In this document: positions 1 to 64,000 of the stretch, one piece after another
Numbering within the stretch: the stretch's first letter is position 1
How the letters are laid out: the number at the start of each line of letters is the position of its first letter
Assembly (NCBI RefSeq): GCF_050320075.1
Contig: NZ_CP190018.1
Source of the DNA: Escherichia coli
GTDB lineage: Bacteria > Pseudomonadota > Gammaproteobacteria > Enterobacterales > Enterobacteriaceae
Length of the DNA: 64,000 bases
Reading direction: 5' to 3' (one strand)
The notes under the pieces: model-generated
Database searches by the model: none
Told to the model about the DNA's origin: nothing
Seen by the model: only the letters and a program-made list of their open reading frames with translations
Translations under genes and position numbers: made by a program

Positions 1-1
1 G

Positions 2-448
2 CAATTAGGCTGGACGCCGCTTTATTATTTGAATCAGCATTTTGACCGTAAATTACTGATGAAAATATTCCGCTACTCTGACGTGGGCTTAGTGACGCCA
101 CTGCGTGACGGGATGAACCTGGTAGCAAAAGAGTATGTTGCCGCTCAGGACCCAGCCAACCCGGGCGTTCTTGTTCTTTCGCAATTTGCGGGAGCAGCAA
201 ACGAGTTAACGTCGGCGTTAATTGTTAATCCCTACGATCGTGACGAAGTTGCAGCTGCGCTGGATCGTGCCTTGACTATGTCGCTGGCGGAACGTATTTC
301 CCGTCATGCAGAGATGCTGGACGTTATCGTGAAAAACGATATTAACCACTGGCAGGAGTGCTTCATTAGCGACCTAAAGCAGATAGTTCCGCGAAGCGCG
401 GAAAGCCAGCAGCGCGATAAAGTTGCTACCTTTCCTAAGCTTGCGTAA
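2..448 (+). CDS. otsA: Trehalose-6-phosphate synthase OtsA, C-terminal part (gene begins upstream of window)
   Basis: Frame is open from the window edge. Translation ..QLGWTPLYYLNQHFDRKLLMKIFRYSDVGLVTPLRDGMNLVAKEY.. matches the remembered OtsA C-terminus. Confidence 0.9.
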   Translation, partial: QLGWTPLYYLNQHFDRKLLMKIFRYSDVGLVTPLRDGMNLVAKEYVAAQDPANPGVLVLSQFAGAANELTSALIVNPYDRDEVAAALDRALTMSLAERISRHAEMLDVIVKNDINHWQECFISDLKQIVPRSAESQQRDKVATFPKLA

Positions 449-454
449 GTGCGG

Positions 455-883
455 TTAATCTCCCGTAAGTGGAACTAACAGCACATCGACCTCACTTGAG
501 GCAATCACTCTTTTCGCCGAGCAGGATGCTCGCGAAAAGAAACTGTGATTGTGATTACCGCAAATCACCAAATCGAAATGATATTTGCGACAAACTTCCA
601 GAATATGTTCGCTTAACTCACCGTAGGCAATAAACGTCTTGTCAACGGGATACCCCGCATCCTGAATTAACTTATCAAGAAAGCTTTGCGTTTCTTCCTG
701 CATCACGCTGCGTAAATCTTCAAGCATCGGCGCAGCTAATTGATTGTACATTTCCGGGTCGGAAGCGAGAGTAATTAAACTGATGTGTCCCTTTACTGGC
801 CTGGCGATAGATACCGCTTTTGCCAGCAGTTGCTGACTTTCCGGTGTAACCGCAACGGCGACAAGAATATTGCTATAGCTCAT
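455..883 (-). CDS. uspC: Universal stress protein C
   Basis: 142-aa ORF MSYSNILVAVAVTPESQQLL.. with a Usp fold pattern, in the K-12 position between otsA and flhD. Confidence 0.9.
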   Translation of the reverse strand: MSYSNILVAVAVTPESQQLLAKAVSIARPVKGHISLITLASDPEMYNQLAAPMLEDLRSVMQEETQSFLDKLIQDAGYPVDKTFIAYGELSEHILEVCRKYHFDLVICGNHNHSFFSRASCSAKRVIASSEVDVLLVPLTGD

Positions 884-1663
884 AACCTGTTCCTTATTCT
901 GTGAACTTCAGGTGACATTAAAGCTTTACTCCTAATGGAGAAACGACGCAATCCCAACTCAGTCAAACAGGTAAATATTAGTCTGATTATTAGTAAAGAC
1001 AATTAATCAATCACTCTCGGTGATCATATGATTTCAACTGTAATTATAAGAAAATAATGTACTGATTCTCCATATTAAACAAGTGGTTAATATATGTAAA
1101 ACATTTTATTAACATTAAGTTGATTGTTGCCTTTCTTTGTATTTAATTAGTTTGTTGTGCGGTAAGTGTCTGTTTAAAAATAGCTTATCTGGTATTGCAT
1201 TAAAGCAATTATTTATAGCAGATGATTATTTACGGTGAGTTATTTTAACTGTGCGCAACATCCCATTTCGATTATTCCTGTTTCATTTTTGCTTGCTAGC
1301 GTCGCGAAAAACTTTTTAACAGATTGAAATACACCCAAAACAAAAGTATGACTTATACATTTATGTTAAGTAATTGAGCGTTTTGTGTGATCTGCATCAC
1401 ACATTATTGAAAATCGCAGCCCCCCTCCGTTGTATGTGAGTGTAGTGACGAGTAAAGTTGCGTCGATTTAGGAAAAATCTTAGATAAGTGTAAAGAACCC
1501 CTTCTATTTGTAAGGACTTATTAAATCCCAAAAAGGGGCTCTGCCTATTGCAGCTTATCGCAACTATTCTAATGCTAATTATTTTTTACCGGGGCTTCCC
1601 GGCGACATCACGGGGTGCGGTGAGACCGCATAAAAATAAAGTTGGTTATTCTGGGTGGGAATA
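884..1663 (+). promoter_or_regulatory. flhDC control region (promoter plus long leader); no IS element present
   Basis: 780-bp AT-rich non-coding stretch upstream of flhD with no transposase ORF. Known multi-regulator input region in E. coli. Confidence 0.7.
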
Positions 1664-2014
1664 ATGCATACCTCCGAGTTGCTGAAACACATTTATGACA
1701 TCAACTTGTCATATTTACTACTTGCACAGCGTCTGATTGTTCAGGACAAAGCGTCCGCAATGTTTCGTCTCGGCATAAATGAAGAAATGGCGACAACGTT
1801 AGCGGCACTGACTCTTCCGCAAATGGTTAAGCTGGCAGAAACCAATCAACTGGTTTGTCACTTTCGTTTTGACAGCCACCAGACGATTACTCAGTTGACG
1901 CAAGATTCCCGCGTTGACGATCTCCAGCAAATTCATACCGGCATCATGCTCTCAACACGCTTGCTGAATGATGTTAATCAGCCTGAAGAAGCGCTGCGCA
2001 AGAAAAGGGCCTGA
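1664..2014 (+). CDS. flhD: Flagellar master regulator subunit FlhD
   Basis: [24 protein letters not shown].. (116 aa). The ORF-track GTG at 1655 was trimmed to the ATG at 1664. Confidence 0.93.
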
Positions 2015-2016
2015 TC

Positions 2017-2595
2017 ATGAGTGAAAAAAGCATTGTTCAGGAAGCGCGGGATATTCAGCTGGCAATGGAATTGATCACCCTTGGCGCTCGTTTGCAGATG
2101 CTGGAAAGCGAAACACAGTTAAGTCGCGGACGCCTGATAAAACTCTATAAAGAACTGCGCGGAAGCCCACCGCCGAAAGGCATGCTGCCATTCTCAACCG
2201 ACTGGTTTATGACCTGGGAACAAAACGTTCATGCTTCGATGTTCTGTAACGCATGGCAGTTTTTACTGAAAACCGGTTTGTGTAATGGCGTCGATGCGGT
2301 GATCAAAGCCTACCGTTTATACCTTGAACAGTGCCCGCAAGCAGAAGACGGACCGCTGCTGGCATTAACCCGTGCCTGGACATTGGTGCGGTTTGTTGAA
2401 AGTAGATTACTGCAACTTTCCAGCTGCAACTGCTGCGGCGGCAATTTTATTACCCACGCTCACCAGCCTGTTGGCAGCTTTGCCTGCAGCTTATGTCAGC
2501 CGCCATCCCGGGCAGTAAAAAGACGTAAACTTTCCCAGAATCCTGCCGATATTATCCCACAACTGCTGGATGAACAGAGAGTACAGGCTGTTTAA
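2017..2595 (+). CDS. flhC: Flagellar master regulator subunit FlhC
   Basis: 192 aa, [27 protein letters not shown].. with a Cys4 zinc site (CNCC..CSLC). Confidence 0.95.
2526..2552 (+). promoter_or_regulatory. Sigma-28 (FliA) promoter of the motAB-cheAW operon, inside the flhC 3' end
   Basis: TAAACTTT (2526-2533), 11 nt spacer, GCCGATAT (2545-2552). Consensus is TAAAGTTT-N11-GCCGATAA. Confidence 0.7.
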
Positions 2596-2620
2596 CTTAT
2601 ACGGTGTGGCGCAACATTCC

Positions 2621-2653
2621 AGCAGCGGTAACGACGTACCGCTGCTTTTTTTT
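2621..2653 (+). terminator. Intrinsic terminator after flhC
   Basis: AGCAGCGGTA (2621-2630) pairs with TACCGCTGCT (2637-2646), followed by a T8 run. Confidence 0.8.
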
Positions 2654-2721
2654 GCCCCAATCGCGCGTTAACGCCTGACGACTGAACATCCTGTCATGGT
2701 CAACAGTGGAAGGATGATGTC

Positions 2722-3605
2722 GTGCTTATCTTATTAGGTTACCTGGTTGTTCTCGGTACAGTTTTCGGCGGTTATTTGATGACCGGTGGAAGCCTTGGAG
2801 CACTCTATCAACCCGCTGAACTGGTGATTATTGCCGGTGCAGGGATTGGGTCGTTTATCGTCGGCAATAATGGCAAAGCGATTAAAGGCACGCTGAAGGC
2901 GCTGCCGTTGCTGTTTCGTCGCTCCAAATACACCAAAGCAATGTATATGGATCTGCTGGCTCTGCTTTATCGGTTGATGGCGAAATCGCGGCAGATGGGG
3001 ATGTTTTCGCTGGAACGTGATATTGAAAATCCCCGTGAGAGCGAGATCTTCGCCAGCTACCCACGCATCCTTGCGGATAGCGTCATGCTTGATTTTATCG
3101 TCGATTATCTGCGTCTGATTATCAGCGGTCACATGAACACCTTCGAAATCGAAGCCCTGATGGATGAAGAGATTGAGACGCACGAAAGCGAGGCAGAAGT
3201 CCCGGCGAACAGTCTGGCGCTGGTCGGGGACTCACTTCCGGCGTTTGGTATTGTCGCTGCTGTGATGGGGGTCGTTCACGCGTTAGGTTCAGCCGATCGT
3301 CCTGCCGCCGAGCTGGGGGCGCTTATCGCACATGCGATGGTGGGGACTTTCCTCGGTATTTTATTGGCTTACGGATTTATTTCCCCATTAGCGAGTGTTT
3401 TACGTCAGAAAAGCGCCGAAACCAGCAAAATGATGCAGTGCGTCAAAGTCACACTGCTTTCTAATCTGAACGGTTACGCACCGCCTATCGCCGTTGAGTT
3501 TGGTCGCAAAACGCTCTATTCCAGCGAACGTCCGTCGTTTATTGAACTGGAAGAGCATGTGCGTGCGGTGAAAAATCCGCAACAACAGACGACAACCGAG
3601 GAAGC

Positions 3606-3609
<4 letters not shown>
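2722..3609 (+). CDS. motA: Flagellar stator protein MotA
   Basis: 295 aa, GTG start, [23 protein letters not shown].. Confidence 0.95.
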
Positions 3610-6501
<2,892 letters not shown>

Positions 6502-6521
6502 ATGAGTAAAAAGGTAACAAT

Positions 6522-7025
6522 ATGACCGGTATGACGAATGTAACAAAGCTGGCCAGCGAGCCGTCAGGCCAGGAATTTCTGGTATTTACCCTTGGTGATG
6601 AAGAGTACGGTATTGATATCCTGAAAGTGCAGGAGATCCGTGGCTATGATCAGGTAACACGGATTGCGAACACGCCAGCGTTTATCAAAGGCGTCACGAA
6701 TCTGCGCGGTGTTATTGTGCCGATTGTGGACTTACGAATTAAGTTCAGCCAGGTGGATGTGGACTATAACGACAACACGGTAGTTATCGTCCTGAATCTC
6801 GGACAGCGGGTGGTCGGCATCGTGGTTGACGGCGTTGCAGACGTGCTTTCATTGACGGCGGAGCAAATTCGTCCGGCACCGGAATTTGCCGTGACGCTTT
6901 CAACAGAATATCTCACTGGACTGGGCGCACTGGGCGACCGGATGTTGATTCTGGTGAACATCGAAAAACTGCTGAACAGCGAAGAGATGGCGCTGTTAGA
7001 TAGCGCGGCGTCAGAAGTGGCGTAA
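6522..7025 (+). CDS. cheW: Chemotaxis coupling protein CheW
   Basis: 167 aa, [42 protein letters not shown].. Confidence 0.95.
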
Positions 7026-7051
7026 TTCTCCCGATTTCCTCAATTGCAATG

Positions 7052-7080
7052 AACCCGATGACCTGCGCATCGGGTTTTTT
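7052..7080 (+). terminator. Intrinsic terminator after cheW
   Basis: AACCCGATG (7052-7060) pairs with CATCGGGTT (7068-7076), followed by a T run. Confidence 0.8.
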
Positions 7081-7111
7081 ATTTCAGTTTCGCGGCGGGT
7101 GGCATCAGCAA

Positions 7112-7138
7112 TAAAGTTTCCCCCTTCCTTGCCGATAA
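7112..7138 (+). promoter_or_regulatory. Sigma-28 promoter of the tar-tap-cheRBYZ operon
   Basis: TAAAGTTT (7112-7119), 11 nt spacer, GCCGATAA (7131-7138). Exact match to consensus. Confidence 0.85.
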
Positions 7139-7169
7139 CGAGATCAACTTGTTTTCAGGAAGGTGCCTT

Positions 7170-8831
7170 ATGATTAACCGTATCCGCGTAGTCACGCTGT
7201 TGGTAATGGTGCTGGGGGTATTCGCACTGTTACAGCTTATTTCCGGCAGTCTGTTTTTTTCTTCCCTTCACCATAGCCAGAAGAGCTTTGTGGTTTCCAA
7301 TCAATTACGGGAACAGCAGGGCGAGCTGACGTCAACCTGGGATTTAATGCTGCAAACGCGCATTAACCTGAGTCGTTCAGCGGTGCGGATGATGATGGAT
7401 TCCTCCAATCAACAAAGTAACGCCAAAGTTGAATTGCTCGATAGCGCCAGGAAAACATTGGCCCAGGCAGCGACGCATTATAAAAAATTCAAAAGCATGG
7501 CACCGTTACCTGAAATGGTCGCTACCAGTCGTAATATTGATGAAAAATATAAAAACTATCACACAGCGTTAACTGAACTGATTGATTATCTTGATTATGG
7601 CAATACTGGAGCTTATTTCGCTCAGCCAACCCAGGGAATGCAAAATGCAATGGGCGAAGCGTTTGCTCAGTACGCCCTCAGCAGTGAAAAAATGTATCGC
7701 GATATCATCACTGACAACGCAGATGATTACCGATTTGCCCAATGGCAACTGGCGGTTATTGCGCTGGTGGTGGTATTGATTCTGCTGGTGGCGTGGTACG
7801 GCATTCGCCGTATGTTGCTTACACCGCTGGCAAAAATTATTGCTCACATTCGCGAAATCGCCAGTGGTAACCTGGCGAATACCCTGACCATTGACGGGCG
7901 CAGTGAAATGGGCGACCTGGCGCAGAGCGTTTCACATATGCAACGCTCTTTGACTGACACCGTCACTCATGTGCGTGAAGGTTCAGATGCCATCTATGCC
8001 GGTACCCGTGAAATTGCGGCAGGCAACACCGATCTTTCCTCCCGTACTGAACAGCAGGCATCTGCGCTGGAAGAAACTGCCGCCAGCATGGAGCAGCTCA
8101 CCGCGACAGTGAAGCAAAACGCCGATAACGCCCGCCAGGCCTCACAACTGGCGCAAAGTGCCTCTGACACTGCCCAGCACGGCGGCAAAGTAGTGGATGG
8201 CGTAGTGAAAACGATGCATGAGATCGCCGATAGTTCGAAGAAAATTGCCGACATTATCAGCGTTATCGATGGTATTGCCTTCCAGACTAATATCCTCGCG
8301 CTGAATGCCGCTGTTGAAGCAGCACGAGCGGGTGAACAAGGCCGTGGTTTTGCCGTGGTGGCGGGCGAAGTGCGTAATCTTGCCAGCCGCAGCGCCCAGG
8401 CGGCAAAAGAGATCAAAGCCCTCATTGAAGACTCCGTCTCGCGCGTTGATACCGGTTCGGTGCTGGTCGAAAGCGCCGGGGAAACAATGAACAATATCGT
8501 CAATGCTGTCACTCGCGTGACTGACATTATGGGCGAGATTGCATCGGCATCGGATGAACAGAGCCGTGGCATCGATCAAGTCGCATTGGCGGTTTCGGAA
8601 ATGGATCGCGTCACGCAACAGAACGCATCGCTGGTGCAGGAATCAGCTGCCGCCGCAGCTGCGCTGGAAGAACAGGCCAGTCGTTTAACGCAAGCGGTTT
8701 CCGCGTTTCGTCTGGCAGCCAGCCCACTCACCAATAAACCGCAAACACCATCCCGTCCTGCCAGTGAGCAACCACCGGCACAGCCACGACTGCGAATTGC
8801 TGAACAAGATCCAAACTGGGAAACATTTTGA
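7170..8831 (+). CDS. tar: Methyl-accepting chemotaxis protein II (aspartate/maltose receptor)
   Basis: 553 aa from [23 protein letters not shown].. and ending in the NWETF pentapeptide. Start trimmed from 7149. Confidence 0.94.
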
Positions 8832-8876
8832 CGAGTATTTACTAACGCGGTCATTGCCGCCTGATGGGGAGCGTTG

Positions 8877-10478
8877 ATGTTTAATCGTATTCGAATTTCG
8901 ACCACGCTGTTTTTAATTTTGATTCTCTGCGGGATCTTGCAGATTGGCAGTAACGGCATGTCTTTTTGGGCATTTCGCGACGATTTGCAACGACTGAATC
9001 AGGTCGAACAGAGCAATCAGCAACGTGCGGCTTTAGCGCAAACTCGGGCGGTAATGTTACAGGCCAGTACCGCGCTGAACAAAGCGGGCACTCTGACGGC
9101 GCTTAGCTATCCGGCGGATGACATTAAAACGTTGATGACGACGGCGCGCGCCAGTCTGACGCAATCCACCACGCTGTTTAAAAGTTTTATGGCGATGACT
9201 GCGGGCAACGAGCACGTCAGGGCGTTGCAAAAAGAGACGGAGAAAAGTTTTGCCCGCTGGCACAACGATCTCGAACATCAGGCGACCTGGCTTGAAAGTA
9301 ATCAACTTTCGGATTTCCTCACTGCGCCGGTGCAGGAATCACAGAATGCGTTTGACGTTAACTTTGAGGCCTGGCAGCTGGAGATCAACCATGTGCTGGA
9401 AGCTGCCAGTGCGCAAAGCCAGCGTAACTATCACATTTCGGCGCTGGTGTTTATCAGCATGATTATTGTTGCAGCGCTCTACATCAGCAGTGCGCTGTGG
9501 TGGACGCGCAAGATGATTGTTCAACCACTGGCCATCATCGGTAGCCATTTTGACAGCATTGCTGCGGGTAATCTGGCGCGTCCGATTGCAGTGTATGGTC
9601 GCAATGAGATCACCGCCATTTTTGCCAGTCTGAAGACCATGCAGCAGGCTTTGCGTGGGACGGTAAGTGATGTGCGTAAGGGAAGCCAGGAGATGCACAT
9701 TGGTATCGCGGAGATTGTCGCAGGCAATAACGATCTCTCAAGTCGTACCGAACAGCAGGCGGCATCGCTGGCACAAACGGCCGCCAGTATGGAGCAATTA
9801 ACCGCCACGGTAGGGCAAAACGCCGATAACGCACGACAGGCGTCGGAACTGGCAAAAAATGCCGCGACAACGGCGCAGGCGGGCGGTGTTCAGGTCAGTA
9901 CCATGACTCACACCATGCAGGAGATCGCCACCAGCTCGCAAAAAATTGGCGACATTATCAGCGTTATCGACGGCATTGCTTTCCAGACCAATATTCTGGC
10001 CCTGAATGCGGCAGTGGAAGCGGCTCGCGCCGGAGAGCAGGGTCGTGGTTTTGCGGTAGTGGCAGGTGAAGTGCGCAATCTTGCCAGCCGTAGCGCCCAG
10101 GCAGCAAAAGAGATCAAAGGGCTGATCGAAGAGTCAGTCAATCGTGTCCAGCAGGGTTCGAAACTGGTGAATAACGCCGCCGCGACCATGACTGATATTG
10201 TCAGTTCGGTGACCCGCGTGAACGACATTATGGGAGAAATTGCTTCGGCCTCGGAAGAACAACGGCGGGGGATTGAGCAGGTTGCGCAGGCTGTCAGCCA
10301 GATGGATCAGGTGACACAGCAGAACGCCTCGCTGGTAGAAGAAGCGGCGGCGGCAACGGAACAACTGGCGAACCAGGCTGACCATCTTTCGTCGCGTGTG
10401 GCGGTATTTACCCTTGAAGAACATGAAGTAGCACGACATGAGTCGGCGCAGTTACATATTGCGCCAGTGGTATCCTGA
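8877..10478 (+). CDS. tap: Methyl-accepting chemotaxis protein IV (dipeptide receptor)
   Basis: 533 aa, MFNRIRISTTLFLILILCGILQIGSNG... Lacks the NWETF tail. Confidence 0.93.
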   Translation: MFNRIRISTTLFLILILCGILQIGSNGMSFWAFRDDLQRLNQVEQSNQQRAALAQTRAVMLQASTALNKAGTLTALSYPADDIKTLMTTARASLTQSTTLFKSFMAMTAGNEHVRALQKETEKSFARWHNDLEHQATWLESNQLSDFLTAPVQESQNAFDVNFEAWQLEINHVLEAASAQSQRNYHISALVFISMIIVAALYISSALWWTRKMIVQPLAIIGSHFDSIAAGNLARPIAVYGRNEITAIFASLKTMQQALRGTVSDVRKGSQEMHIGIAEIVAGNNDLSSRTEQQAASLAQTAASMEQLTATVGQNADNARQASELAKNAATTAQAGGVQVSTMTHTMQEIATSSQKIGDIISVIDGIAFQTNILALNAAVEAARAGEQGRGFAVVAGEVRNLASRSAQAAKEIKGLIEESVNRVQQGSKLVNNAAATMTDIVSSVTRVNDIMGEIASASEEQRRGIEQVAQAVSQMDQVTQQNASLVEEAAAATEQLANQADHLSSRVAVFTLEEHEVARHESAQLHIAPVVS

Positions 10479-10496
10479 AGTGATTGAGAAGGCGCT

Positions 10497-11357
10497 ATGA
10501 CTTCATCTCTGCCCTGTGGGCAAACGTCTTTATTGTTACAGATGACCGAGCGCCTGGCGCTTTCCGACGCGCATTTTCGGCGGATAAGTCAATTGATCTA
10601 TCAACGAGCCGGGATCGTCCTGGCCGACCATAAACGCGACATGGTTTACAACCGACTGGTTCGTCGTTTGCGTTCGCTGGGACTGACGGATTTCGGCCAT
10701 TACCTGAACTTGCTGGAATCTAATCAGCACAGCGGTGAGTGGCAGGCGTTTATCAATTCGCTGACCACGAATCTGACGGCATTTTTCCGTGAGGCGCATC
10801 ATTTTCCTCTGCTCGCGGATCACGCCCGGCGTCGTTCTGGCGAGTATCGCGTATGGAGCGCGGCGGCTTCGACCGGCGAAGAGCCGTACAGCATTGCGAT
10901 GACACTGGCTGACACATTGGGCACCGCGCCCGGACGCTGGAAAGTGTTTGCCAGCGACATTGACACCGAAGTGCTGGAAAAAGCCAGAAGCGGTATTTAT
11001 CGCCATGAAGAGTTGAAAAATCTGACGCCGCAGCAACTGCAGCGGTACTTCATGCGAGGGACGGGACCGCATCAAGGGCTGGTACGCGTGCGTCAGGAAT
11101 TGGCGAATTATGTTGATTTTGCCCCGCTGAATTTACTGGCGAAACAGTACACCGTGCCGGGGCCGTTTGATGCGATCTTCTGTCGTAACGTCATGATCTA
11201 CTTCGATCAAACTACCCAGCAGGAGATTTTGCGCCGCTTTGTTCCGCTCCTTAAACCCGACGGATTGCTGTTTGCGGGTCACTCTGAAAACTTTAGCCAC
11301 CTTGAGCGCCGCTTCACGCTGCGTGGTCAGACGGTGTATGCGCTAAGTAAGGATTAA
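10497..11357 (+). CDS. cheR: Chemotaxis methyltransferase CheR
   Basis: 286 aa, [30 protein letters not shown].. Confidence 0.95.
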
Positions 11358-11359
11358 CG

Positions 11360-12813
<1,454 letters not shown>

Positions 12814-12823
12814 GGATGCGACT

Positions 12824-13468
12824 ATGATGCAACCATCAATCAAACCTGCTGACGAGCATTCAGCTGGCGATATCATTGCGCGCATCGGCAGCCTGACGCG
12901 TATGCTGCGCGACAGTTTGCGGGAGCTGGGGCTGGATCAGGCCATTGCCGAAGCGGCGGAAGCCATCCCCGATGCGCGCGATCGTTTGTACTATGTTGTG
13001 CAGATGACCGCCCAGGCTGCGGAGCGGGCGCTGAACAGTGTTGAGGCGTCACAACCGCATCAGGATCAAATGGAGAAATCAGCAAAAGCGTTAACCCAAC
13101 GTTGGGATGACTGGTTTGCCGATCCGATTGACCTTGCCGACGCCCGAGAACTGGTAACAGATACGCGGCAATTTCTGGCAGATGTCCCCGCGCATACCAG
13201 CTTTACTAACGCGCAGCTGCTGGAAATCATGATGGCGCAGGATTTTCAGGATCTCACCGGACAGGTCATTAAGCGGATGATGGATGTCATTCAGGAGATC
13301 GAACGTCAGTTGCTGATGGTGCTGTTGGAAAACATCCCCGAACAGGAGTCGCGTCCAAAACGTGAAAACCAGAGTTTGCTTAATGGACCTCAGGTCGATA
13401 CCAGCAAAGCCGGTGTGGTAGCCAGTCAGGATCAGGTGGACGATTTGTTGGATAGTCTTGGATTTTGA
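12824..13468 (+). CDS. cheZ: CheY-P phosphatase CheZ
   Basis: 214 aa from [32 protein letters not shown]... Start trimmed from 12794. Confidence 0.93.
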
Positions 13469-13476
13469 TTTGTATT

Positions 13477-13541
13477 GCCTGATGTGGCGTGACTACGTCA
13501 TATCAGGCGGTCGTATAACGCGATGACGCCGCATCCGACAA
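13477..13541. repeat. REP-type extragenic palindromes
   Basis: GCCTGATG..CATATCAGGC and GATGACGCCGCATCCGACA motifs, typical of E. coli REP units. Confidence 0.55.
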
Positions 13542-13669
13542 ACGCATACTATGCTTGATGTGTGGCAGTAAAAGCCCTAAATCCCGCCTGTTTTGCCCCT
13601 TACTCAAACCATTGAACGCTTTGCGCTCTGGCATCATTTACGCTTAATACTCTTTCCAGGATTGGCGAC

Positions 13670-14818
13670 GTGTCTGACGAGAGCGACGACAAAACAGAAG
13701 CCCCCACACCTCACCGACTAGAAAAAGCGCGGGAAGAGGGGCAAATCCCGCGTTCCCGTGAACTGACTTCACTGCTGATTTTGTTAGTGGGCGTTAGTGT
13801 TATCTGGTTTGGCGGTGTGTCGCTGGCCCGTCGATTGTCGGGCATGCTCTCCGCTGGGCTGCATTTTGATCACAGTATTATCAATGACCCGAATCTGATC
13901 CTCGGGCAAATTATTCTGCTGATCAGAGAAGCCATGCTGGCGCTGCTGCCGCTGATTAGCGGCGTGGTGCTGGTGGCGCTCATTTCTCCGGTCATGCTGG
14001 GAGGGCTGGTATTTAGCGGAAAATCCTTGCAGCCGAAGTTTTCCAAACTCAACCCGCTACCGGGCATTAAACGGATATTCTCGGCTCAGACTGGCGCGGA
14101 GTTGCTTAAGGCAATTTTGAAAACCATCCTGGTTGGCAGCGTGACGGGATTTTTTCTCTGGCATCACTGGCCGCAGATGATGCGCTTAATGGCCGAGTCT
14201 CCGATTACCGCCATGGGTAATGCGATGGATCTGGTAGGGCTATGCGCGCTGCTGGTGGTACTTGGTGTTATTCCGATGGTGGGATTTGACGTCTTTTTCC
14301 AAATCTTCAGCCACCTGAAAAAGCTGCGAATGTCGCGGCAGGATATTCGTGATGAGTTCAAACAAAGCGAAGGCGACCCCCAAGTTAAAGGGCGGATCCG
14401 TCAGATGCAGCGAGCGGCCGCACGGCGTCGGATGATGGCCGATGTGCCGAAAGCGGACGTTATCGTCAATAACCCAACTCACTACTCAGTGGCTTTGCAG
14501 TACGACGAAAACAAAATGAGTGCGCCAAAAGTCGTTGCCAAGGGCGCGGGGCTGGTGGCATTACGCATTCGTGAAATTGGCGCTGAAAATAACGTCCCTA
14601 CGCTTGAAGCGCCGCCGCTGGCGCGAGCGCTGTATCGACATGCGGAGATCGGTCAACAAATCCCGGGTCAACTGTACGCCGCGGTGGCGGAAGTGCTGGC
14701 CTGGGTCTGGCAACTGAAACGCTGGCGTCTGGCTGGTGGACAGCGCCCTGTACAACCTACTCATCTTCCGGTGCCGGAAGCCCTGGATTTTATTAACGAG
14801 AAACCGACCCATGAGTAA
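13670..14818 (+). CDS. flhB: Flagellar export apparatus protein FlhB
   Basis: 382 aa, GTG start, MSDESDDKTEAPTPHRLEKAREEGQIPRSRE.. Confidence 0.95.
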   Translation: MSDESDDKTEAPTPHRLEKAREEGQIPRSRELTSLLILLVGVSVIWFGGVSLARRLSGMLSAGLHFDHSIINDPNLILGQIILLIREAMLALLPLISGVVLVALISPVMLGGLVFSGKSLQPKFSKLNPLPGIKRIFSAQTGAELLKAILKTILVGSVTGFFLWHHWPQMMRLMAESPITAMGNAMDLVGLCALLVVLGVIPMVGFDVFFQIFSHLKKLRMSRQDIRDEFKQSEGDPQVKGRIRQMQRAAARRRMMADVPKADVIVNNPTHYSVALQYDENKMSAPKVVAKGAGLVALRIREIGAENNVPTLEAPPLARALYRHAEIGQQIPGQLYAAVAEVLAWVWQLKRWRLAGGQRPVQPTHLPVPEALDFINEKPTHE

Positions 14819-16889
14819 TCTGGCCGCGATGCTGCGCCTGCCTGCAAACCTGAAATCGACACAATGGCAGATCCTTGCCGGACCGATTTTGATCCTGTTG
14901 ATTTTGTCGATGATGGTGCTGCCACTGCCCGCATTCATACTCGACCTGTTGTTTACCTTCAATATTGCCTTGTCGATCATGGTGTTGCTGGTGGCGATGT
15001 TTACCCAGCGCACGCTTGAGTTTGCTGCGTTTCCGACCATTCTATTGTTTACTACGTTGTTGCGTCTGGCACTTAACGTAGCTTCAACCCGCATCATTTT
15101 GATGGAAGGGCATACCGGCGCGGCGGCGGCTGGGAAGGTGGTCGAAGCGTTCGGTCACTTCCTCGTTGGTGGCAATTTCGCTATCGGTATCGTGGTGTTC
15201 GTCATTCTCGTGATCATCAACTTTATGGTCATTACCAAAGGTGCCGGGCGTATCGCAGAAGTGGGGGCGCGCTTTGTTCTCGATGGTATGCCGGGTAAGC
15301 AGATGGCGATTGACGCCGACCTTAACGCCGGATTGATTGGTGAAGATGAGGCGAAAAAACGCCGCTCCGAAGTGACTCAGGAAGCCGATTTTTACGGCTC
15401 AATGGACGGGGCAAGTAAGTTTGTTCGCGGCGATGCCATCGCCGGGATCCTCATCATGGTCATTAACGTTGTCGGCGGGTTGCTGGTCGGCGTGCTGCAA
15501 CATGGCATGAGCATGGGACACGCCGCGGAAAGTTATACGCTATTGACCATTGGCGACGGTCTGGTGGCACAAATCCCGGCGCTGGTGATTTCTACCGCCG
15601 CGGGGGTCATCGTTACGCGTGTCAGCACCGATCAGGATGTTGGCGAGCAGATGGTGAATCAGCTTTTCAGTAACCCGAGCGTTATGTTGTTAAGCGCCGC
15701 CGTGCTCGGTTTACTCGGCCTGGTGCCCGGAATGCCGAACCTGGTATTTTTGCTGTTCACTGCCGGATTGCTTGGGCTGGCCTGGTGGATCCGCGGACGT
15801 GAACAAAAAGCGCCTGCCGAACCAAAACCGGTAAAAATGGCAGAGAATAATACCGTTGTCGAAGCGACGTGGAACGATGTACAACTGGAAGATTCCTTGG
15901 GAATGGAAGTGGGTTATCGACTGATCCCGATGGTTGATTTCCAACAAGATGGCGAGTTGCTGGGCCGTATTCGTAGTATTCGTAAGAAATTTGCTCAGGA
16001 GATGGGGTTTCTGCCGCCGGTGGTGCACATTCGCGACAATATGGATCTGCAACCTGCACGTTATCGCATTTTGATGAAAGGCGTAGAGATTGGCACTGGC
16101 GATGCCTATCCGGGGCGCTGGCTGGCAATTAACCCAGGTACCGCTGCCGGGACGTTACCTGGTGAGGCGACCGTCGATCCGGCATTTGGCCTGAATGCTA
16201 TCTGGATTGAAAGTGCGCTTAAAGAACAGGCGCAGATTCAGGGGTACACCGTGGTTGAGGCCAGCACGGTGGTGGCAACGCATCTTAACCACCTCATTAG
16301 CCAGCATGCCGCAGAGCTGTTTGGTCGTCAGGAGGCGCAACAGCTGTTGGATCGCGTCGCCCAGGAGATGCCAAAGCTGACGGAAGATCTCGTTCCTGGC
16401 GTCGTCACGCTCACCACACTGCATAAAGTGCTGCAAAATCTGCTCGATGAAAAAGTGCCGATTCGCGATATGCGCACTATTCTCGAAACGCTGGCGGAAC
16501 ATGCGCCCATCCAAAGCGATCCACATGAATTAACCGCCGTCGTGCGCGTGGCGTTGGGACGGGCGATTACCCAGCAGTGGTTTCCTGGCAAAGATGAAGT
16601 TCATGTTATTGGCCTCGATACACCGCTGGAACGTTTGTTGCTACAGGCGTTGCAGGGCGGGGGCGGACTGGAGCCAGGGCTGGCGGATCGTTTACTGGCG
16701 CAAACTCAGGAAGCTCTATCCCGTCAGGAGATGTTGGGTGCGCCGCCAGTTTTATTGGTGAACCACGCGCTGCGACCATTATTGTCTCGCTTCCTGCGCC
16801 GCAGCTTGCCGCAGTTAGTGGTGCTGTCGAATCTGGAACTATCTGATAACCGACATATCCGCATGACGGCGACAATTGGCGGTAAATGA
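14811..16889 (+). CDS. flhA: Flagellar export apparatus protein FlhA
   Basis: 692 aa from MSNLAAMLRLPANLKSTQWQILAGP... Start trimmed from 14736; it overlaps the flhB stop. Confidence 0.94.
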   Translation: MSNLAAMLRLPANLKSTQWQILAGPILILLILSMMVLPLPAFILDLLFTFNIALSIMVLLVAMFTQRTLEFAAFPTILLFTTLLRLALNVASTRIILMEGHTGAAAAGKVVEAFGHFLVGGNFAIGIVVFVILVIINFMVITKGAGRIAEVGARFVLDGMPGKQMAIDADLNAGLIGEDEAKKRRSEVTQEADFYGSMDGASKFVRGDAIAGILIMVINVVGGLLVGVLQHGMSMGHAAESYTLLTIGDGLVAQIPALVISTAAGVIVTRVSTDQDVGEQMVNQLFSNPSVMLLSAAVLGLLGLVPGMPNLVFLLFTAGLLGLAWWIRGREQKAPAEPKPVKMAENNTVVEATWNDVQLEDSLGMEVGYRLIPMVDFQQDGELLGRIRSIRKKFAQEMGFLPPVVHIRDNMDLQPARYRILMKGVEIGTGDAYPGRWLAINPGTAAGTLPGEATVDPAFGLNAIWIESALKEQAQIQGYTVVEASTVVATHLNHLISQHAAELFGRQEAQQLLDRVAQEMPKLTEDLVPGVVTLTTLHKVLQNLLDEKVPIRDMRTILETLAEHAPIQSDPHELTAVVRVALGRAITQQWFPGKDEVHVIGLDTPLERLLLQALQGGGGLEPGLADRLLAQTQEALSRQEMLGAPPVLLVNHALRPLLSRFLRRSLPQLVVLSNLELSDNRHIRMTATIGGK

Positions 16890-17281
16890 TGAGAACCTTA
16901 TTAGCAATATTATTGTTTCCGCTGCTGGTGCAAGCCGCCGGGGAGGGGATGTGGCAGGCGAGTAGTGTGGGCGTTACGCTGAATCACCGTGGTGAGTCGA
17001 TGTCGTCAGCGCCTCTTTCTACTCGACAACCTGCTGCAGGATTGATGACGCTGGTGGCGTGGCGTTATCAGCTTATCGGCCCGACACCTGCAGGACTGCG
17101 GGTTCGCTTGTGTTCACAATCTCGTTGTGTCGAATTAGAAGGGCAGAGTGGAACCACCGTGGCCTTTTCCGGTATACCGGCGATAGAACCGTTGCGATTT
17201 ATCTGGGAAGTGCCTGGCGGTGGGCGGTTAATTCCGCCGCTAAAGGTACAACGGAATGAAGTGATTGTGAATTATCGTTAA
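16889..17281 (+). CDS. flhE: Flagellar protein FlhE
   Basis: 130 aa, MRTLLAILLFPLLVQAAGEG.. (signal peptide). An ATG at 16886 is an equally possible start. Confidence 0.88.
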   Translation: MRTLLAILLFPLLVQAAGEGMWQASSVGVTLNHRGESMSSAPLSTRQPAAGLMTLVAWRYQLIGPTPAGLRVRLCSQSRCVELEGQSGTTVAFSGIPAIEPLRFIWEVPGGGRLIPPLKVQRNEVIVNYR

Positions 17282-17287
17282 TGATAA

Positions 17288-17319
17288 AAAAGCCGATGTC
17301 TGCCATGACATCGGCTTTT
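17288..17319. terminator. Bidirectional intrinsic terminator between convergent flhE and argS
   Basis: AAAAGCCGATGTC (17288-17300) pairs with GACATCGGCTTTT (17307-17319). A/T runs on both sides. Confidence 0.8.
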
Positions 17320-17333
17320 GCCGTATAACGCGA

Positions 17334-19067
17334 TTACATACGCTCTACTGTCTCAATACCCAGCGTATCCAGACCCAGTTTCAGCGTCTTCGCCGTCAGT
17401 TGTGCCAGTTTCAGACGGCTGTTACGCACTTCTTCGTTTTCTGCGCTGAGGATCGGGCAGTGCTCGTAGAAGCCAGAGAACAGACCAGCCAGATCGTACA
17501 GGTAAGCACACATCACATGCGGCGTGCCTTCACGGGCAACCACGGTGAGGGTTTCTTCAAACTGCAGCAGGCGAGCTGCCAGTTGCGCTTCACGATCTTC
17601 ACGGATGATAACCGGAGCTGCAGCCAGTTGCTCTTCGTCAATTTCTGCTTTACGGAACACGGACAATACACGCGTGTATGCATACTGCATGTATGGCGCG
17701 GTATTACCCTCAAACGCCAGCATGTTGTCCCAGTCGAAGATGTAGTCCGTGGTGCGGTTTTTGGAGAGATCCGCATATTTCACCGCACCAATACCAACTG
17801 CGTTAGCCAGTTTTTCCAGCTCGTCGGCTGGCATATCCGGGTTCTTTTCTGCCACCAGACGACGTGCACGCTCCAGGGCTTCATCCAGCAGATCCGCCAG
17901 TTTCACTGTACCACCCGCGCGGGTTTTGAACGGTTTGCCGTCTTTGCCCAGCATCATGCCGAACATGTGGTGTTCCAGCGGTACGGATTCCGGTACATAG
18001 CCTGCTTTACGGACGATAGCCCACGCCTGCATCAGGTGTTGATGCTGACGGGAGTCGATGTAATACAGCACGCGATCGGCATGCAGTGTTTCATAACGAT
18101 ATTTCGCACAGGCGATATCAGTGGTGGTGTAGAGATAGCCACCATCTTTCTTCTGAATGATCACGCCCATCGGTTCGCCTTCCTTGTTTTTGAACTCATC
18201 AAGGAATACGACGGTCGCGCCTTCACTTTCTACTGCCAGACCTTTGGCTTTCAGGTCCGCCACGATACCCGGCAGCATTGGGTTGTAGAGACTTTCACCC
18301 ATGACGTCATCGCGGGTCAACGTCACGTTCAGACGATCGTAGGTGATCTGGTTCTGCGTCATGGTGATGTCGACCAGTTTGCGCCACATCTCGCGGAAAT
18401 ATTCGTCACCGCTTTGCAGTTTGACTACGTAGTTACGTGCACGCTCGGCAAACTCTTCATCTTCGTCGTAATGCTTTTTCGCATCGCGGTAGAAACCTTC
18501 AAGGTCAGCCAGCTCCATTTCACCGGCGTTTTCTTGCTGCTGCTTTTCCAACCACGCAATCAGCATACCGAACTGAGTACCCCAGTCGCCGACGTGGTTC
18601 GCGCGAATCACTTTGTGACCGAGGAACTCCAGAGTACGCACTGCCGCGTCACCAATAATGGTAGAGCGCAGGTGACCGACGTGCATCTCTTTCGCCACGT
18701 TCGGAGCGGAGTAGTCAACCACAATGGTCTGTTTTTCTGGCGTAGCAACACCGAGACGATCGGACGCCAGCGCCTGCTGAACATGATCAGCCAGGAAGGC
18801 TGGATCAAGAAAAATGTTGATAAAGCCTGGACCGGCGATCTCAACTTTGCTGGCGATACCGTTAAGATCCAGATGAGTCAGCACCTGCTCTGCTAATTGT
18901 CGCGGTGCCATACCCAGTTTTTTAGCAACTGCCATCATGCCGTTAGCCTGATAGTCGCCGAACTGAACTTTTGCTGACTGACGAACCTGCGGTTCGCAAT
19001 CCGCAGGCGCGCCTGCCGCAATCATGGCCTGACGGACTTTTTCTGAGAGAAGAGCCTGAATATTCAC
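17334..19067 (-). CDS. argS: Arginyl-tRNA synthetase
   Basis: 577 aa, [43 protein letters not shown].. with the HVGH motif. Confidence 0.96.
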
Positions 19068-19282
19068 CGGAATACCTTACATTGATGAAGCGAGCAAAAA
19101 TTGCCCGCACCAGTTAAAGAAATTAGGGCGGGAGTATACTGCAAATGGCTGTTTTCGTCAGCAACGTGCGCGTGGCGTATTGCCGTTTTCACTATTGCAT
19201 CAGAAGCGGCGTGAAATCAGCGGTTGGTTGGCGCAGGGCAACAGGGTAAATTAACGCTTTTACTGAAAGACGAAGAGTGATT

Positions 19283-19849
19283 ATGGCGAACTGGCAATCT
19301 ATCGACGAGCTGCAGGATATTGCATCGGATTTACCGCGATTTACCCACGCATTAGATGAACTTTCCCGCCGTTTGGGGTTGGATATCACTCCGCTGACTG
19401 CCGATCACATTTCTTTGCGTTGCCATCAAAACGCCACCGCTGAGCGCTGGCGTCGCGGGTTTGAACAGTGCGGCGAGCTTTTGTCAGAAAATATGATCAA
19501 TGGCAGGCCGATTTGTCTGTTTAAATTGCATGAACCGGTACAGGTTGCGCACTGGCAGTTTTCCATTGTGGAGCTACCGTGGCCCGGGGAAAAACGTTAC
19601 CCGCACGAAGGTTGGGAACATATTGAAATCGTTCTGCCGGGCGATCCAGAAACGCTGAATGCCCGTGCGCTGGCATTGCTTTCTGATGAAGGACTCAGCC
19701 TGCCGGGGATCTCAGTGAAAACCAGTTCGCCAAAAGGTGAGCATGAGCGATTACCGAATCCGACGCTGGCGGTCACCGATGGCAAAACAACTATTAAGTT
19801 TCATCCGTGGTCCATTGAAAAGATCGTTGCCAGCGAGCAGTCGGCGTAA
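19283..19849 (+). CDS. yecM: YecM (VOC-fold protein of unknown function)
   Basis: 188 aa from MANWQSIDELQDIASDLPRF... Start trimmed from 19277. Confidence 0.88.
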   Translation: MANWQSIDELQDIASDLPRFTHALDELSRRLGLDITPLTADHISLRCHQNATAERWRRGFEQCGELLSENMINGRPICLFKLHEPVQVAHWQFSIVELPWPGEKRYPHEGWEHIEIVLPGDPETLNARALALLSDEGLSLPGISVKTSSPKGEHERLPNPTLAVTDGKTTIKFHPWSIEKIVASEQSA

Positions 19850-19853
19850 TTAA

Positions 19854-20609
<756 letters not shown>

Positions 20610-20655
20610 TTTTTACCGTTGCATCATGTCGCCCAATATGATGCTTGCTCGTACC

Positions 20656-20688
20656 AGGCCCCTGCAATTTCAACAGGGGCCTTTTTTT
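20656..20688 (+). terminator. Intrinsic terminator after cutC
   Basis: AGGCCCCTG (20656-20664) pairs with CAGGGGCCT (20674-20682), followed by T7. Confidence 0.85.
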
Positions 20689-20994
20689 ATCCCTGAATAG
20701 TATAAAAAATGAACGATTACCGCGATCTGTTGAGCGGGTGACAGTGCACATAGCGTTGTGCTAAAAATTTTTATATATTCATATTAATTATGTAATTTAA
20801 ATTACTAAAACTGACAAATATGTATTCTAAATAACAACTGGGTTATTCCTTAGCAATTAATGATTACATTGTAATAAATCATATTCTTTATCGATTATTT
20901 CAGGCAGTGTTGTGCCGAATTATGCAAGCGGTCAATTCGTTGTATATTTAATTATACAATGATTTCGGTGTTCTGGAATTAATTAGAGGAATCT

Positions 20995-22095
20995 ATGCGA
21001 GGGAAAAAACGCATTGGGTTAATGTTTTTGCTGATAGCGGTTGTGGTTGGTGGCGGCGGGTTATTGCTGGCGCAAAAAGCCTTACATAAAACGTCGGATA
21101 CAGCATTTTGCCTTTCCTGCCACTCGATGAGTAAACCTTTTGAGGAATATCAGGGAACTGTCCACTTTTCGAACCAGAAAGGGATACGTGCGGAATGTGC
21201 CGATTGCCATATTCCAAAGTCAGGGATGGATTATTTATTTGCTAAATTAAAAGCATCTAAAGATATTTATCATGAATTTGTTAGCGGCAAAATAGACAGT
21301 GACGATAAGTTCGAAGCGCATCGTCAGGAAATGGCCGAAACAGTATGGAAAGAATTAAAAGCCACTGACTCTGCAACGTGCCGTAGTTGCCATTCTTTTG
21401 ATGCCATGGATATTGCCTCGCAAAGTGAATCTGCGCAGAAAATGCATAACAAAGCACAAAAGGGCGGCGAAACCTGTATCGATTGTCATAAAGGCATTGC
21501 TCATTTTCCGCCAGAAATAAAAATGGATGACAACGCGGCGCATGAGCTGGAAAGTCAGGCCGCTACTTCAGTGACTAATGGCGTACATATTTATCCTTTC
21601 AAAACTTCTCGCATAGGCGAGCTGGCTACCGTGAATCCTGGTACCGATCTCATCGTCGTTGATGCCAGTGGCAAACAGCCGATCGTTCTGTTGCAGGGTT
21701 ATCAAATGCAGGGCAGTGAAAACACGCTCTACCTGGCGGCAGGTCAACGGCTGGCACTAGCCACATTAAGTGAAGAAGGTATCAAGGCGCTCACGGTAAA
21801 CGGGGAATGGCAGGCTGACGAATACGGCAATCAATGGCGTCAGGCGTCTTTACAGGGTGCGCTTACCGATCCCGCATTAGCGGACCGTAAACCGCTATGG
21901 CAATACGCTGAAAAACTTGACGATACCTATTGCGCTGGTTGCCATGCCCCTATTGCCTCCGACCATTACACCGTCAATGCATGGCCGTCCATTGCCAAAG
22001 GAATGGGGGCGCGAACCAGCATGAGCGAAAACGAACTGGACATTTTGACGCGGTACTTCCAGTACAACGCCAAAGATATTACCGAGAAACAGTGA
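20995..22095 (+). CDS. torY: Pentahaem c-type cytochrome TorY
   Basis: 366 aa with five CxxCH motifs (CLSCH, CADCH, CRSCH, CIDCH, CAGCH). Confidence 0.93.
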
Positions 22096-22119
22096 TCCTC
22101 GTTGATCAGGGAGGAAGTT

Positions 22120-24549
22120 ATGACATTAACAAGACGTGAATTTATTAAACACAGCGGTATTGCCGCTGGGGCGCTGGTGGTGACATCGGCTGCACCGCTA
22201 CCCGCATGGGCAGAAGAGAAGGGTGGCAAAATCCTCACCGCGGGCCGTTGGGGAGCGATGAACGTAGAAGTGAAGGACGGCAAGATTGTTTCTTCAACAG
22301 GCGCGCTGGCGAAAACTATACCGAACTCCTTACAGTCTACGGCGGTGGATCAGGTACACACCACGGCGCGTATTCAGCATCCGATGGTGAGAAAAAGCTA
22401 TCTCGATAATCCACTGCAACCGGCGAAAGGTCGTGGCGAAGATACCTATGTACAGGTGAGCTGGGAACAAGCATTAAAACTGATTCATGAGCAACACGAT
22501 CGTATTCGTAAAGCTAACGGACCATCGGCCATTTTTGCCGGATCTTACGGCTGGCGATCTTCTGGCGTGTTGCATAAAGCGCAAACCTTACTGCAACGTT
22601 ATATGAACCTTGCGGGCGGTTATTCCGGGCATAGCGGCGATTATTCAACCGGGGCAGCACAGGTGATCATGCCGCATGTGGTCGGTTCTGTAGAGGTGTA
22701 TGAACAGCAGACCTCCTGGCCGCTGATTCTGGAAAACAGCCAGGTTGTGGTGCTGTGGGGGATGAACCCGCTGAATACCTTGAAAATTGCCTGGAGCAGT
22801 ACCGATGAGCAAGGGCTGGAATACTTCCATCAGCTGAAAAAATCTGGCAAACCCGTGATTGCCATTGATCCTATTCGCTCCGAAACCATCGAATTCTTTG
22901 GCGATAATGCCACCTGGATCGCGCCGAATATGGGCACCGACGTGGCACTGATGTTAGGGATCGCGCATACCCTGATGACACAAGGCAAACACGATAAAGT
23001 GTTCCTTGAAAAATACACTACCGGATATCCGCAGTTTGAAGAGTATCTGGCAGGCAAAAGCGATAATACGCCGAAGAGCGCGGCCTGGGCGGCGGAAATT
23101 TCTGGCGTACCGGAAGCGCAGATAGTCAAACTCGCTGAACTGATGGCGGCAAATCGCACAATACTGATGGCAGGCTGGGGAATTCAGCGCCAGCAATATG
23201 GTGAACAGAAACACTGGATGCTGGTGACGCTGGCGGCGATGTTAGGGCAGATTGGTACACCGGGCGGCGGGTTTGGTTTCTCTTATCATTACTCCAATGG
23301 TGGCAACCCGACGCGTGTTGGCGGCGTGCTGCCGGAAATGTCTGCGGCGATTGCCGGACAGGCCAGCGAGGCCGCTGATGATGGCGGAATGACGGCGATT
23401 CCTGTTGCCCGTATCGTCGATGCGCTGGAAAATCCTGGCGGCAAATATCAGCATAACGGTAAAGAGCAAACGTACCCAAATATCAAAATGATCTGGTGGG
23501 CGGGTGGCGGTAACTTTACCCATCACCAGGATACTAATCGTCTGATTAAAGCATGGCAGAAACCGGAGATGATCGTCGTTTCTGAATGCTACTGGACCGC
23601 AGCTGCTAAACATGCAGATATCGTATTACCGATCACCACATCGTTTGAGCGCAATGACTTGACGATGACCGGTGATTACAGCAACCAGCATATTGTACCG
23701 ATGAAGCAGGCTGTCGCTGCGCAATTTGAAGCGCGTAACGATTTTGACGTGTTTGCCGATCTTGCTGAATTACTCAAACCTGGCGGAAAAGAGATCTATA
23801 CCGAAGGTAGAGATGAAATGGCGTGGCTGAAATTTTTCTATGATGCCGCTCAGAAAGGTGCGCGTGCGCAACGCGTGACTATGCCGATGTTTAATGCTTT
23901 CTGGCAGCAAAATAAACTGATCGAAATGCGCCGCAGCGAGAAGAACGAACAGTACGTTCGTTATGGTGATTTCCGCGCCGATCCGGTGAAAAATGCGCTG
24001 GGTACGCCAAGCGGCAAAATTGAGATTTACTCCAAAACGCTGGAAAAATTTGGCTATAAGGATTGCCCGGCACACCCAACCTGGCTTGCGCCTGATGAGT
24101 GGAAAGGTTCCGCCGACGAGAAGCAGTTGCAGCTTCTGACCGCACATCCGGCACACCGTTTACACAGTCAGCTTAACTATGCGGAACTGCGTAAAAAATA
24201 TGCGGTTGCCGATCGTGAACCGATCACTATTCACACCGAAGATGCTGCTCGCTTTGGTATTGCGAATGGCGATCTGGTGCGTGTCTGGAACAGACGTGGT
24301 CAGATTCTGACAGGCGCGGTGGTGACTGACGGGATCAAAAAAGGCGTGGTATGCGTGCATGAAGGTGCATGGCCAGATCTGGAAAATGGCTTGTGTAAAA
24401 ACGGCAGTGCGAACGTGTTAACGGCGGATATCCCCAGCTCTCAGCTGGCAAATGCCTGTGCCGGTAACTCTGCGCTGGTGTATATCGAAAAATATACGGG
24501 CAATGCACCGAAGTTAACGGCGTTTGATCAGCCAGCTGTTCAGGCATAA
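22120..24549 (+). CDS. torZ: TMAO/biotin-sulfoxide reductase TorZ (molybdoenzyme, Tat signal)
   Basis: 809 aa from [31 protein letters not shown]... Start trimmed from 22102. Confidence 0.93.
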
Positions 24550-24558
24550 GACGTGAAA

Positions 24559-24578
24559 AGCGCCCGGAAACGGGCGCT
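24559..24578. terminator. Hairpin between convergent torZ and cmoB
   Basis: AGCGCCCG (24559-24566), GAAA loop, CGGGCGCT (24571-24578). Confidence 0.7.
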
Positions 24579-24583
24579 AATCT

Positions 24584-26731
<2,148 letters not shown>

Positions 26732-26783
26732 ACAAACTCCCTTTAAAATGGCCGATGGCACCTGTCTATGATAGGTGGCAAAT

Positions 26784-27140
26784 TCAGAAAAGAGAAGATT
26801 GCTGTGGAATAGCCGGAACTGCTCCGATCTCTGGAAGCGTTTTACGTAAGTCTTCCCACAGGGTATGTACCAGTTCCGGGGCCTGGGCAATATCTGGCGT
26901 ATGTAAAAAAAGATAAGGCGTAGTGGTCTGATGCCACTGCGCTAATTTTTGTAACCAGACCTGAAATAATTCCCGGTTTTGCGTCATATCATCACTACCG
27001 ATAAAACGGATCAGCGGATTTGTCGCCGTCAGTACAGCATGTACCGGAACTTTAGGTTTTTTTCGTTGAGCGTCGCGAATAGCTTCACTGTGTGGACGTG
27101 CTGCATGAACCGGGCGGCTGTCTAAAATCATCAAGGTCTA
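26784..27140 (-). pseudogene. yecE: yecE (DUF72) C-terminal fragment, separated from its N-terminal part by the 12.2-kb insertion
   Basis: ..ILDSRPVHAARPHSEAIRDAQRKKPKVPVHAVL..PQQSSLF continues exactly from the fragment ending ..GVNRVI at 39363-39841. Confidence 0.9.
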
Positions 27141-27157
27141 AATGCACTACATGGGCA
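27125..27157. other. attL (attB left half / AAAATCA core / attP right arm GTCTAAATGCAC)
   Basis: Chromosomal CTGTCT + AAAATCA + element TCAAGGTCTAAATGCAC. See the att reconstruction finding. Confidence 0.75.
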
Positions 27158-27193
27158 CCTAAACATATACATGTGATGTTGAGGTGTTAGAAA

Positions 27194-27209
27194 GGGGGCT
27201 GTTCAGCCC
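27194..27209 (-). terminator. Hairpin downstream of the 306-aa gene
   Basis: GGGGCTG (27194-27200) pairs with CAGCCCC (27203-27209). On the minus strand it is followed by CTTTCT. Confidence 0.5.
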
Positions 27210-27218
27210 CTGATAGAC

Positions 27219-28139
27219 TTAGTAATTATCCCTGACAACTTCATCATATCTTTCAATGAAGGTTAGTTGTTTATTACTTCCATTATAACTATCAACCCAT
27301 TTGTCTACAGCTTCATCGAATAGAAATAAAAAATCCGTATAATTTATATACACTACATTATCATAATATTGGGTTGGGTGACCTCTTTTACATACAGCAA
27401 TACTAAGACGTCTTTCTTTACCCTGAGTAACTTTGTGTGAATTAAGATTAGTCATGTGAAGCAATGAGTTCCTTAATTCATATAATTCGTCGGAAGTTAC
27501 TCCAAGTTTTTGTATATCTGAGTATGTATCTAACCAATTTTGAAAGACTCTTCTTTTGTTTCCAAACTCAATATAAGCTATAGTATCAATAAATGACATT
27601 AATAGCTTGAAGCTTGACAAGTAATGTTTTTTGTTAAACAGAAGCTTTATTGGTTCCATATGGTCATCATTAAGAAGTTCCTTAATGTGAAAACCATCAT
27701 CTTTCATATACTTATCAAGATAGTCTGGCAAGTCTTTTACACCTTCAATGTGATAGTTAGGTGTGTGCTTATTCCTTAATTGCTCTGACATTGATAACTG
27801 AATATCATATTGTAATTTGCCTTTAACAACGGGGGTGACTATAGCTAAAGGGTTTTCAGGTGCATTTTGAGCTTCTAATGCTAATTCAAACGGAGCAAAA
27901 GGATTACCAATCCGCAAATTTGCATTATATCTTTCAAGTGTCAATTTGTCATTTTCTAAAACAGAAGGGTGTATCCCATAAAATAAACGACAAGAAGCTA
28001 AGTCAATCTCCAAATTCCGCTTTAAAAAATCTAATTTTTGCGCATCATCGCCATCATGTTCGTGAGGTACTATTCCGGCATGTGTGATATGAACTCCATC
28101 AGGACTAAAGCAAAATATGTTGTAGATAATCTCTTTCAT
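27219..28139 (-). CDS. Hypothetical accessory protein with a C-terminal HEPN-like RNSLLH (Rx4H) motif; possible Abi-type RNase
   Basis: 306-aa ORF, very AT-rich, at the element edge. R223-N-S-L-L-H228 is encoded at 27456-27473, within a helical C-terminal half. The N-terminus has a His/Asp cluster, HITHAGIVPHEHDGDD. Confidence 0.35.
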   Translation of the reverse strand: MKEIIYNIFCFSPDGVHITHAGIVPHEHDGDDAQKLDFLKRNLEIDLASCRLFYGIHPSVLENDKLTLERYNANLRIGNPFAPFELALEAQNAPENPLAIVTPVVKGKLQYDIQLSMSEQLRNKHTPNYHIEGVKDLPDYLDKYMKDDGFHIKELLNDDHMEPIKLLFNKKHYLSSFKLLMSFIDTIAYIEFGNKRRVFQNWLDTYSDIQKLGVTSDELYELRNSLLHMTNLNSHKVTQGKERRLSIAVCKRGHPTQYYDNVVYINYTDFLFLFDEAVDKWVDSYNGSNKQLTFIERYDEVVRDNY

Positions 28140-28400
28140 ACCATTCTAACCTTCAGTGAAAATAAAGTTTTAACTATCATTAGATTATGAACAATCACAA
28201 TTGGCCTGTAAATAACAGGGCATAAACAGGTTCGTTTAGCTTGATTTTATCACTATAACTGTCTGATTTAACGGTAACTCACCAAGTATACACACAGTAA
28301 TTACACAATCCTGTTATTATGTAACTTATTGAAATATATAAATAATTTTTACATTCTTTGTTTGGGGTAAGCTGTGTAATGTTAGTCGTCCCTCTCCAGA

Positions 28401-28444
28401 CACTATATATAGTGCTATATACAGGACTATATAACGATATATAG
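28401..28444. repeat. CTATATA box array (12-bp period), including the 14-bp palindrome CACTATATATAGTG
   Basis: CTATATA at 28403, 28415 and 28427, plus an inverted copy at 28438-28444. Palindrome at 28401-28414. Confidence 0.7.
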
Positions 28445-28742
28445 ATGTTTGGTCACATGGTATAACTATCAAACCACTTAACGATTTCCTACGTGAAAGT
28501 TAGAAAGTGATAGTTATAGTTACCTTGTCAAATCTTCGTAGTCCCTTCTTAAAAAATCGTGAAAGGTAATCTTGTTATCTATACAGAATCTACGTAGATG
28601 CTTCTTAGTGCGCAAAACAGCTATTATGTTAAAAACGCACTGTATACGTATCAGTACTGATTTATAAGGGTTTTGTGTATTGGCTGATAAGAGGCTATAC
28701 AGCACCTTGAGAGCATGTCTTCTAAGTCATTGACATATAAGG

Positions 28743-28820
28743 TCACAGAAGTTTGTAGCTGTTACAGAGAAAACTGGATAGGACTTCACAGAACTATAAA
28801 ATGTTACAGCTATTGATAGG
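28743..28820 (+). repeat. Two tandem 43-bp units TCACAGAA..GTTACAG..GATAGG
   Basis: TCACAGAA at 28743 and 28786; GTTACAG at 28761 and 28803; GATAGG at 28777 and 28815. Confidence 0.65.
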
Positions 28821-28832
28821 TGAAATCTTCTT

Positions 28833-29050
28833 GATAGATGCTTTGAAGTGTGGTGAAGGCTTTTTGAGGTGGGGCTAAACAGATATCATGAAGAAAGTCA
28901 ATAGTTGATTCGGTTTATCGAATAAACCTCATAGATATTTTAAAATTCTGCAAAGGGGGTCACATAGCTGGTGTGACGGGTACTTAGCAGCTACAGACAT
29001 CTATCAGATATTTTTGAAGATTTTTAGAAGGGGAATTTGAAGAGGGGCTA
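28833..29050 (+). repeat. Two ~45-bp degenerate direct repeats ending in TTTGARGWGGGGCTA, 172 bp apart
   Basis: Copies at 28833-28877 and 29005-29050 align over TTTGAAG..GAAGG..TTTGA(G/A)G(T/A)GGGGCTA. Confidence 0.6.
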
Positions 29051-29249
29051 CTACGATTTTATAAAAATTTTCAGATTCTGAAAAGTTACTGTACAGAATA
29101 TGTACAGATATCTTTAAAGTATCTGTAAAAACTTTTAAGATAAAAGATAGATATCCCAGAAAGGATATCCGTTTAGAAAACCTATTAAGTATCTCTTAAA
29201 AGAGAGTAAACCTTGTCAAGAGTGATTGCAATAAAAATTTTTATTTCTT

Positions 29250-29912
29250 ATGTCAATTGAGTGTATTTTAATCGGGAAACATCATGGGGGTTCTGATTAC
29301 TGGAGAACTCCATTTTTGTTATTTAAGAACTTACACCGTGAATTTATTTTCAGTCTGGATGGTGCTGCAACTAAGCACGATACGTTATTACCCCGCTTTA
29401 CGGATGATATTCACAATCAGTCATGGGATGGTGAACGGGTATTCTGTAACCCACCATACAGCGACACTAAAACATTCCTCGTAAAAGCGTCTGAGGCAGA
29501 TTTATCGGTATTCCTGATACCGTACCGACCCCAAACCATATACTGGCTTAAGCACATCTTCACAAACCCGCTTTGCCATGAAATCCGTATTCTTCATCGT
29601 GCAGTTAAATACCTTCCACCAGCAGGGCATAACAGGCTTACTATTAGGTCGCCGTTTCCAAGTGCAGTCGTTGTTTTTAAAAAAGAACCACGCAGGCATG
29701 AAATTACGCAGATGGTTTGCTGTGCTGATACATTGCTACCGTTAACCATCATTAACAGAGGAGGCTTGAGAGGAAGGCCCACCATTTACCCACCTGAGAC
29801 GCTCGACAGCTTCATAAAACTATACAGGCAAGGCAAACCCATTAAGTGCATTGCAGATGCTCTCAGAATGCCTCTGAGCACGTCATACAGGATTGCTCAA
29901 AGGTTGAGCTAG
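29250..29912 (+). CDS. Phage Dam-family N6-adenine DNA methyltransferase with a C-terminal HTH extension
   Basis: GSDYWRTPFLLF..FSLDGAAT..W.GERVFCNPPYSD matches the phage N6A-MTase family (DxWxTP, LDxAA, NPPY). Residues ~170-220 (GRPTIYPPETLDSFIKLYRQGKPIKCIADALRMPLSTSYRIAQRL) look like a resolvase-type HTH. Confidence 0.75.
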   Translation: MSIECILIGKHHGGSDYWRTPFLLFKNLHREFIFSLDGAATKHDTLLPRFTDDIHNQSWDGERVFCNPPYSDTKTFLVKASEADLSVFLIPYRPQTIYWLKHIFTNPLCHEIRILHRAVKYLPPAGHNRLTIRSPFPSAVVVFKKEPRRHEITQMVCCADTLLPLTIINRGGLRGRPTIYPPETLDSFIKLYRQGKPIKCIADALRMPLSTSYRIAQRLS

Positions 29913-30016
29913 AATTCTCATAAATATGGTCATTTACAAGACAGGTGATTTAGATATTAAGAGGTATCCCTGTGAACAATAAATGACCAATCAGTAATTA
30001 TCCTGTGAAATAATTG

Positions 30017-30045
30017 TTGCAATTTATAATCACACATGGTATAGT
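30017..30045 (+). promoter_or_regulatory. Sigma-70 promoter with extended -10
   Basis: TTGCAA (30017-30022), 17 nt spacer containing TGg, then TATAGT (30040-30045). Confidence 0.6.
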
Positions 30046-30052
30046 TTCATAG

Positions 30053-30255
30053 TGGACTGATAAAAAAGTTCATGTCTTGAAGTGGTAACACTTGGGGAGG
30101 TGTCAGATGATTGACGTATATTAACCTCTCATTCATGGTAATACCTCAGCGTTTTAATCATCGTACTGTTTCAGGCATGGACTTCTTTATCAGTCCATCA
30201 ATCCCCCAGATATTTTAATCACACAGGCTAATCGGTTTTATCCGGTTGGCCTTTT
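30053..30255 (+). ncRNA. Structured ~200-nt leader or small RNA ending in an intrinsic terminator just upstream of rep
   Basis: 22-nt closing helix 30053-30074 / 30176-30197 (20 WC pairs, 1 GU, 1 AC). GNRA hairpin at 30080-30093. Hairpin at 30095-30130. Terminator stem 30226-30235 / 30242-30251 followed by TTTT. Confidence 0.5.
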
Positions 30256-30276
30256 CACGTATGAGGTAATTTATGA

Positions 30277-31245
30277 ATGAAAAAAGAAACTAATGCTTTT
30301 ATTATGGTAGATAAACGAGTTGCACAATTCCCTAAAACATTAAAGCCAATTGACCGCTTGGTATATTTCACTATGCTGGATGGTGCTGATTATTACGAAT
30401 CTAAGTTCGGGAGATACGCACCAAGTATTGACTATTTGATGGTTATGTCTGGTGCTACACGTAATACAGTTATTGATTCACTTAAGAGACTTGAGTCACA
30501 CAGACTTATCGAAAAGACCAATGTAAAGGGTCAGCAAAGTATTTTTAAAGTATTCACGTTGGATGAGCGTCCAGAGGTCTTATCAGAACCTACCCTTGAT
30601 GAGCGTCGTAGAGCTAAATTATCAGGTCAACCAGAATCTGACAGTAACCCAACCAAAAATTGGTTACCTACCCAACCAGAATTTGGTTACCTACCTAACC
30701 AGAATTTGGTTACATGTAATACTGAATATAAAGACAAAAATATAAATACTGAAGAAGAAAGACTAAAAGGGAACTTTGAAGAAGAATCTCTTAAGAAGGG
30801 AGCTTCGCTCTGTGATTCACATGAATGTGATATTAAAGAAGATGACTTTCTTTCTTTGGATGAATTAAATGATTTTCTCTCTATGAATGAATCTGGCCTT
30901 GATAGTGAAGCTACTAAAGAGGCTGTTAAAAAGGAAGATAAAATCTCTGATGTGAATATCGATAGTGACCATAAAAACACACAGTGCCCCGCCACTGATG
31001 ATGAGATGGACCCCTTCGATGATTACCTTGATGAAGAGTCAGAGCGTGAAAAAGCCATTAAGAGGGTAGAGAAGAAAAAGAGATTCGAGCTTGCAAGACA
31101 AAAGAACAAAGTATCGGGTTTAGACCCATTCGATGACAGTGACGATGATGACTTTTCTTTCACACCAAGAAAGAAACAAACTCAGGATGACAAGAAGCAA
31201 AAAATTAAACCGAAGATGTATTTTGCTGGTGGAGGTATGCGCTAA
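30277..31245 (+). CDS. Replication initiator (N-terminal winged-HTH, acidic C-terminal tail)
   Basis: 322 aa. The N-terminus ..IDRLVYFTMLDGADYY..YLMVMSGATRNTVIDSLKRLESHRLIEK.. resembles HTH_36-type Rep or lambda-O-like initiators. Iterons lie inside the ORF. SD GAGGT at 30263-30267. Confidence 0.55.
   Translation: MKKETNAFIMVDKRVAQFPKTLKPIDRLVYFTMLDGADYYESKFGRYAPSIDYLMVMSGATRNTVIDSLKRLESHRLIEKTNVKGQQSIFKVFTLDERPEVLSEPTLDERRRAKLSGQPESDSNPTKNWLPTQPEFGYLPNQNLVTCNTEYKDKNINTEEERLKGNFEEESLKKGASLCDSHECDIKEDDFLSLDELNDFLSMNESGLDSEATKEAVKKEDKISDVNIDSDHKNTQCPATDDEMDPFDDYLDEESEREKAIKRVEKKKRFELARQKNKVSGLDPFDDSDDDDFSFTPRKKQTQDDKKQKIKPKMYFAGGGMR
30629..30719 (+). repeat. Iteron array (candidate ori): three 23-bp units plus one degenerate unit, each with an AACCAnAAnTTGGTT palindrome, followed by an AT-rich tract
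   Basis: Units start at 30651, 30674 and 30697 (AACCA(A/G)AATTTGGTTACCTACC). Degenerate unit at 30629-30650. AT-rich tract at 30715-30760. Confidence 0.65.
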
Positions 31246-31541
31246 TGAAAGAATATCACGGTGAAAAGAGATACAAAGATTACCTGTTAAAGCGTTATAG
31301 CATTTCTCGTGAAGGCCACTTAATGAAGGATACTCACGGGGAAGTTTACCGGATTAGACCGAAGAAAGAAGGGAGGGATTATTTCTTTTACGATGGTGTG
31401 ACAGATTTAAAGATTGATGCTTTGAAGTTTGCGGCGCTGTATCATTATGATATCTGGGACTCAGTCCACCAGCTACGATTAAAAGACGGTGACCCCGGTA
31501 ATCTGAGGGCCACCAATATTATCAAGGGAAAGTGCCGGTAA
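31245..31541 (+). CDS. Hypothetical 98-aa protein, weakly NUMOD4/HNH_3-like (degenerate)
   Basis: ATGA overlap with the rep stop; GGAGG SD. YSISREGHL.. and VHQLRLKDGDPGNLRATNI loosely recall homing-endonuclease-type DNA-binding modules. Confidence 0.3.
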   Translation: MKEYHGEKRYKDYLLKRYSISREGHLMKDTHGEVYRIRPKKEGRDYFFYDGVTDLKIDALKFAALYHYDIWDSVHQLRLKDGDPGNLRATNIIKGKCR

Positions 31542-31550
31542 GTCCACCAG

Positions 31551-31727
31551 CTATTTATTTATTGAAATCTCTATCTCAACACGAAGAAGTTTAAGTCGAA
31601 TTGTAAGCTTTGTCTTTTTTGTAATGACTCGATTCATAACGCAAAACACCAATAGCACAATAAATACCGCAAAGCCCAACGAGCTAAAACGATGAGATTC
31701 AATAATTGCTGTGAAAAAATCATGCAT
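31551..31727 (-). CDS. Small single-pass membrane protein (58 aa)
   Basis: MHDFFTAIIESHRFSSLGFAVFIVLLVFCVMNRVITKKTKLTIRLK... AAGGA SD 6 nt upstream. Own promoter at 31778-31806 on the minus strand. Confidence 0.45.
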   Translation of the reverse strand: MHDFFTAIIESHRFSSLGFAVFIVLLVFCVMNRVITKKTKLTIRLKLLRVEIEISINK

Positions 31728-31777
31728 TAATTTTCCTTTTGCGAAAGGAAACAGCACCTGTATCAGCCCCTATAACC

Positions 31778-31828
31778 ATAATATCATGTAAATGAGATGT
31801 TGACAATATGTTAAATAAATGTTATGAT
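31778..31828. promoter_or_regulatory. Back-to-back divergent sigma-70 promoters with overlapping -35 hexamers
   Basis: Plus strand: TTGACA (31800-31805), 17 nt, TATGAT (31823-31828). Minus strand: TTGTCA (complement of 31801-31806), 17 nt, TATTAT (complement of 31778-31783). Confidence 0.65.
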
Positions 31829-31864
31829 TGTAGTATGAGTAAGAGATTTAAGGAGATTTTTACA

Positions 31865-32155
31865 ATGACTCACACAGTTACGCGCCTTTTGCCAGAGGCA
31901 TTTGAACGACTGGCAGCAATCAAAGCCAAATATCCCGATATGAAGCACACAGCGCTTGTTGGAGAGCTTTTAAAAGAGTCGGTAACCCTGACCCCTTTCG
32001 ATAACGTTAAGGGCGTTGCAGAGGGTTCTAAGGCCATCAGAATCACAACGGACCAACTGGAACTACTCAAAGCACAGTCCGCAGTAGCAGGTTGCTCAAT
32101 GATTCAGGTGTTAAGCGCAAAGGTCCATCAATTAGCGGATAGGCTGGGGGTTTAA
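31865..32155 (+). CDS. Tandem ribbon-helix-helix (RHH) protein, candidate switch repressor
   Basis: 96 aa. Two strand-helix-helix patterns (TVTRLLPEAFERLAAIKAKY..HTALVGELLKES and AIRITTDQLELLKAQSAVAG.SMIQVLSAKVHQLADRL). AAGGAG SD at 31850-31855. Confidence 0.4.
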   Translation: MTHTVTRLLPEAFERLAAIKAKYPDMKHTALVGELLKESVTLTPFDNVKGVAEGSKAIRITTDQLELLKAQSAVAGCSMIQVLSAKVHQLADRLGV

Positions 32156-32580
32156 TGCTATGCACATTTGATTATCATGCGTTTTATCGCCATAGAGGCC
32201 ACCTTGTCCGTGAGAATAGCGGAACATGGAAAGATTTAACTCGTAATGCTGAACCCTTCACACACCAGCAATTAAAATCCCGCTTCTCCAGATGGAAGAA
32301 TGCACCAGCAGATACTGGTGATTTTGAGATTATCCATACCTTCGATTATGCCTCAGAAGATGACCTTCACGATGCAATTAAGCTGATTGAAGACTTCAAT
32401 ACCTCAGAAGATGTGGATGGTGACAAATATAAATCCCGTGGTAACCGCTATAACCGTGATGATATCACTCAGGCCATAAATGCTGGTCAATCTCAGCGAT
32501 ACATTACAGAAAAATATGGTATTTCACGGAGACAGTATTTCTACGTTAAATCATTGATTAATAAAGACAATTCAAAATAA
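32155..32580 (+). CDS. Hypothetical 141-aa protein with C-terminal HTH
   Basis: TAATG overlap with the upstream gene. The C-terminus DDITQAINAGQSQRYITEKYGISRRQYFYVKSL resembles a resolvase/terminase-small-type HTH. Confidence 0.4.
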   Translation: MLCTFDYHAFYRHRGHLVRENSGTWKDLTRNAEPFTHQQLKSRFSRWKNAPADTGDFEIIHTFDYASEDDLHDAIKLIEDFNTSEDVDGDKYKSRGNRYNRDDITQAINAGQSQRYITEKYGISRRQYFYVKSLINKDNSK

Positions 32581-32741
32581 CCATCTCAGTAACGGTAGAA
32601 TGCACTTTACAGGCAGAGTTGCACCTTAATTTGATAAATTACCTTACCAGCCAGTGCAACTCCCTCTGTAACCCGCATGATTACTGGTCTCAGAATGGCT
32701 ATTTTAAGAGGTCTGAGATGTGTTTTGTAGGAGATTTAAAA

Positions 32742-33065
32742 ATGAACAACTTCCCATTACAGATTTTCGTTGATAACGACACCGCTATGATGGTGCAAAG
32801 CTTCAGTGATGCAGGTATTAGCATTGATTTTGACAGGCTGTTAAAGCTAATGGCTGATAATGAAGAAAACGTCTCTGACTTTATTCACTCGGTGGAGTTT
32901 AACGAGCCTCGAATGATGTTACCAATTACAGACAGTAATATGAAAAGATTGGTTATTGAGCAAACGAACAAATACAGTATTTCCCCAGAGCAATTTTTGA
33001 AAGGTGCTGTGACAATCCTGTACAGCGATAATATTTTGGTTACGGATTCCGTGAGGGTTCACTAA
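32742..33065 (+). CDS. Hypothetical 107-aa protein
   Basis: ATG at 32742 preceded by GTAGGAG. The longer ORF-track start (32619) lies in a structured non-coding leader. Confidence 0.45.
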   Translation: MNNFPLQIFVDNDTAMMVQSFSDAGISIDFDRLLKLMADNEENVSDFIHSVEFNEPRMMLPITDSNMKRLVIEQTNKYSISPEQFLKGAVTILYSDNILVTDSVRVH

Positions 33066-33142
33066 TGGGCTTAATAATTGCTTGGACGTTGCTTGGCTTA
33101 TTTGTTGGTTGCTGGGTAGGCAGCACAGTAAATAGAAATTGA
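33065..33142 (+). CDS. Possible 25-aa hydrophobic peptide MGLIIAWTLLGLFVGCWVGSTVNRN
   Basis: TAATG stop-start overlap with the upstream ORF. GAGGG lies 7 nt upstream. One predicted TM helix. Confidence 0.3.
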   Translation: MGLIIAWTLLGLFVGCWVGSTVNRN

Positions 33143-33166
33143 TGTTACCAATCTGTTAAAAAGCTG

Positions 33167-33195
33167 TTGACAAATAACCTTAAGCATGAGATGAT
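33167..33195 (+). promoter_or_regulatory. Candidate promoter, paralogous to the 31800 promoter
   Basis: TGTTGACAA..17 nt..GATGAT, compared with TGTTGACAA..17 nt..TATGAT at 31798-31828. Confidence 0.4.
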
Positions 33196-33636
33196 GGTAA
33201 TAGGGGAGAGCAACTCTCTCTTATTTTTCTTTCAAAATAATCCGATGGATGGATATTCTGAATTGGAAAGGTGCAATGCTTTTCGTCATGGCCTTTCAGT
33301 TTAGTCTGAGAGGCTATCTCAAAAAGTGCTTAATCATTCATTGAACCCTTTACAGCTTTGCCCTAACTCATGATTAGGGCTTTCTTTAAGAGTTTTTAAA
33401 CAGAGCTTTTAAAGAAAGTTTTTCCTGAAACTTCGTTAACGTTAAAGCAAACCTTCAAAGCCCTTCACAGATGAGGATGATTCCATGAATATCCGAATCA
33501 CCTATGTTTAGGGCTTTTTTCAGCTTTTAAAAAGCATACTTGGCAAACGCCTTTTAAGCCTCTTCTAAGTTCGAGGATGTCAGGTGTGCTTTTTAAAAAC
33601 TGAAACATAAATTATCTTAGAAGAGGAAAGGTATTA

Positions 33637-34341
33637 ATGGCTATCCGTGATGAAAATGAAATGATTATTGAAAACAAACCAAGTGCACTTGATATTCACG
33701 AATTAAGTTTGCGTGAATCTTTTGATAGAGCTTGGCGGGAATCACACGAAGTAAATAAAGGTCCATATATTCCACCAGAACCACTCGAGATTCCAAGAGT
33801 TGAAATTGATTTTTCTATGAACGAACGGTGTGAACTTGATTTGAAGTTGAAGCTACAACGCCGATATTTCCAAGCTATTAAAGACTCTCAAGAAGCAATG
33901 AGAAGTGTTTATGAGAAAATTCAGTCCAAGCTTGAAGACGAAATTGACGAAATGGCTATTTTGATGGAGCTTCAAACCAATCCTTATGCTTATTTCTCTC
34001 GACTAGACCGTGACGGTTGGGGGTATGACCCTGTAGAGATTGGTAAAGTGATTGCAGATTTACCAGAAGGTCAAAGGGTTATTCGTACGGAAAGGGCCAT
34101 CAGAGCGCCACATCAACTGTCTCTAATTGTTGCTGATAAATCACAAGCTGAGCTTGAAGAAATTGCCAAAGAGAAACTGATGAAAGCAAGAGAAAATGAG
34201 ATTAATTTGCTGAAATCAAGACTGGCTAAGCTGATTAGTGACCATCAAGCGCTGGCTAAGGAGTACCGTCAAGAGTTGGCACAGATTATCAGCTTCAATG
34301 ATTTTCTGAGTGTTCCACGAGAATTTAGCAAGGCTGTTTGA
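33637..34341 (+). CDS. Hypothetical 234-aa coiled-coil-rich protein
   Basis: Good SD (GAGGAAAGG). Charged heptad-like C-terminal third. No family recognised. Confidence 0.5.
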   Translation: MAIRDENEMIIENKPSALDIHELSLRESFDRAWRESHEVNKGPYIPPEPLEIPRVEIDFSMNERCELDLKLKLQRRYFQAIKDSQEAMRSVYEKIQSKLEDEIDEMAILMELQTNPYAYFSRLDRDGWGYDPVEIGKVIADLPEGQRVIRTERAIRAPHQLSLIVADKSQAELEEIAKEKLMKARENEINLLKSRLAKLISDHQALAKEYRQELAQIISFNDFLSVPREFSKAV

Positions 34342-34364
34342 TTATGAATTAAAAGAGGTGATTA

Positions 34365-34583
34365 ATGTATGAAGACCGTTTGGAAACTATCAAGGCAGTT
34401 TGTGAAAAACTTAAAAACCAACCACGTAAACCAAAAACGGTAAAGAGTAAGCATCAGCCTGTCACCTCAAACAGCAAAATAAAGATTCGCAAAATTCCTT
34501 CGTGGTGCATTGACCGTATTCCGGTTGGTTCAAGAATTATTCGTGAAGATGGTGATTATCATTGGGTATCAGTTGTTGGTTAG
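34365..34583 (+). CDS. Hypothetical 72-aa basic protein
   Basis: AAGAGGTG SD. No family recognised. Confidence 0.45.
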   Translation: MYEDRLETIKAVCEKLKNQPRKPKTVKSKHQPVTSNSKIKIRKIPSWCIDRIPVGSRIIREDGDYHWVSVVG

Positions 34584-34598
34584 TTAGTAAAAATCTAC

Positions 34599-34638
34599 GG
34601 GAGAGATTATCGAGTGATATCGGTAGCTCTCCCTTTTT
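34599..34638 (+). terminator. Intrinsic terminator immediately upstream of the tape-measure gene
   Basis: GGGAGAG (34599-34605) pairs with CTCTCCC (34627-34633), with an inner helix, followed by TTTTT. Confidence 0.7.
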
Positions 34639-34671
34639 CGTATATGAACACTTAAGAGGTGAAAAATATGA

Positions 34672-36804
34672 ATGAGCAAATTCACAGTTGATAGTTTTAT
34701 CGTTGAATTAAGCTTCAATGAAAACATTATTAAGGGCTTGCAAAGAGTTGAAAAGGCAGCTTTGCAGTCAGCACAAAGAATTGAAAAGAACCTAAATAAA
34801 GGTTTCAGGATTAATACAAAGCAGCTTGATAGTAATTTAACGGCTTCTTTAGGGCAGCTTGAAAGGAAGTTTAATAAGGCCTTTGACAAGATTGAACAGA
34901 GAGCAAGAAATACTAAAGCTTTCCAGTTTACCACCAGATTTAATGACACTGTTAATCCTCCAAAACAACCGAGACAGCCACGAATTAGCGGCAACAGAGC
35001 AATCACAGCAGCTTACTCAGCGAATATGAGCAAGCTAAAAGGCTTTGACCCTATTTTGCAGAAATACATCAAATCTCAGTTTTACGGGCTATCTGCTAAA
35101 GCCGGTTCAATGGATTCTTCAAAATTCAATGAGAAGTTAGCTCAGTTAAACGCTTCAGTCAGAGAAGCAATTGCTAAAGCCAGAGGTCATACATCCACCA
35201 GCATTAATGGTGACAGAGCAGCTAATAGTCTTGATAACCTGTCTTCAGCAGCAGTTAAAACAGCAGGTGCATTTATCTCAATGCAGGCTGTATTAGCCAG
35301 TTATCAGAAGATTATGGAAATTGGTTTACAGCGTGCAAGTGCTGAACGTTCAATTGATTTCGTATTTGATAAAGATGCAGGTCAAGTAAAAGAGTTCACA
35401 AAGTCATTAGCTCAAACAACGGGTTTAGATATCGCTGAACTGCAATCACAGTTTGCTGGTTTTGGTGCTTCAGCTAAAGAGTCTATGGGCATTCAAGGTT
35501 CTGAAGAACTTTTTAAAAATATGATTGGCTATGCTCGTCTGATGGGGAGAAGTGAAGAAGAGATTAAGCGAGCACTGACAGCATTATCACAGATGGCTGG
35601 TAAGGGTCAGGTTATGGCTGAAGAGCTTAAGGGGCAATTAGCTGAAGCTGTTCCTGGTATGGTTCAGGTATTCGCTAAAGCAACCGGAAGGAATGAACAA
35701 GAGCTATTTGATGCCATGAAGAAGGGGGCTTTAAAATCTGCCGATACTCTTCAGAAGGTCACTCAGGAACTGAATAAACAAATCACCGCTAAAGGTGGCT
35801 GGAAAGCTATTTCAGAAAGTACACAGGCACAACTAGGGAACCTGAAAAACTCTTGGAATACCACGCTTGATAGTATCTTCAGAGGTTCTGAAGATGGTCT
35901 GCAAGATTTTACAAGAAGCTTAACAACGCTTTTAAACGCTCTTGGTGGAAGTGGTAAAAGTCTTGGTGAATCTCTTGGTAGTCTCATGACTTCTATGTCA
36001 CATGGTGTCGATTCATTGACTGATATCAGCTACAGGGTAAGAGCATTCTTCGATGAGGTGACATTAGCTTACCGTTCACTAAATGACACTCAGAAAAAAA
36101 TTGTTGATGGTTTATCTGATGGGTTAATTGATGGTTTGAAGATGCTTGCCGTAGCTGTTACTGCTCAAAAGGCTGCAAATGTAGCTGGAGGCTTGTTAAA
36201 CCTTGCAAATGCTGTTACTTCATTCGGTGATGCTGTTAATAAAGCTAAAGCTGGCAAGGCTGGTTCTTCAGGTGGTGCGCTAAATAAAGTTGGTAGAGTT
36301 GTTCTTTATGCTGAGTTGGTGAACTTTGCTCTTGATAATTTAAACCCTGAAGCGGCTAAGAATCCGAACTTACACCAATCAGGTATTGGAACAGAGACAA
36401 ACTTCAACCCTGAATACAAAGGCGATTCATCTAAACCAAACCAAATTAATGATGGATGGGCTAAGATTGGTAGTTCTATCGCTGACTGGTTTAATGGTGC
36501 GGCTAATAAAATTGCTAACTTCCAAGACCCGATGAATAACTTTGTTAATAACACACAATCAACTCCACCAGCTATCACAGGTGACATGGTTAATAGCAAT
36601 GCTCAACTTGCTATGGCTGTATCAGAGTTAGGAAGAAAGGTAGACGCTTTAACAGTAGAAGCTAAGAAGCCTTTATCAGTTAATATCAAAGGTGAAGCAA
36701 TTGTTAGACCGGATGAACCAGCTTTCTTTACTTTCAATCAATCAGCTAATGACCAGTTCACGCAGGATATGCTCTTAAGTTCAAGCTATCCAGAGGAAGA
36801 ATGA
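34672..36804 (+). CDS. Phage tail tape measure protein
   Basis: 710 aa. The segment ..RALTALSQMAGKGQVMAEELKGQLAEAVPGMVQVFAKATGRNEQELFDAMKKGALKS.. matches the conserved tape-measure core (lambda-type tape_meas domain). Long helical, Gly/Ala-rich remainder. Confidence 0.8.
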   Translation: MSKFTVDSFIVELSFNENIIKGLQRVEKAALQSAQRIEKNLNKGFRINTKQLDSNLTASLGQLERKFNKAFDKIEQRARNTKAFQFTTRFNDTVNPPKQPRQPRISGNRAITAAYSANMSKLKGFDPILQKYIKSQFYGLSAKAGSMDSSKFNEKLAQLNASVREAIAKARGHTSTSINGDRAANSLDNLSSAAVKTAGAFISMQAVLASYQKIMEIGLQRASAERSIDFVFDKDAGQVKEFTKSLAQTTGLDIAELQSQFAGFGASAKESMGIQGSEELFKNMIGYARLMGRSEEEIKRALTALSQMAGKGQVMAEELKGQLAEAVPGMVQVFAKATGRNEQELFDAMKKGALKSADTLQKVTQELNKQITAKGGWKAISESTQAQLGNLKNSWNTTLDSIFRGSEDGLQDFTRSLTTLLNALGGSGKSLGESLGSLMTSMSHGVDSLTDISYRVRAFFDEVTLAYRSLNDTQKKIVDGLSDGLIDGLKMLAVAVTAQKAANVAGGLLNLANAVTSFGDAVNKAKAGKAGSSGGALNKVGRVVLYAELVNFALDNLNPEAAKNPNLHQSGIGTETNFNPEYKGDSSKPNQINDGWAKIGSSIADWFNGAANKIANFQDPMNNFVNNTQSTPPAITGDMVNSNAQLAMAVSELGRKVDALTVEAKKPLSVNIKGEAIVRPDEPAFFTFNQSANDQFTQDMLLSSSYPEEE

Positions 36805-36967
36805 TTTCTTATATATCCGTGTGCTACGTGATTTCTTCTGAACAGATATACCCACTAAAAATTATTTTTTACGTAGCTCACGCTTAACAGAGAAAATACT
36901 TATATATCAAAGGCTTGGTTAAAAATGATTAAAATACACTAAGCCTTTGAAATCAAAGGAGAATTTA

Positions 36968-37741
36968 ATGATTTACTCTAATCAGATTCGTTACAGTGGT
37001 AAAGATGGCGTTTACTTTCATCTACAAGGCCAGCCAGATAATTTCTTGTCACTATCAGCTACTGAGAACATGGAATTTGACAGCCCTATGATGGTTACCA
37101 CTCAAAATATGCAATCAGGGCAGACTGTCACAGATAATGTAATGCGTTCACCCAGAACTATTTCAATCAGTGGTGTGGTTGTAGTTGGTGAATCCGGTAG
37201 TATCCTTATCTCAAGAGATAATAAGCTGGTGGAAAACTTCATAGACACTCTTGAAAACTGGCGTGACCAGAAGCAAATTATCTCAGTTGTCTGTAAAGAT
37301 GGTATTAAGATTGACGACTCAATTATTACAAACTTTAAAGCCTCTAAAGATGTTGGTATTGCCAATGGTCTTAGAATCCAATTAACTTTTCAGGAAATTA
37401 ACTTTAAAGCTATTGTGGGTCAGACTGATATCTCGGCTGCGACCGGAAGGACTTCTACCACAAGTGATGGTGGTGCTACCAGTAAAAAGAATACAGGGAA
37501 CACTACGACAAGCTTAGGTAACGGTATGTTGATGTGTCAGGAGCTATATAATCGCTCTACGAGTGAACTTACTAATGAGCAACTTCAAGCCCGTATCAAT
37601 TGTGGTAAAAATGTCAGAGTTAAGAACGGAAAAAGCACCTTCTCAGATGCCGCTAATGAGCAAGCTTCAAAGGTGCTTAATAATGCTGGTACAGGTAGTA
37701 CTTTGAAGAAGTATTCTGTTAATCCTAACAAGCGATACTGA
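36968..37741 (+). CDS. Tail-tip or distal-tail-like protein (family usually encoded just after tape-measure genes)
   Basis: 257 aa from [14 protein letters not shown].. (AAGGAG SD at 36956). The pattern [30 protein letters not shown] .. [12 protein letters not shown] resembles Dit-like tail proteins. Confidence 0.4.
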
Positions 37742-37755
37742 CGATAGAATCTCAA

Positions 37756-39279
37756 CTATATGATAACCTCATCAACATCTATTAAACCCCTCTCAGTGAC
37801 TTCAGAAAGCGACTGTATAGCCTCTGTAACGTTGTCTGAGGGGTTTTCTGTTATTGGTAAGGTGATTGCTTTACCGTTGTGAAAAGTTACTTTACAGCGA
37901 CGTTTAGCAGTATTTAAAACGACCTCTTTAACAGCACTTTTGATTATCAGTTGTGCTTCAATCCTTCCCGCCTTTGTAGTCAAGTCACAATCAGACAAAC
38001 AACCCACATCAATAGATTTAAGGCGTTGTGTCTCCTTCTCGATATCCGCATCAACTTGTGATAGCTCATTCTTTAGTTGTCTTAGTTTGCTGGTAATAGC
38101 GGACAAGTCTTCAATTTCAAGTGATAGCTGTACCAGCTTTTCAATATTGCTTGAGATGTGTTCACGGTGTAGCTTCAGTGTGTCTATGGTATTCGTCATA
38201 TCGCTATCAAATCGGTCAAGACGAGATAGCAGGGCAAGCAATGTACCATCGGTTTGCTTACGTGAAAGTCCTTTAGCACTACAACGGTTTTCATTACGAA
38301 GAGGACAACGATAAATCCCGTTTCTTGTATCGCTAAAGCCTGTGATAATCAAAGCATGACCACATTCAGAACAACGGATAACACCTTTGAAAAGATTCAC
38401 AGCCATTGGCTTATCTGAAGCAGGTTTTCTACCGTAACGAGCATATGATAGTTGTTGAACTTTGTAGAATGTTGTTTCATCTATAATTGCAGGATAATAA
38501 CCAGATATCTCCTCACAGCCTTTAGGTGTGAAGTAACCAATTACAGAGCGATTCTTCAAAAGGTCTTGCACTGAGGTTTGACCAAACTTACCTGCTTTGT
38601 ACTGGTTAAGCGTCTGGTGACCTTCAGCATTAAGAGTTCTGACAATCTCCCAGATAGACTTACCCTCTAACCGTAGCTGAAAGCACCTCTTCACAGTCTC
38701 CACTTTCTCAGGTATCACAGAGAAGCTTTTACGGTCATCATTAAGCTTAAGCCATGCAGGACAACGCCTAGAAATCTTGATACCAGCTTTAGCAGCTTCT
38801 TTCTTTGCATCCCATGCAGCTTGTATACGCTCAGCCTTACGTAATGATTCCTCATGCGCCCTTTGCATTATCAAAATGCTTTTAATCAGAGCTAACGGGT
38901 CTTTAAGAGATTCCCTTGTGTAATGTTCACCATCGGACAGGGTGACTACATCTACACCAGAGCGAAGAATGTTTCTGAGTAGCTCACTTGCTTGGTCTAC
39001 GTCCTGACGTGAGAGACGGTCTAAACTCTCGATTAGTAGTGTATCACCAGCTTTAACAAGCCCTTTCTCGATAGCGGTTAAAAAGTCACCTAAGCCACCT
39101 TTCAAGTGCTTACCAGTGAACCCGCTAACGCCTAAATCACGAAAAGTAAGGGATTCATCCAGATAGTACTCAGGATGAGCCTTAAGCCAATCAGTGACCA
39201 TCTTAGCCTGTCGTCTTAATGAGTCGCCTCTGGATTGCTTCTCAGATGAAAACCGGATGTAACTGATTGCACGTTTCAT
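37756..39279 (-). CDS. Large serine recombinase (integrase)
   Basis: 507 aa. N-terminal resolvase catalytic domain (AISYIRFSSEKQSRGDSLRRQ), recombinase domain, Cys-rich zinc ribbon (CSECGH..YRCP..C), and C-terminal coiled coil. Confidence 0.9.
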   Translation of the reverse strand: MKRAISYIRFSSEKQSRGDSLRRQAKMVTDWLKAHPEYYLDESLTFRDLGVSGFTGKHLKGGLGDFLTAIEKGLVKAGDTLLIESLDRLSRQDVDQASELLRNILRSGVDVVTLSDGEHYTRESLKDPLALIKSILIMQRAHEESLRKAERIQAAWDAKKEAAKAGIKISRRCPAWLKLNDDRKSFSVIPEKVETVKRCFQLRLEGKSIWEIVRTLNAEGHQTLNQYKAGKFGQTSVQDLLKNRSVIGYFTPKGCEEISGYYPAIIDETTFYKVQQLSYARYGRKPASDKPMAVNLFKGVIRCSECGHALIITGFSDTRNGIYRCPLRNENRCSAKGLSRKQTDGTLLALLSRLDRFDSDMTNTIDTLKLHREHISSNIEKLVQLSLEIEDLSAITSKLRQLKNELSQVDADIEKETQRLKSIDVGCLSDCDLTTKAGRIEAQLIIKSAVKEVVLNTAKRRCKVTFHNGKAITLPITENPSDNVTEAIQSLSEVTERGLIDVDEVII

Positions 39280-39340
39280 TGTTCACCTCACCAATAGCAG
39301 TTGGGCTTGTACCAACCCCTAGATTGTATCGCTTTAGATG

Positions 39341-39369
39341 GTGTATTTAAACGTGTCTAATAAAAATCA
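39341..39369. other. attR (attP left arm GTGTATTTAAAC / AAAATCA core / attB right half follows)
   Basis: Element GTGTATTTAAACGTGTCTAAT + AAAATCA, then chromosomal CCCGATTAACG. Confidence 0.75.
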
Positions 39370-39841
39370 CCCGATTAACGCCGCGCTGATGTAAACCGCG
39401 ATTAAGCGTTTGTTCCTCTTCCCCTTTGGCGAAAAACTGTGGATGGCGGACTTCCACACCATAATTAAATTCGCCGGGAAGGGAATCGAGAAAATGCCAA
39501 AGCGCAGGCAGATCCCGTGGGCCAAATGTGGCAGGCAGTTGCAGCCAGTATTGCCCAATGCGCGGCGCTAACGGTGACATGCGGGTCAAAAATTCAGTCA
39601 CTAAATCATCGCAATGCCGTAATGCTGCCTGATGCGAAATGGTCGCCGGAAACTTAAAACAGAAGCGAAAATTATCTGTGGTCTGCTCACGCCAGCGCAG
39701 GACAACCTCGGATTTCGGCAGGGCGTAAAGCGTGGTGTTGCCCTCCACACAGTTAAAGTGGCGGGCATACTCTTCAAGGCTGGTGATCCCCAACCGCACC
39801 CATTTAGGATGCGACCATTGCGGCAGACCGATGTAAATCAT
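39363..39841 (-). pseudogene. yecE: yecE N-terminal fragment (159 native codons, then 5 element-encoded codons and a stop)
   Basis: [48 protein letters not shown] followed by FIRHV-stop read from element DNA. Confidence 0.9.
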
Positions 39842-40404
39842 AATGCGTTGAGGATCTCTTCCACACTGCGCACACGGGCGATGCGTGGGTAGATATGGTT
39901 GATGCTGTTATTGTGCTGCTCGGCGCTGGCGGCGCTGCAGGCGTCTTCGGCAATCACCAGATTAAAACCGAGTTCCCAGGCATTGCGGGCGGTGGATTCA
40001 ACACCGATATTGGTCGAGATCCCACATAATACTATTGTATCGATACCCCGGCGGCGTAATTGCAACTCCAGATCTGTACCGTAAAACGCCCCCCACTGAC
40101 GTTTGATGATTTCGATATCACTGTCAGTTGCACCTAATGCAGCAGGATGTTGCCACCAGTTTTCGGGCAACACTTTAGCGGGGGAAGGGGCATCAACCGG
40201 CTGTTTTAATGCTTCGGCGTAATCGGCAGACCAGCCAACGCGCACCAGAAACACGGGCTGACCGCTGGCGCGAAATTTCACCGCCAGCTTCCCGGCGCGA
40301 TTAACCACCTCATCGGCAGTATGTGGACCTCCGGCAAAAGGTAAGATGCCTTCTTGTAAATCAATCACCACCAGCGCGGTGGTTTTAGCATTAAGTTCAA
40401 GCAT
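39838..40404 (-). CDS. yecD: Isochorismatase-family hydrolase YecD
   Basis: 188 aa from [34 protein letters not shown]... Start trimmed from 40419. Confidence 0.9.
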
Positions 40405-40713
40405 GATGACTCCTGACAAAACAAAATCGTGCCTCTCACCTTAATGCGATTAGCCGATGGCGGAACGACAAATTTTGTTAATTTTTATGAGTTCGGGCAA
40501 CACCTTTATAGCAAACTGGCGTAGAGTCTGATTTCAGGCCCGATATAAAGTGGTAACGAGGCGTTCCAGCGCGGGCCAGACTCTTACGGTGCGGCAGAAT
40601 TTCCAGTATAATAGCCGCCTTTTTTCATTCAGTTGTGACATACAGCTAACGCTGCGACTTGGTCACCTGCGCAGCAGGGGGCATCCGCCGGCAGCTAAGT
40701 TAAGGGATATCTC

Positions 40714-42486
40714 ATGCGTACAGAATATTGTGGACAGCTCCGTTTGTCCCACGTGGGGCAGCAGGTGACTCTGTGTGGTTGGGTCAACCGTCGTCGTGAT
40801 CTTGGTAGCCTGATCTTCATCGATATGCGCGACCGCGAAGGTATCGTGCAGGTATTTTTCGATCCGGATCGTGCGGACGCGTTAAAGCTGGCCTCTGAAC
40901 TGCGTAATGAGTTCTGCATTCAGGTCACGGGCACCGTACGTGCGCGTGACGAAAAAAATATTAACCGCGATATGGCGACTGGCGAAATCGAAGTACTGGC
41001 GTCCTCGCTGACTATCATCAACCGTGCAGATGTTCTGCCGCTTGACTCTAACCACGTCAACACCGAAGAAGCGCGTCTGAAATACCGCTACCTCGACCTG
41101 CGTCGCCCGGAAATGGCTCAGCGCCTGAAAACCCGCGCTAAAATCACCAGCCTGGTGCGCCGTTTTATGGATGACCACGGCTTCCTCGACATCGAAACTC
41201 CGATGCTGACCAAAGCCACGCCGGAAGGCGCGCGTGACTACCTGGTGCCTTCTCGTGTGCACAAAGGTAAATTCTACGCACTGCCGCAATCCCCACAGTT
41301 GTTCAAACAGCTGCTGATGATGTCCGGCTTTGACCGTTACTATCAGATCGTTAAATGCTTCCGTGACGAAGACCTGCGCGCTGATCGTCAGCCTGAATTT
41401 ACTCAGATCGATGTGGAAACTTCTTTCATGACCGCGCCGCAAGTGCGTGAAGTGATGGAAGCGCTGGTGCGTCATCTGTGGCTGGAAGTGAAGGGCGTGG
41501 ATCTGGGCGATTTCCCGATAATGACCTTTGCGGAAGCAGAACGCCGTTATGGTTCTGATAAACCGGATCTGCGTAACCCGATGGAACTGACTGACGTTGC
41601 CGATCTGCTGAAATCTGTTGAATTTGCAGTATTTGCAGGTCCGGCGAACAATCCGAAAGGGCGCGTTGCCGCTCTGCGTGTTCCGGGTGGCGCATCGCTG
41701 ACCCGTAAGCAGATCGACGAATACGGTAACTTCGTTAAAATCTACGGCGCGAAAGGTCTGGCTTACATCAAAGTTAACGAACGCGCGAAAGGTCTGGAAG
41801 GTATCAACAGCCCGGTAGCGAAGTTCCTTAATGCAGAAATCATCGAAGCCATCCTGGATCGTACTGCCGCGCAAGATGGCGATATGATTTTCTTCGGTGC
41901 CGACAACAAGAAAATTGTTGCCGACGCGATGGGCGCACTGCGCCTGAAAGTGGGTAAAGACCTTGGTCTGACCGACGAAAGCAAATGGGCACCGCTGTGG
42001 GTTATCGATTTCCCGATGTTTGAAGACGACGGTGAAGGCGGCCTGACGGCAATGCACCATCCGTTCACCTCACCGAAAGACATGACTGCTGCAGAACTGA
42101 AAGCTGCACCAGAAAATGCGGTGGCGAACGCTTACGATATGGTCATCAATGGTTACGAAGTGGGCGGTGGTTCTGTGCGTATCCATAATGGTGATATGCA
42201 GCAGACGGTGTTTGGTATTCTGGGTATCAACGAAGAGGAACAGCGCGAGAAATTCGGCTTCCTGCTCGACGCCCTGAAATACGGTACTCCGCCGCACGCA
42301 GGTCTGGCATTCGGTCTTGACCGTCTGACGATGCTGCTGACCGGCACCGACAATATCCGTGACGTTATCGCCTTCCCGAAAACCACGGCGGCGGCGTGTC
42401 TGATGACTGAAGCACCGAGCTTTGCTAACCCGACTGCACTGGCTGAGCTGAGCATTCAGGTTGTGAAGAAGGCAGAGAATAACTGA
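40714..42486 (+). CDS. aspS: Aspartyl-tRNA synthetase
   Basis: 590 aa, [43 protein letters not shown].. Confidence 0.96.
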
Positions 42487-42603
42487 TATGACTCAAATAC
42501 ACGAAATCATTCGCGTTGCATCGAGGCGGCAACTGAGTGAACTCCCATGAGCATAGATAACTATGTGAATGGGATGAGCGAAGGCAGTCAACGAAGAGGC
42601 AGC

Positions 42604-43056
42604 GTGAAGGATAAAGTGTATAAGCGTCCCGTTTCGATCTTAGTGGTCATCTATGCGCAAGATACGAAACGGGTGCTGATGTTGCAGCGGCGTGACGATC
42701 CCGATTTCTGGCAGTCGGTAACCGGCAGCGTGGAAGAGGGTGAAACCGCGCCGCAAGCTGCCATGCGCGAAGTAAAGGAAGAGGTCACCATCGATGTTGT
42801 CGCTGAACAACTGACCTTAATTGACTGTCAGCGCACGGTAGAATTTGAAATTTTTTCACATTTACGTCATCGCTATGCGCCGGGCGTGACGCGTAATACG
42901 GAATCATGGTTCTGTCTTGCGCTCCCGCACGAACGCCAGGTCGTCTTCACTGAACATCTGGCCTACAAGTGGCTTGATGCGCCTGCTGCGGCGGCGCTCA
43001 CTAAGTCCTGGAGCAACCGGCAGGCGATTGAACAGTTTGTAATTAACGCTGCCTGA
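42604..43056 (+). CDS. nudB: Dihydroneopterin triphosphate pyrophosphatase (Nudix)
   Basis: 150 aa from GTG: [30 protein letters not shown].. with the Nudix box [20 protein letters not shown]. Confidence 0.9.
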
Positions 43057-43084
43057 ACAGGCAGGGCTATCTGGAGATATTTTT

Positions 43085-43825
43085 ATGGCAGGTCATAGTA
43101 AATGGGCCAACACCAGACATCGTAAAGCTGCGCAGGATGCTAAGCGCGGTAAAATCTTCACTAAAATCATTCGTGAGCTGGTAACCGCGGCTAAGCTGGG
43201 CGGTGGTGACCCGGACGCTAACCCGCGTCTGCGTGCAGCAATTGATAAAGCATTGTCTAACAACATGACCCGTGACACTCTGAACCGCGCAATTGCACGT
43301 GGTGTGGGCGGTGATGATGATGCAAACATGGAAACCATCATCTACGAAGGTTACGGTCCTGGCGGCACGGCAATCATGATTGAATGTCTGTCTGACAACC
43401 GCAACCGTACCGTTGCTGAAGTGCGTCATGCATTCAGCAAATGTGGTGGTAACCTCGGTACTGATGGTTCCGTAGCCTATCTGTTCAGCAAAAAAGGCGT
43501 GATCTCCTTCGAGAAAGGCGATGAAGACACCATCATGGAAGCAGCTCTGGAAGCGGGTGCTGAAGACGTTGTGACCTATGATGACGGCGCGATTGACGTC
43601 TACACTGCATGGGAAGAAATGGGTAAAGTACGCGACGCTCTGGAAGCGGCAGGTCTGAAAGCAGACAGCGCGGAAGTTTCCATGATCCCGTCCACCAAAG
43701 CTGATATGGATGCTGAAACCGCACCGAAACTGATGCGTCTGATCGATATGCTGGAAGATTGCGACGACGTGCAGGAAGTCTACCATAACGGTGAAATCTC
43801 CGATGAGGTTGCAGCGACTCTCTGA
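43085..43825 (+). CDS. yebC: YebC/PmpR-family transcriptional regulator
   Basis: 246 aa, [43 protein letters not shown].. Confidence 0.95.
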
Positions 43826-43859
43826 TGGGGCCTGCTAAACAGCAAAACGGAGACGCGTG

Positions 43860-44381
43860 ATGGCTATTATTCTCGGCATTGACCCGGGTTCGCGCGTGAC
43901 CGGCTATGGCGTCATCCGCCAGGTAGGCAGGCAACTCTCCTACCTGGGTAGCGGATGCATACGCACCAAAGTGGATGATTTACCGTCTCGTCTGAAGCTC
44001 ATCTATGCGGGCGTGACGGAAATCATCACCCAGTTCGAGCCTGATTATTTCGCCATTGAACAAGTCTTTATGGCGAAGAACGCTGACTCAGCCCTGAAAC
44101 TGGGTCAGGCGCGCGGCGTGGCGATTGTGGCGGCGGTGAATCAGGAATTGCCGGTATTTGAATATGCGGCACGTCAGGTAAAGCAAACGGTGGTAGGTAT
44201 TGGTAGTGCTGAAAAAAGCCAGGTGCAGCATATGGTCCGCACCTTGCTGAAACTGCCCGCTAATCCACAGGCGGATGCTGCCGATGCATTAGCTATCGCG
44301 ATTACCCATTGTCACGTCAGTCAGAATGCGATGCAGATGAGCGAATCGCGGCTGAACCTGGCGAGAGGGCGACTGCGTTAA
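43860..44381 (+). CDS. ruvC: Holliday junction resolvase RuvC
   Basis: 173 aa, [36 protein letters not shown].. Confidence 0.95.
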
Positions 44382-44382
44382 G

Positions 44383-44985
44383 TTATACCGCCTCGGTCAG
44401 TTCCGGCTGAGGCGTTTCCACTCCCTCCGCATGAATCAACACCAAACCCGGATGATGCCACAAACTGGCTGGCGTGACGGTTTTACGCTCCCACGGAATA
44501 GAACCCAGGAACCAGAATTTCCAGAAAGTGAGTTTTGCATTCGGATTGCTATTTAACAATTCTCCAAACGTCTCTATTTCACCCACCGGAATACATAGCG
44601 CCTCTTTATAAATATCAAAAACAAATTTTGAACAGAACTGGCGCGAAGATTCGTATTTAAAACCGGTGTGGTAAAGTTTGCGTAGCCGGGAGGGAACCTG
44701 TTCAACAATTCGTTGTTTTTGTTGTTCTGTCAGCCCAGCGTCTAATCGCTTTATAGCATAGCGTTGATTAGACGAACGTTTAATAAAACGAGATAGCGTG
44801 GTGATGGTTGAAAGGGGAACCCGGCTTTCTGCAACCAGGAAGTCTTCACCGTTATGACCGATAATGATCCCGACGTGATTACTCCAGCAATTTGATGCAG
44901 CTGATATTTGACCAAATAAGGCAGCACCTATACATGTAAAGACGATATCTCCAATTTCATATTCAGCAGGGTAATTAATATTCAC
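44383..44985 (-). CDS. yebB: YebB (NlpC/P60-like, permuted papain fold)
   Basis: 200 aa if started at the GTG ([20 protein letters not shown]..), matching the remembered K-12 length. The 233-aa ORF-track version is probably too long. Confidence 0.8.
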
Positions 44986-45192
44986 GTTGTCATTCCATTG
45001 AAATAGATACGAATATACGTAATAGCATAAAAAATTTATTTTTTCAGGAGGCGCAATGTATATTTTTATTACGCATTTCTTCACTGAATATGTAATATTA
45101 AAATATTTGCTTCCAATATAACCTGTAGAACAAATTATACTGTGCCATTTTTCAGATCATCGGGACACCTCGCAAGTTTTCTTCATCCTTCG

Positions 45193-45208
45193 CTGGATAT
45201 CTATCCAG
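45193..45208. promoter_or_regulatory. LexA (SOS) box of ruvAB
   Basis: CTGGATATCTATCCAG fits CTG-N10-CAG, 52 nt upstream of ruvA. Confidence 0.8.
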
Positions 45209-45259
45209 CATTTTTTTATCATACAGCATTATCTTTGATTCATTACGCAGGAGCGTCAT

Positions 45260-45871
45260 GTGATAGGCAGACTCAGAGGCATCATCATTGAAAAACAACC
45301 CCCGCTGGTGTTAATTGAAGTGGGCGGCGTAGGCTATGAAGTGCATATGCCGATGACCTGTTTTTATGAACTCCCTGAAGCGGGTCAGGAAGCGATCGTT
45401 TTCACCCACTTTGTGGTGCGTGAAGACGCGCAACTGCTGTACGGTTTTAACAATAAACAAGAGCGCACATTGTTCAAAGAGTTGATCAAAACCAACGGCG
45501 TCGGCCCGAAGTTAGCGCTGGCGATCCTCTCCGGAATGTCAGCGCAGCAGTTCGTTAATGCCGTTGAGCGTGAAGAAGTGGGGGCACTGGTGAAACTGCC
45601 GGGTATTGGCAAAAAAACCGCCGAACGCTTGATTGTTGAAATGAAAGACCGATTTAAAGGTTTGCATGGCGATCTCTTTACGCCAGCCGCCGACCTGGTA
45701 CTCACGTCTCCTGCCAGCCCGGCGACCGACGATGCTGAACAAGAAGCGGTTGCCGCGCTGGTGGCGCTGGGCTATAAACCACAAGAAGCAAGCCGCATGG
45801 TGAGCAAAATCGCTCGCCCTGACGCCAGCAGTGAAACATTAATTCGCGAAGCCCTACGCGCCGCGTTATGA
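45260..45871 (+). CDS. ruvA: Holliday junction branch migration protein RuvA
   Basis: 203 aa, GTG start, [40 protein letters not shown].. Confidence 0.95.
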
Positions 45872-45876
45872 GGTAA

Positions 45877-46890
<1,014 letters not shown>

Positions 46891-46892
46891 GT

Positions 46893-47030
46893 CGGATCGG
46901 TCGCTCGCGGCGCATCCGACACTGGCAGTGTTGCCTGATGCGCCGCTATTCGCGTCTTATCAGGCATATACCAGAGATAGCGAACCACAGGTCGGATAAG
47001 GCGCTCGCGCCGCATCCGACAAATGTGTTC
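46893..47030. repeat. BIME/REP cluster
   Basis: Repeated ..GCGCATCCGACA.., GCCTGATGCG..CTTATCAGGC and GCCGCATCCGACAA motifs. Confidence 0.6.
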
Positions 47031-47039
47031 AGCGAAAGA

Positions 47040-47825
47040 TTAGCTGGCCTGTTTTTTCATCATACTGAGAATAAATAACAGTGCCGCGCATAGCACCACC
47101 GACGGGCCTGCTGGTGTATCGTAAAATGCGGAAAAGGTTAAACCGCCAGTCACTGCCACCATCCCCACCAAAACAGCGACACCTGCCATCTGTTCCGGCG
47201 TGCGGGCAAAGCGACGTGCAGTAGCAGCAGGAATAATTAGCAACGAAGTAATAATCAACGCGCCGACAAATTTCATCGCTACACCAATCGTCAATGCCGT
47301 CACCAGCATCAACAACAATTTCACGCGCTGTAATTTCACACCATCAACAAACGCCAGATCCGGGCTAATCGTCATCGACAGCAAATTGCGCCATTGCCAG
47401 AACAAAATCGCCACCACGATGACCACGCCAATTGCAATAGAGATGAGATCTTCTGGCGTCACTGCCAGCAAATCACCGAACAGGTAAGCCATCAAATCAA
47501 CACGAATATTAGACATCAGACTAACGACCACCAGGCCCAGCGACAGGGCACTGTGCGCCATTATCCCTAATAACGTGTCGATCGCCAGCTGTGGACGCTT
47601 CTCCAGCCATACCAGACCGCCCGCCAGCAGCAGCGTAACTGCAATCACCGCATAGAATGGATTCACGTCCAGCAACAAACCAAACGCGACACCAAGTAAT
47701 GAGGCATGGGCCAGCGTATCACCGAAATAAGACATACGACGCCAGACCACAAACGAACCCAGCGGACCCGCGGCACAGGCGAGCATGATCCCGGCTAACC
47801 AACCGGGAAATAATAATTCAATCAT
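47040..47825 (-). CDS. znuB: Zinc ABC transporter permease ZnuB
   Basis: 261 aa, [41 protein letters not shown].. Confidence 0.95.
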
Positions 47826-48577
47826 GAGCGATCATTTCCCCGACGCAAAACAATTCGTCCCTGTAAATCGTGACGATGATTATGATGATGGCGATAGATA
47901 CCCAGTTGTTCAGCACCACGAGGACCAAACATAGAAATAAACTCCGGATGCAGGGAAACAACTTCCGGTGTACCGGAACAACAAATGTGGTGATTCAGGC
48001 AAAGCACTTCATCGGTTTTTGCCATTACCAGATGCAGATCGTGAGAGACCATTAAAACGCCACAATCCAGTTCGCGACGCAACTGGTCAATAAGGTCATA
48101 TAACGCCACCTGACCATTCACATCCACGCCCTGAGTGGGTTCATCCAGCACTAATAATTGCGGTCGATTTAACAATGCTCGCGCTAACAATACACGCTGT
48201 GTTTCGCCACCCGAGAGCTTTTGCATCGGTGCGTTAATCAGATGCCCGGCCTGGACACGTTTCAGTGCAGGCAAAATATCTTCTTTATGTGTGCCAGGGC
48301 GTAAGCGTAAAAAACGGTTTACGGTAAGTGGCAACGTGGTGTCGAGATACAGCTTCTGCGGTACATAGCCGATGCGCAGTTTTCCGTTGCGCTTGATAAC
48401 CCCTTCATCGGGTGTTACCAGCCCGAGCACTACCCGTACCAGTGTCGACTTACCTGCGCCATTTGGCCCAAGTAAAGTCAAAATTTTTCCAGGTTTAAGT
48501 TCCAGCGACACATCAGAGAGGACGCGGCGTTGGCCAAAAGAAACCGAGACATTTTCCAGGGAAACCAGACTTGTCAT
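47822..48577 (-). CDS. znuC: Zinc ABC transporter ATPase ZnuC
   Basis: 251 aa with Walker [10 protein letters not shown] and the LSGGE signature. Confidence 0.95.
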
Positions 48578-48603
48578 GTTAATTTTAGTCTTGCAGTAGT
48601 CAT

Positions 48604-48626
48604 GAAATGTTATAATATCACACTTC
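48604..48626. promoter_or_regulatory. Zur box in the znuA / znuCB divergent promoter region
   Basis: GAAATGTTATAATATCACACTTC, compared with the remembered Zur consensus GAAATGTTATAWTATAACATTTC. Confidence 0.75.
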
Positions 48627-48655
48627 TCATATTCATTACGATGATTGGTCGCATT

Positions 48656-49588
48656 ATGTTACATAAAAAAACGCTTCTTTTCGCAGCATTATCCGCCGCT
48701 CTCTGGGGCGGTGCAACACAGGCCGCAGATGCTGCCGTTGTCGCTTCGCTTAAACCCGTTGGGTTCATCGCTTCTGCCATTGCTGATGGGGTAACAGAAA
48801 CGGAGGTTTTACTACCTGACGGCGCTTCAGAACATGATTATTCACTGCGTCCATCAGATGTAAAACGCTTACAGAACGCGGACTTAGTCGTTTGGGTTGG
48901 CCCGGAGATGGAAGCGTTCATGCAAAAACCGGTAAGTAAATTACCTGAAGCGAAACAGGTAACGATTGCGCAGCTAGAGAATGTGAAACCGCTGCTGATG
49001 AAAAGTATTCACGGCGATGATGATGATCACGACCACGCGGAAAAAAGTGACGAAGATCACCATCACGGCGATTTCAACATGCATCTTTGGCTTTCCCCAG
49101 AGATAGCGCGGGCTACAGCGGTTGCAATCCATGGAAAATTAGTGGAACTTATGCCGCAAAGTCGAGCCAAACTTGACGCCAACCTGAAGGATTTTGAGGC
49201 ACAATTAGCCTCAACCGAAAAGCAGGTTGGTAACGAGCTCGCGCCGCTCAAGGGGAAAGGTTATTTCGTTTTTCACGATGCTTACGGCTATTTCGAAAAA
49301 CAGTTCGGACTGACACCGCTTGGTCATTTTACCGTTAACCCTGAGATTCAACCTGGCGCGCAGCGTTTACATGAAATAAGAACACAGTTGGTTGAGCAAA
49401 AAGCAACCTGCGTTTTTGCTGAGCCACAGTTCAGGCCAGCGGTCGTTGAGAGCGTCGCACGAGGGACATCCGTTCGTATGGGAACGTTGGATCCCCTGGG
49501 GACGAATATCAAACTGGGTAAAACAAGCTATTCAGAATTCCTGAATCAATTAGCCAACCAGTATGCGAGCTGCCTGAAAGGAGATTAA
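48656..49588 (+). CDS. znuA: Periplasmic zinc-binding protein ZnuA
   Basis: 310 aa from [23 protein letters not shown].. with a His/Asp-rich loop ([21 protein letters not shown]). Start trimmed from 48530. Confidence 0.93.
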
Positions 49589-49603
49589 TGAGGAAGTGAT
49601 TAC

Positions 49604-50926
49604 GTGCAACAGATAGCCCGCTCTGTCGCCCTGGCGTTTAATAATTTACCGCGACCACACCGCGTTATGTTGGGGTCGCTCACCGTTCTTACTCTGGCCG
49701 TCGCTGTCTGGCGGCCCTATGTTTATCACCGCGATGCCACGCCAATTGTCAAAACCATTGAGCTGGAACAGAACGAAATTCGTTCGCTCTTACCTGAAGC
49801 CAGTGAGCCGATTGATCAAGCTGCACAAGAAGATGAAGCCATTCCCCAGGATGAACTGGATGACAAAATCGCCGGTGAAGCGGGCGTGCATGAATATGTT
49901 GTTTCCACTGGCGATACGCTAAGCAGCATTCTCAATCAGTATGGTATTGATATGGGTGATATCACCCAACTGGCTGCTGCCGACAAAGAATTGCGTAACC
50001 TGAAAATCGGTCAACAACTCTCCTGGACATTAACCGCGGACGGCGAACTGCAGCGCCTCACCTGGGAAGTGTCTCGTCGTGAAACCCGAACCTATGACCG
50101 TACTGCCGCTAACGGTTTTAAAATGACCAGCGAAATGCAGCAAGGAGAGTGGGTCAACAATCTGCTGAAAGGTACCGTCGGGGGAAGCTTTGTTGCCAGC
50201 GCCAGAAACGCCGGTTTAACCAGCGCCGAAGTGAGCGCAGTGATTAAAGCCATGCAGTGGCAAATGGATTTCCGCAAACTGAAAAAAGGCGATGAATTTG
50301 CGGTGTTAATGTCACGAGAAATGCTTGATGGTAAACGTGAGCAAAGCCAACTGCTGGGCGTACGTTTGCGTTCAGAAGGTAAAGATTATTACGCAATCCG
50401 CGCTGAAGATGGCAAATTCTATGATCGTAACGGTACTGGTCTGGCGAAAGGATTCTTGCGATTCCCGACGGCGAAACAGTTCCGTATCTCGTCTAACTTT
50501 AACCCGCGTCGTACTAATCCGGTGACTGGTCGTGTTGCGCCACACAGAGGTGTTGATTTCGCCATGCCACAGGGTACGCCGGTGCTTTCAGTGGGTGACG
50601 GTGAAGTGGTGGTTGCCAAACGCAGTGGCGCAGCAGGTTATTATGTGGCTATTCGTCATGGTCGCAGCTACACCACGCGTTATATGCACTTGCGCAAGAT
50701 TCTGGTGAAACCGGGACAGAAGGTGAAACGTGGCGACCGTATCGCGCTTTCCGGTAATACCGGACGTTCAACCGGGCCGCATCTGCACTATGAAGTATGG
50801 ATAAACCAGCAGGCCGTAAACCCGCTGACGGCAAAACTGCCGCGTACCGAAGGGCTGACCGGCTCCGATCGTCGCGAATTCCTGGCGCAGGCCAAAGAGA
50901 TTGTGCCGCAGCTACGGTTTGATTAA
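49604..50926 (+). CDS. mepM: Murein DD-endopeptidase MepM (YebA; LysM + M23)
   Basis: 440 aa, GTG start, with M23 motifs HRGVD and [14 protein letters not shown]. Confidence 0.93.
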
Positions 50927-50941
50927 TTAACATCCATTCGC

Positions 50942-50972
50942 AGCCGGTACGCAGTCAGTACCGGCTTTTTTT
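50942..50972 (+). terminator. Intrinsic terminator after mepM
   Basis: AGCCGGTAC (50942-50950) pairs with GTACCGGCT (50958-50966), followed by T7. Confidence 0.85.
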
Positions 50973-51045
50973 ATTTGGTGCGGGGCAAGTTGCGCCGCTA
51001 CACTATCACCAGATTGATTTTTGCCTTATCCGAAACTGGAAAAGC

Positions 51046-52017
51046 ATGGAAACGAAAAAAAATAATAGCGAATACATTCCTGAGTTTGATAAATCCTTTC
51101 GCCACCCGCGCTACTGGGGAGCATGGCTGGGCGTAGCAGCGATGGCGGGTATTGCTTTAACGCCGCCAAAGTTTCGCGACCCCATTCTGGCACGGCTGGG
51201 ACGTTTTGCCGGACGCCTGGGAAAAAGCTCACGCCGTCGTGCGTTAATCAATTTGTCGCTCTGCTTTCCAGAACGTAGTGAAGCTGAACGCGAAGCGATT
51301 GTTGATGAGATGTTTGCCACCGCGCCGCAAGCGATGGCAATGATGGCTGAGTTGGCAATACGCGGGCCGGAGAAAATTCAGCCGCGCGTTGACTGGCAAG
51401 GGCTGGAGATTATCGAAGAGATGCGACGTAATAACGAGAAAGTGATCTTTCTGGTGCCGCACGGTTGGGCCGTCGATATTCCTGCCATGCTGATGGCCTC
51501 GCAAGGGCAGAAAATGGCAGCGATGTTCCATAATCAGGGCAACCCGGTTTTTGATTATGTCTGGAACACGGTGCGTCGTCGTTTTGGCGGTCGTCTGCAT
51601 GCGAGAAATGATGGTATTAAACCATTCATCCAGTCGGTACGTCAGGGGTACTGGGGATATTATTTACCCGATCAGGATCATGGCCCAGAGCACAGCGAAT
51701 TTGTTGATTTCTTTGCCACCTATAAAGCGACGTTGCCCGCGATTGGTCGTTTGATGAAAGTGTGCCGTGCGCACGTTGTACCGCTGTTTCCGATTTATGA
51801 TGGCAAGACGCATCGCCTGACGATTCAGGTGCGCCCACCGATGGATGATCTGTTAGAGGCAGATGACCATACGATTGCGCGGCGGATGAATGAAGAAGTC
51901 GAGATTTTTGTTGGTCCGCGACCAGAACAATACACCTGGATATTAAAATTGCTGAAAACTCGCAAGCCGGGCGAAATCCAACCGTATAAGCGCAAAGATC
52001 TTTATCCCATCAAATAA
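51046..52017 (+). CDS. lpxM: Lipid A myristoyltransferase LpxM (MsbB)
   Basis: 323 aa, [35 protein letters not shown].. Confidence 0.94.
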
Positions 52018-52041
52018 AAAAAGCCTCTCGCGAGGAGAGGC
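52014..52041. terminator. Hairpin between lpxM and pykA; the T-run is on the minus strand (pykA terminator)
   Basis: GCCTCTC (52023-52029) pairs with GAGAGGC (52035-52041). The A7 run at 52016-52022 reads as T7 after the hairpin on the minus strand. Confidence 0.65.
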
Positions 52042-52106
52042 CTCCGCCTTGTGATAAGTTCAAGTTTGCTTCAGAAGATTCGAAATCTGTTGAACTATAA
52101 TTGAAC

Positions 52107-52143
52107 TGTAGGCCGGATGAGGCGTTTTCGCCGCATCCGGCAA
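52107..52143. repeat. REP element
   Basis: TGTAGGCCGGATGAGGCGTTTTCGCCGCATCCGGCAA. Confidence 0.7.
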
Positions 52144-52148
52144 CGTAC

Positions 52149-53591
52149 TTACTCTACCGTTAAAATACGCGTGGTATTAGTAGAACCCACGGTACTCATC
52201 ACGTCGCCCTGGGTGACAATCACCAGGTCACCAGACATCAAGTAACCTTTATCGCGCAGCAGATTAACCGCTTCGCTGGCAGCTGCTACGCCGTCATTAG
52301 CGCTATCAAAGTGCACCGGCGTAACGCCGCGATAGAGAGCAGTCAGGTTCAGCGTACGTTCATGGCGTGACATGGCGAAAATTGGCAGACCAGAGCTGAT
52401 ACGGGAGGTCATCAGCGCCGTACGACCCGATTCGGTCATGGTGATGATCGCCGTAACGCCTTTCAGGTGGTTAGCCGCGTACATTGCTGACATGGCAATA
52501 GCTTCTTCCACATTGTCGAACTGCACGTCCAGACGGTGTTTAGAAACGTTGATGCTCGGGATTTTTTCCGCACCCAGGCAAACGCGCGCCATGGCTGCAA
52601 CAGTTTCTGAAGGATACTGACCAGCAGCAGTTTCTGCAGAAAGCATCACAGCGTCAGTACCATCCAGAACGGCGTTTGCTACGTCCATGACTTCTGCACG
52701 CGTCGGCATCGGGTTAGTAATCATTGACTCCATCATCTGGGTCGCCGTGATTACTGCGCGGTTAAGCTGACGCGCACGACGGATCAACGCTTTCTGAATG
52801 CCGACCAGTTCCGGGTCGCCAATTTCCACACCGAGGTCGCCACGTGCAACCATTACCACGTCAGAGGCGAGGATGATGTCATCCATTGCATCCTGGCTGC
52901 AAACGGCTTCCGCACGTTCAACCTTGGCAACAATTTTCGCATCACAGCCTGCATCGCGTGCCAGGCGACGGGCATAGTTCAGATCTTCGCCGCAGCGTGG
53001 GAAGGAGACAGCCAGGTAATCTACGCCAATTAACGCCGCAGTCTTAATGTCTGCTTTGTCTTTTTCGGTCAGCGCTTCAGCCGACAAACCGCCGCCAAGT
53101 TTGTTGATACCTTTATTGTTGGAGAGGGGACCACCGACGGTGACTTCGGTGAACACTTTCATGCCCTGAACTTCCAGTACTTTTAACTGGACGCGACCAT
53201 CGTCCAGCAGCAGGATGTCACCAGGCACGACGTCAGCAGGCAGGCCTTTGTAGTCGATACCGACTTTTTCTTTGTCGCCTTCACCTTTACCCAGGTTGGC
53301 GTCGAGCAGGAATTTATCCCCAATATTGAGGAAAACTTTGCCTTCTTTAAAGGTGGATACACGAATTTTGGGCCCCTGGAGGTCACCCAGAATAGCCACA
53401 TGACGCCCCAGTTTTGCGGCAATTTCACGAACTTTATCCGCGCGCATTTTGTGATCTTCAGGCGAGCCGTGAGAAAAGTTCATACGTACAACGTTGGCAC
53501 CCGCTGCGATAACTTTTTCAAGATTATTATCGCGATCTGTTGCTGGGCCTAACGTGGTAACGATTTTTGTTCTGCGAAGCCTTCTGGACAT
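52149..53591 (-). CDS. pykA: Pyruvate kinase II
   Basis: 480 aa from [42 protein letters not shown]... Start trimmed from 53615. Confidence 0.95.
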
Positions 53592-53718
53592 GTAATACTC
53601 CGTTGACTGAAACAACCAGGTGTTGCTTGAACATGAAATCCGAATGAAATAACGCCGCGATGGCTATAAATTAATCTCATTCGGATGTCGTATAAGATTA
53701 GGACAGTGACAGTCGTTT

Positions 53719-54588
53719 TTAGCGATCGTCACTTAAATTAAGTAACTGCTTATCAAAACGCGATTCCTTCAGCGCTTCCTTGACCCGCTTCAAGTTATCT
53801 CTGAATTTTGCACCGCGTCGCAAAGTAAATCCTGTCGCCAGCACATCTATCACGGTCAGCTGTGCAAGTCGAGAAACCATGGGCATATAAATGTCAGTAT
53901 CTTCCGGTACGTCGAGGGTAATTGCTAGCGTGGCTTCCCGGGCGAGCGGGGTACCTGCAGAGGTGAGGGCAATCACCATGGCGTCGTTTTCGCGTGCCAG
54001 CTGCGCCAGCTCGACCAGATTTTTTGTTCTTCCCGTGTGAGAAATCAGCACCACCACGTCTCCGTCGCTACAATTCATACAACTCATGCGTTGCAGCACA
54101 ATATCATCGGAGTACACCACCGGAACATTAAAACGAAAGAACTTATTCATCGCATCGTGGGCAACAGCGGCAGAAGAGCCTAATCCGAAAAAGGCGATTT
54201 TTTTTGCCTGAGTGAGTAAGTCGACGGCGCGGTTGATGGCAGATTTATCCAATGAATGACGGACATGATCGAGCGTTGCCATTGCGGACTCAAATATTTT
54301 CCCCGTGTATGATTCAACGCTGTCATCTTCATTGACGTTGCGATTAACATAGGGAGTGCCATTCGCCAGACTTTGTGCCAGATGAAGTTTAAAATCAGGA
54401 AAACCGCGCGTGTCCATGCTGCGACAGAAACGATTCACCGTCGGTTCGCTAACATTGGCTTCCAGCGCCAGAGCAGCAATACTCGAATGGATCGCGTTAT
54501 CGGGCGAAGCCAGAATGACCTCGGCAACTTTGCGCTCTGATTTGCTCAAATGTTCCAGCTGAGACTGGATTTTTTCCAGCATATTCAT
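53719..54588 (-). CDS. hexR: RpiR-family regulator HexR (YebK)
   Basis: 289 aa, MNMLEKIQSQLEHLSKSERKVAEVILASPDNAIHSSIAALA... HTH plus SIS domain. Confidence 0.92.
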   Translation of the reverse strand: MNMLEKIQSQLEHLSKSERKVAEVILASPDNAIHSSIAALALEANVSEPTVNRFCRSMDTRGFPDFKLHLAQSLANGTPYVNRNVNEDDSVESYTGKIFESAMATLDHVRHSLDKSAINRAVDLLTQAKKIAFFGLGSSAAVAHDAMNKFFRFNVPVVYSDDIVLQRMSCMNCSDGDVVVLISHTGRTKNLVELAQLARENDAMVIALTSAGTPLAREATLAITLDVPEDTDIYMPMVSRLAQLTVIDVLATGFTLRRGAKFRDNLKRVKEALKESRFDKQLLNLSDDR

Positions 54589-54925
54589 GATGTAAAGAGA
54601 CTCACGGGTAATGACGATTTCCGCACTGAAAGAAATCGAAATGCAGTTTTGTCAGATATTACGCCTGTGTGCTGTGTTAATGACAAAAGCAGATAAAAAA
54701 GTTGTTATTTTTTTTCATAACATGATCAGTGTCAGATTTTTACCCAATGGAAAACGATGATTTTTTTATCAGTTTTGCCGCACTTTGCGCGCTTTTACCG
54801 TAATCGCACGGGTGGATAAGCGTTTACAGTTTTCGCAAGCTCGTAAAAGCAGTACAGTGCACCGTAAGAAAATTACAAGTATACCCTGGCTTAAGTACCG
54901 GGATAGTTAACTTAAGGAGAATGAC

Positions 54926-56401
54926 ATGGCGGTAACGCAAACAGCCCAGGCCTGTGACCTGGTCATTTTCGGCGCGAAAGGCGACCTTGCGCGTCGTAAA
55001 TTGCTGCCTTCCCTGTATCAACTGGAAAAAGCCGGTCAGCTCAACCCGGACACCCGGATTATCGGCGTAGGGCGTGCTGACTGGGATAAAGCGGCTTATA
55101 CCAAAGTTGTCCGCGAGGCGCTCGAAACTTTCATGAAAGAAACCATTGATGAAGGTTTATGGGACACCCTGAGTGCACGTCTGGATTTTTGTAATCTCGA
55201 TGTCAATGACACTGCTGCATTCAGCCGTCTCGGCGCGATGCTGGATCAAAAAAATCGTATCACCATTAACTACTTTGCCATGCCGCCCAGCACTTTTGGC
55301 GCAATTTGCAAAGGGCTTGGCGAGGCAAAACTGAATGCTAAACCGGCACGCGTAGTCATGGAGAAACCGCTGGGGACGTCGCTGGCGACCTCGCAGGAAA
55401 TCAACGATCAGGTTGGCGAATACTTCGAGGAGTGCCAGGTTTACCGTATCGACCACTATCTTGGTAAAGAAACGGTGCTGAACCTGTTGGCGCTGCGTTT
55501 TGCTAACTCTCTGTTTGTGAACAACTGGGACAATCGCACCATCGATCATGTTGAGATTACCGTGGCAGAAGAAGTGGGGATCGAAGGGCGCTGGGGCTAT
55601 TTTGATAAAGCCGGTCAGATGCGCGACATGATCCAGAACCACCTGCTGCAAATTCTTTGCATGATTGCGATGTCTCCGCCGTCTGACCTGAGTGCAGACA
55701 GCATCCGCGATGAAAAAGTGAAAGTACTGAAGTCTCTGCGCCGTATTGACCGCTCCAACGTACGCGAAAAAACCGTACGCGGGCAATATACTGCGGGCTT
55801 CGCCCAGGGCAAAAAAGTGCCGGGATATCTGGAAGAAGAGGGCGCGAACAAGAGCAGCAATACAGAAACCTTCGTGGCGATCCGCGTCGACATTGATAAC
55901 TGGCGCTGGGCCGGTGTGCCATTCTACCTGCGTACTGGTAAACGTCTGCCGACCAAATGCTCTGAAGTCGTGGTCTATTTCAAAACACCTGAACTGAATC
56001 TGTTTAAAGAGTCGTGGCAGGATCTACCGCAAAATAAACTGACTATCCGTCTGCAACCTGATGAAGGCGTGGATATCCAGGTACTGAATAAAGTTCCTGG
56101 CCTTGACCACAAACATAACCTGCAAATCACCAAGCTGGACCTGAGCTATTCAGAAACCTTTAATCAGACGCATCTGGCGGATGCCTATGAACGTCTGCTG
56201 CTGGAAACCATGCGTGGTATTCAGGCACTGTTTGTTCGTCGTGATGAAGTGGAAGAAGCCTGGAAATGGGTAGACTCCATTACTGAGGCGTGGGCGATGG
56301 ACAATGATGCGCCGAAACCGTATCAGGCCGGAACCTGGGGACCCGTTGCCTCGGTGGCAATGATTACCCGTGATGGTCGTTCCTGGAATGAGTTTGAGTA
56401 A
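54926..56401 (+). CDS. zwf: Glucose-6-phosphate dehydrogenase
   Basis: 491 aa, [37 protein letters not shown].. with the RIDHYLGKE motif. Confidence 0.96.
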
Positions 56402-56480
56402 TATCTGCGCTTATCCTTTATGGTTATTTTACCGGTAACATGATCTTGCACAGATTGTAGAACAATTTTTACACTTTCAG

Positions 56481-56513
56481 GCCTCGTGCGGATTCACCCA
56501 CGAGGCTTTTTTT
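56481..56513 (+). terminator. Intrinsic terminator after zwf
   Basis: GCCTCGTG (56481-56488) pairs with CACGAGGC (56499-56506), followed by T7. Confidence 0.85.
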
Positions 56514-56635
56514 ATTACACTGACTGAAACGTTTTTGCCCTATGAGCTCCGGTTACAGGCGTTTCAGTCATAAATCCTCTGAATGAAGCGCGTTGTGAAT
56601 CATCCTGCTCTGACAACTCAATTTCAGGAGCCTTT

Positions 56636-58447
56636 ATGAATCCACAATTGTTACGCGTAACAAATCGAATCATTGAACGTTCGCGCGAGACTCGCTCTGC
56701 TTACCTCGCCCGGATAGAACAAGCGAAAACTTCGACCGTTCATCGTTCGCAGTTGGCATGTGGTAACCTGGCACACGGTTTCGCTGCCTGCCAGCCAGAA
56801 GACAAAGCCTCTTTGAAAAGCATGTTGCGTAACAATATCGCCATCATCACCTCCTATAACGACATGCTCTCCGCGCACCAGCCTTATGAACACTATCCAG
56901 AAATCATTCGTAAAGCCCTGCATGAAGCAAATGCGGTTGGTCAGGTTGCGGGCGGTGTTCCGGCGATGTGTGATGGTGTCACCCAGGGGCAGGATGGAAT
57001 GGAATTGTCGCTGTTAAGCCGCGAAGTGATTGCGATGTCTGCGGCGGTGGGGTTGTCCCATAACATGTTTGATGGTGCGCTGTTCCTCGGAGTGTGCGAC
57101 AAGATTGTTCCGGGTCTGACTATGGCAGCCCTGTCGTTTGGGCATTTGCCTGCGGTGTTTGTGCCGTCTGGACCGATGGCAAGCGGTTTGCCAAATAAAG
57201 AAAAAGTGCGTATTCGCCAGCTTTATGCCGAAGGTAAAGTGGACCGCATGGCATTACTGGAGTCAGAAGCCGCGTCTTATCATGCGCCGGGAACATGTAC
57301 TTTCTACGGTACTGCCAACACCAACCAGATGGTGGTGGAGTTTATGGGGATGCAGTTGCCAGGCTCTTCTTTTGTTCATCCGGATTCTCCGCTGCGCGAT
57401 GCTTTGACCGCAGCCGCTGCGCGCCAGGTTACACGCATGACCGGTAATGGTAATGAATGGATGCCGATCGGTAAGATGATCGATGAGAAAGTGGTGGTGA
57501 ACGGTATCGTTGCACTGCTGGCGACCGGTGGTTCCACTAACCACACCATGCACCTGGTGGCGATGGCTCGCGCGGCCGGTATTCAGATTAACTGGGATGA
57601 CTTCTCTGACCTTTCTGATGTTGTACCGCTGATGGCACGTCTCTACCCGAACGGTCCGGCCGATATTAACCACTTCCAGGCGGCAGGTGGCGTACCGGTT
57701 CTGGTGCGTGAACTGCTCAAAGCAGGCCTGCTGCATGAAGATGTCAATACGGTGGCTGGTTTTGGTCTGTCTCGTTATACCCTTGAACCATGGCTGAATA
57801 ATGGTGAACTGGACTGGCGGGAAGGGGCGGAAAAATCACTCGACAGCAATGTGATCGCTTCCTTCGAACAACCTTTCTCTCATCATGGTGGGACAAAAGT
57901 GTTAAGCGGTAACCTGGGCCGTGCGGTTATGAAAACCTCTGCCGTGCCGGTTGAGAACCAGGTGATTGAAGCGCCTGCGGTTGTTTTTGAAAGCCAGCAT
58001 GACGTTATGCCGGCTTTTGAAGCGGGTTTGCTGGACCGCGATTGTGTCGTTGTTGTCCGTCATCAGGGGCCAAAAGCGAACGGAATGCCAGAATTACATA
58101 AACTCATGCCGCCACTTGGTGTATTATTGGACCGGTGTTTCAAAATTGCGTTAGTTACTGATGGACGACTCTCCGGCGCTTCAGGTAAAGTGCCGTCAGC
58201 TATCCACGTAACACCAGAAGCCTACGATGGCGGGCTGCTGGCAAAAGTGCGCGACGGGGACATCATTCGTGTGAATGGACAGACAGGCGAACTGACGCTG
58301 CTGGTAGACGAAGCGGAACTGGCTGCTCGCGAACCACACATTCCTGACCTGAGCGCGTCACGCGTGGGAACAGGACGTGAATTATTCAGCGCCTTGCGTG
58401 AAAAACTGTCCGGTGCCGAACAGGGCGCAACCTGTATCACTTTTTAA
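56636..58447 (+). CDS. edd: Phosphogluconate dehydratase (Entner-Doudoroff)
   Basis: 603 aa, [31 protein letters not shown].. Confidence 0.95.
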
Positions 58448-58483
58448 GACGACAAATTTGTAATCAGGCGAGAGAAAACTCTG

Positions 58484-59125
58484 ATGAAAAACTGGAAAAC
58501 AAGTGCAGAATCAATCCTGACCACCGGCCCGGTTGTACCGGTTATCGTGGTAAAAAAACTGGAACACGCGGTGCCGATGGCTAAAGCGTTGGTTGCTGGT
58601 GGGGTGCGCGTTCTGGAAGTGACTCTGCGTACCGAGTGTGCAGTTGACGCTATCCGTGCTATCGCCAAAGAAGTGCCTGAAGCGATTGTGGGTGCCGGTA
58701 CGGTGCTGAATCCACAGCAGCTGGCAGAAGTCACCGAAGCGGGTGCACAGTTCGCAATTAGCCCGGGTCTGACCGAGCCGCTGCTGAAGGCTGCTACCGA
58801 AGGGACTATTCCTCTGATTCCGGGGATCAGCACTGTTTCCGAACTGATGCTGGGTATGGACTACGGTTTGAAAGAGTTCAAATTCTTCCCGGCTGAAGCT
58901 AACGGCGGTGTGAAAGCCCTGCAGGCGATCGCGGGTCCGTTCTCCCAGGTCCGTTTCTGCCCGACGGGTGGTATTTCTCCGGCTAACTACCGTGACTACC
59001 TGGCGCTGAAAAGCGTGCTGTGCATCGGTGGTTCCTGGCTGGTTCCGGCAGATGCGCTGGAAGCGGGCGATTACGACCGCATTACTAAGCTGGCGCGTGA
59101 AGCTGTAGAAGGCGCTAAGCTGTAA
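58484..59125 (+). CDS. eda: KDPG/KHG aldolase
   Basis: 213 aa, [50 protein letters not shown].. Confidence 0.96.
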
Positions 59126-59130
59126 AAGTC

Positions 59131-59159
59131 AAAATGCCCGATCCTCGATCGGGCATTTT
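59131..59159. terminator. Bidirectional terminator between convergent eda and purT
   Basis: AAAATGCCCGATC pairs with GATCGGGCATTTT. Confidence 0.85.
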
Positions 59160-59179
59160 GGTAGCGTTTTTCGCCGGGG

Positions 59180-60358
59180 TTAAGCTTGTACTTTTATCTG
59201 TGCTGCGGCGTGCTTTGCGCGCTCAATCGCTTCATCAACACTCTCAGCGGTCGCCAGCGCAACACCCAGACGACGGCTGCCATCAATTTCCGGCTTACCA
59301 AATAAACGAATCTGTAGGCCTGCGCCTACGGCATTCTGCACATTATCAAACGTGACATTCTCACTGGTCAGTTGTGGCAGGATAACGGCAGAAGCTGCAG
59401 GACCATACTGACGGATCCCGCCAACCGGAAGTCCGAGAAAGGCTCGCACATGCAGGGCAAACTCCGAGAGATCCTGAGAAATTAACGTCACCATCCCGGT
59501 ATCATGTGGGCGAGGGGAGACCTCACTGAAAATCACCTCATCACCACAGACAAACAGCTCGACACCAAACAGCCCATAACCGCCCAGTGCCAGCACCACT
59601 TTACGGGCAATTTCTTGCGCACGTTCCAAAGCCAGCTGGCTCATTTGCTGTGGTTGCCAGGATTCACGATAGTCGCCATCTTCCTGGCGATGACCTACCG
59701 GTGCACAGAAATGGACGCCATCCACCGCGCTGACGGTTAGCAGGGTAATTTCGAAATCAAACTTGACGACGCCTTCAACAATTACGCGGCCCGCTCCGGC
59801 GCGACCGCCTTGCTGAGCGTACTCCCATGCATGAGCAAGTTGCTCTGCAGAACGAATAAACGTCTGCCCCTTGCCGGAGGAACTCATCACCGGTTTAACA
59901 ATGCAGGGATAGCCGATTTCAGCAACCGCCTTGCGGAAAAGGTTTTCGTTATCGGCAAAACGATAAGTGGAAGTGGGCAGCTGCAGCTCTTCTGCCGCCA
60001 GGCGACGGATACCCTCGCGATTCATCGTTAATTTCGTTGCGCGCGCGCAGGGGACAACATTCAGTCCTTCCTCTTCAAGTTGGATCAGCATATCGGTGGC
60101 AATAGCTTCGATCTCCGGCACGATATAATGTGGTTTTTCCAGTTCAACCACACGGCGTAATGCATCACCATCAAGCATATTAATGACATGGGAGCGATGC
60201 GCGACATGCATAGCTGGCGCGTCGGCATAGCGATCGACGGCAATCACCTCTACGCCGAGACGCTGACACTCGATTGCCACTTCTTTACCCAGTTCACCGG
60301 AGCCTAATAACATCACGCGAGTTGCTGCCGGACGCAGCGCAGTGCCTAATAACGTCAT
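59180..60358 (-). CDS. purT: Formate-dependent GAR transformylase PurT
   Basis: 392 aa, [44 protein letters not shown].. Confidence 0.95.
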
Positions 60359-60456
60359 AACGAATATCCCCTGATTAATTCCGCGCGCAGTATAAACGAA
60401 AACGTTTGCGCGTGTCTTTATTGCTGATATTGATTTTCCAACCGAAAAGAAATATA

Positions 60457-60472
60457 CTGTATAAAATCACAG
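60457..60472. promoter_or_regulatory. LexA (SOS) box of yebG
   Basis: CTGTATAAAATCACAG, 20 nt upstream of the yebG start. Confidence 0.8.
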
Positions 60473-60491
60473 TTATTATGAGAGGCTGCAA

Positions 60492-60782
60492 ATGGCGGTT
60501 GAAGTTAAATACGTAGTCATTCGTGAGGGCGAAGAGAAAATGTCGTTTACCAGCAAAAAGGAAGCCGATGCTTATGACAAAATGCTTGATACGGCGGATC
60601 TGCTTGACACCTGGCTGACAAATTCTCCAGTGCAAATGGAAGACGAGCAACGTGAAGCCCTTTCGCTATGGCTGGCAGAACAAAAAGATGTGCTGAGCAC
60701 CATTCTGAAAACCGGCAAATTACCGTCCCCACAGGTCGTCGGTGCTGAATCCGAAGAGGAAGATGCCTCACACGCGGCCTGA
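60492..60782 (+). CDS. yebG: SOS-inducible protein YebG
   Basis: 96 aa, MAVEVKYVVIREGEEKMSFTSKKEADAYDKMLD.. Confidence 0.93.
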   Translation: MAVEVKYVVIREGEEKMSFTSKKEADAYDKMLDTADLLDTWLTNSPVQMEDEQREALSLWLAEQKDVLSTILKTGKLPSPQVVGAESEEEDASHAA

Positions 60783-60800
60783 AGCAACTTGCGCTCCTGA

Positions 60801-61205
<405 letters not shown>

Positions 61206-61531
61206 TGGCTTCTGATAATTCGATTGACCGTTGGCGGATGCGGCGCGAGTGCCTTATCCGCCCCACAACGCACCACAATCGTAGGCCTGAGAAGACGCAA
61301 CAGCGTCGCATCGGGCAATCAGCATCAAACAGTGCTACTCAAAACGTCAAACTACTTTCACCTAAAATACCCTTATCATCTGATATACAGTGAACACCTT
61401 ACCTGGCGGGAATTTCTTTGAATAACGGCCAACCGCCCCGCTTATTTGCGCATCTTTTGTCTCGATATACATTTTCTGACATCCTCATCCGCTATGCTAC
61501 AGGCACTAAAAATGGTTATTGAGGAGCAAAT

Positions 61532-62191
61532 ATGGCTAACTGGTTAAATCAACTGCAATCCCTGCTTGGGCAAAGCAGTTCTTCTGCCTCCTCGTCTGCG
61601 GATCAGGGATTGGGCAAACTTTTAGTGCCGGGCGCATTAGGCGGACTGGCTGGGCTGCTGGTCGCAAATAAATCAGCACGTAAACTTCTTACGAAATATG
61701 GCACCAACGCGTTGCTGGTTGGCGGCGGAGCGGTAGCGGGTACGGTGCTGTGGAATAAATACAAAGATAAAATTCGCGCGGCGCATCAGGACGAACCGCA
61801 GTTTGGCGCGCAAAGTACGCCGCTGGATGAGCGTACTGAACGTTTGATCCTTGCGCTGGTCTTTGCCGCTAAAAGTGATGGTCATATTGATGCCAAAGAA
61901 CGTGCGGCAATCGATCAGCAATTGCGTGAAGCCGGCGTGGAAGAGCAGGGGCGTGTACTCATTGAGCAGGCAATCGAACAACCGCTGGATCCACAACGCC
62001 TGGCTACCGGGGTCCGCAATGAAGAAGAGGCGCTGGAAATCTATTTCCTGAGCTGCGCGGCTATTGATATTGACCATTTTATGGAACGCAGTTACCTGAA
62101 TGCACTGGGTGACGCGCTGAAAATCCCCCAGGACGTTCGTGAAGGCATTGAACGCGATCTCGAACAACAAAAACGCACTTTGGCGGAATAA
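61532..62191 (+). CDS. yebE: Inner membrane protein YebE (DUF533)
   Basis: 219 aa, [38 protein letters not shown].. Confidence 0.92.
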
Positions 62192-62354
62192 TTCCGCTCT
62201 CTGGATAGCCTGAAGTTGACTATTTCGGGCTATCCAGAACCGCACAGCCATTTGAGCAGGCTGATTTTCTCTGTCTGCATAACATTCGATATCCGCGCCA
62301 TTACCTGTCATCATGTGACTGCTCCCCGCCCTGTCGGGCGAGGCTTCCCACTTC

Positions 62355-63524
62355 TTAAGCCGCAACCGTCTGTGTGACGGATTTACGCTGGCCTCCATGG
62401 GCAGAAACGACGAGTCCCGCCGCTTGTAATTCCAGTATGCCCTTGCGTTTGATGTTGAGCGCCGCGTTGATATCGCGGTCATGTTCAACTCCACACTCTG
62501 GACACTGCCAGATGCGCTTATGTAATGGCATCTCCGACATTTTGTGACCGCAGCAGTGGCAGGTCTTCGAACTGGCGAACCATTGATCCAGTTTCACCAG
62601 ATGCACACCTTTCTCTGTTGCTTTGTATTCCAGTTTTGTGATGAATCCAGACCATCCAGCATCGCCTATCGCACGAGCCAGATGGTGATTTTTCATCATA
62701 TTTGCCATTTTCAATGTCTCGACAATTACCGCTTGGTTTTCGTCAACAATTGCGCGAGATAACTTGTGCTGGAAATCGGCACGGGCACCGGCTACCCGTT
62801 CGTGAACGGCTGCAAGTTGTATTCTGGCTTTGCGCCTGTTTGCGCTCCCTTTTTTCTTACGGGACAGTGCTTTCTGCTTCCGGCGCAGGTTGCGACTTGC
62901 ATTGATTAGGTGGCGGGGACTGGCAATTTTATTGCCGTCCGATTTGATGACAAAATGCGCCAGCCCCATATCCAGCCCTGTCACATTTGATATCAGTGCG
63001 GGCTTTGCCGGCGCTTCCATCCCGTCGTCACAGAGTAACGACGCGTAGTATTTCCCGGTTGCGCTGCGGCTCAACGTGATACTTTTCAGCATTCCCGTAA
63101 TTTCACGATGTAAACGCGCTTCAATCGGCAAGATTTTCGGTATTTTTATCGCAGCATCAAGGACTTTTATGCCAACACAATGGTAGCTCGATTGTCTGCC
63201 GTGTTTACTTTTAAAGGTAGGTTTACCTGCTTTCAGTTTCGGATTGAAAAAGTTAGAAAAAGCCACGTCGAGGTTAATTACCGCCTGCTGCAACGCAATA
63301 GAATCATATTCTTTAAGCCATCCATACCGGCGGGATTTCTTCGCCACTGCAAGCAGTGGTTTGAGGTCTTTACGCGGGTTTAAATTTACGCGGTGCCGCT
63401 GGTAAGAATGTTTCTTGATATGCAGAGCTTTGTTGTACGCAAAACGCACTGCACCGAACTGGGCGTTGATAAATTCAGCCTGTTCTGGTGTCGGGTAGAT
63501 GCGTACTTTTGTTGCTCTTAACAT
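62355..63524 (-). CDS. tnpB: TnpB (RuvC-like, RNA-guided nuclease family; OrfB zinc ribbon)
   Basis: 389 aa, MLRATKVRIYPTPEQAEFINAQFGAVRFAYNKAL.. with C-terminal CHCCGH..CPECG..DRDINAALNI. Confidence 0.9.
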   Translation of the reverse strand: MLRATKVRIYPTPEQAEFINAQFGAVRFAYNKALHIKKHSYQRHRVNLNPRKDLKPLLAVAKKSRRYGWLKEYDSIALQQAVINLDVAFSNFFNPKLKAGKPTFKSKHGRQSSYHCVGIKVLDAAIKIPKILPIEARLHREITGMLKSITLSRSATGKYYASLLCDDGMEAPAKPALISNVTGLDMGLAHFVIKSDGNKIASPRHLINASRNLRRKQKALSRKKKGSANRRKARIQLAAVHERVAGARADFQHKLSRAIVDENQAVIVETLKMANMMKNHHLARAIGDAGWSGFITKLEYKATEKGVHLVKLDQWFASSKTCHCCGHKMSEMPLHKRIWQCPECGVEHDRDINAALNIKRKGILELQAAGLVVSAHGGQRKSVTQTVAA

Positions 63525-63580
63525 AATCAGCGCTCATTGATATAATGCTTTTATTTTAACACTTTAGGTAAATATATCAA

Positions 63581-64000
63581 TTGAGTAATCATGATGATTT
63601 ACTGGCGGGATTTCTCCGCAAACGACACAGTGTCAGTAAGCTGGTTGTGCACCTTATTTTTACGACAAAGTATCGACGCAAACTATTCGACAGTCAGATG
63701 ATCGCTCAGTTGCGTGAGGCTTTTGGCTCCGCTGCGGCAAAGCTTGAATGCGAAATTATTGAGATGGACGGGGAGCCAGACCATGTACACCTGCTGGTTG
63801 CCTACCCGCCAAAACTGGCGGTCAGTGTGATGGTCAATAATTTAAAATCGGTATCATCACGTTTGCTACGCCAGCAGAACGCGCATTTACGCATGCAGAG
63901 TAAAACGGGGCTTTTGTGGTCGAGATCGTACTTTGTCTGTAGCACCGGAGAGGCAACGATTGAAACGCTCAGAGCCTACGTTCAGAGTCAGTCAACACCT
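63581..64000 (+). CDS. tnpA: IS200/IS605 Y1 (HUH) transposase TnpA, truncated by window end; start codon uncertain (TTG at 63581 is a candidate)
   Basis: Open frame ..RHSVSKLVVHLIFTTKYRRKLFDSQMIAQLREAFG..GEPDHVHLLVAYPPKLAVS..LWSRSYFVCSTGEATIETLRAYVQSQ.. with the HUH motif HVH and a C-terminal Tyr region. Confidence 0.8.
   Translation, partial: MSNHDDLLAGFLRKRHSVSKLVVHLIFTTKYRRKLFDSQMIAQLREAFGSAAAKLECEIIEMDGEPDHVHLLVAYPPKLAVSVMVNNLKSVSSRLLRQQNAHLRMQSKTGLLWSRSYFVCSTGEATIETLRAYVQSQSTP

Follow-up and report, generated by a model that had tools for sequence, protein, structure and literature searches.

The window analysed here is a 64,000-nucleotide stretch of Escherichia coli contig NZ_CP190018.1, in which yecE, a DUF72 gene, is interrupted by a 12,239-bp element (27131-39369) flanked by 7-bp AAAATCA repeats at 27124-27130 and 39363-39369. 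That yecE is split by an insertion, as the preliminary description had it, is borne out by joining 26824-27130 to 39370-39669, which yields 100% identity with the intact yecE of many genomes, and the two fragments (472 + 347 nt = 819 nt) add up to the 272 codons it had counted, plus a stop. The right repeat stands where it had been placed, but the left copy, put at 27134-27140, needs correction to 27124-27130. The C-terminal part of yecE ends at 27130 rather than 27140, and the insert is 12,239 rather than 12,229 bp long. The yecE site is uninterrupted in 5139 of 5426 genomes, the element is 100% identical in E. coli strains YZLc1-3 and Ec-U3, and both att sites recur in relatives L013, L015, L021, L027 and L067. 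Integration into yecE occurred at the AAAATCA core via the large serine integrase, which is the 507-aa recombinase proposed earlier and has Resolvase, Recombinase and Zn_ribbon_recom domains. The insert is indeed more AT-rich than its surroundings, with a GC content (38.6%) that is not that of the host (51% in both flanks) but that of Felixounavirus phage (38.9%).

Table 1. Features of the yecE locus and of the element inserted in it (positions in the window).
Feature	Position	Strand	Matches and remarks
yecE (DUF72), C-terminal fragment	26784..27130	-	
attL core AAAATCA, left copy of the 7-bp duplication	27124..27130	.	joined flanks with one copy give intact yecE
306-aa variable cargo gene, HEPN-like candidate RNase or defence protein	27219..28139	-	
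Conserved non-coding left core, many short repeats and palindromes	28322..28933	+	
Candidate packaging site	28934..29096	+	homolog of Felixounavirus unique-right-end/DTR-start junction
Phage-like operator/promoter upstream of Dam-Rep operon	29132..29240	+	inverted repeat GATATCC-N6-GGATATC plus CCTTGTCAAG
N6-adenine DNA methyltransferase (Dam family), C-terminal HTH	29250..29912	+	PF05869 3e-14, HTH_7, phrog_111 2e-25
Replication initiator, lambda-O-like N-terminal wHTH, internal origin	30277..31245	+	phrog_270/428/678, HTH_36
98-aa orphan, translationally coupled to Rep	31245..31541	+	88-95% conserved in relatives
68-aa small hydrophobic protein, divergently transcribed	31551..31757	-	97% conserved in L013, L014, L031
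Overlapping divergent sigma-70-like promoters, candidate regulatory switch	31778..31828	.	
115-aa ORF	31808..32155	+	PGAP annotation: 96 aa
141-aa orphan	32155..32580	+	
148-aa ORF	32619..33065	+	annotated as 107 aa; kept even where replication module differs
Non-coding region	33066..33636	+	sigma-70-like promoter 33167-33195; terminator-like hairpins 33199-33225, 33360-33380
234-aa element-specific protein, long helices, heads TMP operon	33637..34341	+	
72-aa orphan directly upstream of TMP	34365..34583	+	
Tape measure protein (TMP), Felixounavirus type	34672..36804	+	PF20155, phrog_4036 1e-79, PDB 9ndy gp017 4e-65
Tail tube initiator protein (Dit-like), Felixounavirus type	36947..37741	+	PF21821, phrog_3721 5e-128, PDB 9ndy gp018
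Large serine recombinase (integrase), 507 aa, adjoins attR	37756..39279	-	PF00239, PF07508, PF13408, phrog_95 2e-79
attR core AAAATCA	39363..39369	.	recurs in relatives
yecE, N-terminal fragment	39370..39841	-	

Next to attL lies a cargo slot (27150-28321), occupied in relatives by different genes or left empty, and then the left core, which is 81-90% identical in L013 and L014 and matched in part by L015. The Dam-type methyltransferase, correctly recognised from the outset, matches PF05869 and phrog_111, has a C-terminal HTH as well and is labelled an orphan MTase by PADLOC. Equally sound was the assignment of an iteron-bearing Rep, since the gene matches replication-initiator/O-like PHROGs and contains three tandem 23-bp iterons (30647-30715); this replication module is exchanged for another in L016, L017, L027 and L028. 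Family searches with the 98-aa orphan that follows gave no match. The RHH switch fared less well: the 115-aa ORF has zero profile matches, which leaves the RHH label without profile support, and a switch is suggested only by the strong divergent promoters, which match the consensus at 11/12 and 10/12 positions and both have a TG extension. The non-coding region at 33066-33636, which has no match in Rfam, possibly encodes a small RNA or an attenuator, and a 15-mer at 33551 is identical to a phage DTR motif. Capsid, portal, terminase, tube, sheath and lysis genes were not found by Pfam, PHROGs, NCBIfam or PADLOC, as the preliminary description had noted for most of these functions, and among the orphans, too, profile searches and tblastn revealed neither a capsid nor a terminase gene. 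These orphan genes have no homologs in 50,697 phage records, and terS-like, capsid-size or anti-helper genes are not recognisable in the element.

The only virion genes in the element, encoding TMP and the tube initiator, are both homologous to Ounavirinae only, and they are adjacent and in the same order as in phage (garuso_118/119). Their counterparts in the tail module of Felixounavirus are Bas63 gp17 (TMP) and gp18 (tube initiator; PDB 9ndy), from which they differ in being chromosomal and near an integrase. The tape measure gene, already suspected, is confirmed by its PF20155 and phrog_4036 (1e-79) matches. The satellite TMPs that were compared (682-724 aa) are 11-53 aa shorter than the phage protein (735 aa), with which the element TMP has in common the N-terminal ~45 and C-terminal ~13 residues, including a C-terminal LLSSSYPEEE, while the middle is divergent (~28% identity); the last 30 nt of the gene are 97-100% identical to garuso. 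In Bas63, the final 25 residues of the tape measure are in contact with both hub and puncturing protein (PMC12609058). The element TMP keeps the N-terminus of the phage protein together with this hub-binding C-terminus. What had been called a distal-tail-like protein does match PF21821 (Dit_like), but is more exactly a contractile-tail tube initiator (PDB 9ndy gp018, 'Tube initiator protein', 5.5e-114). It is 71% identical to garuso_119, with a C-terminal extension that is only 57% identical to that of the phage, and its phage homologs are confined to Ounavirinae (50,697 phage records). In relatives L020 and L028, this gene is 90-92% identical to garuso at the nucleotide level, which points to recent exchange with phage. 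The 234-aa protein, modelled by AF2 with low confidence as helices 60-114 and 170-224, is a candidate morphogenesis or hijack factor; its homologs were found solely in Enterobacteriaceae chromosomes, and none among 50,697 phages. The 72-aa orphan shows no similarity to the phage tape measure chaperone.

Phage-like DNA is not limited to genes. The 163 bp at 28934-29096 are 70-79% identical to non-coding DNA in ~250 Felixounavirus records, with no other match, and align in conserved blocks over the boundary between unique right end and direct terminal repeat (DTR), where the phage genome end is cut, in the MET-P1-301, ECP2307 and CRP22 records, which carry 544-592-bp terminal repeats (one Felixounavirus DTR is reported as 581 bp by PhageTerm; PMC8303462). 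The phage genome end maps to ~28970-28984, the phage end positions being those of the depositors' records, which are ~14 nt apart. This segment is conserved in L013 and L014 (96-98%) and L015 (89%), and in other family variants this phage region is represented by different pieces (DTR positions 250-311). A second, inverted boundary motif was sought in the element and not found, i.e. one DTR boundary only is mimicked. Just downstream, 29132-29240 is 84-86% identical, in the same orientation, to the intergenic DNA, between divergent genes, that precedes FelixO1 ORF84/garuso_95. The two phage-derived pieces, which adjoin in the element, correspond to separate places in garuso (~50.0 and ~57.7 kb), and the only DNA matches to the element in 50,697 phage records are to Felixounavirus. 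By sequence comparison, helper-derived sequence in the element is of three kinds: (i) tail gene homologs, (ii) a 163-bp non-coding copy of the concatemer junction, at the very DTR boundary, and (iii) an operator/promoter copy.

The element belongs to a family, with syntenic relatives in ~9% of complete E. coli genomes (473 of 5426) – up to four copies per genome, at a minimum of three chromosomal sites (yecE, yciI/tonB and ymdF/wrbA) – and with related proteins in Salmonella, Shigella, E. albertii and Citrobacter. Whether related elements would always be ~12 kb with one gene set had been raised as a check, and family members do range only from 11,216 to 12,239 bp, and keep a fixed gene order although cargo, replication module and integrase are swapped among them. 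The circular junction predicted earlier was recovered exactly in a metagenome contig (L031; 11,473 bp). This contig is a circularly permuted family member, with its ends inside the iterons and with TAATAAAAATCA joined directly to TCAAGGTC, precisely the predicted attP; contig L051 is likewise permuted. The exact attP exists in nature in a closed-circle or head-to-tail form, and permuted contigs could in principle derive from tandem chromosomal copies. In IMG/VR, the attP pattern is absent and family members sit within 20-55 kb contigs, which is consistent with integrated copies.

Taken together, the sequence evidence makes it likely that the element lives integrated as a satellite of virulent phages, its helper being a Felix O1-like myovirus (Felixounavirus/Ounavirinae). 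The Ounavirinae are strictly virulent Felix O1-type myoviruses with a genome of ~86 kb (85-90 kb). The predicted helper would thus be neither a siphophage nor a temperate phage, for which reason mitomycin C induction is unlikely to be a relevant test. Our best reading is that these elements represent a new satellite family of virulent Felixounavirus phages, previously undescribed, no such family being reported in the searchable literature. Upon infection, a transcription factor of the helper (or of the helper-modified host) would fire the phage-like promoter, after which the element would excise and replicate from its iterons. The helper terminase would then recognise the junction mimic and package element DNA into helper-made heads, either in multimeric form in T=9 heads (seven units of 11.2-12.2 kb make 79-86 kb, the helper genome being 85-90 kb) or in smaller heads, aided by the element-specific 234-aa and 72-aa proteins. 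TMP and tube initiator might plug into helper hubs via their conserved ends, giving tails with a satellite-specified lumen and ejection apparatus, and helper yield would probably be lowered. The attL-proximal slot would carry exchangeable cargo, here the HEPN-like protein, as in other satellites.

That the element is instead an integrative anti-phage defence island, itself not transduced, strikes us as rather unlikely. TMP and tube initiator would then be dominant-negative decoys poisoning Felix O1-like tail assembly, the phage-like promoter would serve to sense infection, and the terminase would be titrated or misdirected by the junction mimic. Conserved TMP ends with a divergent middle suit a poison subunit equally well, a promoter/operator mimic would activate only upon infection, the cargo slot holds a HEPN-like gene, and the IMG/VR search, without the attP pattern, gave no sign of particles. 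However, the element has its own Rep and iterons, an integrase, a circular attP form and a narrow size range (11.2-12.2 kb) that persists across swapped modules, all of which speak for a moving, size-selected element and none of which a static island needs, while its spread over several sites and genera and the recent gene exchange with phages fit horizontal transfer. Moreover, known satellites interfere with their helpers too, so that the defence reading overlaps with the satellite reading more than it competes with it.

We give little credence to an integrative plasmid-like element or a small ICE-like replicon, spread by non-phage means (such as mobilisation or transformation), into which recombination during infections brought phage tail genes and DNA. 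The iteron replicon and the circularly permuted contigs would fit, including one derivative with a truncated integrase, which implies persistence only as an episome or tandem array, but relaxase, oriT, T4SS and partition genes were not found in the element, no family copy is on a plasmid or is itself a plasmid among the 5426 complete genomes, and chance capture leaves a family-wide DTR junction, promoter and pair of interacting tail-lumen proteins, whose contact ends are preserved, unexplained. Very improbable is a cryptic prophage, i.e. a deletion remnant of a larger temperate Felix O1-like relative with integrase, replication module and the two tail genes surviving by chance, to which the phage structural genes, the phage-like non-coding DNA and the IS elements or pseudogenes of some copies might point. 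A phage or prophage with the segment in colinear form turned up neither in 50,697 phage records (best match, 5% coverage of the segment) nor around the examined loci, the inspected copies all give way to chromosomal genes on either side at ~11-12 kb, and the phage-derived non-coding pieces are rearranged relative to phage order. Furthermore, ORFs are intact, an identical two-gene subset is kept in hundreds of diverged copies, and the Ounavirinae are virulent, with no temperate member known. The earlier preference for a helper-dependent satellite over random prophage decay is thus supported.

As a proposed satellite, the element has a layout unlike those of P4-like satellites, PICI, cfPICI and PLE, in keeping with the preliminary description. 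P4-like satellites of Enterobacteria, helped by P2-like myoviruses, resemble it in several ways: they are ~11-12 kb, integrated, with their own replication initiator, without head/terminase genes, with the packaging signal and promoters of a myovirus helper and with a hotspot for defence cargo. Unlike P4, the element has a strictly virulent proposed helper, a large serine recombinase instead of a tyrosine integrase, a DTR junction instead of cos as packaging mimic, tail-lumen proteins where P4 encodes none, and no homologs of sid, psu, delta and alpha (primase-helicase). PLE of Vibrio cholerae, whose helper is the virulent myovirus ICP1, shares the (here proposed) virulent-myovirus helper, a large serine recombinase, a replication initiator acting on iterons and induction expected from infection rather than the SOS response. 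However, PLE is 18 kb against 12 kb, no gene sequence relationship was detected beyond the generic recombinase family, and neither a TcaP-like scaffold nor any other PLE protein is recognisable in the element; PLE is not known to encode a tape measure or tube initiator. PICMIs are far smaller than the element, with tyrosine-type integration, AlpA and fis/terS-type genes, which were not found in it, and they encode no virion proteins, whereas the element encodes two. These Vibrionaceae satellites of virulent helpers have reduced gene content, are, like the element, small and without capsid-remodelling genes, and are packaged as concatemers in full-size helper heads (PMC10803314), one of the two routes proposed above. 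PICI and cfPICI (Enterobacteria, Gram-positives) are likewise integrated islands of comparable size and helper-dependent (as proposed for the element), but their tyrosine integrase, AlpA, Pri-Rep, TerS, capsid, portal and protease genes are missing from it. The cfPICIs show that some virion proteins can be satellite-encoded and the others stolen, and here the element is their mirror image: they encode heads and steal tails, whereas the element, with its two tail-interior proteins, would need to steal heads and the rest of the tail.

The element inserted in yecE is probably a satellite of Felixounavirus, Felix O1-like and strictly virulent myoviruses of ~86 kb, which gave its only DNA matches among 50,697 phage records (megablast/blastn) and whose GC content it equals. 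The link is visible in two tail proteins, TMP and a Dit-like protein that is 71% identical to the product of the gene following TMP in phage garuso. Both are homologous to the Ounavirinae tube initiator/TMP pair of phage Bas63 in PDB 9ndy, the Dit-like protein matching gp018 ('Tube initiator protein') over residues 11-263 (E = 5.5e-114) and TMP matching gp017 (E = 4e-65), and phage homologues of the tube initiator come from Ounavirinae only. The element TMP is 28% identical overall to that of garuso, with ~80% identity in the first ~45 residues and a nearly identical stretch of 13 residues at the end (...LLSSSYPEEE), a pattern of conserved ends found in eight satellites; satellite TMPs fall short of the garuso protein by 11-53 residues. 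In Bas63, a hexamer of the tube initiator mediates the change in symmetry from the C3 hub to the C6 tube, and TMP reaches the hub and the puncturing protein with its last 25 residues (PMC12609058), so that, given the conserved TMP ends, the satellite proteins retain the parts that touch helper proteins. In two relatives (L020 and L028), the tube initiator gene shows 90-92% nucleotide identity to garuso, which argues for recent recombination between satellite and phage. One 'Staphylococcus' and one 'Campylobacter' phage record also match the Felixounavirus tube initiator region, which are probably mislabelled or contaminated rather than host-range outliers.

The same phages are represented in the non-coding DNA upstream of the Dam gene, by two pieces. 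The first, 70-79% identical to a non-coding region in ~250 Felixounavirus records and 89-98% conserved among satellites, spans the boundary between the unique right end of the phage genome and the start of its DTR, with conserved blocks on both sides (alignment A1). Terminal repeats in three matching phage records measure 544 bp (MET-P1-301), 592 bp (ECP2307) and 579 bp (CRP22), in agreement with a published Felixounavirus DTR of 581 bp (PMC8303462). An inverted motif pair, GGTAGCCCTTAAC ... GTTAAGGGG, stands on either side of the phage DTR and may correspond to terminase recognition or nicking sites; in the records of MET-P1-301 (L009/L010) and of ECP2307 and CRP22 (L072-L075), the bracketing pair was also noted as GGTAGCCCTTAAC ... 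GTTAAGGGGC. A diverged copy of one member of the pair sits at the boundary point in the element, a search within the element found no second, inverted motif, and in other family variants additional stretches of this phage region (DTR positions 250-311) are present. We read this first piece, from its sequence, as a putative mimic of the helper terminase recognition and cutting site. The second piece, oriented as in the phage, matches the intergenic region 5' of FelixO1 ORF84/garuso_95 at 84-86% identity. It shares with the phage an inverted repeat (GATATCC-N6-GGATATC) and CCTTGTCAAG just 5' of the Dam start codon, and we read it as a candidate helper-responsive operator/promoter. The two pieces are ~7.7 kb apart in garuso (at ~50.0 and ~57.7 kb) and adjacent in the element, which argues against simple decay of a phage genome. 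TTAACAG/TAACAAG repeats are dense in the interior of the phage DTR. In the element, six AGATAT/ATATCT copies cluster in 341 bp (17.6 per kb, as against 1.4 per kb for the element overall and 1.1 per kb for garuso), several of which fall in blocks common to the phage junction.

How the element sits in the chromosome is clear. The segment matches the chromosomes of strains YZLc1-3 and Ec-U3 at 100% identity and lies among the E. coli genes cmoB, cmoA, yecN, yecE, yecD and aspS. Joining the flanks via a single AAAATCA copy yields an intact yecE with 100% identity, which defines an insert of 12,239 bp and bears out the split gene of the preliminary description; the left heptamer, which had been placed at 27134-27140, proved to be 10 bp off. 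The yecE site is uninterrupted in 5139 of the 5426 complete E. coli genomes, and the insert has a GC content of 38.6% vs 51% in either flank. Large serine recombinase integrases combine resolvase catalytic, recombinase and zinc-ribbon domains, and use a short att core without arm-type repeats. The 507-aa integrase of the element has all three domains (PF00239, PF07508 and PF13408 in Pfam) and a 7-bp shared core, and attB, attL, attR and attP were all recovered.

The attP form emerged when metagenome contigs were scanned for the satellite junction motif, which gave 42 contigs. One of these (L031, ERZ1090866 NODE_760, 11,473 bp) contains a complete family member in circularly permuted form. In it, ...GTGTCTAATAAAAATCA|TCAAGGTCTAAAT... 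joins the right end to the left end via one core, exactly as predicted for attP, and the contig ends within the rep iteron region, the one repeat that the assembler cannot cross. A second permuted contig (L051, SKEF01003551, 10,636 bp) and a fragment (L038, SKEP01004909) come from one study, judging from their accession prefixes; in both (in L038 at 1780-1840), the integrase is truncated at an internal AAAATCA and joined directly to the left end of the element, which looks like the product of pseudo-att recombination persisting as an episome or tandem array. Metagenome contigs showed no exact terminal overlaps, the circularity of L031 and L051 being read from the permutation and the attP junction only. 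Taken together, the permuted contigs and the junction indicate that closed-circle or head-to-tail forms exist in nature, although such contigs could also stem from tandem chromosomal copies. IMG/VR yielded no attP, a single match to the pac-like motif, and family members only inside contigs of 20-55 kb, consistent with integrated copies. Candidate standalone elements of ~12 kb, contigs with the family proteins P0011 and P0020, likewise proved to be integrated.

Profile searches of the element proteins (Pfam, PHROGs, NCBIfam, PADLOC) recognised the proteins listed in the table and found no capsid, portal, protease, scaffold, terminase, sheath, tube or lysis protein among its ORFs, in line with the gene inventory of the preliminary description. 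That description left room for a capsid or terminase hidden among the orphan ORFs; profiles and tblastn revealed none among the matches listed. When a concatenate of Dam, Rep, p98, p115, p141, p148, p72 and p68 was compared with phages by tblastn, the 30 matches listed (an evenly spaced sample of 584 records) all fell within Dam, and the 234-aa protein had no phage homologue in the 50,697 records (tblastn). Its structure model (pLDDT 57) was too poor for a fold search. The 72-aa ORF was considered as a TMP chaperone and rejected, showing no similarity to the phage chaperone.

Features of the element and their positions in the window
Feature	Position	Remarks
Left AAAATCA core	27124-27130	
Insert	27131-39369	
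Cargo stretch	27150-28321	
Cargo ORF, HEPN-like	27219-28139	within the cargo stretch
Start of conserved core	28322	
AGATAT/ATATCT cluster	28860-29200	
Homologue of phage DTR junction	28934-29096	putative terminase site mimic
Position of phage genome end	~28970-28984	
Homologue of phage intergenic region	29132-29240	candidate operator/promoter
Dam-family methyltransferase		C-terminal HTH
Replication initiator, lambda-O-like		
Iterons	30647-30715	3 tandem 23-bp copies inside the initiator gene
68-aa ORF	31551-31757	minus strand
Region with promoter and hairpins	33167-33380	
Terminator-like hairpin	33199-33225	directly after the promoter
Second terminator-like hairpin	33360-33380	
15-mer	33551-33565	upstream of the 234-aa gene
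TMP		recognised by profile searches
Dit-like protein (tube initiator)		recognised by profile searches
Integrase, 507 aa		large serine recombinase
Right AAAATCA core	39363-39369	

Related elements occur in at least 473 of the 5426 complete E. coli genomes (541 copies, all chromosomal, up to four per genome), with tube initiator genes 67-100% identical at the nucleotide level, and annotated protein relatives come from E. coli, Shigella, Salmonella enterica, E. albertii and Citrobacter; a scan of genome contigs with one tube initiator sequence gave two loci only, too few for a taxonomic survey. In the copies fetched, gene order is (i) a cargo slot, (ii) ~1 kb of non-coding DNA, (iii) Dam, Rep and small ORFs, (iv) the 234-aa and 72-aa genes and (v) TMP, tube initiator and integrase, at sites that include yecE, the yciI-tonB gap and the ymdF-wrbA gap, with differing serine integrases. 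Cargo here is the stretch with the HEPN-like gene (HEPN domain proteins have a four-helix fold and an Rx4-6H catalytic motif), and relatives have different genes or none in this position. The replication module is swapped in some relatives, and despite such swaps yecE-type members measure between 11,216 and 12,239 bp. Three relatives without the O-like Rep (L020:6039-6096, L025:5951-6039 and L028:4640-4707) have a 58-89-bp copy (79-84% identity) of an ACC-rich repeat region of garuso (5652-5740), which is annotated as repeat_region and separates garuso_12 from the DNA ligase gene. If this sequence resembles a phage origin, as it might, these variants would borrow the replication machinery of the helper.

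As in satellites generally, then, capsid and DNA packaging genes of its own were not found, and the sequences that tie the element to a helper (the DTR-junction and operator/promoter homologues, and TMP and tube initiator with conserved contact ends) all point to Felixounavirus only. That it is instead a decayed prophage is very unlikely. No colinear full-length phage, the finding that would have spoken against the helper dependence suggested by the preliminary description, turned up among the 50,697 phage records (megablast and blastn); moreover, helper phages of this group are virulent, ORFs of the element are intact and an identical subset of genes is retained in hundreds of copies. The tail genes and the promoter would also fit a defence island that is never transferred and deploys decoy tail proteins, an explanation that we consider unlikely, since it sits poorly with the size constraint, the replicon and the attP form, and in any case overlaps normal satellite behaviour. 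Less probable still is a plasmid-like element, despite the iteron replicon, as there are no transfer genes and the family has never been seen as a plasmid.

If the element is indeed a satellite, Felixounavirus infection would activate the phage-like promoter of the Dam-Rep operon, upon which the element would excise and replicate, and the helper terminase, starting at the junction mimic, would cut and package its DNA. Multimers would go into T=9 heads; alternatively, smaller heads would be filled, for which the 234-aa and 72-aa proteins specific to the element might be needed. The TMP and tube initiator of the satellite would assemble on helper hubs. Seven element copies amount to 79-86 kb, vs 85-90 kb for the helper genome, and an integer-multiple size rule is therefore suggestive but not tight, and speculative; PICMI offers a precedent for concatemer packaging (PMC10803314). 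A satellite might supply its own TMP and tube initiator as an adapted ejection channel, for discriminating tails or for interfering with the helper. More tentatively, and with somewhat less than an even chance in our estimation, the element is the founding member of a widespread, undescribed family parasitising strictly virulent Felix O1-type phages of E. coli and Salmonella, which would replace helper TMP and tube initiator and copy the DTR cutting site and promoter without recognisable capsid remodelling – a strategy unseen in other satellites – yielding particles with helper heads and sheaths and a satellite-specified ejection apparatus.

Functionally, the closest known satellites are P4, PLE and PICMI. 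P4 has in common with the element its size, the use of a helper packaging site and promoters, and a cargo hotspot, whereas its tyrosine integrase, alpha primase-helicase, sid/psu capsid-size genes, delta/epsilon and P2-type cos are absent (Pfam, PHROGs), and P2/P4-type phages show no DNA similarity to the element in the phage collection. Profile searches similarly detected neither the tyrosine integrase, AlpA, Pri-Rep, TerS or redirecting proteins of PICI nor the full capsid/packaging module of cfPICI, of which the element is a mirror image, encoding tail-interior parts where cfPICI encode heads. The impression that its layout departs from P4-like elements, PICI and cfPICI thus holds, the defining families of each being undetected. 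PLE and PICMI exploit virulent helpers, as proposed here. PLE (Vibrio host, ICP1 helper; RepA_N-type initiator, TcaP, NixI and LidI) shares only the class of large serine recombinase, and no PHROG, Pfam or PADLOC match points to PLE proteins, the comparison being at the level of profiles. PICMI are very small and have Fis-like, AlpA and TerS-like genes and no virion genes, while the element, at 12.2 kb, has none of those families and two virion proteins.

We rate the element as a new family within a known kind, the phage satellites. In Vibrio, virulent phages are known to have satellites (PLE and PICMI); the literature searched describes none for virulent coliphages or Salmonella phages, and its full texts, which exclude subscription journals, do not describe a satellite of Felixounavirus. 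Felix O1-like phages have a classic role in Salmonella typing and have widely been put forward for biocontrol and therapy. If our reading is true, a chromosomal parasite in about one in 11 E. coli genomes, and found in Salmonella and Shigella too, would have consequences for phage yield, for host range outcomes and for gene transfer, and since ~9% of E. coli genomes carry such elements, it could be a major but hidden factor in how well these phages perform in typing, biocontrol and therapy. Substitution of TMP and tube initiator would represent a new hijacking logic, testable against the recent Bas63 and Sf14 structures, the DTR-junction copy marks the likely terminase recognition region of Ounavirinae, of which we found no description in the literature searched, and new defence genes may also be sought in the attL-proximal cargo slot.

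Some smaller features lie between Rep and TMP. In strain MIN10 (L014:10187-10897) and in the rotated L031 (5761-6471), the 234-aa slot holds a gene of equal length with only ~25% identity, and this slot therefore evolves much faster than neighbouring genes or gets exchanged. The 570-bp gap before it has a good sigma-70-like promoter (TTGACA-17-GATGAT with TG) and two terminator-like hairpins, possibly a small RNA or attenuator; Rfam gave nothing credible in the element and no family for this region. The 15-mer CTTTTAAGCCTCTTC equals a motif inside the phage DTR (MET-P1-301 position 361), with near-copies in the part of the garuso non-coding DNA that corresponds by alignment to the DTR region, and may be a phage regulatory motif or a chance match (~0.01 expected by hand estimate). 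Finally, the 68-aa ORF, divergent from the p115 operon and unannotated by PGAP, encodes a hydrophobic segment and is 97% conserved in relatives.

Follow-up and report, generated by a model that had tools for sequence, protein, structure and literature searches.

We found that yecE, in the 64,000-nt stretch of Escherichia coli DNA analysed here (referred to throughout as the window), is interrupted by a 12,232-bp element (27131–39362), which was very probably inserted into codon 157 by its own large serine integrase. The element is delimited by both joints, and the 7-bp sequence AAAATCA is the sole block common to attL, attR, attB and attP. The 3′ part of yecE (26784–27130, minus strand), which spans codons ~158 to the stop and ends in the shared core, matches DUF72 and corresponds to a partial DUF72 gene in the annotation of an identical locus (L003). 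On the other side of the element, the B′ half-site and the 5′ part of yecE (39365–39841, minus strand) are identical to intact yecE, with a DUF72 match on the ORF at 39347–39841. Several per cent of complete E. coli genomes have yecE annotated as a 'pseudogene', a recurrent call for which the element accounts.

The insertion site in yecE

Read from the window sequence, attL consists of CTGTCT (27118–27123), AAAATCA (27124–27130) and TCAAGGTCTAAATGCAC (27131–27147); with its upstream bases the left joint reads ggcTGTCT-AAAATCA-TCAAGGTCTAAATGCAC. It retains the B half-site of attB (27100–27123), which is identical to intact yecE, and the 22-nt P′ half-site of attP (27126–27147), whose outer arm is GTCTAAATGCAC at 27136–27147. 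In attR, the 22-nt P half-site (39341–39362) is made up of the outer arm GTGTATTTAAAC (39341–39352) and GTGTCTAATA (39353–39362), followed by AAAATCA (39363–39369) and CCCGATT (39370–39376). The first-pass annotation had reported the correct attL string at coordinates 10 too high (27128–27157 in place of 27118–27147). For attR, its coordinates and its count of a 22-nt spacer were right and one A had been lost from its string, which was written AAT-AAAATCA where the sequence is AATA-AAAATCA.

The attB rebuilt earlier from the two joints, together with the restored yecE frame R-V-I-L-D-S, proved to be an exact match to the intact gene. Uninterrupted yecE of strain 7/2 reads GGCTGTCTAAAATCACCCGATTAACG across the site, identical to the rebuilt attB. 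When 26784–27130 is joined to 39370 onwards, the product equals the strain 7/2 allele at 819 of 819 nt, contains no stop codon and encodes ...NRVILDSRPVH.... In the attR-region search, all genomes with uninterrupted yecE among the rows listed match the window from base 39363 (the first A) rightwards. Alignment of attB to intact yecE of other genomes had been proposed as a check; strain 7/2 is identical, and the uninterrupted alleles among the listed rows agree from base 39363 rightwards. The complete agreement of the rejoined gene, together with the matches starting at the first A, indicates that the insertion was conservative to the base and that the exchange took place inside AAAATCA. The earlier description of the insertion as precise can accordingly be kept, being base-exact by both the attB match and the rejoined gene.

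yecE is a known target of Stx phages, which attach there through a tyrosine integrase and a 21-bp att (PMC8112680, PMC3603311), and this precedent speaks for insertion of the present element by something other than its serine integrase, for instance by a transposase, by microhomology-mediated joining or by a tyrosine integrase. We regard such a mechanism as hardly credible. The Stx site lies at the other end of yecE, beside a tyrosine integrase and with a reported 21-bp att (PMC8112680), whereas the present element contains neither a tyrosine integrase nor a transposase, shows no target duplication past the common core and has joints that are identical in dozens of divergent copies. In E. coli O157:H7 PV15-279 (L002, 16085–18152), a Stx2 prophage with a tyrosine integrase joins the 5′ end of yecE, overlapping the integrase gene, at a junction ~450 bp from the present site, across which yecE is intact in that genome. 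The two insertions share the host gene that they interrupt, but the known Stx-phage site can be ruled out as the one used here on account of its position, enzyme class and att sequence.

The element and its integrase

The element is compact (11–12 kb) and lacks head, terminase and lysis genes, unlike an ordinary prophage. Adjoining attL is a variable cargo gene (27219–28139, minus strand, 306 aa), for which we found no match in Pfam, PHROG, PADLOC or NCBIfam. A non-coding leader (28934–29189), in which the segments 28934–29096 and 29132–29189 are homologous to non-coding DNA of Felix O1-type phages, precedes a gene for a Dam-type adenine methyltransferase with a C-terminal HTH (29250–29912, plus strand; PF05869, phrog_111). 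A putative replication initiator is encoded at 30277–31245 (plus strand; weak matches to phrog_270, 428 and 678, which are replication initiation proteins). The tape-measure protein (34672–36804, plus strand; PF20155, phrog_4036), related to that of Felix O1, and a Dit-like tail protein homologous to Felix O1 ORF68 (36968–37741, plus strand; PF21821, phrog_3721) are the products of the sole structural genes. The element also has several small genes of unassigned function, with no match in PADLOC or NCBIfam. The cargo slot (window 27219–28139 and 28140–28930) holds a 190-aa small serine recombinase in two related copies (L014, L285), an AP2/ERF-type protein in another (L284) and no annotated gene in two more (L013, L015).

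The gene at 37756–39279 (minus strand) encodes a 507-aa protein with the three domains of the class, Resolvase, Recombinase and Zn_ribbon_recom (PF00239, residues 4–164; PF07508, residues 190–276; PF13408, residues 296–350), all over the curated cut-offs, which agrees with its first annotation as a large serine integrase. Its closest solved relative is the C-terminal domain of A118 integrase (4KIS/6DNW), with E = 2.6e-5 over the C-terminal part only. Among phage proteins, its nearest homologues are the YbcK-like proteins of lambdoid coliphages at 36% identity, and no integrase above this value is present in the phage records searched. Literature searches on yecE with serine integrases and on the protein accessions retrieved no description of the integrase or its sites, and the portion of the supplement text of Durrant et al. 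2022 (PMC10083194) available to us contains neither the att strings nor the start of the integrase sequence. The integrase and its sites are thus without an earlier description that we could find, and the att site belongs to the well-known large-serine-integrase class.

The system resembles those of the phage large serine integrases A118/LI, phiC31, Bxb1 and SPbeta in its three-domain enzyme. It also shares with these systems an attP of ~50 bp with inverted half-sites around a central dinucleotide, a shorter and weakly symmetric attB with a short common core, and a conservative, precise exchange (PMC11722253). It differs from them in its very weak sequence relation to any solved integrase, in its target, which is yecE of Enterobacteriaceae, and in its carrier, which is an 11–12 kb element rather than a complete phage. 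The truncated yecE ORF (39347–39841, minus strand) stops 68 nt upstream of int on the same strand (window 39280–39841), so that the integrated int could be transcribed by read-through from the yecD-yecE promoter.

Architecture and direct sighting of attP

The attP of the element is 46–50 bp long and is composed of two imperfect inverted 22-nt half-sites, with the outer arms GTGTATTTAAAC and GTCTAAATRCAC, around a central AA; its 50-bp sequence is TAGTGTATTTAAACGTGTCTAATAAAAATCATCAAGGTCTAAATACACTA. On recounting, the window arms GTGTATTTAAAC and GTCTAAATGCAC are inverted repeats matching at 10 of 12 positions, the same number as first reported. In most related copies the right arm reads GTCTAAATACAC, which raises the match to 11/12, or to 13/14 with the flanking TA. 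We scored symmetry as the number of complementary positions over 24 bases on each side of a centre. With the first AA of AAAATCA as the centre, attP scored 15/24, and its commoner ACAC variant 16, compared with 4–9 at the other centres from −3 to +9, in agreement with the dyad centre proposed in the first-pass annotation. As a background, 24 of 63,940 window positions score at least 15/24 (3.8e-4), and 7.8e-5 of positions have a 12-nt arm pair with the same spacing and 10 or more matches; given six candidate centres, the probability of such symmetry by chance is ~2–4e-3. The resulting arrangement of 22 + 2 + 22 bp in inverted half-sites is that expected of a large-serine-integrase attP (PMC11722253), as had been claimed.

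Seven copies were found through internal genes and not through the arms, and a single R position is the only variation in their two half-sites. On the P′ side, conservation ends at the end of the arm and the cargo beyond is unrelated between copies; some metagenome copies diverge directly after the CAC of the P′ arm. On the P side, the first 18 nt are identical in E. coli, E. albertii, C. freundii and one other host, with integrases that are 80–94% identical. The orientation of the element is the same in every copy examined.

The rebuilt attP turned out to be a real junction, seen in a relative of the window copy. A scan of metagenome contigs with the P′ arm returned 95 stretches, mostly chance matches, among which 26 have AAAATCA to the left of the arm: 23 are attL in yecE, two (L030 and L057) are another junction, and one (L020) is attP. 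The last is a contig of 11,473 nt that reads ...gtgtatttaaacgtgtctaataAAAATCAtcaaggtctaaatacac... / ...tagtgtatttaaacgtgtctaataAAAATCAtcaaggtctaaatacacta..., identical to the rebuilt P-AAAATCA-P′. It is a circular permutation of a related element (92–93%) and contains no yecE sequence. Once 43 nt of sequencing adapter are set aside, its two ends map to within one base of each other on a related copy. Since misassembly through the 7-bp repeat cannot produce this join, reads spanning attP existed, derived from either an excised circle or a tandem array. The exact attP string was not found in IMG/VR, where the nine loci holding the integrase are all integrated copies, and a scan of species-representative genomes with the P arm gave four chance matches only.

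Sister elements with other integrases

The 11-kb body of the element also occurs with two other large serine integrases, at mdtG (L277 2841–17000, L116 9960–14270) and at yciI/tonB (L276 4110–16010). These sister elements have the same order of genes (Dam, Rep-like, small genes, tape measure, ORF68-like and an integrase on the opposite strand) and an attP dyad inside the core, whereas their integrases are only 67% (P0006, mdtG) and 34% (tonB) identical to the present one and their cores are TCAG and CAATGACCCTTGA, respectively. In the mdtG element, the attP dyad falls on the AG of TCAG with a score of 15/22, compared with at most 10 elsewhere. In the element between yciI and tonB, it falls on an AC inside the 13-bp core CAATGACCCTTGA with 15/24. 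The latter insertion duplicates the start codon of tonB, and the gene stays intact. The 46–50 bp attP and the yecE attB constitute a native E. coli large-serine-integrase system that, together with the mdtG and tonB integrase/att pairs, could serve as orthogonal integration tools.

Position of the crossover

Enzymes of this class cleave at a central dinucleotide that must match between the partners, mismatched ends not being religated (PMC11722253). The exact crossover cannot be read from the sequence inside a 7-bp identity block. We infer that the exchange most likely occurred at the first AA of AAAATCA (27124–27125 in attL and 39363–39364 in attR), because the attP symmetry, a deletion at a pseudo-site, the sister dyads and the register of the half-sites, taken with the class rule on matching dinucleotides, together favour it. 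This is the position given in the first-pass annotation, and our confidence in it is good.

Exchange by the same integrase at another dinucleotide of AAAATCA, with the second AA (27125–27126) the likeliest or else the middle of the block, is unlikely in our judgement. The identity of the joints permits any of six dinucleotides, and automated att predictors assume the middle of the identity block, but a shift by one base lowers the attP symmetry from 15–16 to 8–9 of 24. Moreover, both sister attP dyads lie inside the core, and the half-sites of the yecE and mdtG elements can be aligned (A2 T3 ... T14 A15 A16 A17 ... CAC) only with the yecE centre at the first AA.

A further constraint comes from the two metagenome contigs with the other junction, L030 and L057, which stem from different assemblies and are circularly permuted. 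In both, P′ is joined to the interior of int with the junction gtttgaccAAAATCAtcaagg, and the deletion removes the 5′ part of int and the P arm. The corresponding pseudo-attB, designated X, lies at 38576–38595 in the window and reads GTTTGACC AAA CTTACCTGC; copies with a complete int read gtttgaccAAACTTACC at this place, with one variant, L009, reading AAATGAACC. As a pseudo-attB should, the site has a right half, AAACTTACCCGG, that is similar to B′, AAAATCACCCGA, when both are read in one register. We tentatively attribute the deletion to the integrase. If the integrase made the deletion by exchange at identical dinucleotides, the crossover would be restricted to core positions 1–2 or 2–3, because the pseudo-site has only AAA in common with attP. 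Core positions 3–4 to 6–7 would thereby be ruled out, and the second AA, at positions 2–3, fits this junction as well as the first. The circular L030 and L057 contigs are ~10.6 kb long, with int shortened by its first ~230 codons and no P arm; persistence of this int-less form by autonomous replication is one possibility.

The attB site has the form GGCTGTCT-AA-AATCACCCG, and its inner CAGCCG (B) mirrors CACCCG (B′) around the AA. attB and attP differ except for the common AAAATCA, and their central dinucleotides are identical. The symmetry of attB counts for the alternatives in that it does not pick out the first AA: it amounts to 7/24 there and reaches its best value, 15/24, when centred on CT 27122–27123 (window 27098–27147), which lies beyond the identity block, 2 bp left of the attP dyad. 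This CT cannot be the crossover because attP has TA at that position. The B arm holds overlapping CAGCCG and CGCCCG and can thus be read in two registers, and the sister attB sites at mdtG and tonB are without a strong dyad; the CT dyad is unexplained and probably accidental. In this enzyme class, the motif for the outer zinc-ribbon domain is expected 4–5 bp nearer to the centre in attB than in attP half-sites. For the P-type motif TAAAT.CAC (positions 14–22), a clear counterpart was not recognised at positions 9–18 in six B-type half-sites, and the best attB dyad is 2 bp off-centre. A crossover in a second common block, TGTCTAA, was also considered and rejected, as it predicts joints with four extra bases on the wrong side, which were not observed.

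With the exchange placed at the first AA, the integration can be modelled on the known steps of the enzyme class. A synapse would form between integrase dimers on attP and attB, and both strands would be cut, through phosphoserine links, around the first AA of the common block to give 2-nt overhangs. Religation of the ends would follow a 180-degree rotation of one half-site pair and yield attL (27124) and attR (39363) with no base gained or lost. Since AA is not palindromic, the orientation of the insertion would be fixed. Excision would restore intact yecE and release a circular element.

Distribution and mobility

A relative of the element, usually at 88–92% identity and with gene order conserved, is present in about 500 of the 5,426 complete E. 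coli genomes. Copies that are 100% identical occur in two other complete genomes (chicken, China; human). The yecE attR was present in four of 60 evenly spaced rows of the attR-region search, which suggests that ~6–7% of genomes carry it. An insertion sequence, ISEc12 of the IS21 family, is located in the tape-measure gene of L015 (12135–14437) and in the integrase gene of the mdtG element L277 (14063–16365), and some copies are therefore decaying.

These damaged copies raise the question of whether the joints are relics, in which case the element would be a decayed, immobile prophage fragment spread by vertical descent and by homologous recombination of its flanks. The missing head, terminase and lysis genes, the copies that are hit by IS elements or truncated in int, and the fact that no excised form of the exact window copy was seen are all compatible with such a history. 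We nevertheless consider it quite improbable. The int ORF and both half-sites are intact in the window, the two halves of yecE are free of mutations, and an attP junction is present on a whole-element circular contig of a relative. In addition, the same 11-kb body is found with three integrases at three sites, its gene order is kept across E. coli, E. albertii and C. freundii, and its copies differ by 8–12% in DNA, whereas E. coli core genes differ far less.

Insertion by the resident integrase remains the preferred reading, and the circular metagenome copies suggest that excision occurs. It is plausible that the window copy is recent or still mobile, as its unmutated yecE halves, intact int and 100% identical copies elsewhere all fit. 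The first-pass annotation had called the insertion recent, which is plausible on the same grounds and is not provable from the joints. The window copy may be active at present, and a directionality factor is presumably needed.

Relationship to Felix O1-type phages

The element, whose only structural genes are a tape-measure gene and a further tail gene, was compared with phage records. The tape-measure protein is 34–39% identical to Felix O1 ORF67, and at the DNA level only the first ~95 and the last 30 bases of its gene match Felix O1, at 81% and 97%, respectively. The ORF68-like gene is closer to Felix O1 ORF68, the gene that follows the tape measure in the phage, with 72% protein and 80% DNA identity, and in other copies of the element it is 92–95% identical in DNA to that of coliphage Pr103Blw. 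The DNA regions shared with Felix O1-type phages are window 28934–29189, 34661–34754 and 36776–37741; for its central 5.4 kb, no phage record gave a DNA match.

The two leader segments upstream of the methylase have matches in 254 phage records, which are named as phages of Escherichia, Salmonella, Shigella or Citrobacter or as Felixounavirus, and every record examined is of the Felix O1 type (Felixounavirus). One segment corresponds to a divergent intergenic region of Felix O1-type phages. The other is situated ~70 nt inside the left terminal repeat, which is annotated in Pr103Blw with a length of 581 bp; the terminal repeat of Felix O1-type phages has been described (PMC8303462). This location is the only hint at induction, packaging or transfer by a helper. 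Across the shared leader segments and tail genes, the Felix O1 type is the only kind of phage record matched.

Several features by which phage satellites are recognised were found in the element, namely an integrase, a Rep-like protein, a Dam methylase, the lack of a full set of virion genes and a genetic link to a candidate helper. Felix O1-type phages are strictly lytic. Because phages with this life cycle share signals and recent exchange with the element, we hypothesize that its relationship to them may be parasitic or defensive. Tentatively, and with belief and doubt close to balance, we propose that the element belongs to an undescribed family of 11–12 kb elements in Escherichia, Citrobacter and relatives that are satellites, or defence islands resembling satellites, of strictly virulent myophages of the Felix O1 type. 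Each member would have its own replication initiator, a tape measure and following gene exchanged with the helper, non-coding signals of the helper (one of them by the terminal repeat), and one of at least three swappable large serine integrases (yecE, mdtG, tonB) with a central dinucleotide matched to the host. A literature search on Felixounavirus and satellites retrieved no paper on such an element.

A close parallel is the Vibrio cholerae PLE, which is a satellite of ICP1, a lytic myophage (bioRxiv 10.1101/671271). PLE, too, is integrated and compact, encodes a large serine recombinase and a replication initiator of its own, has no capsid genes and is linked to a strictly virulent myophage. 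In contrast to PLE, the present element carries tape-measure and ORF68-like tail genes; the likeness proposed is one of logic. If the proposal is true, the Vibrio PLE/ICP1 system would have a counterpart in enterobacteria.

For Salmonella and E. coli, phages of the Felix O1 type find wide use in typing, biocontrol and therapy. Should the proposal hold, several per cent of E. coli strains would harbour a parasite of these phages in the chromosome, with possible effects on phage efficacy and gene transfer.

The site in other hosts

In other hosts, attR keeps GTGTATTTAAACGTGTCT and then differs, continuing as GATT-AG in E. albertii, GTCC-AG in C. freundii and GTCG-AG in one other host (L115 ~9920–9960, minus strand; L152; L149–L151). 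The central pair in all three is AG, which follows the host Leu codon CTN. On this basis, the crossover dinucleotide is predicted to be host-adapted, being AA in E. coli and AG in the other hosts. In C. freundii and the one other host, the six bases after GTGTCT (GTCCAG and GTCGAG, respectively), to the left of AATCA or GATAA in attR, can be read as the Leu-Asp codons of host yecE. Either attP in these two hosts shares ~13 bp with attB, as at tonB, or the exchange is located further to the left. In C. freundii, the 13-bp identity would show as an attL reading ...CTGTCCAGAATCATCAAGG, whereas a crossover 6 bp further left would show as ...GGCTAATAAAAATCATCAAGG and would contradict the placement at the first AA.

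We searched for the attL of these hosts by several routes. Scans of IMG/VR for a Citrobacter-type attL and for the P′ arm gave chance matches only. The methylase homologues among the matches listed are Escherichia and Shigella proteins only, which provided no route to attL in other species, and a protein of the C. freundii locus used as the query matched the ISKpn21 transposase and unrelated contigs. In C. freundii (L115, 1–9509), a prophage with a tyrosine integrase lies directly beside the 5′ fragment of yecE and the serine-integrase element, such that two elements occupy one gene.

Follow-up and report, generated by a model that had tools for sequence, protein, structure and literature searches.

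A probable HEPN-like single-gene defence family represented by optional cargo of a serine-recombinase island in Escherichia coli yecE

What is encoded by the solitary, AT-rich gene that lies at one edge of a mobile island in the yecE gene of Escherichia coli? The gene is found in a stretch of 64,000 nucleotides of contig NZ_CP190018.1 (assembly GCF_050320075.1; hereafter the window). An initial annotation, made from the letters of the window, proposed that it is mobile cargo encoding an abortive-infection RNase, with an Rx4H motif of the HEPN type in the C-terminal half of the protein. We find that the gene probably belongs to a HEPN-like single-gene defence family that is absent from Pfam, NCBIfam and PADLOC, a function that we infer from the features described below.

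The open reading frame (ORF) occupies positions 27219..28139 on the minus strand, begins with ATG and encodes 306 amino acids, as given by both the ORF list and the RefSeq annotation of identical loci. Its product is 100% identical to WP_000658747.1, which carries the RefSeq label 'hypothetical protein'. The ORF and the position of its RNSLLH motif (R223 to H228; 27456..27473, minus strand) are as initially annotated. Between the left junction of the island and a non-coding stretch at 28140-29249, which is itself free of genes, this is the sole ORF of any size, and its direction is opposite to that of the remaining island genes. The GC content of the gene is 32.7%, compared to 38.6% for the island and approximately 50% for the chromosomal flanks. 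The isolated position, opposed transcription and AT-richness that had been taken as signs of cargo are thus borne out. The gene had also been credited with a hairpin terminator of its own. A GC-rich hairpin (GGGGCU-GAAC-AGCCCC) is indeed present 8 nt past the stop codon (27195..27210, minus strand), with a folding energy of -11.1 kcal/mol and a z-score of -2.26. However, the U tract that follows is interrupted (CUUUCU) and a consensus terminator scan made no call at this hairpin, which is a possible weak intrinsic terminator. Approximately 45 nt 5' of the ATG, a consensus scan identified the promoter-like sequence TTTACA-17-CATAAT (28184..28212, minus strand), with 10 of 12 matches. Promoter-like sites in the region are in total no more numerous than in shuffled sequences, and this one is therefore a candidate only.

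The gene is carried on an AT-rich island of 12,239 bp (27131..39369) that interrupts yecE and whose junctions were aligned with the intact yecE of K-12. Both junctions contain the core AAAATCA, at attL (27124..27130, inside yecE) and at attR (39363..39369). The island encodes a Dam-like methyltransferase with a helix-turn-helix (29250-29912), a lambda-O-like replication initiator with iterons (30277-31245), a tape measure protein (34672-36804), a Dit-like protein (36947-37741) and, at its right edge, a large serine recombinase of 507 amino acids (37756-39279, minus strand), as well as several small proteins without an assigned role. The view of the locus as a prophage with an attL and early genes fits only loosely, as the element is a 12,239-bp serine-recombinase island and not a complete prophage. 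We also considered and rejected the possibility that the gene is a prophage moron: the tape measure and Dit-like genes are the only structural genes of the 12.2-kb element, and a tblastn search of 50,697 phage records did not find the gene.

Of the 5,426 complete E. coli genomes examined, about 450-530 (about 8-10%) have an island related to this one, and 13 have a copy of the 306-residue gene. Twelve of these copies are intact and have 100% identical DNA, which suggests recent lateral spread, as judged from the sequences; the thirteenth is split by IS5 near codon 233 (strain 18AR0366, NZ_CM132283.1). In O157 strains (NZ_CP038380.1 and others) a matched stretch of 1,805 nt that includes the gene is 98.6% identical, and because the gene itself is 100% identical, the approximately 25 differences are confined to the neighboring stub of yecE and the non-coding sequence next to the gene. 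In E. coli islands of the H22 type (39 genomes; L003:3126-3959) the same slot holds a different gene. The protein of 277 amino acids encoded there has two predicted N-terminal membrane helices and a long coiled coil, and matches nothing in Pfam or PADLOC. In most sister islands the slot is empty. Since the same place may hold the 306-residue gene, the 277-residue gene or nothing, the attL-proximal position is a variable cargo slot, and the 306-residue gene is optional cargo at the attL edge of the 12.2-kb serine-recombinase island in yecE.

Homologs of the protein are numerous and widespread. A word-indexed search returned 59 clusters at 90% identity, and at the level of 50% identity an exhaustive HMM search returned 1,001 representatives with a threshold of E<=1e-3, of which 393 have E<=1e-10. 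None of the family members found has a name or a Pfam domain, and the same is true of all 120 matches listed in a second homolog search with a profile of the C-terminal domain. When one genome per species was scanned, we identified 90 loci in at least eight phyla, with a sparse and patchy spread. The range includes Gamma-, Beta-, and Alphaproteobacteria, Acidobacteriota, Bacteroidota, Verrucomicrobiota, Planctomycetota, Chloroflexota, Desulfobacterota, and Leptospirales. A tblastn search of plasmids gave matches in five records only. A literature search on WP_000658747.1 and on yecE hotspots found nothing relevant.

The conserved core of the family consists of the C-terminal approximately 172 residues. 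Many homologs are stand-alone C-domain proteins of approximately 180 amino acids, located on long contigs with no gene for the N-terminal domain upstream, and in one homolog (P0169) the N-terminal domain is replaced by an unrelated N-terminal region. Candidate proteins consisting of the N-terminal domain by itself were rejected, as the matches proved to be frameshifted or truncated fragments. Many of the stand-alone proteins start exactly at the Met of a conserved M-[PD]-D-[YW]-L element located at the domain border, which corresponds to residues ~134-140 of the E. coli protein (window ~27720-27740). A Met is also found at this border in many full-length relatives, and the E. coli protein has Leu. 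From this pattern, translation of some full-length genes might also begin internally and yield a shorter form of the protein.

Is the RNSLLH motif more than a coincidence of composition? Seen in one protein alone, the motif says little. Composition-preserving shuffles of the 306-residue protein contain Rx4H in 43% of cases, Rx4-6H in 82% and R[NDH]x3H in 11%, so that its occurrence in one sequence is not beyond chance. As far as sequences can tell, the signal is instead the conservation of the motif across the family, which we counted in 71 full-length representatives with a mean column identity of approximately 30%. R223 is present in 71/71 and H228 in 70/71, and the motif put forward in the initial annotation is thus kept in the homologs. 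The polar residue expected directly after the Arg of a HEPN motif is also found: N224 is present in 68/71 and is otherwise S or H. Two further residues map to the predicted helix 173-192, namely the acidic residue D185 (70/71; codon 27585..27587, minus strand), which lies in the second core helix, and K178 (71/71; codon 27606-27608, minus strand). Additional conserved positions are W281 (71/71), R297 (69/71), Y298 (68/71), and D299 (66/71). The Arg, His and Asp are retained by the stand-alone C-domain forms as well.

The N-terminal part of the protein is less conserved, with a mean top-residue fraction of 0.41 compared to 0.53 for the C-terminal domain. A His/Asp cluster near the N-terminus had been suggested as a metal binder, and this suggestion does not survive the alignment. 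H17 and H20 are each retained in 7/71 representatives and H28 in 5/71; the cluster is peculiar to the E. coli sequence, and the metal site was dropped. Positions near the N-terminus that are conserved are H26 (48 H and 21 Y of 71), G30 (60/71), and D32 (57/71), and other conserved residues of the domain are N7, G22, L39, D46, and T102.

AlphaFold2 with the family alignment modeled the whole protein with a pLDDT of 90.4 and a pTM of 0.83, and the isolated C-terminal domain with a pLDDT of 92.2. The model of the full-length protein consists of an N-terminal alpha/beta domain (residues 1 to ~134; 27738..28139, minus strand; pLDDT ~90) and a C-terminal HEPN-like helical domain that coincides with the conserved family core (residues 135-306; 27222..27737, minus strand). 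The N-terminal domain is predicted to contain strands at 3-12, 20-28, and 98-105 and helices at 32-49 and 68-90. The C-terminal domain is predicted to contain, in order, helices at 152-169, 173-192, 216-228, 267-283, and 290-305, and the helical nature initially ascribed to the half of the protein that carries RNSLLH is therefore borne out by the models. A short helical insert (198-212) separates helices 173-192 and 216-228, and a beta-containing insert of 38 residues (~229-266), which would be unusual for a HEPN domain if the model is correct, separates helices 3 and 4. In the full-length model, helix 216-228 ends in the motif; when the domain is modeled alone, this helix stops at R223, and H228 falls in the loop that follows.

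HEPN domains are defined as up-down bundles of four helices arranged as two alpha-hairpins, often with an insert between helices 2 and 3; Rx4-6H lies at the end of helix 3, its Arg is followed by a polar residue, and helix 2 contributes an acidic residue that is typically part of an Ex3[KR] element (PMC3710099). In both models and the 71-sequence alignment, the Rx4-6H of the E. coli protein occupies the HEPN position, where core helix 3 gives way to the next loop. The C-terminal domain agrees with the published description in the place of the motif. It also has a predicted insert between helices 2 and 3 and an acidic residue in predicted helix 2, which is an Asp (D185) rather than the usual Glu and lies outside any Ex3[KR] context. 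Foldseek comparison of the model with the PDB, a check named at the outset, gave no HEPN match or any other (best E 0.24). We regard the model-based evidence for a HEPN fold as suggestive, not decisive.

The profile searches that we ran assign the protein to no known family. No match at E<=10 was found when the protein was compared by hmmscan with Pfam, NCBIfam and PADLOC, and comparison of 39, 28 and 71 relatives with Pfam and PADLOC gave no recurrent family. PADLOC-DB v2.0.0, whose use had been proposed initially, contained no family, known or candidate, that matches the E. coli protein; the scattered single matches among its 71 relatives are at chance level. One of these, a match to the PADLOC model for Csx1, has E 0.0057, a value that 71 queries can give by chance. 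In PHROGs there were weak matches only, all to families without a function (hmmscan, best E 0.0068), and profile searches of PDB sequences returned nothing, or chemoreceptor noise. An AbiV-family profile that we built was aligned by hhalign with a probability of 2%. This alignment, which is not significant, places D185 opposite the invariant Glu in helix 2 of AbiV.

These uniformly negative sequence and profile searches are one reason to ask whether the C-terminal domain is a HEPN domain at all. On this reading the helical domain would be a new one, its conserved R, N, H, D and K would have a different chemical function or a purely structural one, and the likeness of the motif would be fortuitous. 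The marginal scores of the fold searches, in which other helical bundles score equally, and the frequency with which Rx4H arises by chance also favor this possibility. The essentially complete conservation of R223 and H228, their predicted position at the end of core helix 3 and the acidic residue in helix 2 point to a HEPN-type domain. We consider a non-HEPN domain unlikely but far from negligible.

If the domain is of the HEPN type, the protein would found a new family of the superfamily. The initial annotation compared the motif with those of Abi2, AbiD and AbiF, a comparison that finds no counterpart in the Pfam, NCBIfam and PADLOC searches. Abi_2 (AbiD/AbiD1/AbiF, PF07751) comprises single-protein HEPN abortive-infection genes, each a single-gene unit on mobile DNA with a motif of the R-N-x3-H type in a helical C-terminal region. 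By analogy, the 306-residue protein resembles Abi_2 in being encoded by a single gene on mobile DNA, in its R-N-x3-H motif and in its expected mode of action. It differs in that neither it nor its 39, 28 and 71 relatives match PF07751, and membership was rejected, as there was no match at E<=10 for the protein itself or at E<=1 to 5 for the relatives.

RnlA and LsoA (RNase LS) are HEPN toxins of E. coli, and RnlA requires the antitoxin RnlB, which is encoded immediately downstream. In contrast, the 306-residue family has no conserved partner gene, and its N-terminal domain is much shorter. When compared with the single RnlA sequence, hhalign gave a probability of 0.3-0.4% and aligned only 10-11 residues (E 0.15-0.18). 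The sole local alignment is the R318-H323 segment of RnlA (RHSLFHM, compared to RNSLLHM), residues of which have a catalytic role (PMC8266594). This correspondence is a pleasing coincidence of sequence and is not significant. Membership in the RnlA/LsoA toxin-antitoxin family was rejected, as the RnlA-family Pfam model is unmatched and no adjacent gene is conserved at 78 loci.

HepT and related HEPN toxins (PDB 5yep, 7ae2, 8xdj, 4nqf, 1wwp, and 1ylm) are proteins of 120-150 amino acids that are paired with an MNT nucleotidyltransferase antitoxin. The C-terminal domain described here has in addition the 38-residue beta insert and a fifth helix with the conserved R-Y-D, and no conserved nucleotidyltransferase neighbor was seen. 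Membership in HEPN-MNT (HepT-MntA) was rejected on this basis, since there is no nucleotidyltransferase among the 25 most frequent of 111 neighbor Pfam families. Unlike the CARF-HEPN effectors Csx1 and Csm6, the protein has no CARF domain, CRISPR context or significant sequence match. By sequence comparison, then, the protein appears to lie outside Abi_2, RnlA, HepT and other catalogued HEPN families, and at most founds a new family of the superfamily.

How might such a protein act? We propose that it is a self-contained sensor-nuclease, in which a HEPN-like C-terminal domain is gated by the N-terminal domain and brings about abortive infection, a proposal whose chances we judge to be evenly balanced. 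The C-terminal 170 residues would fold into a divergent helical bundle of the HEPN type. R223, N224 and H228, with a contribution from D185 in the second helix, would make up an RNase site that needs no metal. If RnlA, HepT and Csm6 are a guide, this site would be complete only in a dimer. The N-terminal domain would be an exchangeable accessory module, probably one that holds the nuclease inactive until a signal from a phage is sensed. Activation would then lead to cleavage of cellular RNA, phage RNA or both and to a stop in growth, which would constitute abortive infection and would protect sister cells and the island.

The genomic neighbors of the relatives fit a gene that acts by itself. 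We clustered 935 ORFs located within 6 kb of 78 homologs by all-against-all comparison, and found no conserved partner or antitoxin gene at these 78 loci; a tblastn comparison of candidate upstream ORFs with the window likewise gave none. The largest neighbor family (8 loci) corresponds in size and position to the serine recombinases found by the Pfam scan and at one annotated locus. Among 148 ORFs within 3 kb of the homolog at 26 diverse loci, the Pfam families that occurred most often were Resolvase (5), Phage_integrase (4), Recombinase (3), AAA_21 (3), AAA_15 (2), OLD-like TOPRIM (2), RVT_1 (2), and rve (2). Recombinases of the serine and tyrosine types, ATPases (AAA_21, AAA_15 and OLD-TOPRIM) and reverse transcriptases are thus well represented near the relatives. 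Individual loci place a homolog in another serine-recombinase island with Shedu, near AbiV, at the margin of a satellite or prophage with an integrase on either side, and on a mobilisable element of small size. Housekeeping genes surround some of the stand-alone forms. In this uncontrolled comparison of a handful of loci, the neighborhoods are those that a defence or toxin module consisting of one gene would be expected to have. The proposal that the gene is cargo is upheld by the variation of the slot among related islands and by homologs on mobile elements and beside known defence genes. By its variable slot and by the recombinase and defence neighbors at individual loci, the gene falls in the operational class of defence-island or mobile-element cargo.

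Two of the loci have arrangements of their own. In Stenotrophomonas, the homolog adjoins Shedu and an Mrr-nSTAND protein, and a gene of 218 amino acids with the R-N-x3-H motif RNRLVH is located directly upstream (L005:7222-7878). Judged by this motif, the locus may hold a tandem pair of HEPN-like genes. At L019:5001-6410 (and also at L020 and L021), a stand-alone C-domain homolog of 183 amino acids is followed 28 nt later by a gene for a TIR protein of 276 amino acids of the CAP12/Pycsar type (PF10137, E 2e-38). This pair may be a two-gene variant of the system.

The same neighborhoods bear on a second alternative, in which the fold is HEPN-like but there is no nuclease, and the domain would bind a nucleotide or RNA and serve as regulator or adaptor, for example as the partner of another effector, much like the HEPN domains found beside nucleotidyltransferases. 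HEPN domains without catalysis usually lose the Rx4-6H motif (PMC3710099), whereas R, N and H are essentially invariant here. Moreover, neither a nucleotidyltransferase nor any other partner for an adaptor is conserved nearby. We consider a non-catalytic role distinctly unlikely.

If the sensor-nuclease reading is confirmed, the HEPN abortive-infection nucleases would be enlarged by a family that reaches into at least eight phyla and numbers 1,000 or more clusters at 50% identity. Such a family, missed by Pfam, NCBIfam and PADLOC, goes uncounted in defence censuses. HEPN abortive-infection nucleases are already well known, and what is new here is a broad family, an unusual predicted beta insert and a new N-terminal domain. 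Its modular layout (the C-terminal domain alone, two N-terminal domains and a TIR neighbor) would provide a compact model of how HEPN domains are gated. In addition, a cargo hotspot lies at the attL end of an island that is common in E. coli and may itself be a satellite of virulent phages.

The last possibility concerns the island more than its cargo. The Dit-like protein of the island is 70% identical to a protein encoded beside the tape measure gene of virulent Felix O1-like myophages (299 phage records), and the DNA of the tape measure and Dit-like genes is in parts approximately 79-80% identical to that of these phages. A literature search for a link between satellites and Felixounavirus found no such paper. 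From sequence resemblance, the yecE island has the look of a satellite of the PLE type, or of a tail decoy, directed against Felixounaviruses. This resemblance of the island to Felix O1 is the more surprising observation, and an incidental one. It and the adjoining conserved 1.1-kb non-coding region would suit a factor specific to the satellite or island that, in place of general host defence, targets the helper phage or the island's own life cycle (interference, regulation or packaging). Such a role is very unlikely for the 306-residue gene, which is present in only 13 of about 450-530 related islands and hence dispensable for them, is disrupted by IS5 in one copy, and has homologs in unrelated elements and phyla that lack such an island. 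The most far-reaching combination would be that of a new HEPN family, acting as a self-contained sensor-nuclease in abortive infection, as exchangeable cargo of a hitherto undescribed element of virulent Felix O1-like phages, either a satellite of the PLE type or a tail-decoy island. Island and cargo would then act as two layers of protection from lytic phages in about 8-10% of E. coli. We consider this combination, taken as a whole, unlikely.

The non-coding stretch at 28140-29249, located between the cargo slot and the methyltransferase gene, is itself a conserved feature of the islands. It is 1.1 kb in length with 33% GC, is 80-90% identical across hundreds of related islands, and is kept even in islands without the 306-residue gene. 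In some genomes its counterpart instead adjoins a recombinase gene. An Rfam scan of the island, including this stretch, gave no match; two terminator-like hairpins are present within it, at 29089-29107 and 29149-29170. Finally, three tandem 23-nt repeats (ACCCAACCAAAAATTGGTTACCT-like) are located inside the ORF of the replication initiator (window 30647-30715), and look like the iterons of an origin embedded in the gene.

Follow-up and report, generated by a model that had tools for sequence, protein, structure and literature searches.

A gene-free region of an Escherichia coli mobile island with homologs of a genome end and a promoter region of Felix O1-like phages

In the P4/P2 system and in the cos-type PICIs, a satellite is packaged by the helper terminase because it bears a copy of the site at which the ends of the helper DNA are formed. 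Phages of the T7/T3 type possess short exact terminal repeats, and sequences adjacent to the repeats direct both the cutting and the duplication of the repeat. The PLE satellites carry an 89-bp, 71%-identical mimic of the pac region of their helper phage ICP1, which includes a 14-bp identical core and was found experimentally to be required for transduction. PICMI, a satellite of virulent phages in the Vibrionaceae, is packaged as concatemers of helper genome length. For Felix O1, no small terminase has been identified, and the direct terminal repeat (DTR) of the phage UAB_Phi87 was measured experimentally as 608 bp.

We analyzed a 64,000-nucleotide stretch of E. coli DNA (the window) containing an island that we compared with these systems. 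The 1.1-kb region at positions 28140 to 29249 appears, from sequence comparisons, to be a gene-free control region of this mobile island with copies of a phage genome end and a phage promoter. In our judgment, the chance is slightly better than even that it serves in cis as the hub of a satellite whose helpers are Felix O1-like virulent myoviruses, combining a packaging-end mimic, a promoter mimic, and a core. Like PLE, the island is small, chromosomal, equipped with a large serine recombinase, and putatively parasitic on a virulent myovirus, a dependence suggested here by homology. Both elements contain a short noncoding BLASTN match to the helper packaging region (89 bp in PLE; 163 bp with 67 to 72% identity here), and the mimic is conserved among satellites in both. 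Unlike ICP1, which uses pac/headful packaging, Felix O1-like phages have exact terminal repeats of ∼580 bp. The island also differs from PLE in bearing helper-like tape-measure and Dit genes, and whereas the role of the PLE mimic has been proven by experiment, that of the island segment is a prediction from sequence.

The comparison with the other systems is likewise partial. A copy of the helper end-forming site, recognized here by sequence homology, is common to the island, P4, and the cos-type PICIs, but the ends are cohesive in those systems and direct terminal repeats here. Neither a tyrosine integrase, AlpA, a primase, Sid/Psu/Delta, TerS/Ppi/Rpp, nor capsid genes were found in the island using Pfam, PHROGs, and NCBIfam. 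The likeness to PICMI is that of a small satellite of virulent phages without capsid-remodeling genes; however, PICMI is packaged by the headful mode with random ends and yielded no helper-like packaging sequence, and its genes, integration site, and hosts all differ from those of this island. Seven units of 12.2 kb sum to ∼86 kb, near the 86 to 89 kb of the helper genomes, a concatemer idea that is arithmetic only. Exact terminal repeats link the Felix O1-like helpers to T7 and T3, but neither sequence nor proteins relate them to T7. A literature search, which could have missed papers in subscription journals, turned up no satellite described for Felix O1-like phages or for Ounavirinae, and the mobile island family is apparently undescribed so far.

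A mobile island related to Felix O1-like phages

The limits of the island (Table 1) were drawn from the GC profile, the junction words, and the yecE gene, which the island breaks into two pseudogene halves. The island is a mobile element, as seen from the split yecE gene, the large serine recombinase that it encodes, the recurrence of its architecture at other chromosomal sites (including yciI/tonB, with a different recombinase), and the distribution of its relatives: of 5426 complete E. coli genomes, 549 (∼10%) contain them, in as many as 5 copies. A second recombinase type, 33 to 35% identical, serves another integration site. No plasmid relatives were found, and species-representative genomes yielded no relative in a methyltransferase search or with a 24-mer of the core. 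Virome and metagenome contigs contained no excised, circular, or DTR-bounded island; all copies were integrated or were fragments, with no terminal overlap, which counts against a packaged satellite.

Table 1. Coordinates of the island, its genes, and the segments of the gene-free region (positions in the window; a slash within a sequence marks a phage genome end or its counterpart)
Feature	Position	Strand	Remarks
Mobile island, ∼12.2 kb, 35-42% GC, GATC-free	27125-39365, ends approximate		in yecE (DUF72)
Variable leader	28140-28321		conserved in a subset of variants only (matches starting at query position 65)
CTATATA boxes, ∼12-bp spacing	28403-28444	+	boxes 2 and 3 family-conserved; E=0.002
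Left-boundary-like site, weak speculative candidate	28535-28558	+	TTCGTAG/TCCCTTCTTAAAAAATC vs phage ATGCTA/GCCCCCTTAACATTTTC
Near-invariant 250-bp core	28622-28871		includes both 43-bp units, 28743-28828
Second boundary-like motif GGGGCTAAACAGATATC	28870-28886	+	vs phage DTR end GGGCTACC/AAGCAGATAT
Homolog of Felixounavirus concatemer-junction segment spanning right DTR end	28934-29096	+	BLAST-type alignments, shared blocks
Segment homologous to the divergent promoter region of the phages (Felix O1 gene 40/41 type)	29110-29240	+	immediately upstream of methyltransferase gene
N6-adenine DNA methyltransferase (PF05869), C-terminal HTH	29250-29912	+	first gene of rightward set
O-like replication initiator	30277-31245	+	phrog_270/428/678
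Tape measure protein (TMP)	34672-36804	+	gene order as in Felix O1-like phages
Dit-like protein	36947-37741	+	64-70% aa identical to Felixounavirus/Mooglevirus proteins
Large serine recombinase (integrase), right island end	37756-39279	-	Resolvase, Recombinase, Zn_ribbon_recom domains

The gene content varies among copies. Island variants have exchanged the modules on either side of the core, and the methyltransferase gene occurs in some variants only and is missing from many that keep the gene-free region. An origin of the methyltransferase in Felix O1-like phages was rejected, as the gene is not of Ounavirinae origin. The O-like initiator was found only in the window's island and in one other variant (L023). 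The 306-amino-acid neighbor of the region, a candidate defense gene, had no match in PADLOC, Pfam, or NCBIfam. No gene that would alter capsid size or redirect a terminase was recognized in the island with Pfam, PHROGs, and NCBIfam, which counts against a satellite.

Two proteins of the island match one group of phages. The Dit-like protein matched over its full length, every one of its 299 matches falling in a Felix O1-like phage with an enterobacterial or Erwinia host, and the best matches of the TMP (30 to 39%) were also to Felix O1-like phages. The island and these phages have a common composition of ∼38% GC; GATC is absent from the island (∼51 expected) and from the phage loci (∼80 expected). 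The Dit-like and TMP matches, the gene order, the ∼38% GC, and the absence of GATC thus point to a tie between the island and the Felix O1-like phages (Ounavirinae).

The genome ends of these phages, with a DTR of ∼580 bp, are well fixed. The Pr103Blw record annotates a 581-bp DTR, and phage D4 has an independent 581-bp DTR with identical ends (...AAATGCTA/GCCCCC... and ...GGGCTACC/AAGCAG...). Three further phage records begin at the same base as the DTR start of Pr103Blw and D4, and the same end motifs lie 614 bp apart in UAB_Phi87, close to its measured DTR length of 608 bp. Two other annotations were rejected as evidence of physical ends: the RPN213 record break lies ∼80 bp past the DTR end, and the “repeat_region” features of phage finno are short internal repeats rather than a DTR. 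The terminal-repeat gap of Felixounavirus, which sits between convergent operons, is gene-free, repeat-rich, and GATC-free like the island region, and both contain CAGATAT words, triple CTATATA boxes, and the blocks found about the right end of the DTR. The island region differs in lacking the TGTTAAG/CTTGTTA array and a recognizable left end and in possessing an invariant core of its own.

Segments homologous to the phage genome end and promoter region

The segment at 28934 to 29096 aligns to positions 2472 to 2635 of the Pr103Blw concatemer junction, across the right end at 2522/2523 (E=3e-13 in the pairwise comparison), and the match is also significant database-wide (E=3e-8 in 2.3 Gb). The phage end (GGGCTACC/AAGCAG) has its equivalent in the island at approximately 28984/28985 (GGGTACT/TAGCAG). 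Blocks B1 to B4 are common to 4 phages and 10 island variants. Among 19 distinct variants, B2 is retained within 1 mismatch in 17, B1b in 15, and B4 in 14 (exactly in 13). Within this 163-bp phage-like segment, the invariant blocks are 9 to 12 bp long, and the spacers between the phage-shared blocks diverge, a pattern that argues for selection on sites. Since the island's other gap (33066 to 33640) has no phage match, the phage-like noncoding DNA is specific to this region.

Several observations count against mimicry of a packaging end. The identity between island and phage junctions is modest, at 67 to 72%, and the context of the cut site differs at several positions. The left DTR end has neither a fuzzy match nor a significant homolog in the island, and terminal repeats need both ends. 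The dominant TGTTAAG/CTTGTTA array of the phages is neither enriched nor copied in the island. Moreover, the putative mimicry is of known genome ends, the recognition sequence of the Felix O1-like terminase not having been mapped. Two further boundary-like sites are listed in Table 1. The stretch at 28535 to 28558, partly conserved in four variants, had a Smith-Waterman score of 21, compared to 16.5 ± 2 (maximum, 24) for shuffled sequences, and is not significant; only AACAGAT is well conserved among variants within the motif at 28870 to 28886. A motif of the leader, AAATAACAGGGCATAAACAGG (28209 to 28231), resembles the phage sequence AAATACAGGCATAAACAGG located ∼150 bp to the right of the DTR end, a short resemblance that could be due to chance. 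The leader also contains a predicted sigma-70-like promoter for the 306-amino-acid cargo gene (28212 to 28184, minus strand).

The promoter-like block at 29110 to 29240 is 86% identical over 58 bp to an element in 253 Ounavirinae phage records and is colinear with the phage region over ∼140 bp. It contains the inverted repeat GATATCC-N6-GGATATC (29150 to 29169), CTTTTAAG-type words, and ACCTTGTCAAG. In phage finno, the element is located between the tRNA-side operon and the divergent operon leading into the tail genes. In the island family, the block is present only in variants with the methyltransferase gene, which counts against the proposed hub.

A sequence-only reading of this DNA had proposed a pac/cos site or a multi-operator control region on the basis of dense repeats; the proposal gains support from the phage homology and not from repeat density. 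Alternatively, the phage-like pieces could be recombination leftovers and the core a “linker” homogenized between co-resident islands, with no dedicated function for either. The island has clearly swapped genes with Felix O1-like phages, the modules flanking the core are exchanged between variants, and multiple copies coexist in one genome (up to 5), all as such passive exchange would have it. We nevertheless regard this explanation as improbable, given that the phage-shared blocks are conserved while their spacers have diverged, that the conservation of the core exceeds that of any protein gene of the island, and that the region is present in every variant examined.

Repeats and the near-invariant core

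The description of the region as free of convincing open reading frames (ORFs) was borne out, the longest ORF in 28140 to 29249 being no more than 61 amino acids. Three small ORFs (33, 31, and ∼60 amino acids) that persist across variants were rejected as hidden proteins, their substitutions falling mainly at codon positions 1 and 2; one of the three is absent from variant L016. All motifs first listed are present. Four of the repeat families were found as claimed: the CTATATA boxes at 28403, 28415, and 28427 with TATATAG at 28438 and the palindrome CACTATATATAGTG at 28401; the perfect 11-nucleotide inverted repeat at 28461 to 28471 and 28508 to 28518; the AATAACAGG, CCTGTTATT, and ATAAACAGG words; and GATATC at 28882, 29107, 29150, and 29164 with TCTCTTAAAAGAGA at 29192. 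Three families needed amendment. The two “43-bp units” contain the anchor words TCACAGAA, TGTTACAG, and GATAGG exactly, but their overall identity is just ∼55%; the “45-bp repeats” are ∼70% identical, over 30 nucleotides; and TGTACAGA does occur twice, at 29090 and 29101, one base from the positions first given.

The output of TRF consisted of the 12-bp CTATATA array and 10- to 11-bp arrays and nothing else. Compared to 300 dinucleotide shuffles, direct 7- and 8-mers recur in the region in excess (z = 3.2 and 2.7), as do inverted 7- to 10-mers (z = 3.9 to 4.8). CTATATA/TATATAG occurs 5 times in the noncoding region versus 0.1 expected and 7 times in the phage gap versus 0.11 expected; a separate triple box, ACTATATAGTACTATATAACTATATAG, is present in the phage gap. 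Conservation across the 19 variants divides the families. CTATATA boxes 2 and 3 are kept in 17/19 and 15/19 variants, the CTATACAG words are conserved, and each anchor word in the 43-bp units is kept in 16 to 19 of the 19. Conservation is lacking for the palindrome CACTATATATAGTG (2/19), for the left arm of the 11-nucleotide inverted repeat (1/19), and for the 45-bp repeats (1/19 and 5/19). The strongest functional candidates are not the most eye-catching repeats, and the sequence-only reading missed both the tie to the helper phages and the invariant core.

The phased short repeats and the adjoining adenine methyltransferase gene had also led to the suggestion of a partition centromere or a pac site under Dam methylation control, as in P1. 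This is very improbable. GATC, of which ∼51 copies would be expected in the 12.2-kb island, occurs neither in the region nor anywhere else in the island, which excludes P1-style Dam control for that site; no ParA/ParB-like gene was found among the island proteins scanned with Pfam, PHROGs, and NCBIfam; and the methyltransferase is missing from many variants that retain the region. Methylation at a target other than GATC in the region is still conceivable.

The core is conserved at 0.88 to 1.0 per 25-bp bin among the 19 variants, with 8 of 10 bins at ≥0.93, a level of conservation that no protein gene of the island reaches. No phage counterpart of the core was found. Its very high nucleotide conservation and lack of a coding signature could reflect one or more noncoding RNA genes, for instance regulatory or antisense to helper or island transcripts, with the core itself as the RNA. 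A sigma-70-like site lies within the core (28775 to 28802), and terminator-like hairpins are located at 29089 to 29107 and 29149 to 29170. However, promoter-like sites are not enriched (5 versus 7.2 expected), and Rfam searches, with a cutoff of E≤1 for the island and the gathering score for two relatives plus the phage gap, gave no relevant match. The fold energy of the core equals that of shuffled sequences on both strands (z = −0.20 and −0.05), and compensatory change was observed in 0 of 78 predicted pairs. A structured RNA was rejected on these grounds, and an RNA gene of any kind seems to us a poor prospect, although an unstructured base-pairing RNA could be transcribed from the core.

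A replication origin is somewhat less improbable than an RNA gene, while still unlikely. The core and flanking repeats would then serve the island initiator or the replisome of the helper or host, and the homology to the phage gap would reflect a shared origin. Points in favor are the density of direct and inverted repeats, the O-like initiator gene that this variant carries 1 kb downstream, the possibility that the phage gap between convergent operons holds an origin besides the DTR, and the proximity of ori and pac in PLE. On the other hand, most variants lack the initiator, whereas every one of them has the invariant core; the 43-bp unit in only two copies and the three 7-bp boxes do not amount to an iteron array (three or more copies of 17 to 22 bp); and the significant phage homology falls exactly on the DTR end and not on any mapped origin.

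Candidate satellite mechanism and its implications

If the region is instead the cis-acting hub of a satellite, the segment at 28934 to 29096 would copy the right DTR end of the helper, such that the helper terminase or end-forming machinery would recognize and cut replicated island DNA and package it, plausibly as multimers of about helper genome length. The block at 29110 to 29240 would copy the divergent promoter/operator of the helper, and helper infection would switch on the rightward genes of the island. The core, with its paired TCACAGAA..TGTTACAG..GATAGG units, may be a family-specific protein-binding DNA element. It occupies the place of the interior of the terminal repeat and would most likely provide satellite-specific packaging or replication recognition, a role that is a guess. 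Homology to the phages, position relative to their mapped genome ends, conservation among variants, and the kinship of island and phages are observed directly, and from them we infer cutting, packaging, induction, and a role for the core.

A more elaborate proposal is offered tentatively, and we consider it less likely to be right than wrong. The region would be the packaging and induction cassette of an undescribed family of E. coli satellites. The core would form the inner part of a terminal repeat belonging to the satellite itself, ∼7 island units would be packaged together as a helper-length multimer, and tails built by the helper would receive the TMP and Dit proteins of the island. Such an element would be the first satellite to copy the end of an exact DTR genome. 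The satellite reading as such predicts a cut near 28984/28985, dependence on the segment at 28934 to 29096, and infection-induced transcription from 29110 to 29249.

Felix O1-like phages are classic Salmonella typing phages, and cocktails for therapy or biocontrol of Salmonella, E. coli, and Shigella commonly contain them. If the proposed mechanism is true, an island found in approximately 1 in 10 complete E. coli genomes could make phage treatments less effective, carry cargo genes from strain to strain, and end up as a contaminant of phage preparations. The island would then constitute a tractable E. coli counterpart of the Vibrio PLE-ICP1 system and would open a way to study the recognition and cutting of DNA by phages whose terminal repeats are exact, a process that is not understood for the Felix O1-like group.

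The island and its relatives

The window is a stretch of E. coli chromosome with 100% identity to strain YZLc1-3. In it, the non-coding region (28140-29249) lies within an island of 35 to 42% GC and ~12.2 kb (~27125-39365) that splits yecE. The table gives the order of its genes. Three relatives examined in full share the overall architecture. Their insertion sites are yecE and the yciI-tonB interval, and elements at the second site have a different serine recombinase; the space from the left end to the non-coding region holds different cargo or none. Relatives of the non-coding region were present in 549 of 5,426 complete E. coli genomes, with at most five per genome; all were chromosomal and none was annotated, and a plasmid search with the region returned no match. 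The family consists of active integrative elements, not a decaying prophage.

Features of the island, its non-coding region and the blocks shared with phage DNA
Feature	Coordinates	Strand	Order or sequence
306-aa protein, function not assigned	27219-28139	minus	first in island
Non-coding region	28140-29249		second, after 306-aa gene
PF05869 adenine methyltransferase with C-terminal HTH			third, after non-coding region
O-like replication initiator			fourth, after methyltransferase
Several small proteins without assigned function			between O-like initiator and tape measure gene
Tape measure protein and Dit-like protein	34672-37741		before recombinase
Large serine recombinase	37756-39279		last in island
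Common block 1			GATATTTTA..TGCAAAGGGGGT
Common block 2 (phage end itself)			GGG(C/T)TAC..A.CAG
Common block 3			CAGATATTTT
Common block 4			TTTATAAAAA..CTGAA.A.TTAC

The left-end cargo slot holds the 306-aa protein here, which matched none of the defence models, and a 277-aa protein in the island variant L012 (12161-12994); it is empty in variants L010 and L011. In L011, moreover, an AP2/HNH-type gene takes the methyltransferase's position and IS2 disrupts the tape measure gene. The two recombinase types, that of this island and that of L010 (22602-24122), are only 33 to 35% identical and pair with the two integration sites. In L010 (14594-16276), L011 (~14353-15930) and L012 (~13907-15558), a second ORF-free stretch of ~1.6 kb replaces the O-like initiator; it is GATC-free, is 85 to 89% conserved among these variants, and had no Rfam match and no significant match in the phage loci compared. 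A further unannotated gap of 570 bp (33066-33636), upstream of the genes for proteins p234 and p72, the tape measure protein and the Dit-like protein, is 81 to 90% conserved among variants and had no match in the phage collection.

GATC is absent from the island (0 vs. ~51 expected; 236 in the host flanks of the window) and from 21.7 kb of phage DNA sampled at four loci (L002, L003, L004, and L007; 0 vs. ~80 expected). The island nonetheless has a gene for a methyltransferase of the Dam family that is fused to an HTH. CTAG is likewise depleted in the island (5 vs. 23). Because the region holds no GATC, Dam control as in P1, which the sequence-only reading had raised, is excluded for that site.

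Homology to a phage genome end and a promoter region

As first described, the region has no convincing ORF (longest, ≤61 aa), and the motifs reported in it are all present where they were placed, except TGTACAGA, which is shifted by one base. The proposed 43-bp units and 45-bp repeats do have exact anchor words in common but are loose copies, ~55% and ~70% identical. Tandem Repeats Finder returned the 12-bp CTATATA array, short 10- to 11-bp arrays, and nothing else. Relative to dinucleotide shuffles, inverted repeats were in clear excess (z, 3.9 to 4.8) and direct 7- and 8-mers in moderate excess (z, 3.2 and 2.7). Terminator-like hairpins were enriched (3 vs. 0.5 expected), and sigma-70-like sites were not (5 vs. 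7.2 expected).

Database-wide blastn against 50,697 phage records gave matches to the region in 222 of them (best E value, 3e-8), where the phage DNA is unannotated. All were Felix O1-like phages (Felixounavirus and Mooglevirus) except one labelled Staphylococcus phage SA1. That record (GU169904.1) has, at 135884-136582, a stretch 92% identical to the Felixounavirus terminal-repeat region, suggesting a chimeric record or contamination by a Felix O1-like phage.

In Felixounavirus, the match falls in a 1.6-kb gene-free gap between two convergent operons that holds the direct terminal repeat (DTR) of the genome. The DTR ends are established in four ways. A 581-bp DTR is annotated at both ends of the Pr103Blw record. 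Another group's analysis of phage D4 (~91% identical here) likewise gave 581 bp and identical ends, ...AAATGCTA/GCCCCC... and ...GGGCTACC/AAGCAG...; three further records begin at the same base. For UAB_Phi87, Bal31 digestion with run-off sequencing gave a DTR of 608 bp, and both DTR-end motifs are 614 bp apart in that phage. Island positions 28934-29096 align to 2472-2635 of the reconstructed concatemer junction (E = 3e-13), spanning the right DTR end (2522/2523) and placing its island equivalent at ~28984/28985. A joint alignment of four phages and 10 island variants resolved four common blocks separated by diverged spacers, and the same blocks are the conserved portions of 28934-29096 among 19 island variants. 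For the left DTR end, a search of the island gave no significant counterpart.

Two features echo the phage gap more weakly: the CTATATA triple boxes, enriched in both the island region (5 vs. 0.1 expected) and the gap (7 vs. 0.11 expected), and the motif ACAGG(G)CATAAACAGG, which is short and possibly a chance match. The phage's dominant TGTTAAG/CTTGTTA array has no copy in the island.

On the right, 29132-29189 holds the inverted repeat GATATCC-N6-GGATATC, comprising two of the four GATATC sites noted earlier, and matches, at 86% identity, an element that occurs in 253 Felix O1-like phage records. In phage finno, this element sits in a 620-bp divergent region, the Felix O1 gene 40/41 region, between a tRNA-side operon and an operon leading into the tail genes. 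Island positions 29110-29240 are colinear with that region for ~140 bp, up to the methyltransferase start codon and just short of the phage TTGACT-17-TACCAT promoter position. The block occurs only where an island variant has the methyltransferase gene; an origin of the enzyme itself in Felix O1-like phages was considered and rejected. Thus, the pac-like or multi-operator character proposed by the sequence-only reading holds in substance, through homology to the DTR end and the divergent promoter region, and its partition-centromere alternative found no support.

An invariant core at 28622-28871

Conservation of the core among 19 distinct variants was 0.88 to 1.0 per 25-bp bin, with 8 of 10 bins at ≥0.93, compared with 52 to 80% in its flanks, and exceeded that of every island protein gene (Dit-like, 75 to 97% amino acid identity; tape measure, 50 to 79%; p148, 67 to 82%). 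Both 43-bp units lie within it, their anchor words intact in 16 to 19 of the 19 variants. Neither blastn against the 50,697 phage records nor Rfam gave a counterpart. A structured RNA was rejected, as the fold was no better than shuffles on both strands and compensatory changes were absent, and so were small proteins, as most variation in the persistent small ORFs affects codon positions 1 and 2. The core is kept with or without the O-like initiator gene and is therefore not that protein's private origin. Taken together, these results make the core look like a DNA-level, putatively protein-binding element. The contigs L013, L021, and L026 end inside or beside the core, consistent with a multicopy repeat in those genomes rather than a physical DNA end.

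For the region as a whole, an origin of replication is an unlikely reading, and an unstructured regulatory RNA or leftovers of recombination are each less probable still; none of the three accounts for significant homology exactly on a phage genome end with site-like conservation.

A candidate satellite of Felix O1-like phages

We favor, with moderate confidence, the reading that the region serves a satellite of Felix O1-like phages. Along its whole length, the Dit-like protein shares 64 to 70% identity with the phage protein encoded just after the tape measure gene, and all 299 of its matches were to Felix O1-like phages, from enterobacteria and Erwinia; the best matches of the tape measure protein (30 to 39%) are also in Felix O1-like phages, and GC content is ~38% in both island and phages. 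Such tail genes of its own, kin to those of the presumed helper, are unusual for a small island and suggest that the island changes helper tails or adds to them.

Infection by a Felix O1-like phage would induce the island, aided by the promoter/operator region borrowed from the helper, and the island would then replicate. The helper's end-forming machinery may cut and package it via the copied DTR-end segment, with the core as a satellite-specific recognition element inside the satellite's own would-be terminal repeat. By arithmetic only, seven island units make ~86 kb, near the helper genome size, so packaging as multimers, as in the Vibrionaceae satellite PICMI, is plausible. No packaged form was found among virome and metagenome contigs.

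The hallmarks of P4-like, PICI, and cfPICI satellites are absent from the island. The closest experimental precedent is PLE, the Vibrio cholerae satellite of ICP1, whose 89-bp, 71%-identical mimic of the ICP1 pac region is needed for transduction; here, sequence comparison shows the homologies, where they fall and how well they are conserved, and every functional claim is inferred from it. In the literature searched, we found no account of a satellite of Felix O1-like phages. Satellites are already known to mimic packaging sites; if the reading is true, mimicry in E. coli of a virulent myovirus's exact terminal-repeat end would be a new version of this mechanism.

Follow-up and report, generated by a model that had tools for sequence, protein, structure and literature searches.

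A conserved structured leader RNA upstream of the rep gene in a family of Escherichia coli islands and its candidate role in the control of rep translation

The leader preceding the replication-initiator gene rep of a small phage-related chromosomal island in E. coli encodes a conserved and selected structured RNA of the + strand. By its sequence and its structure, this RNA is a well-supported new family absent from Rfam 15. The tip of its rod-like fold is complementary to both the Shine-Dalgarno (SD) sequence and the start codon region of rep, and we lean, with reserve, towards the view that the leader gives rise to a same-strand, antisense-like RNA which represses rep translation. Below, the evidence for the fold and for the pairing is presented, and the proposal is weighed against other explanations and compared with known regulatory RNAs.

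The island, its rep gene and the distribution of the leader

The window, i.e., the whole stretch of 64,000 nucleotides analysed, to which all coordinates refer, belongs to the E. coli chromosome; the Rfam search located in it the MicL sRNA inside cutC at 20381-20688. An island of about 12 kb (~27135-39346) lies within yecE (DUF72), and in an identical annotated genome the two yecE halves flank the island. The island comprises genes for a 306-aa protein without known function and for a Dam-like methyltransferase with a resolvase-type HTH, the leader and rep, as well as genes for small unknown proteins, a tape-measure protein, a Dit-like tail protein and a large (507-aa) serine recombinase. The rep gene (30277-31245, + strand) encodes a 322-aa initiator of the lambda O type, assigned to HTH_36 and to PHROG replication-initiation families. 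Three 23-bp iterons inside rep (30647-30715) indicate that the origin most likely sits within the gene itself, as in lambda O; on the same ground, an origin in the leader was rejected.

Homologous leaders were found in about 155 of the 5426 complete E. coli genomes (~3%), only on chromosomes, in at most two copies per genome and always directly upstream of rep. The islands occupy at least five chromosomal sites (yecE, a site next to yciI, mdtG, ymdF and the Flag-2 lafU region). The leaders fall into three types: type A, which includes the window and its close relatives, type B, and type B′, represented, e.g., by strain NC101. In genome 2013C-4830, the sole two-island case that could be checked, a type A leader is found together with a type B leader, and the A copy has a decayed −10 hexamer and a frameshifted rep.

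Rep belongs to a very small family: of 1.84 billion cluster representatives, just 24 matched at E ≤ 1e-3. Neither the leader (BLASTN) nor Rep (TBLASTN) had a match in the phage and plasmid collections, IMG/VR contained no true match by the DNA pattern or by Rep, and a scan of genome contigs with the Rep alignment returned one Escherichia locus only. A pattern scan of metagenomes with 16 specified bases proved too loose: among the 120 stretches listed, about 17 were true homologues, all of them E. coli-like.

The promoter and the conserved fold of the leader RNA

In the window, the leader region is an intergenic stretch of 364 nt between the dam side and rep. An earlier note made from the sequence had described it as a promoter-driven, highly structured RNA ending just before the rep ribosome-binding site, and every feature it listed was found at, or 1–2 bases from, the position it gave. 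The sigma-70 promoter TTGCAA-17-(TGg)TATAGT (30017-30045, + strand) was recovered by the promoter scan. Taken alone, this match is weak, since promoter-like sites are not enriched in the region (5 seen vs. 8.1 expected from shuffles), and its weight comes from conservation: all homologues keep the −35 hexamer, which is invariant across the types, the 17-nt spacing and the promoter position. Moreover, in three cases (L003, L004 and L140) the gene upstream of the leader is divergent, which leaves rep there with this conserved promoter as its only candidate.

The two TATCC(C)TGTGAA(C)AATAA boxes reported upstream of the −35 are real as well (29965-29982 and 29999-30013). As read from the sequence, the distal box TATCCCTGTGAACAATAA (29965-29982, + strand) is present only in islands bearing dam upstream; where the gene upstream is divergent, a GTTTGATT...AATCAAAC palindrome takes its place. 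The proximal box lies in a segment (29996-30015, + strand) with the palindrome AATTAT-N8-ATAATT abutting the −35; it is kept in types A and B and replaced in type B′. The box and the palindrome may form an operator-like element to which a protein would bind. The 10-nt repeat TAATCACACA, also listed in the earlier note, is genuine and belongs to repeat family D6, but it is not kept in type B′.

The predicted RNA extends for about 205 nt, from the base of helix P1 to the U-tract of a terminator hairpin (30052-30256, + strand). In the folding check proposed in the earlier note, the + strand RNA folds at −74.4 kcal/mol (z −8.2), and none of the 200 shuffles was as stable; for the − strand of the same segment, the values were −55.4 kcal/mol and z −3.8. 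The long closing helix claimed there was recovered as a 25-nt inverted repeat with 88% complementary arms (30053-30077 / 30173-30197). The 64-kb window contains just four inverted repeats that reach 20 nt with arms within 200 nt of each other, and this is one of them.

To model the fold, RNAalifold was applied to 11 type B/B′ sequences, which yielded a rod of 52 pairs, and a covariance model was built on it. This B/B′ model retrieved all type A leaders at 69–77 bits, and they were then aligned. Among 18 distinct homologues of the three types, 98.2% of the cells in the 52-pair rod were paired and 15 of the 52 pairs showed double-sided changes, with two caveats: nearly all compensatory changes stem from one deep split between A and B/B′, which means few independent events, and the leader alignment itself was fitted to the covariance model. 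In the control, where the 3′ partner was slid by 1–3 columns, 35–44% of the cells could pair and 1–2 pairs had double changes. Support for the fold that is independent of the A vs. B split comes from the polymorphisms within types, all but a few of which retain pairing via G·U wobbles.

The rod takes up the first ~147 nt of the predicted RNA and is built of P1, P2, hairpin H, P3 and an apical hairpin, all on the + strand. In the covariance alignment, P1 pairs 30052-30075 with 30175-30198 (23 bp, with a conserved A·C mismatch 30065/30185); double-sided changes occur in 7 of its 23 pairs, and 99.8% of the cells are paired. P2 (30078-30086 with 30165-30173, 7 bp) shows such changes in 4 of 7 pairs, with 100% of the cells paired. 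Hairpin H (30088-30103), with an ACACU/GGUGU stem (30088-30092 with 30099-30103) and the loop UGGGGA (30093-30098), has one double-sided and one single-sided change, and again 100% of the cells are paired. In P3 (30106-30117 with 30151-30162), 3 of the 12 pairs have double-sided changes and 96.8% of the cells are paired. According to both the MFE and the ensemble folds, the rod is closed by the apical hairpin UAUUA.CC / GG UAAUA (30119-30143) with a 10-nt loop at 30127-30136 (UCUCAUUCAU); the sequence of its stem is type-specific, and its position is conserved.

This rod takes the place of the multi-branch domain suggested in the earlier note. The GNRA hairpin assigned there to 30080-30093 is present in the sequence and belongs to a fold 4 kcal/mol above the MFE, but it is missing from the MFE structure and is not conserved in the type B leaders. 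The 7-bp hairpin GGGAGGU/ACCUCUC could still form in each of the 11 variants examined, with all 7 pairs in 9 of them and 6 of 7 in the other two, and one double-sided change was seen; it competes with the better-supported H and P3. A modelled fold that combines the GNRA and 7-bp hairpins is only 4–6 kcal/mol above the MFE, and such an alternative conformer may exist.

The strand on which the structure is selected was clear from the same alignment. G·U pairs account for 18% of the paired cells, pairing drops from 98% to 80% when the alignment is read on the − strand, and in each of the 18 variants it is the + strand that gives the more stable fold. The G·U share and the strand stability allow us to conclude that the leader encodes a conserved and selected structured RNA of the + strand, not a DNA palindrome. 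The search of Rfam 15, which covered the window with gathering thresholds and 29700-30500 with E ≤ 10, found no family for this RNA and returned here only spurious Qrr and STnc420 matches.

Several other identities of the leader were considered and rejected. As for a leader peptide, the ATG at 30135 that opens the longest leader ORF is lost in other type A variants (CATTCATGG to CATTCAGGG), and types A and B have in-frame ORFs that bear no relation to each other. A retron msr-msd would lack its adjacent RT gene: none of the island proteins scanned has an RT domain, and the downstream 322-aa protein is an HTH_36/O-like initiator. A counter-transcript is opposed by the strand evidence, and no − strand promoter-like site was found in 29913-30276. 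Finally, a known riboswitch is opposed by the lack of a match to any aptamer family in Rfam.

Complementarity between the rod apex and the rep start region

The rep translation-initiation region (TIR; 30262-30280, + strand) comprises the SD sequence UGAGGUA (30262-30268) and two AUG codons, of which that at 30273 is out of frame and that at 30277 starts rep. Two segments at the tip of the rod, both on the + strand, are complementary to it. The anti-start segment UCAUUCAU in the apical loop (30129-30136) matches AUGAAUGA at 30273-30280, and the anti-SD UACCUCA (30142-30148), the CCUCA of which lies in an internal loop, matches UGAGGUA at 30262-30268. In the ensemble, the apical-loop and internal-loop segments are unpaired with a probability of ~0.9, and in types B and B′, too, a segment at this place in the loop pairs over the AUG. 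The earlier note had drawn attention to two ACCTC motifs (30124-30128 and 30143-30147) as complementary to the rep SD GAGGT (30263-30267) and to an internal GAGGT (30097-30101) as a decoy. All these motifs are where it had placed them. The second ACCUC, extended to UACCUCA, covaries with the SD; the first ACCUC and the supposed decoy pair within the RNA, and neither is clearly regulatory.

In the window, the apex:TIR duplex has an energy of −23.7 kcal/mol vs. −13.5 ± 2.4 kcal/mol for dinucleotide shuffles of the RNA, none of the 500 reaching the native value, and −16.5 kcal/mol remain after the opening cost. In five of five representatives covering the three types, the cognate start region had its best partner in the homologous apex, with net energies from −8.8 to −17.2 kcal/mol; the remaining sites were mostly unfavourable, and none was better than −8 kcal/mol. 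When the RNA apex was compared with the start of every ORF of 60 aa or more in the window (217 ORFs), rep ranked first. Other statistics were less favourable: the type B duplex energy was not better than that of shuffles (p ~0.2), with p ~0.02 for its 10-nt perfect match, the longest-perfect-match test was not significant in types A and B′ (p ~0.14), and the cross-type duplex energies did not cleanly separate cognate from non-cognate pairs.

The anti-SD and the SD change together between the types: type A combines UACCUCA with UGAGGUA, and types B and B′ combine UUUUCCUUU(U) with AAAAGGAAA(A). A small alignment made by hand shows three double-sided changes between types in the 7-bp core of this pairing, with 55 of 56 cells paired. 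The co-inheritance of the SD with the RNA type could be plain linkage, which could mimic covariation here because the SD is only 7 nt away from the U-tract of the terminator hairpin.

Two further matches were noticed among the island genes. The start of the tape-measure gene at 34672 carries GAGGU-N8-AUGAAUGA as at rep and ranks 3 of the 217 ORF starts (−20.7 kcal/mol); as a second conserved target it found no support, the match not being kept in a type B island. In addition, a conserved CCUCU(U/C) motif of the RNA matches the AAGAGG Shine-Dalgarno sequences of island late genes.

The hairpin just before the rep ribosome-binding site, already described as terminator-type in the earlier note, was borne out: GGCUAAUCGG-UUUUAU-CCGGUUGGCC followed by UUUU (30226-30255, + strand) forms a stem (30226-30235/30242-30251) of −15.5 kcal/mol. 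In type A, the hairpin was not called by the consensus terminator scan, its tail having only four T, and a terminator with four U may be weak. In types B and B′, a hairpin of other sequence with longer T-runs lies at the equivalent position and was called by the scan, so the position of the terminator is conserved across the types while its sequence is replaced. The search for an antiterminator revealed no conserved pairing that would compete with the terminator stem across the types; the best competitors of the two terminator arms (−4.5/−8.4 kcal/mol in type A, −11.3/−14.5 in type B and −6.6/−6.6 in type B′) are weak or non-homologous between types. Without a conserved antiterminator, the classical attenuator switch that had been put forward as a gate for rep is unsupported, and we rejected it.

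Six more leaders (L145-L150) were obtained from Rep relatives with 35–45% identity in the N-terminal domain, found in Enterobacter hormaechei and on five metagenome contigs, in which 500–1000 nt without called genes precede rep. Each consists of a sigma-70 promoter, a conserved 5′ domain (~100 nt), a rod of ~160 nt and a run of T6–T10 after the base helix; downstream of the T-run there are 63–84 nt, an SD AAGGAU and two overlapping start codons. The folds of L145 and L146 have z −5.3 each. The sequences of these leaders are unrelated to that of the window RNA, whose covariance model scores them at only ~14 bits (E ~0.02). In them, changes in the apical loop are matched by changes in the segment immediately 5′ of the SD, the combinations being GUGUGAUGG/CCAUCACAC, GCGUGGUGG/CCACCACAC and UGUUGGAAU/AUUCUCACA. 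Thus, they share with the window leader the promoter, the long rod, the U-tract, the short spacer, the SD, the overlapping starts and the loop/TIR covariation, and differ from it in the extra 5′ domain of ~100 nt, in the use of the rod base as the terminator stem and in the position of the target 5′ of the SD. Since leaders of unrelated sequence share them, this layout and the complementarity of the loop to the TIR seem to be characteristic of this Rep lineage.

Proposed mechanism, alternative explanations and comparison with known RNAs

If rep is repressed as we propose, the leader would be at once the 5′ leader of the island replication operon and a candidate small RNA. Transcription would start at about 30052 from the conserved promoter, and the hairpin at 30226-30255 would stop part of the transcripts, thereby producing the ~205-nt RNA, with the rest presumably reading through into rep. 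The rod tip would expose two single-stranded segments, UCAUUCAU in the apical loop and (U)ACCUCA in the internal loop, and the pairing of this apex with the SD and start region of rep would block 30S binding and hold down Rep synthesis. Such pairing might occur in the read-through mRNA (in cis), be provided by the terminated RNA (in trans), or both, and less Rep would in turn limit how much the island replicates from its iteron origin within rep. As the regulator and its target would come from one promoter, the regulator dose would follow the copy number of the element, resulting in a negative feedback. In this scheme, we infer the transcript ends, the partial termination, repression rather than activation, and the action in cis or in trans. 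The cis pairing would be a pseudoknot across P1–P3, which counts against this explanation.

A further extension, which we put forward as speculative and rather doubtful, is that the RNA might serve as the immunity or incompatibility determinant of the island. As a free ~205-nt RNA-only repressor, it would silence the rep of resident or incoming islands with the same leader type; the A, B and B′ apex/TIR pairs would then represent specificity groups within a family of satellite-like E. coli islands with tail genes (tape measure, Dit) that has not been described before, and a helper phage might switch replication on by relieving the repression via antitermination or titration.

The evidence may also be explained by a purely cis-acting leader, in which the rod is an element of mRNA stability or processing, such as an RNase III site, or a pause/termination structure, and the complementarity to rep is incidental. 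RNase III sites are found, for example, in the lambda N leader and the T7 early mRNAs, and helices of at least 23 bp, such as P1 extended by P2, are RNase III substrates; the conserved A·C mismatch and the internal loops also resemble processing signals. The weak complementarity statistics in types B and B′, together with the fact that SD-like and anti-SD-like motifs are common in AT-rich leaders, fit such a view as well. On the other hand, incidental complementarity does not account for an apex that stays single-stranded and in every type pairs best with the TIR, for an anti-SD covarying with the SD, for the first rank of rep among 217 ORF starts, or for the loop/TIR covariation recurring in the unrelated leaders of distant relatives, and we regard this explanation as unlikely, though it is the main rival. 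A still less likely possibility is a free trans-acting sRNA whose main targets lie elsewhere, in island genes, the host or a helper phage, with the rep TIR a minor target at most. The layout of the RNA does suit a stand-alone sRNA: it has a promoter to itself, its predicted 5′ end falls at a stem, and an A/U-rich stretch leads into the terminator hairpin. Both the tape-measure start at 34672 and the CCUCU(U/C) match to late-gene SDs would provide targets. However, the tape-measure match shows no covariation in the type B island, the rep SD is the only partner that changes together with the RNA type, and the RNA remains directly upstream of rep at all of the at least five insertion sites.

We consider it improbable that the RNA acts on RNA polymerase or on a binding protein to set terminator read-through, either by put-like or EAR-like antitermination or as a decoy or sensor for a helper-phage or island protein. 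A promoter-proximal and highly structured RNA with a terminator immediately after it would suit this function, and so would the same architecture in the distant relatives, where the long T-runs (T6–T10) imply that the terminators must be overcome for rep expression; yet no Rfam family of this kind matches, no antiterminator pairing is conserved, and the loop/TIR covariation would be left unexplained. Least credible of all is an element acting as DNA, i.e., a cruciform, a recombination site, an origin or a small inverted-repeat transposon. Although the 25-nt inverted repeat exists at the DNA level and the covariance model also scores the reverse strand of type B loci (36–49 bits), the 18% of G·U cells become A·C mismatches on the other strand, lowering the pairing from 98% to 80%, and all single-sided substitutions keep a wobble pair. 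Besides, the iterons lie inside rep, and the element is present in no more than two copies per genome, always upstream of rep.

Among known systems, the proposed repressor of rep is closest to RNAs of the C4 family (P1/P7 c4, P4 CI and N15 CA), through which phages, plasmid-prophages or satellites control replication or anti-immunity functions at a step that involves no protein repressor. The analogy with P4 CI RNA drawn in the earlier note is apt as regards the way of working, though our RNA is not a member of the C4/CI family. As in that family (for P4 CI RNA, see the summary in PMC4825925; for P1 c4, PMC8546580), the regulator and its target would share one strand and one transcription unit: the promoter, the RNA and rep all lie on the + strand, which the G·U pattern fixes, and another promoter would not fit in. 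In that family, short exposed segments pair with the RBS region of the target or with flanking sites, and here such segments are complementary to the RBS region of rep. The differences are equally clear, as our RNA gives no match to the family model and forms a rod within ~205 nt vs. ~70–80 nt in the C4 family; its predicted ends are set by a promoter and a terminator hairpin, whereas those of C4-family RNAs arise from RNase P or other processing; and the predicted outcome is a block of rep translation, whereas P4 CI causes premature transcription termination.

Small RNAs derived from terminated leaders provide a second parallel, exemplified by Listeria SreA and Sinorhizobium rnTrpL. In the case of IsrK from Salmonella Gifsy-1, one promoter yields a terminated form and a read-through form (PMC4825925). 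In the leader described here, a promoter, a candidate sRNA, a terminator-type hairpin and a downstream ORF follow one another in a positionally conserved layout, with a tail of only four U in type A; if the hairpin stops part of the transcripts, a short terminated RNA and a read-through mRNA would come from one promoter, and the short one might act on the long one. Unlike IsrK, which activates translation of the read-through mRNA, our RNA would be expected to repress, since the pairing covers both the SD and the AUG. Also, it matches IsrK neither by sequence nor by the Rfam model, and no ligand-sensing or alternative terminator/antiterminator fold was found in it. With the plasmid counter-transcripts (R1 CopA, ColE2 RNAI, IncB/IncI Inc RNA and pT181 ctRNAs), it would share the dosage logic and the use of loops against the rep leader or TIR, and its loop contains a UUCA (YUNR-like) motif. 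However, counter-transcripts are made from the opposite strand and are fully complementary to their targets, whereas this RNA is on the same strand and has a bipartite complementarity of ~15 nt.

Taken together, these comparisons suggest, as the best reading by analogy, that the RNA would work like P1 c4, P4 CI, N15 CA and IsrK while belonging to none of these families. Such a mechanism would provide a testable control point for replication in a family of small islands carried by ~3% of the complete E. coli genomes and, as far as could be found, uncharacterised. The matched apex/TIR variants could serve as natural orthogonal RNA-target pairs for specificity studies or for building regulators. 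The same-strand antisense control so far known from P1, P4 and N15 would be extended to another RNA architecture and to a replication initiator.

An island within yecE

The known small RNAs found in the window, MicL (inside cutC, 20381-20688) and C0465 (7045-7122), place it in the cutC-yecE region of the E. coli chromosome. Here yecE is split by an island of about 12 kb (27135-39346), as read from an identical annotated genome in which the yecE halves lie on either side of it. The island encodes a large serine recombinase, a Dam-like protein with a helix-turn-helix (HTH) domain, the lambda O-type replication initiator Rep, a tape-measure protein and a Dit-like tail protein, while no capsid, terminase or portal genes were recognised within it. 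Searches of the phage and plasmid collections and of IMG/VR gave no match to the leader RNA that precedes rep or to Rep itself. The island looks like a phage satellite or a tail-hijacking element, and, as far as could be found, it is undescribed.

Of the four long inverted repeats (at least 20 nt, with arms no more than 200 nt apart) that the 64-kb window contains, three fall within the island. One of them, of 21 nt (36899-36958), overlaps the beginning of the ORF for the Dit-like protein. A 570-nt gap free of ORFs (33066-33636, especially 33518-33605) lies upstream of the ORF starting at 33637. At about 33168 it carries a promoter-like TTGACA site, and it includes several hairpin/T-run units; a hairpin whose arms are 28 nt long (fold z -4.8) ends immediately 5′ of the ribosome-binding site of this ORF. 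The gap also holds AATCATTCATTGAA, similar to the motif in the loop of the rep leader. Another stretch, AT-rich and 1.1 kb long (28140-29250, between the gene for a 306-aa protein and dam), contains no convincing ORF.

The leader promoter and leader types

The Dam-like methyltransferase (29250-29912) bears a C-terminal HTH of the resolvase type (HTH_7), and in many sister islands a small serine recombinase is also encoded upstream. The boxes and the palindrome adjoining the −35 element of the leader promoter could be binding sites of the methyltransferase.

Among the three sequence types of the leader (A, as in the window, B and B′), the apical loop of type B (L002, L003 and L137; columns 84-95 of the leader alignment) differs in the copy number of a TTCA unit, comprising one to three ATTCA repeats, which looks like slippage inside the loop predicted to face the start codon. 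The genome of E. coli 2013C-4830 harbors two islands with leaders of types A and B (L141 and L142), the type A copy having a degraded −10 element (TGTATT) and a frameshifted rep; this single case is too little for testing type-based exclusion.

Start regions of the tape-measure gene and rep

The start region of the tape-measure gene (34641-34684, AAGAGGUGAAAAAUAUGAAUGAG) has GAGGU-N8-AUGAAUGA in common with that of rep. Of the 217 ORF starts compared with the RNA apex, it ranked third as a pairing partner, at -20.7 kcal/mol. In a type B island, the part of this match at the start codon was not retained.

In most relatives, rep is preceded by an overlapping pair of start codons (30273-30279 in the window, about 3278-3284 in the homologous locus L004, and the rep starts of the distant relatives L145-L150). 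In types A and B′ this pair reads ATGAATG; the distant relatives have ATGTAATG or ATGCATTAATG instead. A mini-ORF of 1-6 codons, reduced in some cases to a bare start-stop, begins at the first of the two start codons, and this may point to translational coupling or re-initiation. Further downstream, rep contains three 23-bp iterons in tandem (30647-30715; also 30628-30640; ACCCAACCAAAAATTGGTTACCT), and each of them includes a palindrome. This placement of iterons within the initiator gene is a lambda-O-like arrangement of a putative origin.

Follow-up and report, generated by a model that had tools for sequence, protein, structure and literature searches.

A short iteron array and the AT-rich tract beside it, both lying wholly inside the rep gene (ORF 30277-31245) of an integrative island in Escherichia coli, probably form the island's replication origin, bound by the N-terminal domain of the same Rep protein that the gene encodes. 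We put the probability of this reading at about 0.8; it is built from sequence comparison, and that comparison supports it strongly. Origins located within initiator genes are familiar from phage lambda and from staphylococcal plasmids; here the arrangement is newly proposed for an island family. The segment from about 30277 to 30800 would, together with Rep, make a minimal replicon, a testable unit for an E. coli island family that is so far uncharacterized. The features on which the argument draws are given below in the numbering of the window, by which we mean the whole 64-kb stretch of DNA that was analyzed.

27124-27130, no strand given: left 7-bp direct repeat AAAATCA at the island/yecE junction (comparison with the empty yecE site L022)
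30277-31245, + strand: rep, the initiator gene holding the candidate origin (intact ORF, 322 aa)
30277-30621, + strand: N-terminal winged-helix domain, residues 1-115, presumed iteron-binding specificity domain (AF2 model)
30280-30823 against type C and about 30137-30772 against type B, no strand given: replicon specificity cassette (pairwise blastn)
30622-31002, + strand: predicted disordered linker, residues 116-242, hosting the array and the AT-rich tract (AF2 pLDDT)
30629-30650, no strand given: iteron 1, degenerate, AACCAGAATCTGACAGTAACCC (sequence and repeat search)
30651-30673, no strand given: iteron 2, AACCAAAAATTGGTTACCTACCC, dyad AACCA/TGGTT with an A/T center (TRF, repeat search and pattern search)
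30674-30696, no strand given: iteron 3, AACCAGAATTTGGTTACCTACCT (TRF, repeat search and pattern search)
30697-30714, no strand given: iteron 4, AACCAGAATTTGGTTACA (TRF, repeat search and pattern search)
30715-30760, no strand given: AT-rich tract, presumed DNA-unwinding element, 46 bp, 19.6% GC
30752-30764, no strand given: degenerate type A copy of a 15-mer found in other replicon types, AAGAAGAAAGACT, with 1 substitution and 1 deletion, recognized by eye only
31120-31161, + strand: acidic/aromatic C-terminal motif LDPFDDSDDDDFSF, nearly invariant (alignment A1)
31245-31541, + strand: 98-aa ORF, translationally coupled to rep by a TAATG overlap (ORF list)
37756-39279, - strand: large serine recombinase, 507 aa (annotation; Pfam Resolvase, Recombinase and Zn_ribbon_recom)
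39363-39369, no strand given: right 7-bp direct repeat AAAATCA (comparison with the empty yecE site L022)

Iterons and AT-rich tract within rep

The array consists of three tandem 23-bp units at 30651, 30674 and 30697, preceded by a degenerate unit at 30629 that starts 22 bp before the next one. The full units read AACCA(A/G)AA(A/T)TTGGTTAC..., and each unit holds the dyad AACCA-N5-TGGTT, whose full form is AACCA-(A/G)AA(A/T)T-TGGTT. TRF describes the array with a period of 23, 2.9 copies, 93% matches and a score of 113, and an independent repeat search recovers the same 23-bp family. An earlier note on this DNA had placed units at these four positions, with an AT-rich tract of ~45 bp, inside the Rep ORF, and both the sequence itself and TRF bear this out. 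Its version of the third full unit, ending in CCTACC, has to be corrected: the actual end is GGTTACATG, and the unit from 30697 reads AACCAGAATTTGGTTAC, followed by ATGTAA. The pattern AACCARAAWTTGGTTAC has three exact matches in the 64-kb window, all within the rep array; with up to 3 mismatches it has 5 matches in the window against 0.71 expected, a number that 0 of 100 shuffles reach. At the same tolerance, we found no further iteron copies outside the array, for instance upstream of rep, where they could serve autoregulation.

Within the 969-nt gene the iterons occupy nt 353-438 (0.36-0.46 of its length), with start spacings of 22, 23 and 23. Because a period of 23 is no multiple of 3 and the units lie in three frames, this is a repeat of the DNA and not of the peptide: the units begin in frames 2, 1 and 0 and yield NWLPT, QPEFGYLP and NQNLVT, so that the repeated peptide claimed in the earlier note dissolves on translation. 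For the same reason, the gain or loss of one unit destroys the rep reading frame, and the 22-23-bp repeat thus makes rep prone to frameshifts. Single units have in fact been lost in L016 and L017 (type C, as defined below) and in L027 and L028 (type A), and rep is frameshifted each time. The array is a mutational liability for Rep, yet it is kept in every intact gene. For annotators, this means that "frameshifted HTH protein" pseudogenes in this island family represent changes in iteron copy number.

The 46-bp tract that follows the last iteron is as AT rich as only 0.7% of the island's 46-bp windows, and it is the stretch of rep with the lowest computed duplex stability.

Rep and its predicted domains

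The rep ORF has a ribosome-binding site, GAGG, 9 nt upstream of its ATG. By sequence, the identification of Rep as an initiator is weak. It matches the PHROG replication-initiator families 270, 428 and 678 with E values from 1.7e-7 to 2.9e-6, the match to the "O-like" family 678 being a weak one (2.9e-6), and it reaches 18.2 bits with Pfam HTH_36, which is under the cut-off. Its relatives match HTH_36 (PF13730) above the cut-off and DnaD_N (PF21984) just below it (25.4 versus 27 bits). Searches of NCBIfam and PADLOC returned nothing for Rep, and Pfam RepA_N (PF06970) gave no match at E <= 0.1 for Rep and 9 relatives.

Structure prediction adds to this picture. In the AF2 model of Rep, built on a 9-row alignment, residues about 10-105 form a winged-helix domain (pLDDT 73-93) that, as modeled, is RepA_N/DnaD-like by fold, whereas a RepA_N match at the sequence level is missing. 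By comparison with this model, the structurally closest initiator is the RepA of PLE, a satellite of Vibrio cholerae, whose N-terminal domain is the structure 4RO3; the other structural matches come from staphylococcal plasmids, whose RepA_N initiators include one solved with iteron DNA (PMC7145576). No sequence homology between Rep and 4RO3 is detectable (profile E of 0.22), and PLE RepA was itself assigned to RepA_N by structure only (PMC7145576). The best structural and PHROG matches to Rep are thus initiators, not regulators.

Beyond the winged-helix domain, pLDDT falls below 50 at residues 116-124 and 126-242, a predicted disordered linker in which the part encoded by the iterons and the AT-rich tract is highly variable between types in our alignment. 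Because the proposed origin sits in DNA that encodes this disordered linker, it would cost little at the protein level. One helix follows the linker in the model (residues 253-277), and the C-terminal half is otherwise not resolved because the alignment has only 9 rows. The best-conserved stretch of this mosaic half is the motif LDPFDDSDDDDFSF, in which the L, the first D, the FDD triplet, three further D residues and one F are invariant in alignment A1; a shorter MDPFDD lies upstream of it, at 31006-31023. It is possible that the motif serves in recruitment. The coupled 98-aa ORF follows rep in nearly all relatives and has no match in Pfam, PHROG, NCBIfam or PADLOC.

A different array for each N-terminal type

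The comparative evidence comes from 32 rep genes, taken from E. coli genomes (L002-L021), one Escherichia sp. (L017) and metagenomes (L023-L035). Their N-terminal domains, which are homologous but clearly diverged and only partly alike, fall into three types, A in 13 genes, B in 9 and C in 10; the window's rep is of type A. Whole Rep proteins are still 49-65% identical between types because the C-terminal half is common to all of them. The arrays, on the other hand, differ: type A repeats the unit AACCAGAATTTGGTTACCTACC with a period of 23 bp, type B the unit ACCCACTGAGTCAAAATTCTTT with a period of 22 bp, and type C the unit GTGACAAAATGTCAYCAGTACCA, with the palindrome TGACA-AAA-TGTCA, again with a period of 23 bp. 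In all three the units have dyad arms around an A-tract; intact arrays comprise four units, of which the first is degenerate, and span nt about 342-438 of the gene, with 46-60 bp of 15-22% GC following the array in every type. The type of the N-terminal domain and that of the array agree in 32 of 32 genes, although this domain adjoins the iterons and their co-occurrence across loci is partly simple linkage. The earlier note had proposed that repeats absent from homologous rep genes would suggest a mere coding repeat; instead, arrays are present in the 32 rep genes and are specific to each type. Among type A genes, 6 sites in the 86 nt of the array are variable, and about 25 in 352 nt of the flanking coding DNA, so that by variable-site density no conservation of the array beyond that of its flanks is seen; 0 of the 6 sites fall in the dyad arms of units 2-4.

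More distant relatives extend the pattern. Only 16 relatives of the N-terminal domain were found among 1.84 billion representative proteins, and we took the DNA for 5 of them (L036, L038, L039, L040 and L041). At 38% N-terminal identity, L036 has a 23-24-bp array of 3.4 copies at nt 418-498; L038 (44%) has a 22-bp array of 3.9 copies at nt 407-492, L039 (39%) has three palindromic units ATACGG-AAA-CCGTAT, and L041, a diverged type-B-like rep, has a 22-bp array of 3.4 copies. The most distant of them, L040 (35%, E of 8e-4), has no array. The genes of L036, L038 and L039 share the layout of the window's rep while their repeats are unrelated to it. Semi-palindromic iterons centered on an A-tract thus occupy the middle of rep in the window's type and in six other replicon types, and in 7 of 7 the gene's lowest-GC 46-nt window starts no more than about 12 nt from the end of the array.

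The AT-rich tracts have a sequence in common as well. A 15-mer, AACAAGAAAGAACTT, is exact and unique in the tract of type B, L041, L036 and L038, where it lies ~20-25 nt past the last iteron. These four replicons have different iterons, and identity between their N-terminal domains is about 40%. L038 reads the 15-mer in another frame, as KEQERTF instead of NKKEL.

These observations bear on an alternative in which the repeats arose by chance or slippage as a coding repeat in a low-complexity linker and have no function as DNA. The array does sit in a predicted disordered and compositionally biased linker, and such regions tolerate insertions. Nevertheless, the 22-23-bp period gives no peptide repeat and makes every single-unit change a frameshift, each N-terminal type carries a different dyad repeat in the same architecture and at the same place, and the 15-mer is kept at the DNA level across reading frames. 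We therefore regard a mere coding repeat as highly improbable, an explanation that the comparative data bring close to refutation.

A specificity cassette that appears to be exchanged

The boundaries of homology between islands suggest what is exchanged. Against type C islands, homology of 90-94% ends at 30279, at the start codon, and resumes at 30824; against type B, it ends at 30122-30136 and resumes at 30773, directly past the AT-rich tract. Since these blastn boundaries bracket the block, the exchanged unit is the N-terminal domain plus the iterons plus the AT-rich tract, one contiguous cassette of about 540-650 bp that to all appearances moves by recombination. At least three interchangeable cassettes on one C-terminal half offer material for studying how initiator-origin specificity evolves and why such units are exchanged.

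Relation to known replicons

In lambdoid phages, specificity resides in a unit made up of N-terminal domain and iterons, while the C-terminal domain contacts the helicase loader. We measured lambda O/ori (NC_001416) for comparison: its four dyad iterons lie at 0.39-0.48 of O with start spacings of 20, 24 and 23 and in different frames, and past them come about 40 bp of 23-25% GC. In lambda and in the window's rep alike, four dyad iterons and an AT-rich region thus lie midway along the initiator gene, and to this extent the earlier note's description of a lambda-O-style internal origin holds. Homology does not: hhalign gives Rep and O a probability of 0.2% (E of 0.36), and Rep has no match to Pfam Phage_rep_O. 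Lambda also has a P-like loader gene, whereas the island has no P-like gene downstream of rep, only the coupled 98-aa ORF without matches, and lambda is a phage and the island is not. We take lambda to be an analogue, not a homologue, and the RepA_N-fold initiators to be the better-supported relationship.

An origin inside the gene of a RepA_N-fold initiator is regarded as a Firmicutes plasmid design. The gene plan of pSK41-type RepA_N plasmids (pSK41/pTZ2162), with the origin inside rep, is nearly identical to that of the island's rep. The Rep of pSK41 has 319 aa, of which about 120 make up an N-terminal domain that binds four Rep boxes central in rep; the central region encoded by ori serves as a linker and is dispensable, and DnaG is bound and recruited through the C-terminal domain (PMC5703833). 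In pPR9, the N-terminal domain and the origin have been swapped naturally, the replacement being a PF13730 HTH (PMC5703833), the same family that relatives of the island's Rep match. The differences lie elsewhere: RepA_N plasmids belong to Firmicutes, and the island is not a plasmid but is integrated in E. coli and has a large serine recombinase; the acidic and mostly predicted disordered C-terminal half of its Rep is unrelated to the staphylococcal DnaG-binding domain; and no antisense-RNA control region like that of the plasmids was identified in the island.

The PLEs resemble the island in other respects. Both measure roughly 12-18 kb, reside in gamma-proteobacteria, have a large serine recombinase, and encode an initiator of RepA_N fold without helicase or primase domains. 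PLEs show covariation of the RepA_N domain and the origin next to a conserved C-terminal domain, and their modules have been exchanged many times, a phage nuclease directed at the origin being the apparent selective pressure (PMC8263062); the exchange of N-terminal domain and origin as a module against a conserved C-terminal domain is thus common to PLEs and the island (PMC7145576, PMC8263062). RepA_N iterons have been described as direct repeats that are semi-palindromic, with arms meeting at an A-tract, and RepA_N initiators have been noted as rare in Gram-negative bacteria (PMC7145576); the island's units fit the description of the iterons. The PLE origin differs in being noncoding, with three iterons of about 30 bp, while that of the island would lie inside rep, with four units of 22-23 bp. 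In our reading, the island combines the gene plan of pSK41 with the genomic setting of PLE, a large serine recombinase island in a gamma-proteobacterium. A replicon plan like that of Firmicutes plasmids and PLEs would thereby extend to Enterobacteria, with at least three exchangeable specificities.

The iteron plasmids of the Rep_3 class (pSC101, F and R6K) were considered as well and rejected, because Rep has no match to PF01051 and a single modeled winged-helix domain where Rep_3 proteins have two.

An array that is bound by Rep or by another protein could also act outside replication, as an operator or roadblock in rep autoregulation, in copy control or handcuffing, or as a packaging or recombination signal. 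We consider a purely nonreplicative array unlikely. An abutting AT-rich tract, a hallmark of origins that an operator can do without, accompanies the array in all seven types; the best matches of Rep by structure and in PHROG, as noted, are initiators; and for pSK41 and lambda, experiments have proven such a layout to be an origin (PMC5703833). Autoregulation by the array could well coexist with origin function.

The model that we favor is that the array and tract are the vegetative origin of the 12.2-kb integrative island, inside its own initiator gene. Dimers of the Rep N-terminal winged-helix domain would bind the four dyad iterons, the 22-23-bp repeat corresponding to about two helical turns. 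The bound dimers may then oligomerize and bend the DNA, and the oligomer would melt the adjacent 46-bp tract of 20% GC. The acidic, conserved and largely disordered C-terminal half could recruit a helicase or primase, either from the host or from a helper phage.

The island in yecE

The window is chromosomal DNA of E. coli, with 100% identity to strain YZLc1-3. The island spans 27131-39362 (12.2 kb) and is inserted in yecE, which is intact once the island is removed, as it is in 5139 of 5426 genomes. Its genes run from an unknown 306-aa protein through a Dam-like methyltransferase with a C-terminal HTH to Rep and the coupled 98-aa ORF. After several small ORFs, likewise unknown, come a tape measure protein (PF20155), a tail protein that is Dit-like (PF21821) and the recombinase. 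Among phages, the tape measure protein has its nearest relatives in Felix O1-like virulent myophages. Relatives of the island occur in 130-149 of 5426 complete E. coli genomes (roughly 2.5%), in chromosomes only, both at yecE and at other integration sites, within mdtG and next to dinB. A scan of species-representative genomes yielded only one locus, in Escherichia sp. No relatives were found in phage genomes by blastn or tblastn, in plasmids by tblastn or in IMG/VR viral contigs, and in the literature on E. coli yecE, serine recombinase, tape measure, satellite and RepA_N we did not find the island family described.

This distribution bears on whether the origin still works. A genuine origin might by now be a relic, in a decaying island that no longer excises or replicates; the frameshifts of rep by single-unit loss in the four genes mentioned above, the IS elements in L019 and L020, which disrupt the tape measure gene or cut rep short, and the lack of matches in phage and viral-contig collections would all agree with that. 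For the window, we think this quite improbable, because its rep is intact with four units and its recombinase, tape measure and Dit-like ORFs are intact too, the island is bounded precisely by the 7-bp repeat with yecE otherwise restorable, and a family present in that many complete genomes, at several integration sites, shows active mosaicism. A functional origin remains our preferred reading.

Whether such an origin would fire unaided is another matter. Among the island ORFs scanned, none was recognized as a helicase, primase, polymerase or loader, so the origin may stay silent unless a helper is present. Replication driven by PLE RepA is confined to infection by a helper phage, ICP1 (PMC7145576). 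The earlier note had argued from the array that the element replicates autonomously after excision; this does not follow, given that no helicase or primase was recognized and that PLE RepA depends on a helper (PMC7145576).

Speculatively, the tail genes and the recombinase hint at a phage satellite, and we offer as a tentative and rather doubtful suggestion that the yecE island represents a family of E. coli phage satellites analogous to the Vibrio PLEs. The suggestion draws on the large serine recombinase, on an initiator of RepA_N fold with a swappable cassette and on the lack of replisome genes of its own. If it were true, replication from the intragenic origin would depend on a helper, and the existence of three or more specificities would be a consequence of avoiding incompatibility or of an arms race against phage nucleases that target origins. 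The conserved 15-mer in the AT-rich tract would then be a common loading site for hijacked replication machinery.

Other signals around rep

Within 29900-31300 there are no DnaA boxes (at up to 1 mismatch), no IHF consensus and no GATC sites. Promoter-like sites around rep number 5, against a shuffled expectation of 5.7, and so show no excess. Terminator-like sites in the same region number 3 against 1.0 expected, and all of them are on the minus strand.

A possible satellite-type island in yecE

The 12.2-kb island interrupting yecE (27131-39362 in the window) appears to be a satellite-type element not yet described. Two copies of a short direct repeat bound it, and its excision in silico makes yecE intact again, with a layout identical to that of empty sites. 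Other sites are used within the family, as one member (L019) sits in the interior of mdtG and another (L015) adjoins dinB. The features of the island and its boundaries are as follows.

27124-27130 and 39363-39369: AAAATCA, 7-bp direct repeat flanking the island
Within 27131-39362: large serine recombinase
Within 27131-39362: Dam-like orphan methyltransferase with a C-terminal HTH
Within 27131-39362: Rep, the presumed initiator, and many small unknown ORFs
27219-28139, minus strand: 306-aa protein without a family match
28140-29249: 1.1-kb stretch, very AT-rich and lacking long ORFs
34672-36804: tape measure protein (virion gene)
36968-37741: Dit-like tail protein (virion gene)

The tape measure and Dit-like tail proteins are the only recognizable virion genes; the 12.2-kb island showed none for capsid, terminase, or lysis. 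Among phages, the tape measure protein finds its best relatives in Felix O1-like virulent myophages (30 to 32% identity, E about 1e-57).

The left end of the island varies among relatives. In the window it carries the gene for the 306-aa protein and, next to it, the AT-rich DNA, where GC falls to 11% at about 28314; many relatives instead have a small serine recombinase (about 185 aa) at this place.

The rep leader and the C-terminal half of Rep

Our repeat search found two repeat pairs upstream of rep, which may be regulatory elements of its leader.

30024-30041 and 30213-30230: two copies of TT(A/T)TAATCACACA(T/G)G, 189 bp apart
30053-30077 and 30173-30197: 25-nt inverted repeat, 88% complementary, with 95 nt between its arms

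The part of the leader downstream of about 30137 is replaced in the type B cassette, the exchanged block that brings a different N-terminal domain with its own iterons and AT-rich tract.

The C-terminal half of Rep is mosaic yet keeps the acidic/aromatic motifs MDPFDD (31006-31023) and LD(P/D)FDD(S/G)(D)DDDF(S/T)(F/Y) (31120-31161), and acidic/aromatic tails also end the distant relatives P0128 and P0132. These motifs resemble the C-terminal tip of SSB (DFDDDIPF); they may serve to recruit SSB-binding replication proteins.

Variation around rep in relatives

Directly 3' of rep in a distant relative lies an 83-aa ORF with a T5orf172/MUG113 domain (L036 6933-7184; L037 1165-1416). The same family supplies the nuclease domain of Odn, the origin-directed nuclease of phage ICP1, in which it is fused to a RepA_N-like domain (PMC8263062).

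In one metagenomic type B rep (L031 2992-4485), about 510 bp are tandemly duplicated within the gene, giving a 497-aa ORF that holds two complete copies of the iteron array and AT-rich tract. In a frameshifted type C pseudogene (L016, about 1875-1940), the center of the last iteron is flipped from GTGACAAAATGTCAC to GTGACATTTTGTCAC, which is the palindromic unit in reverse complement.
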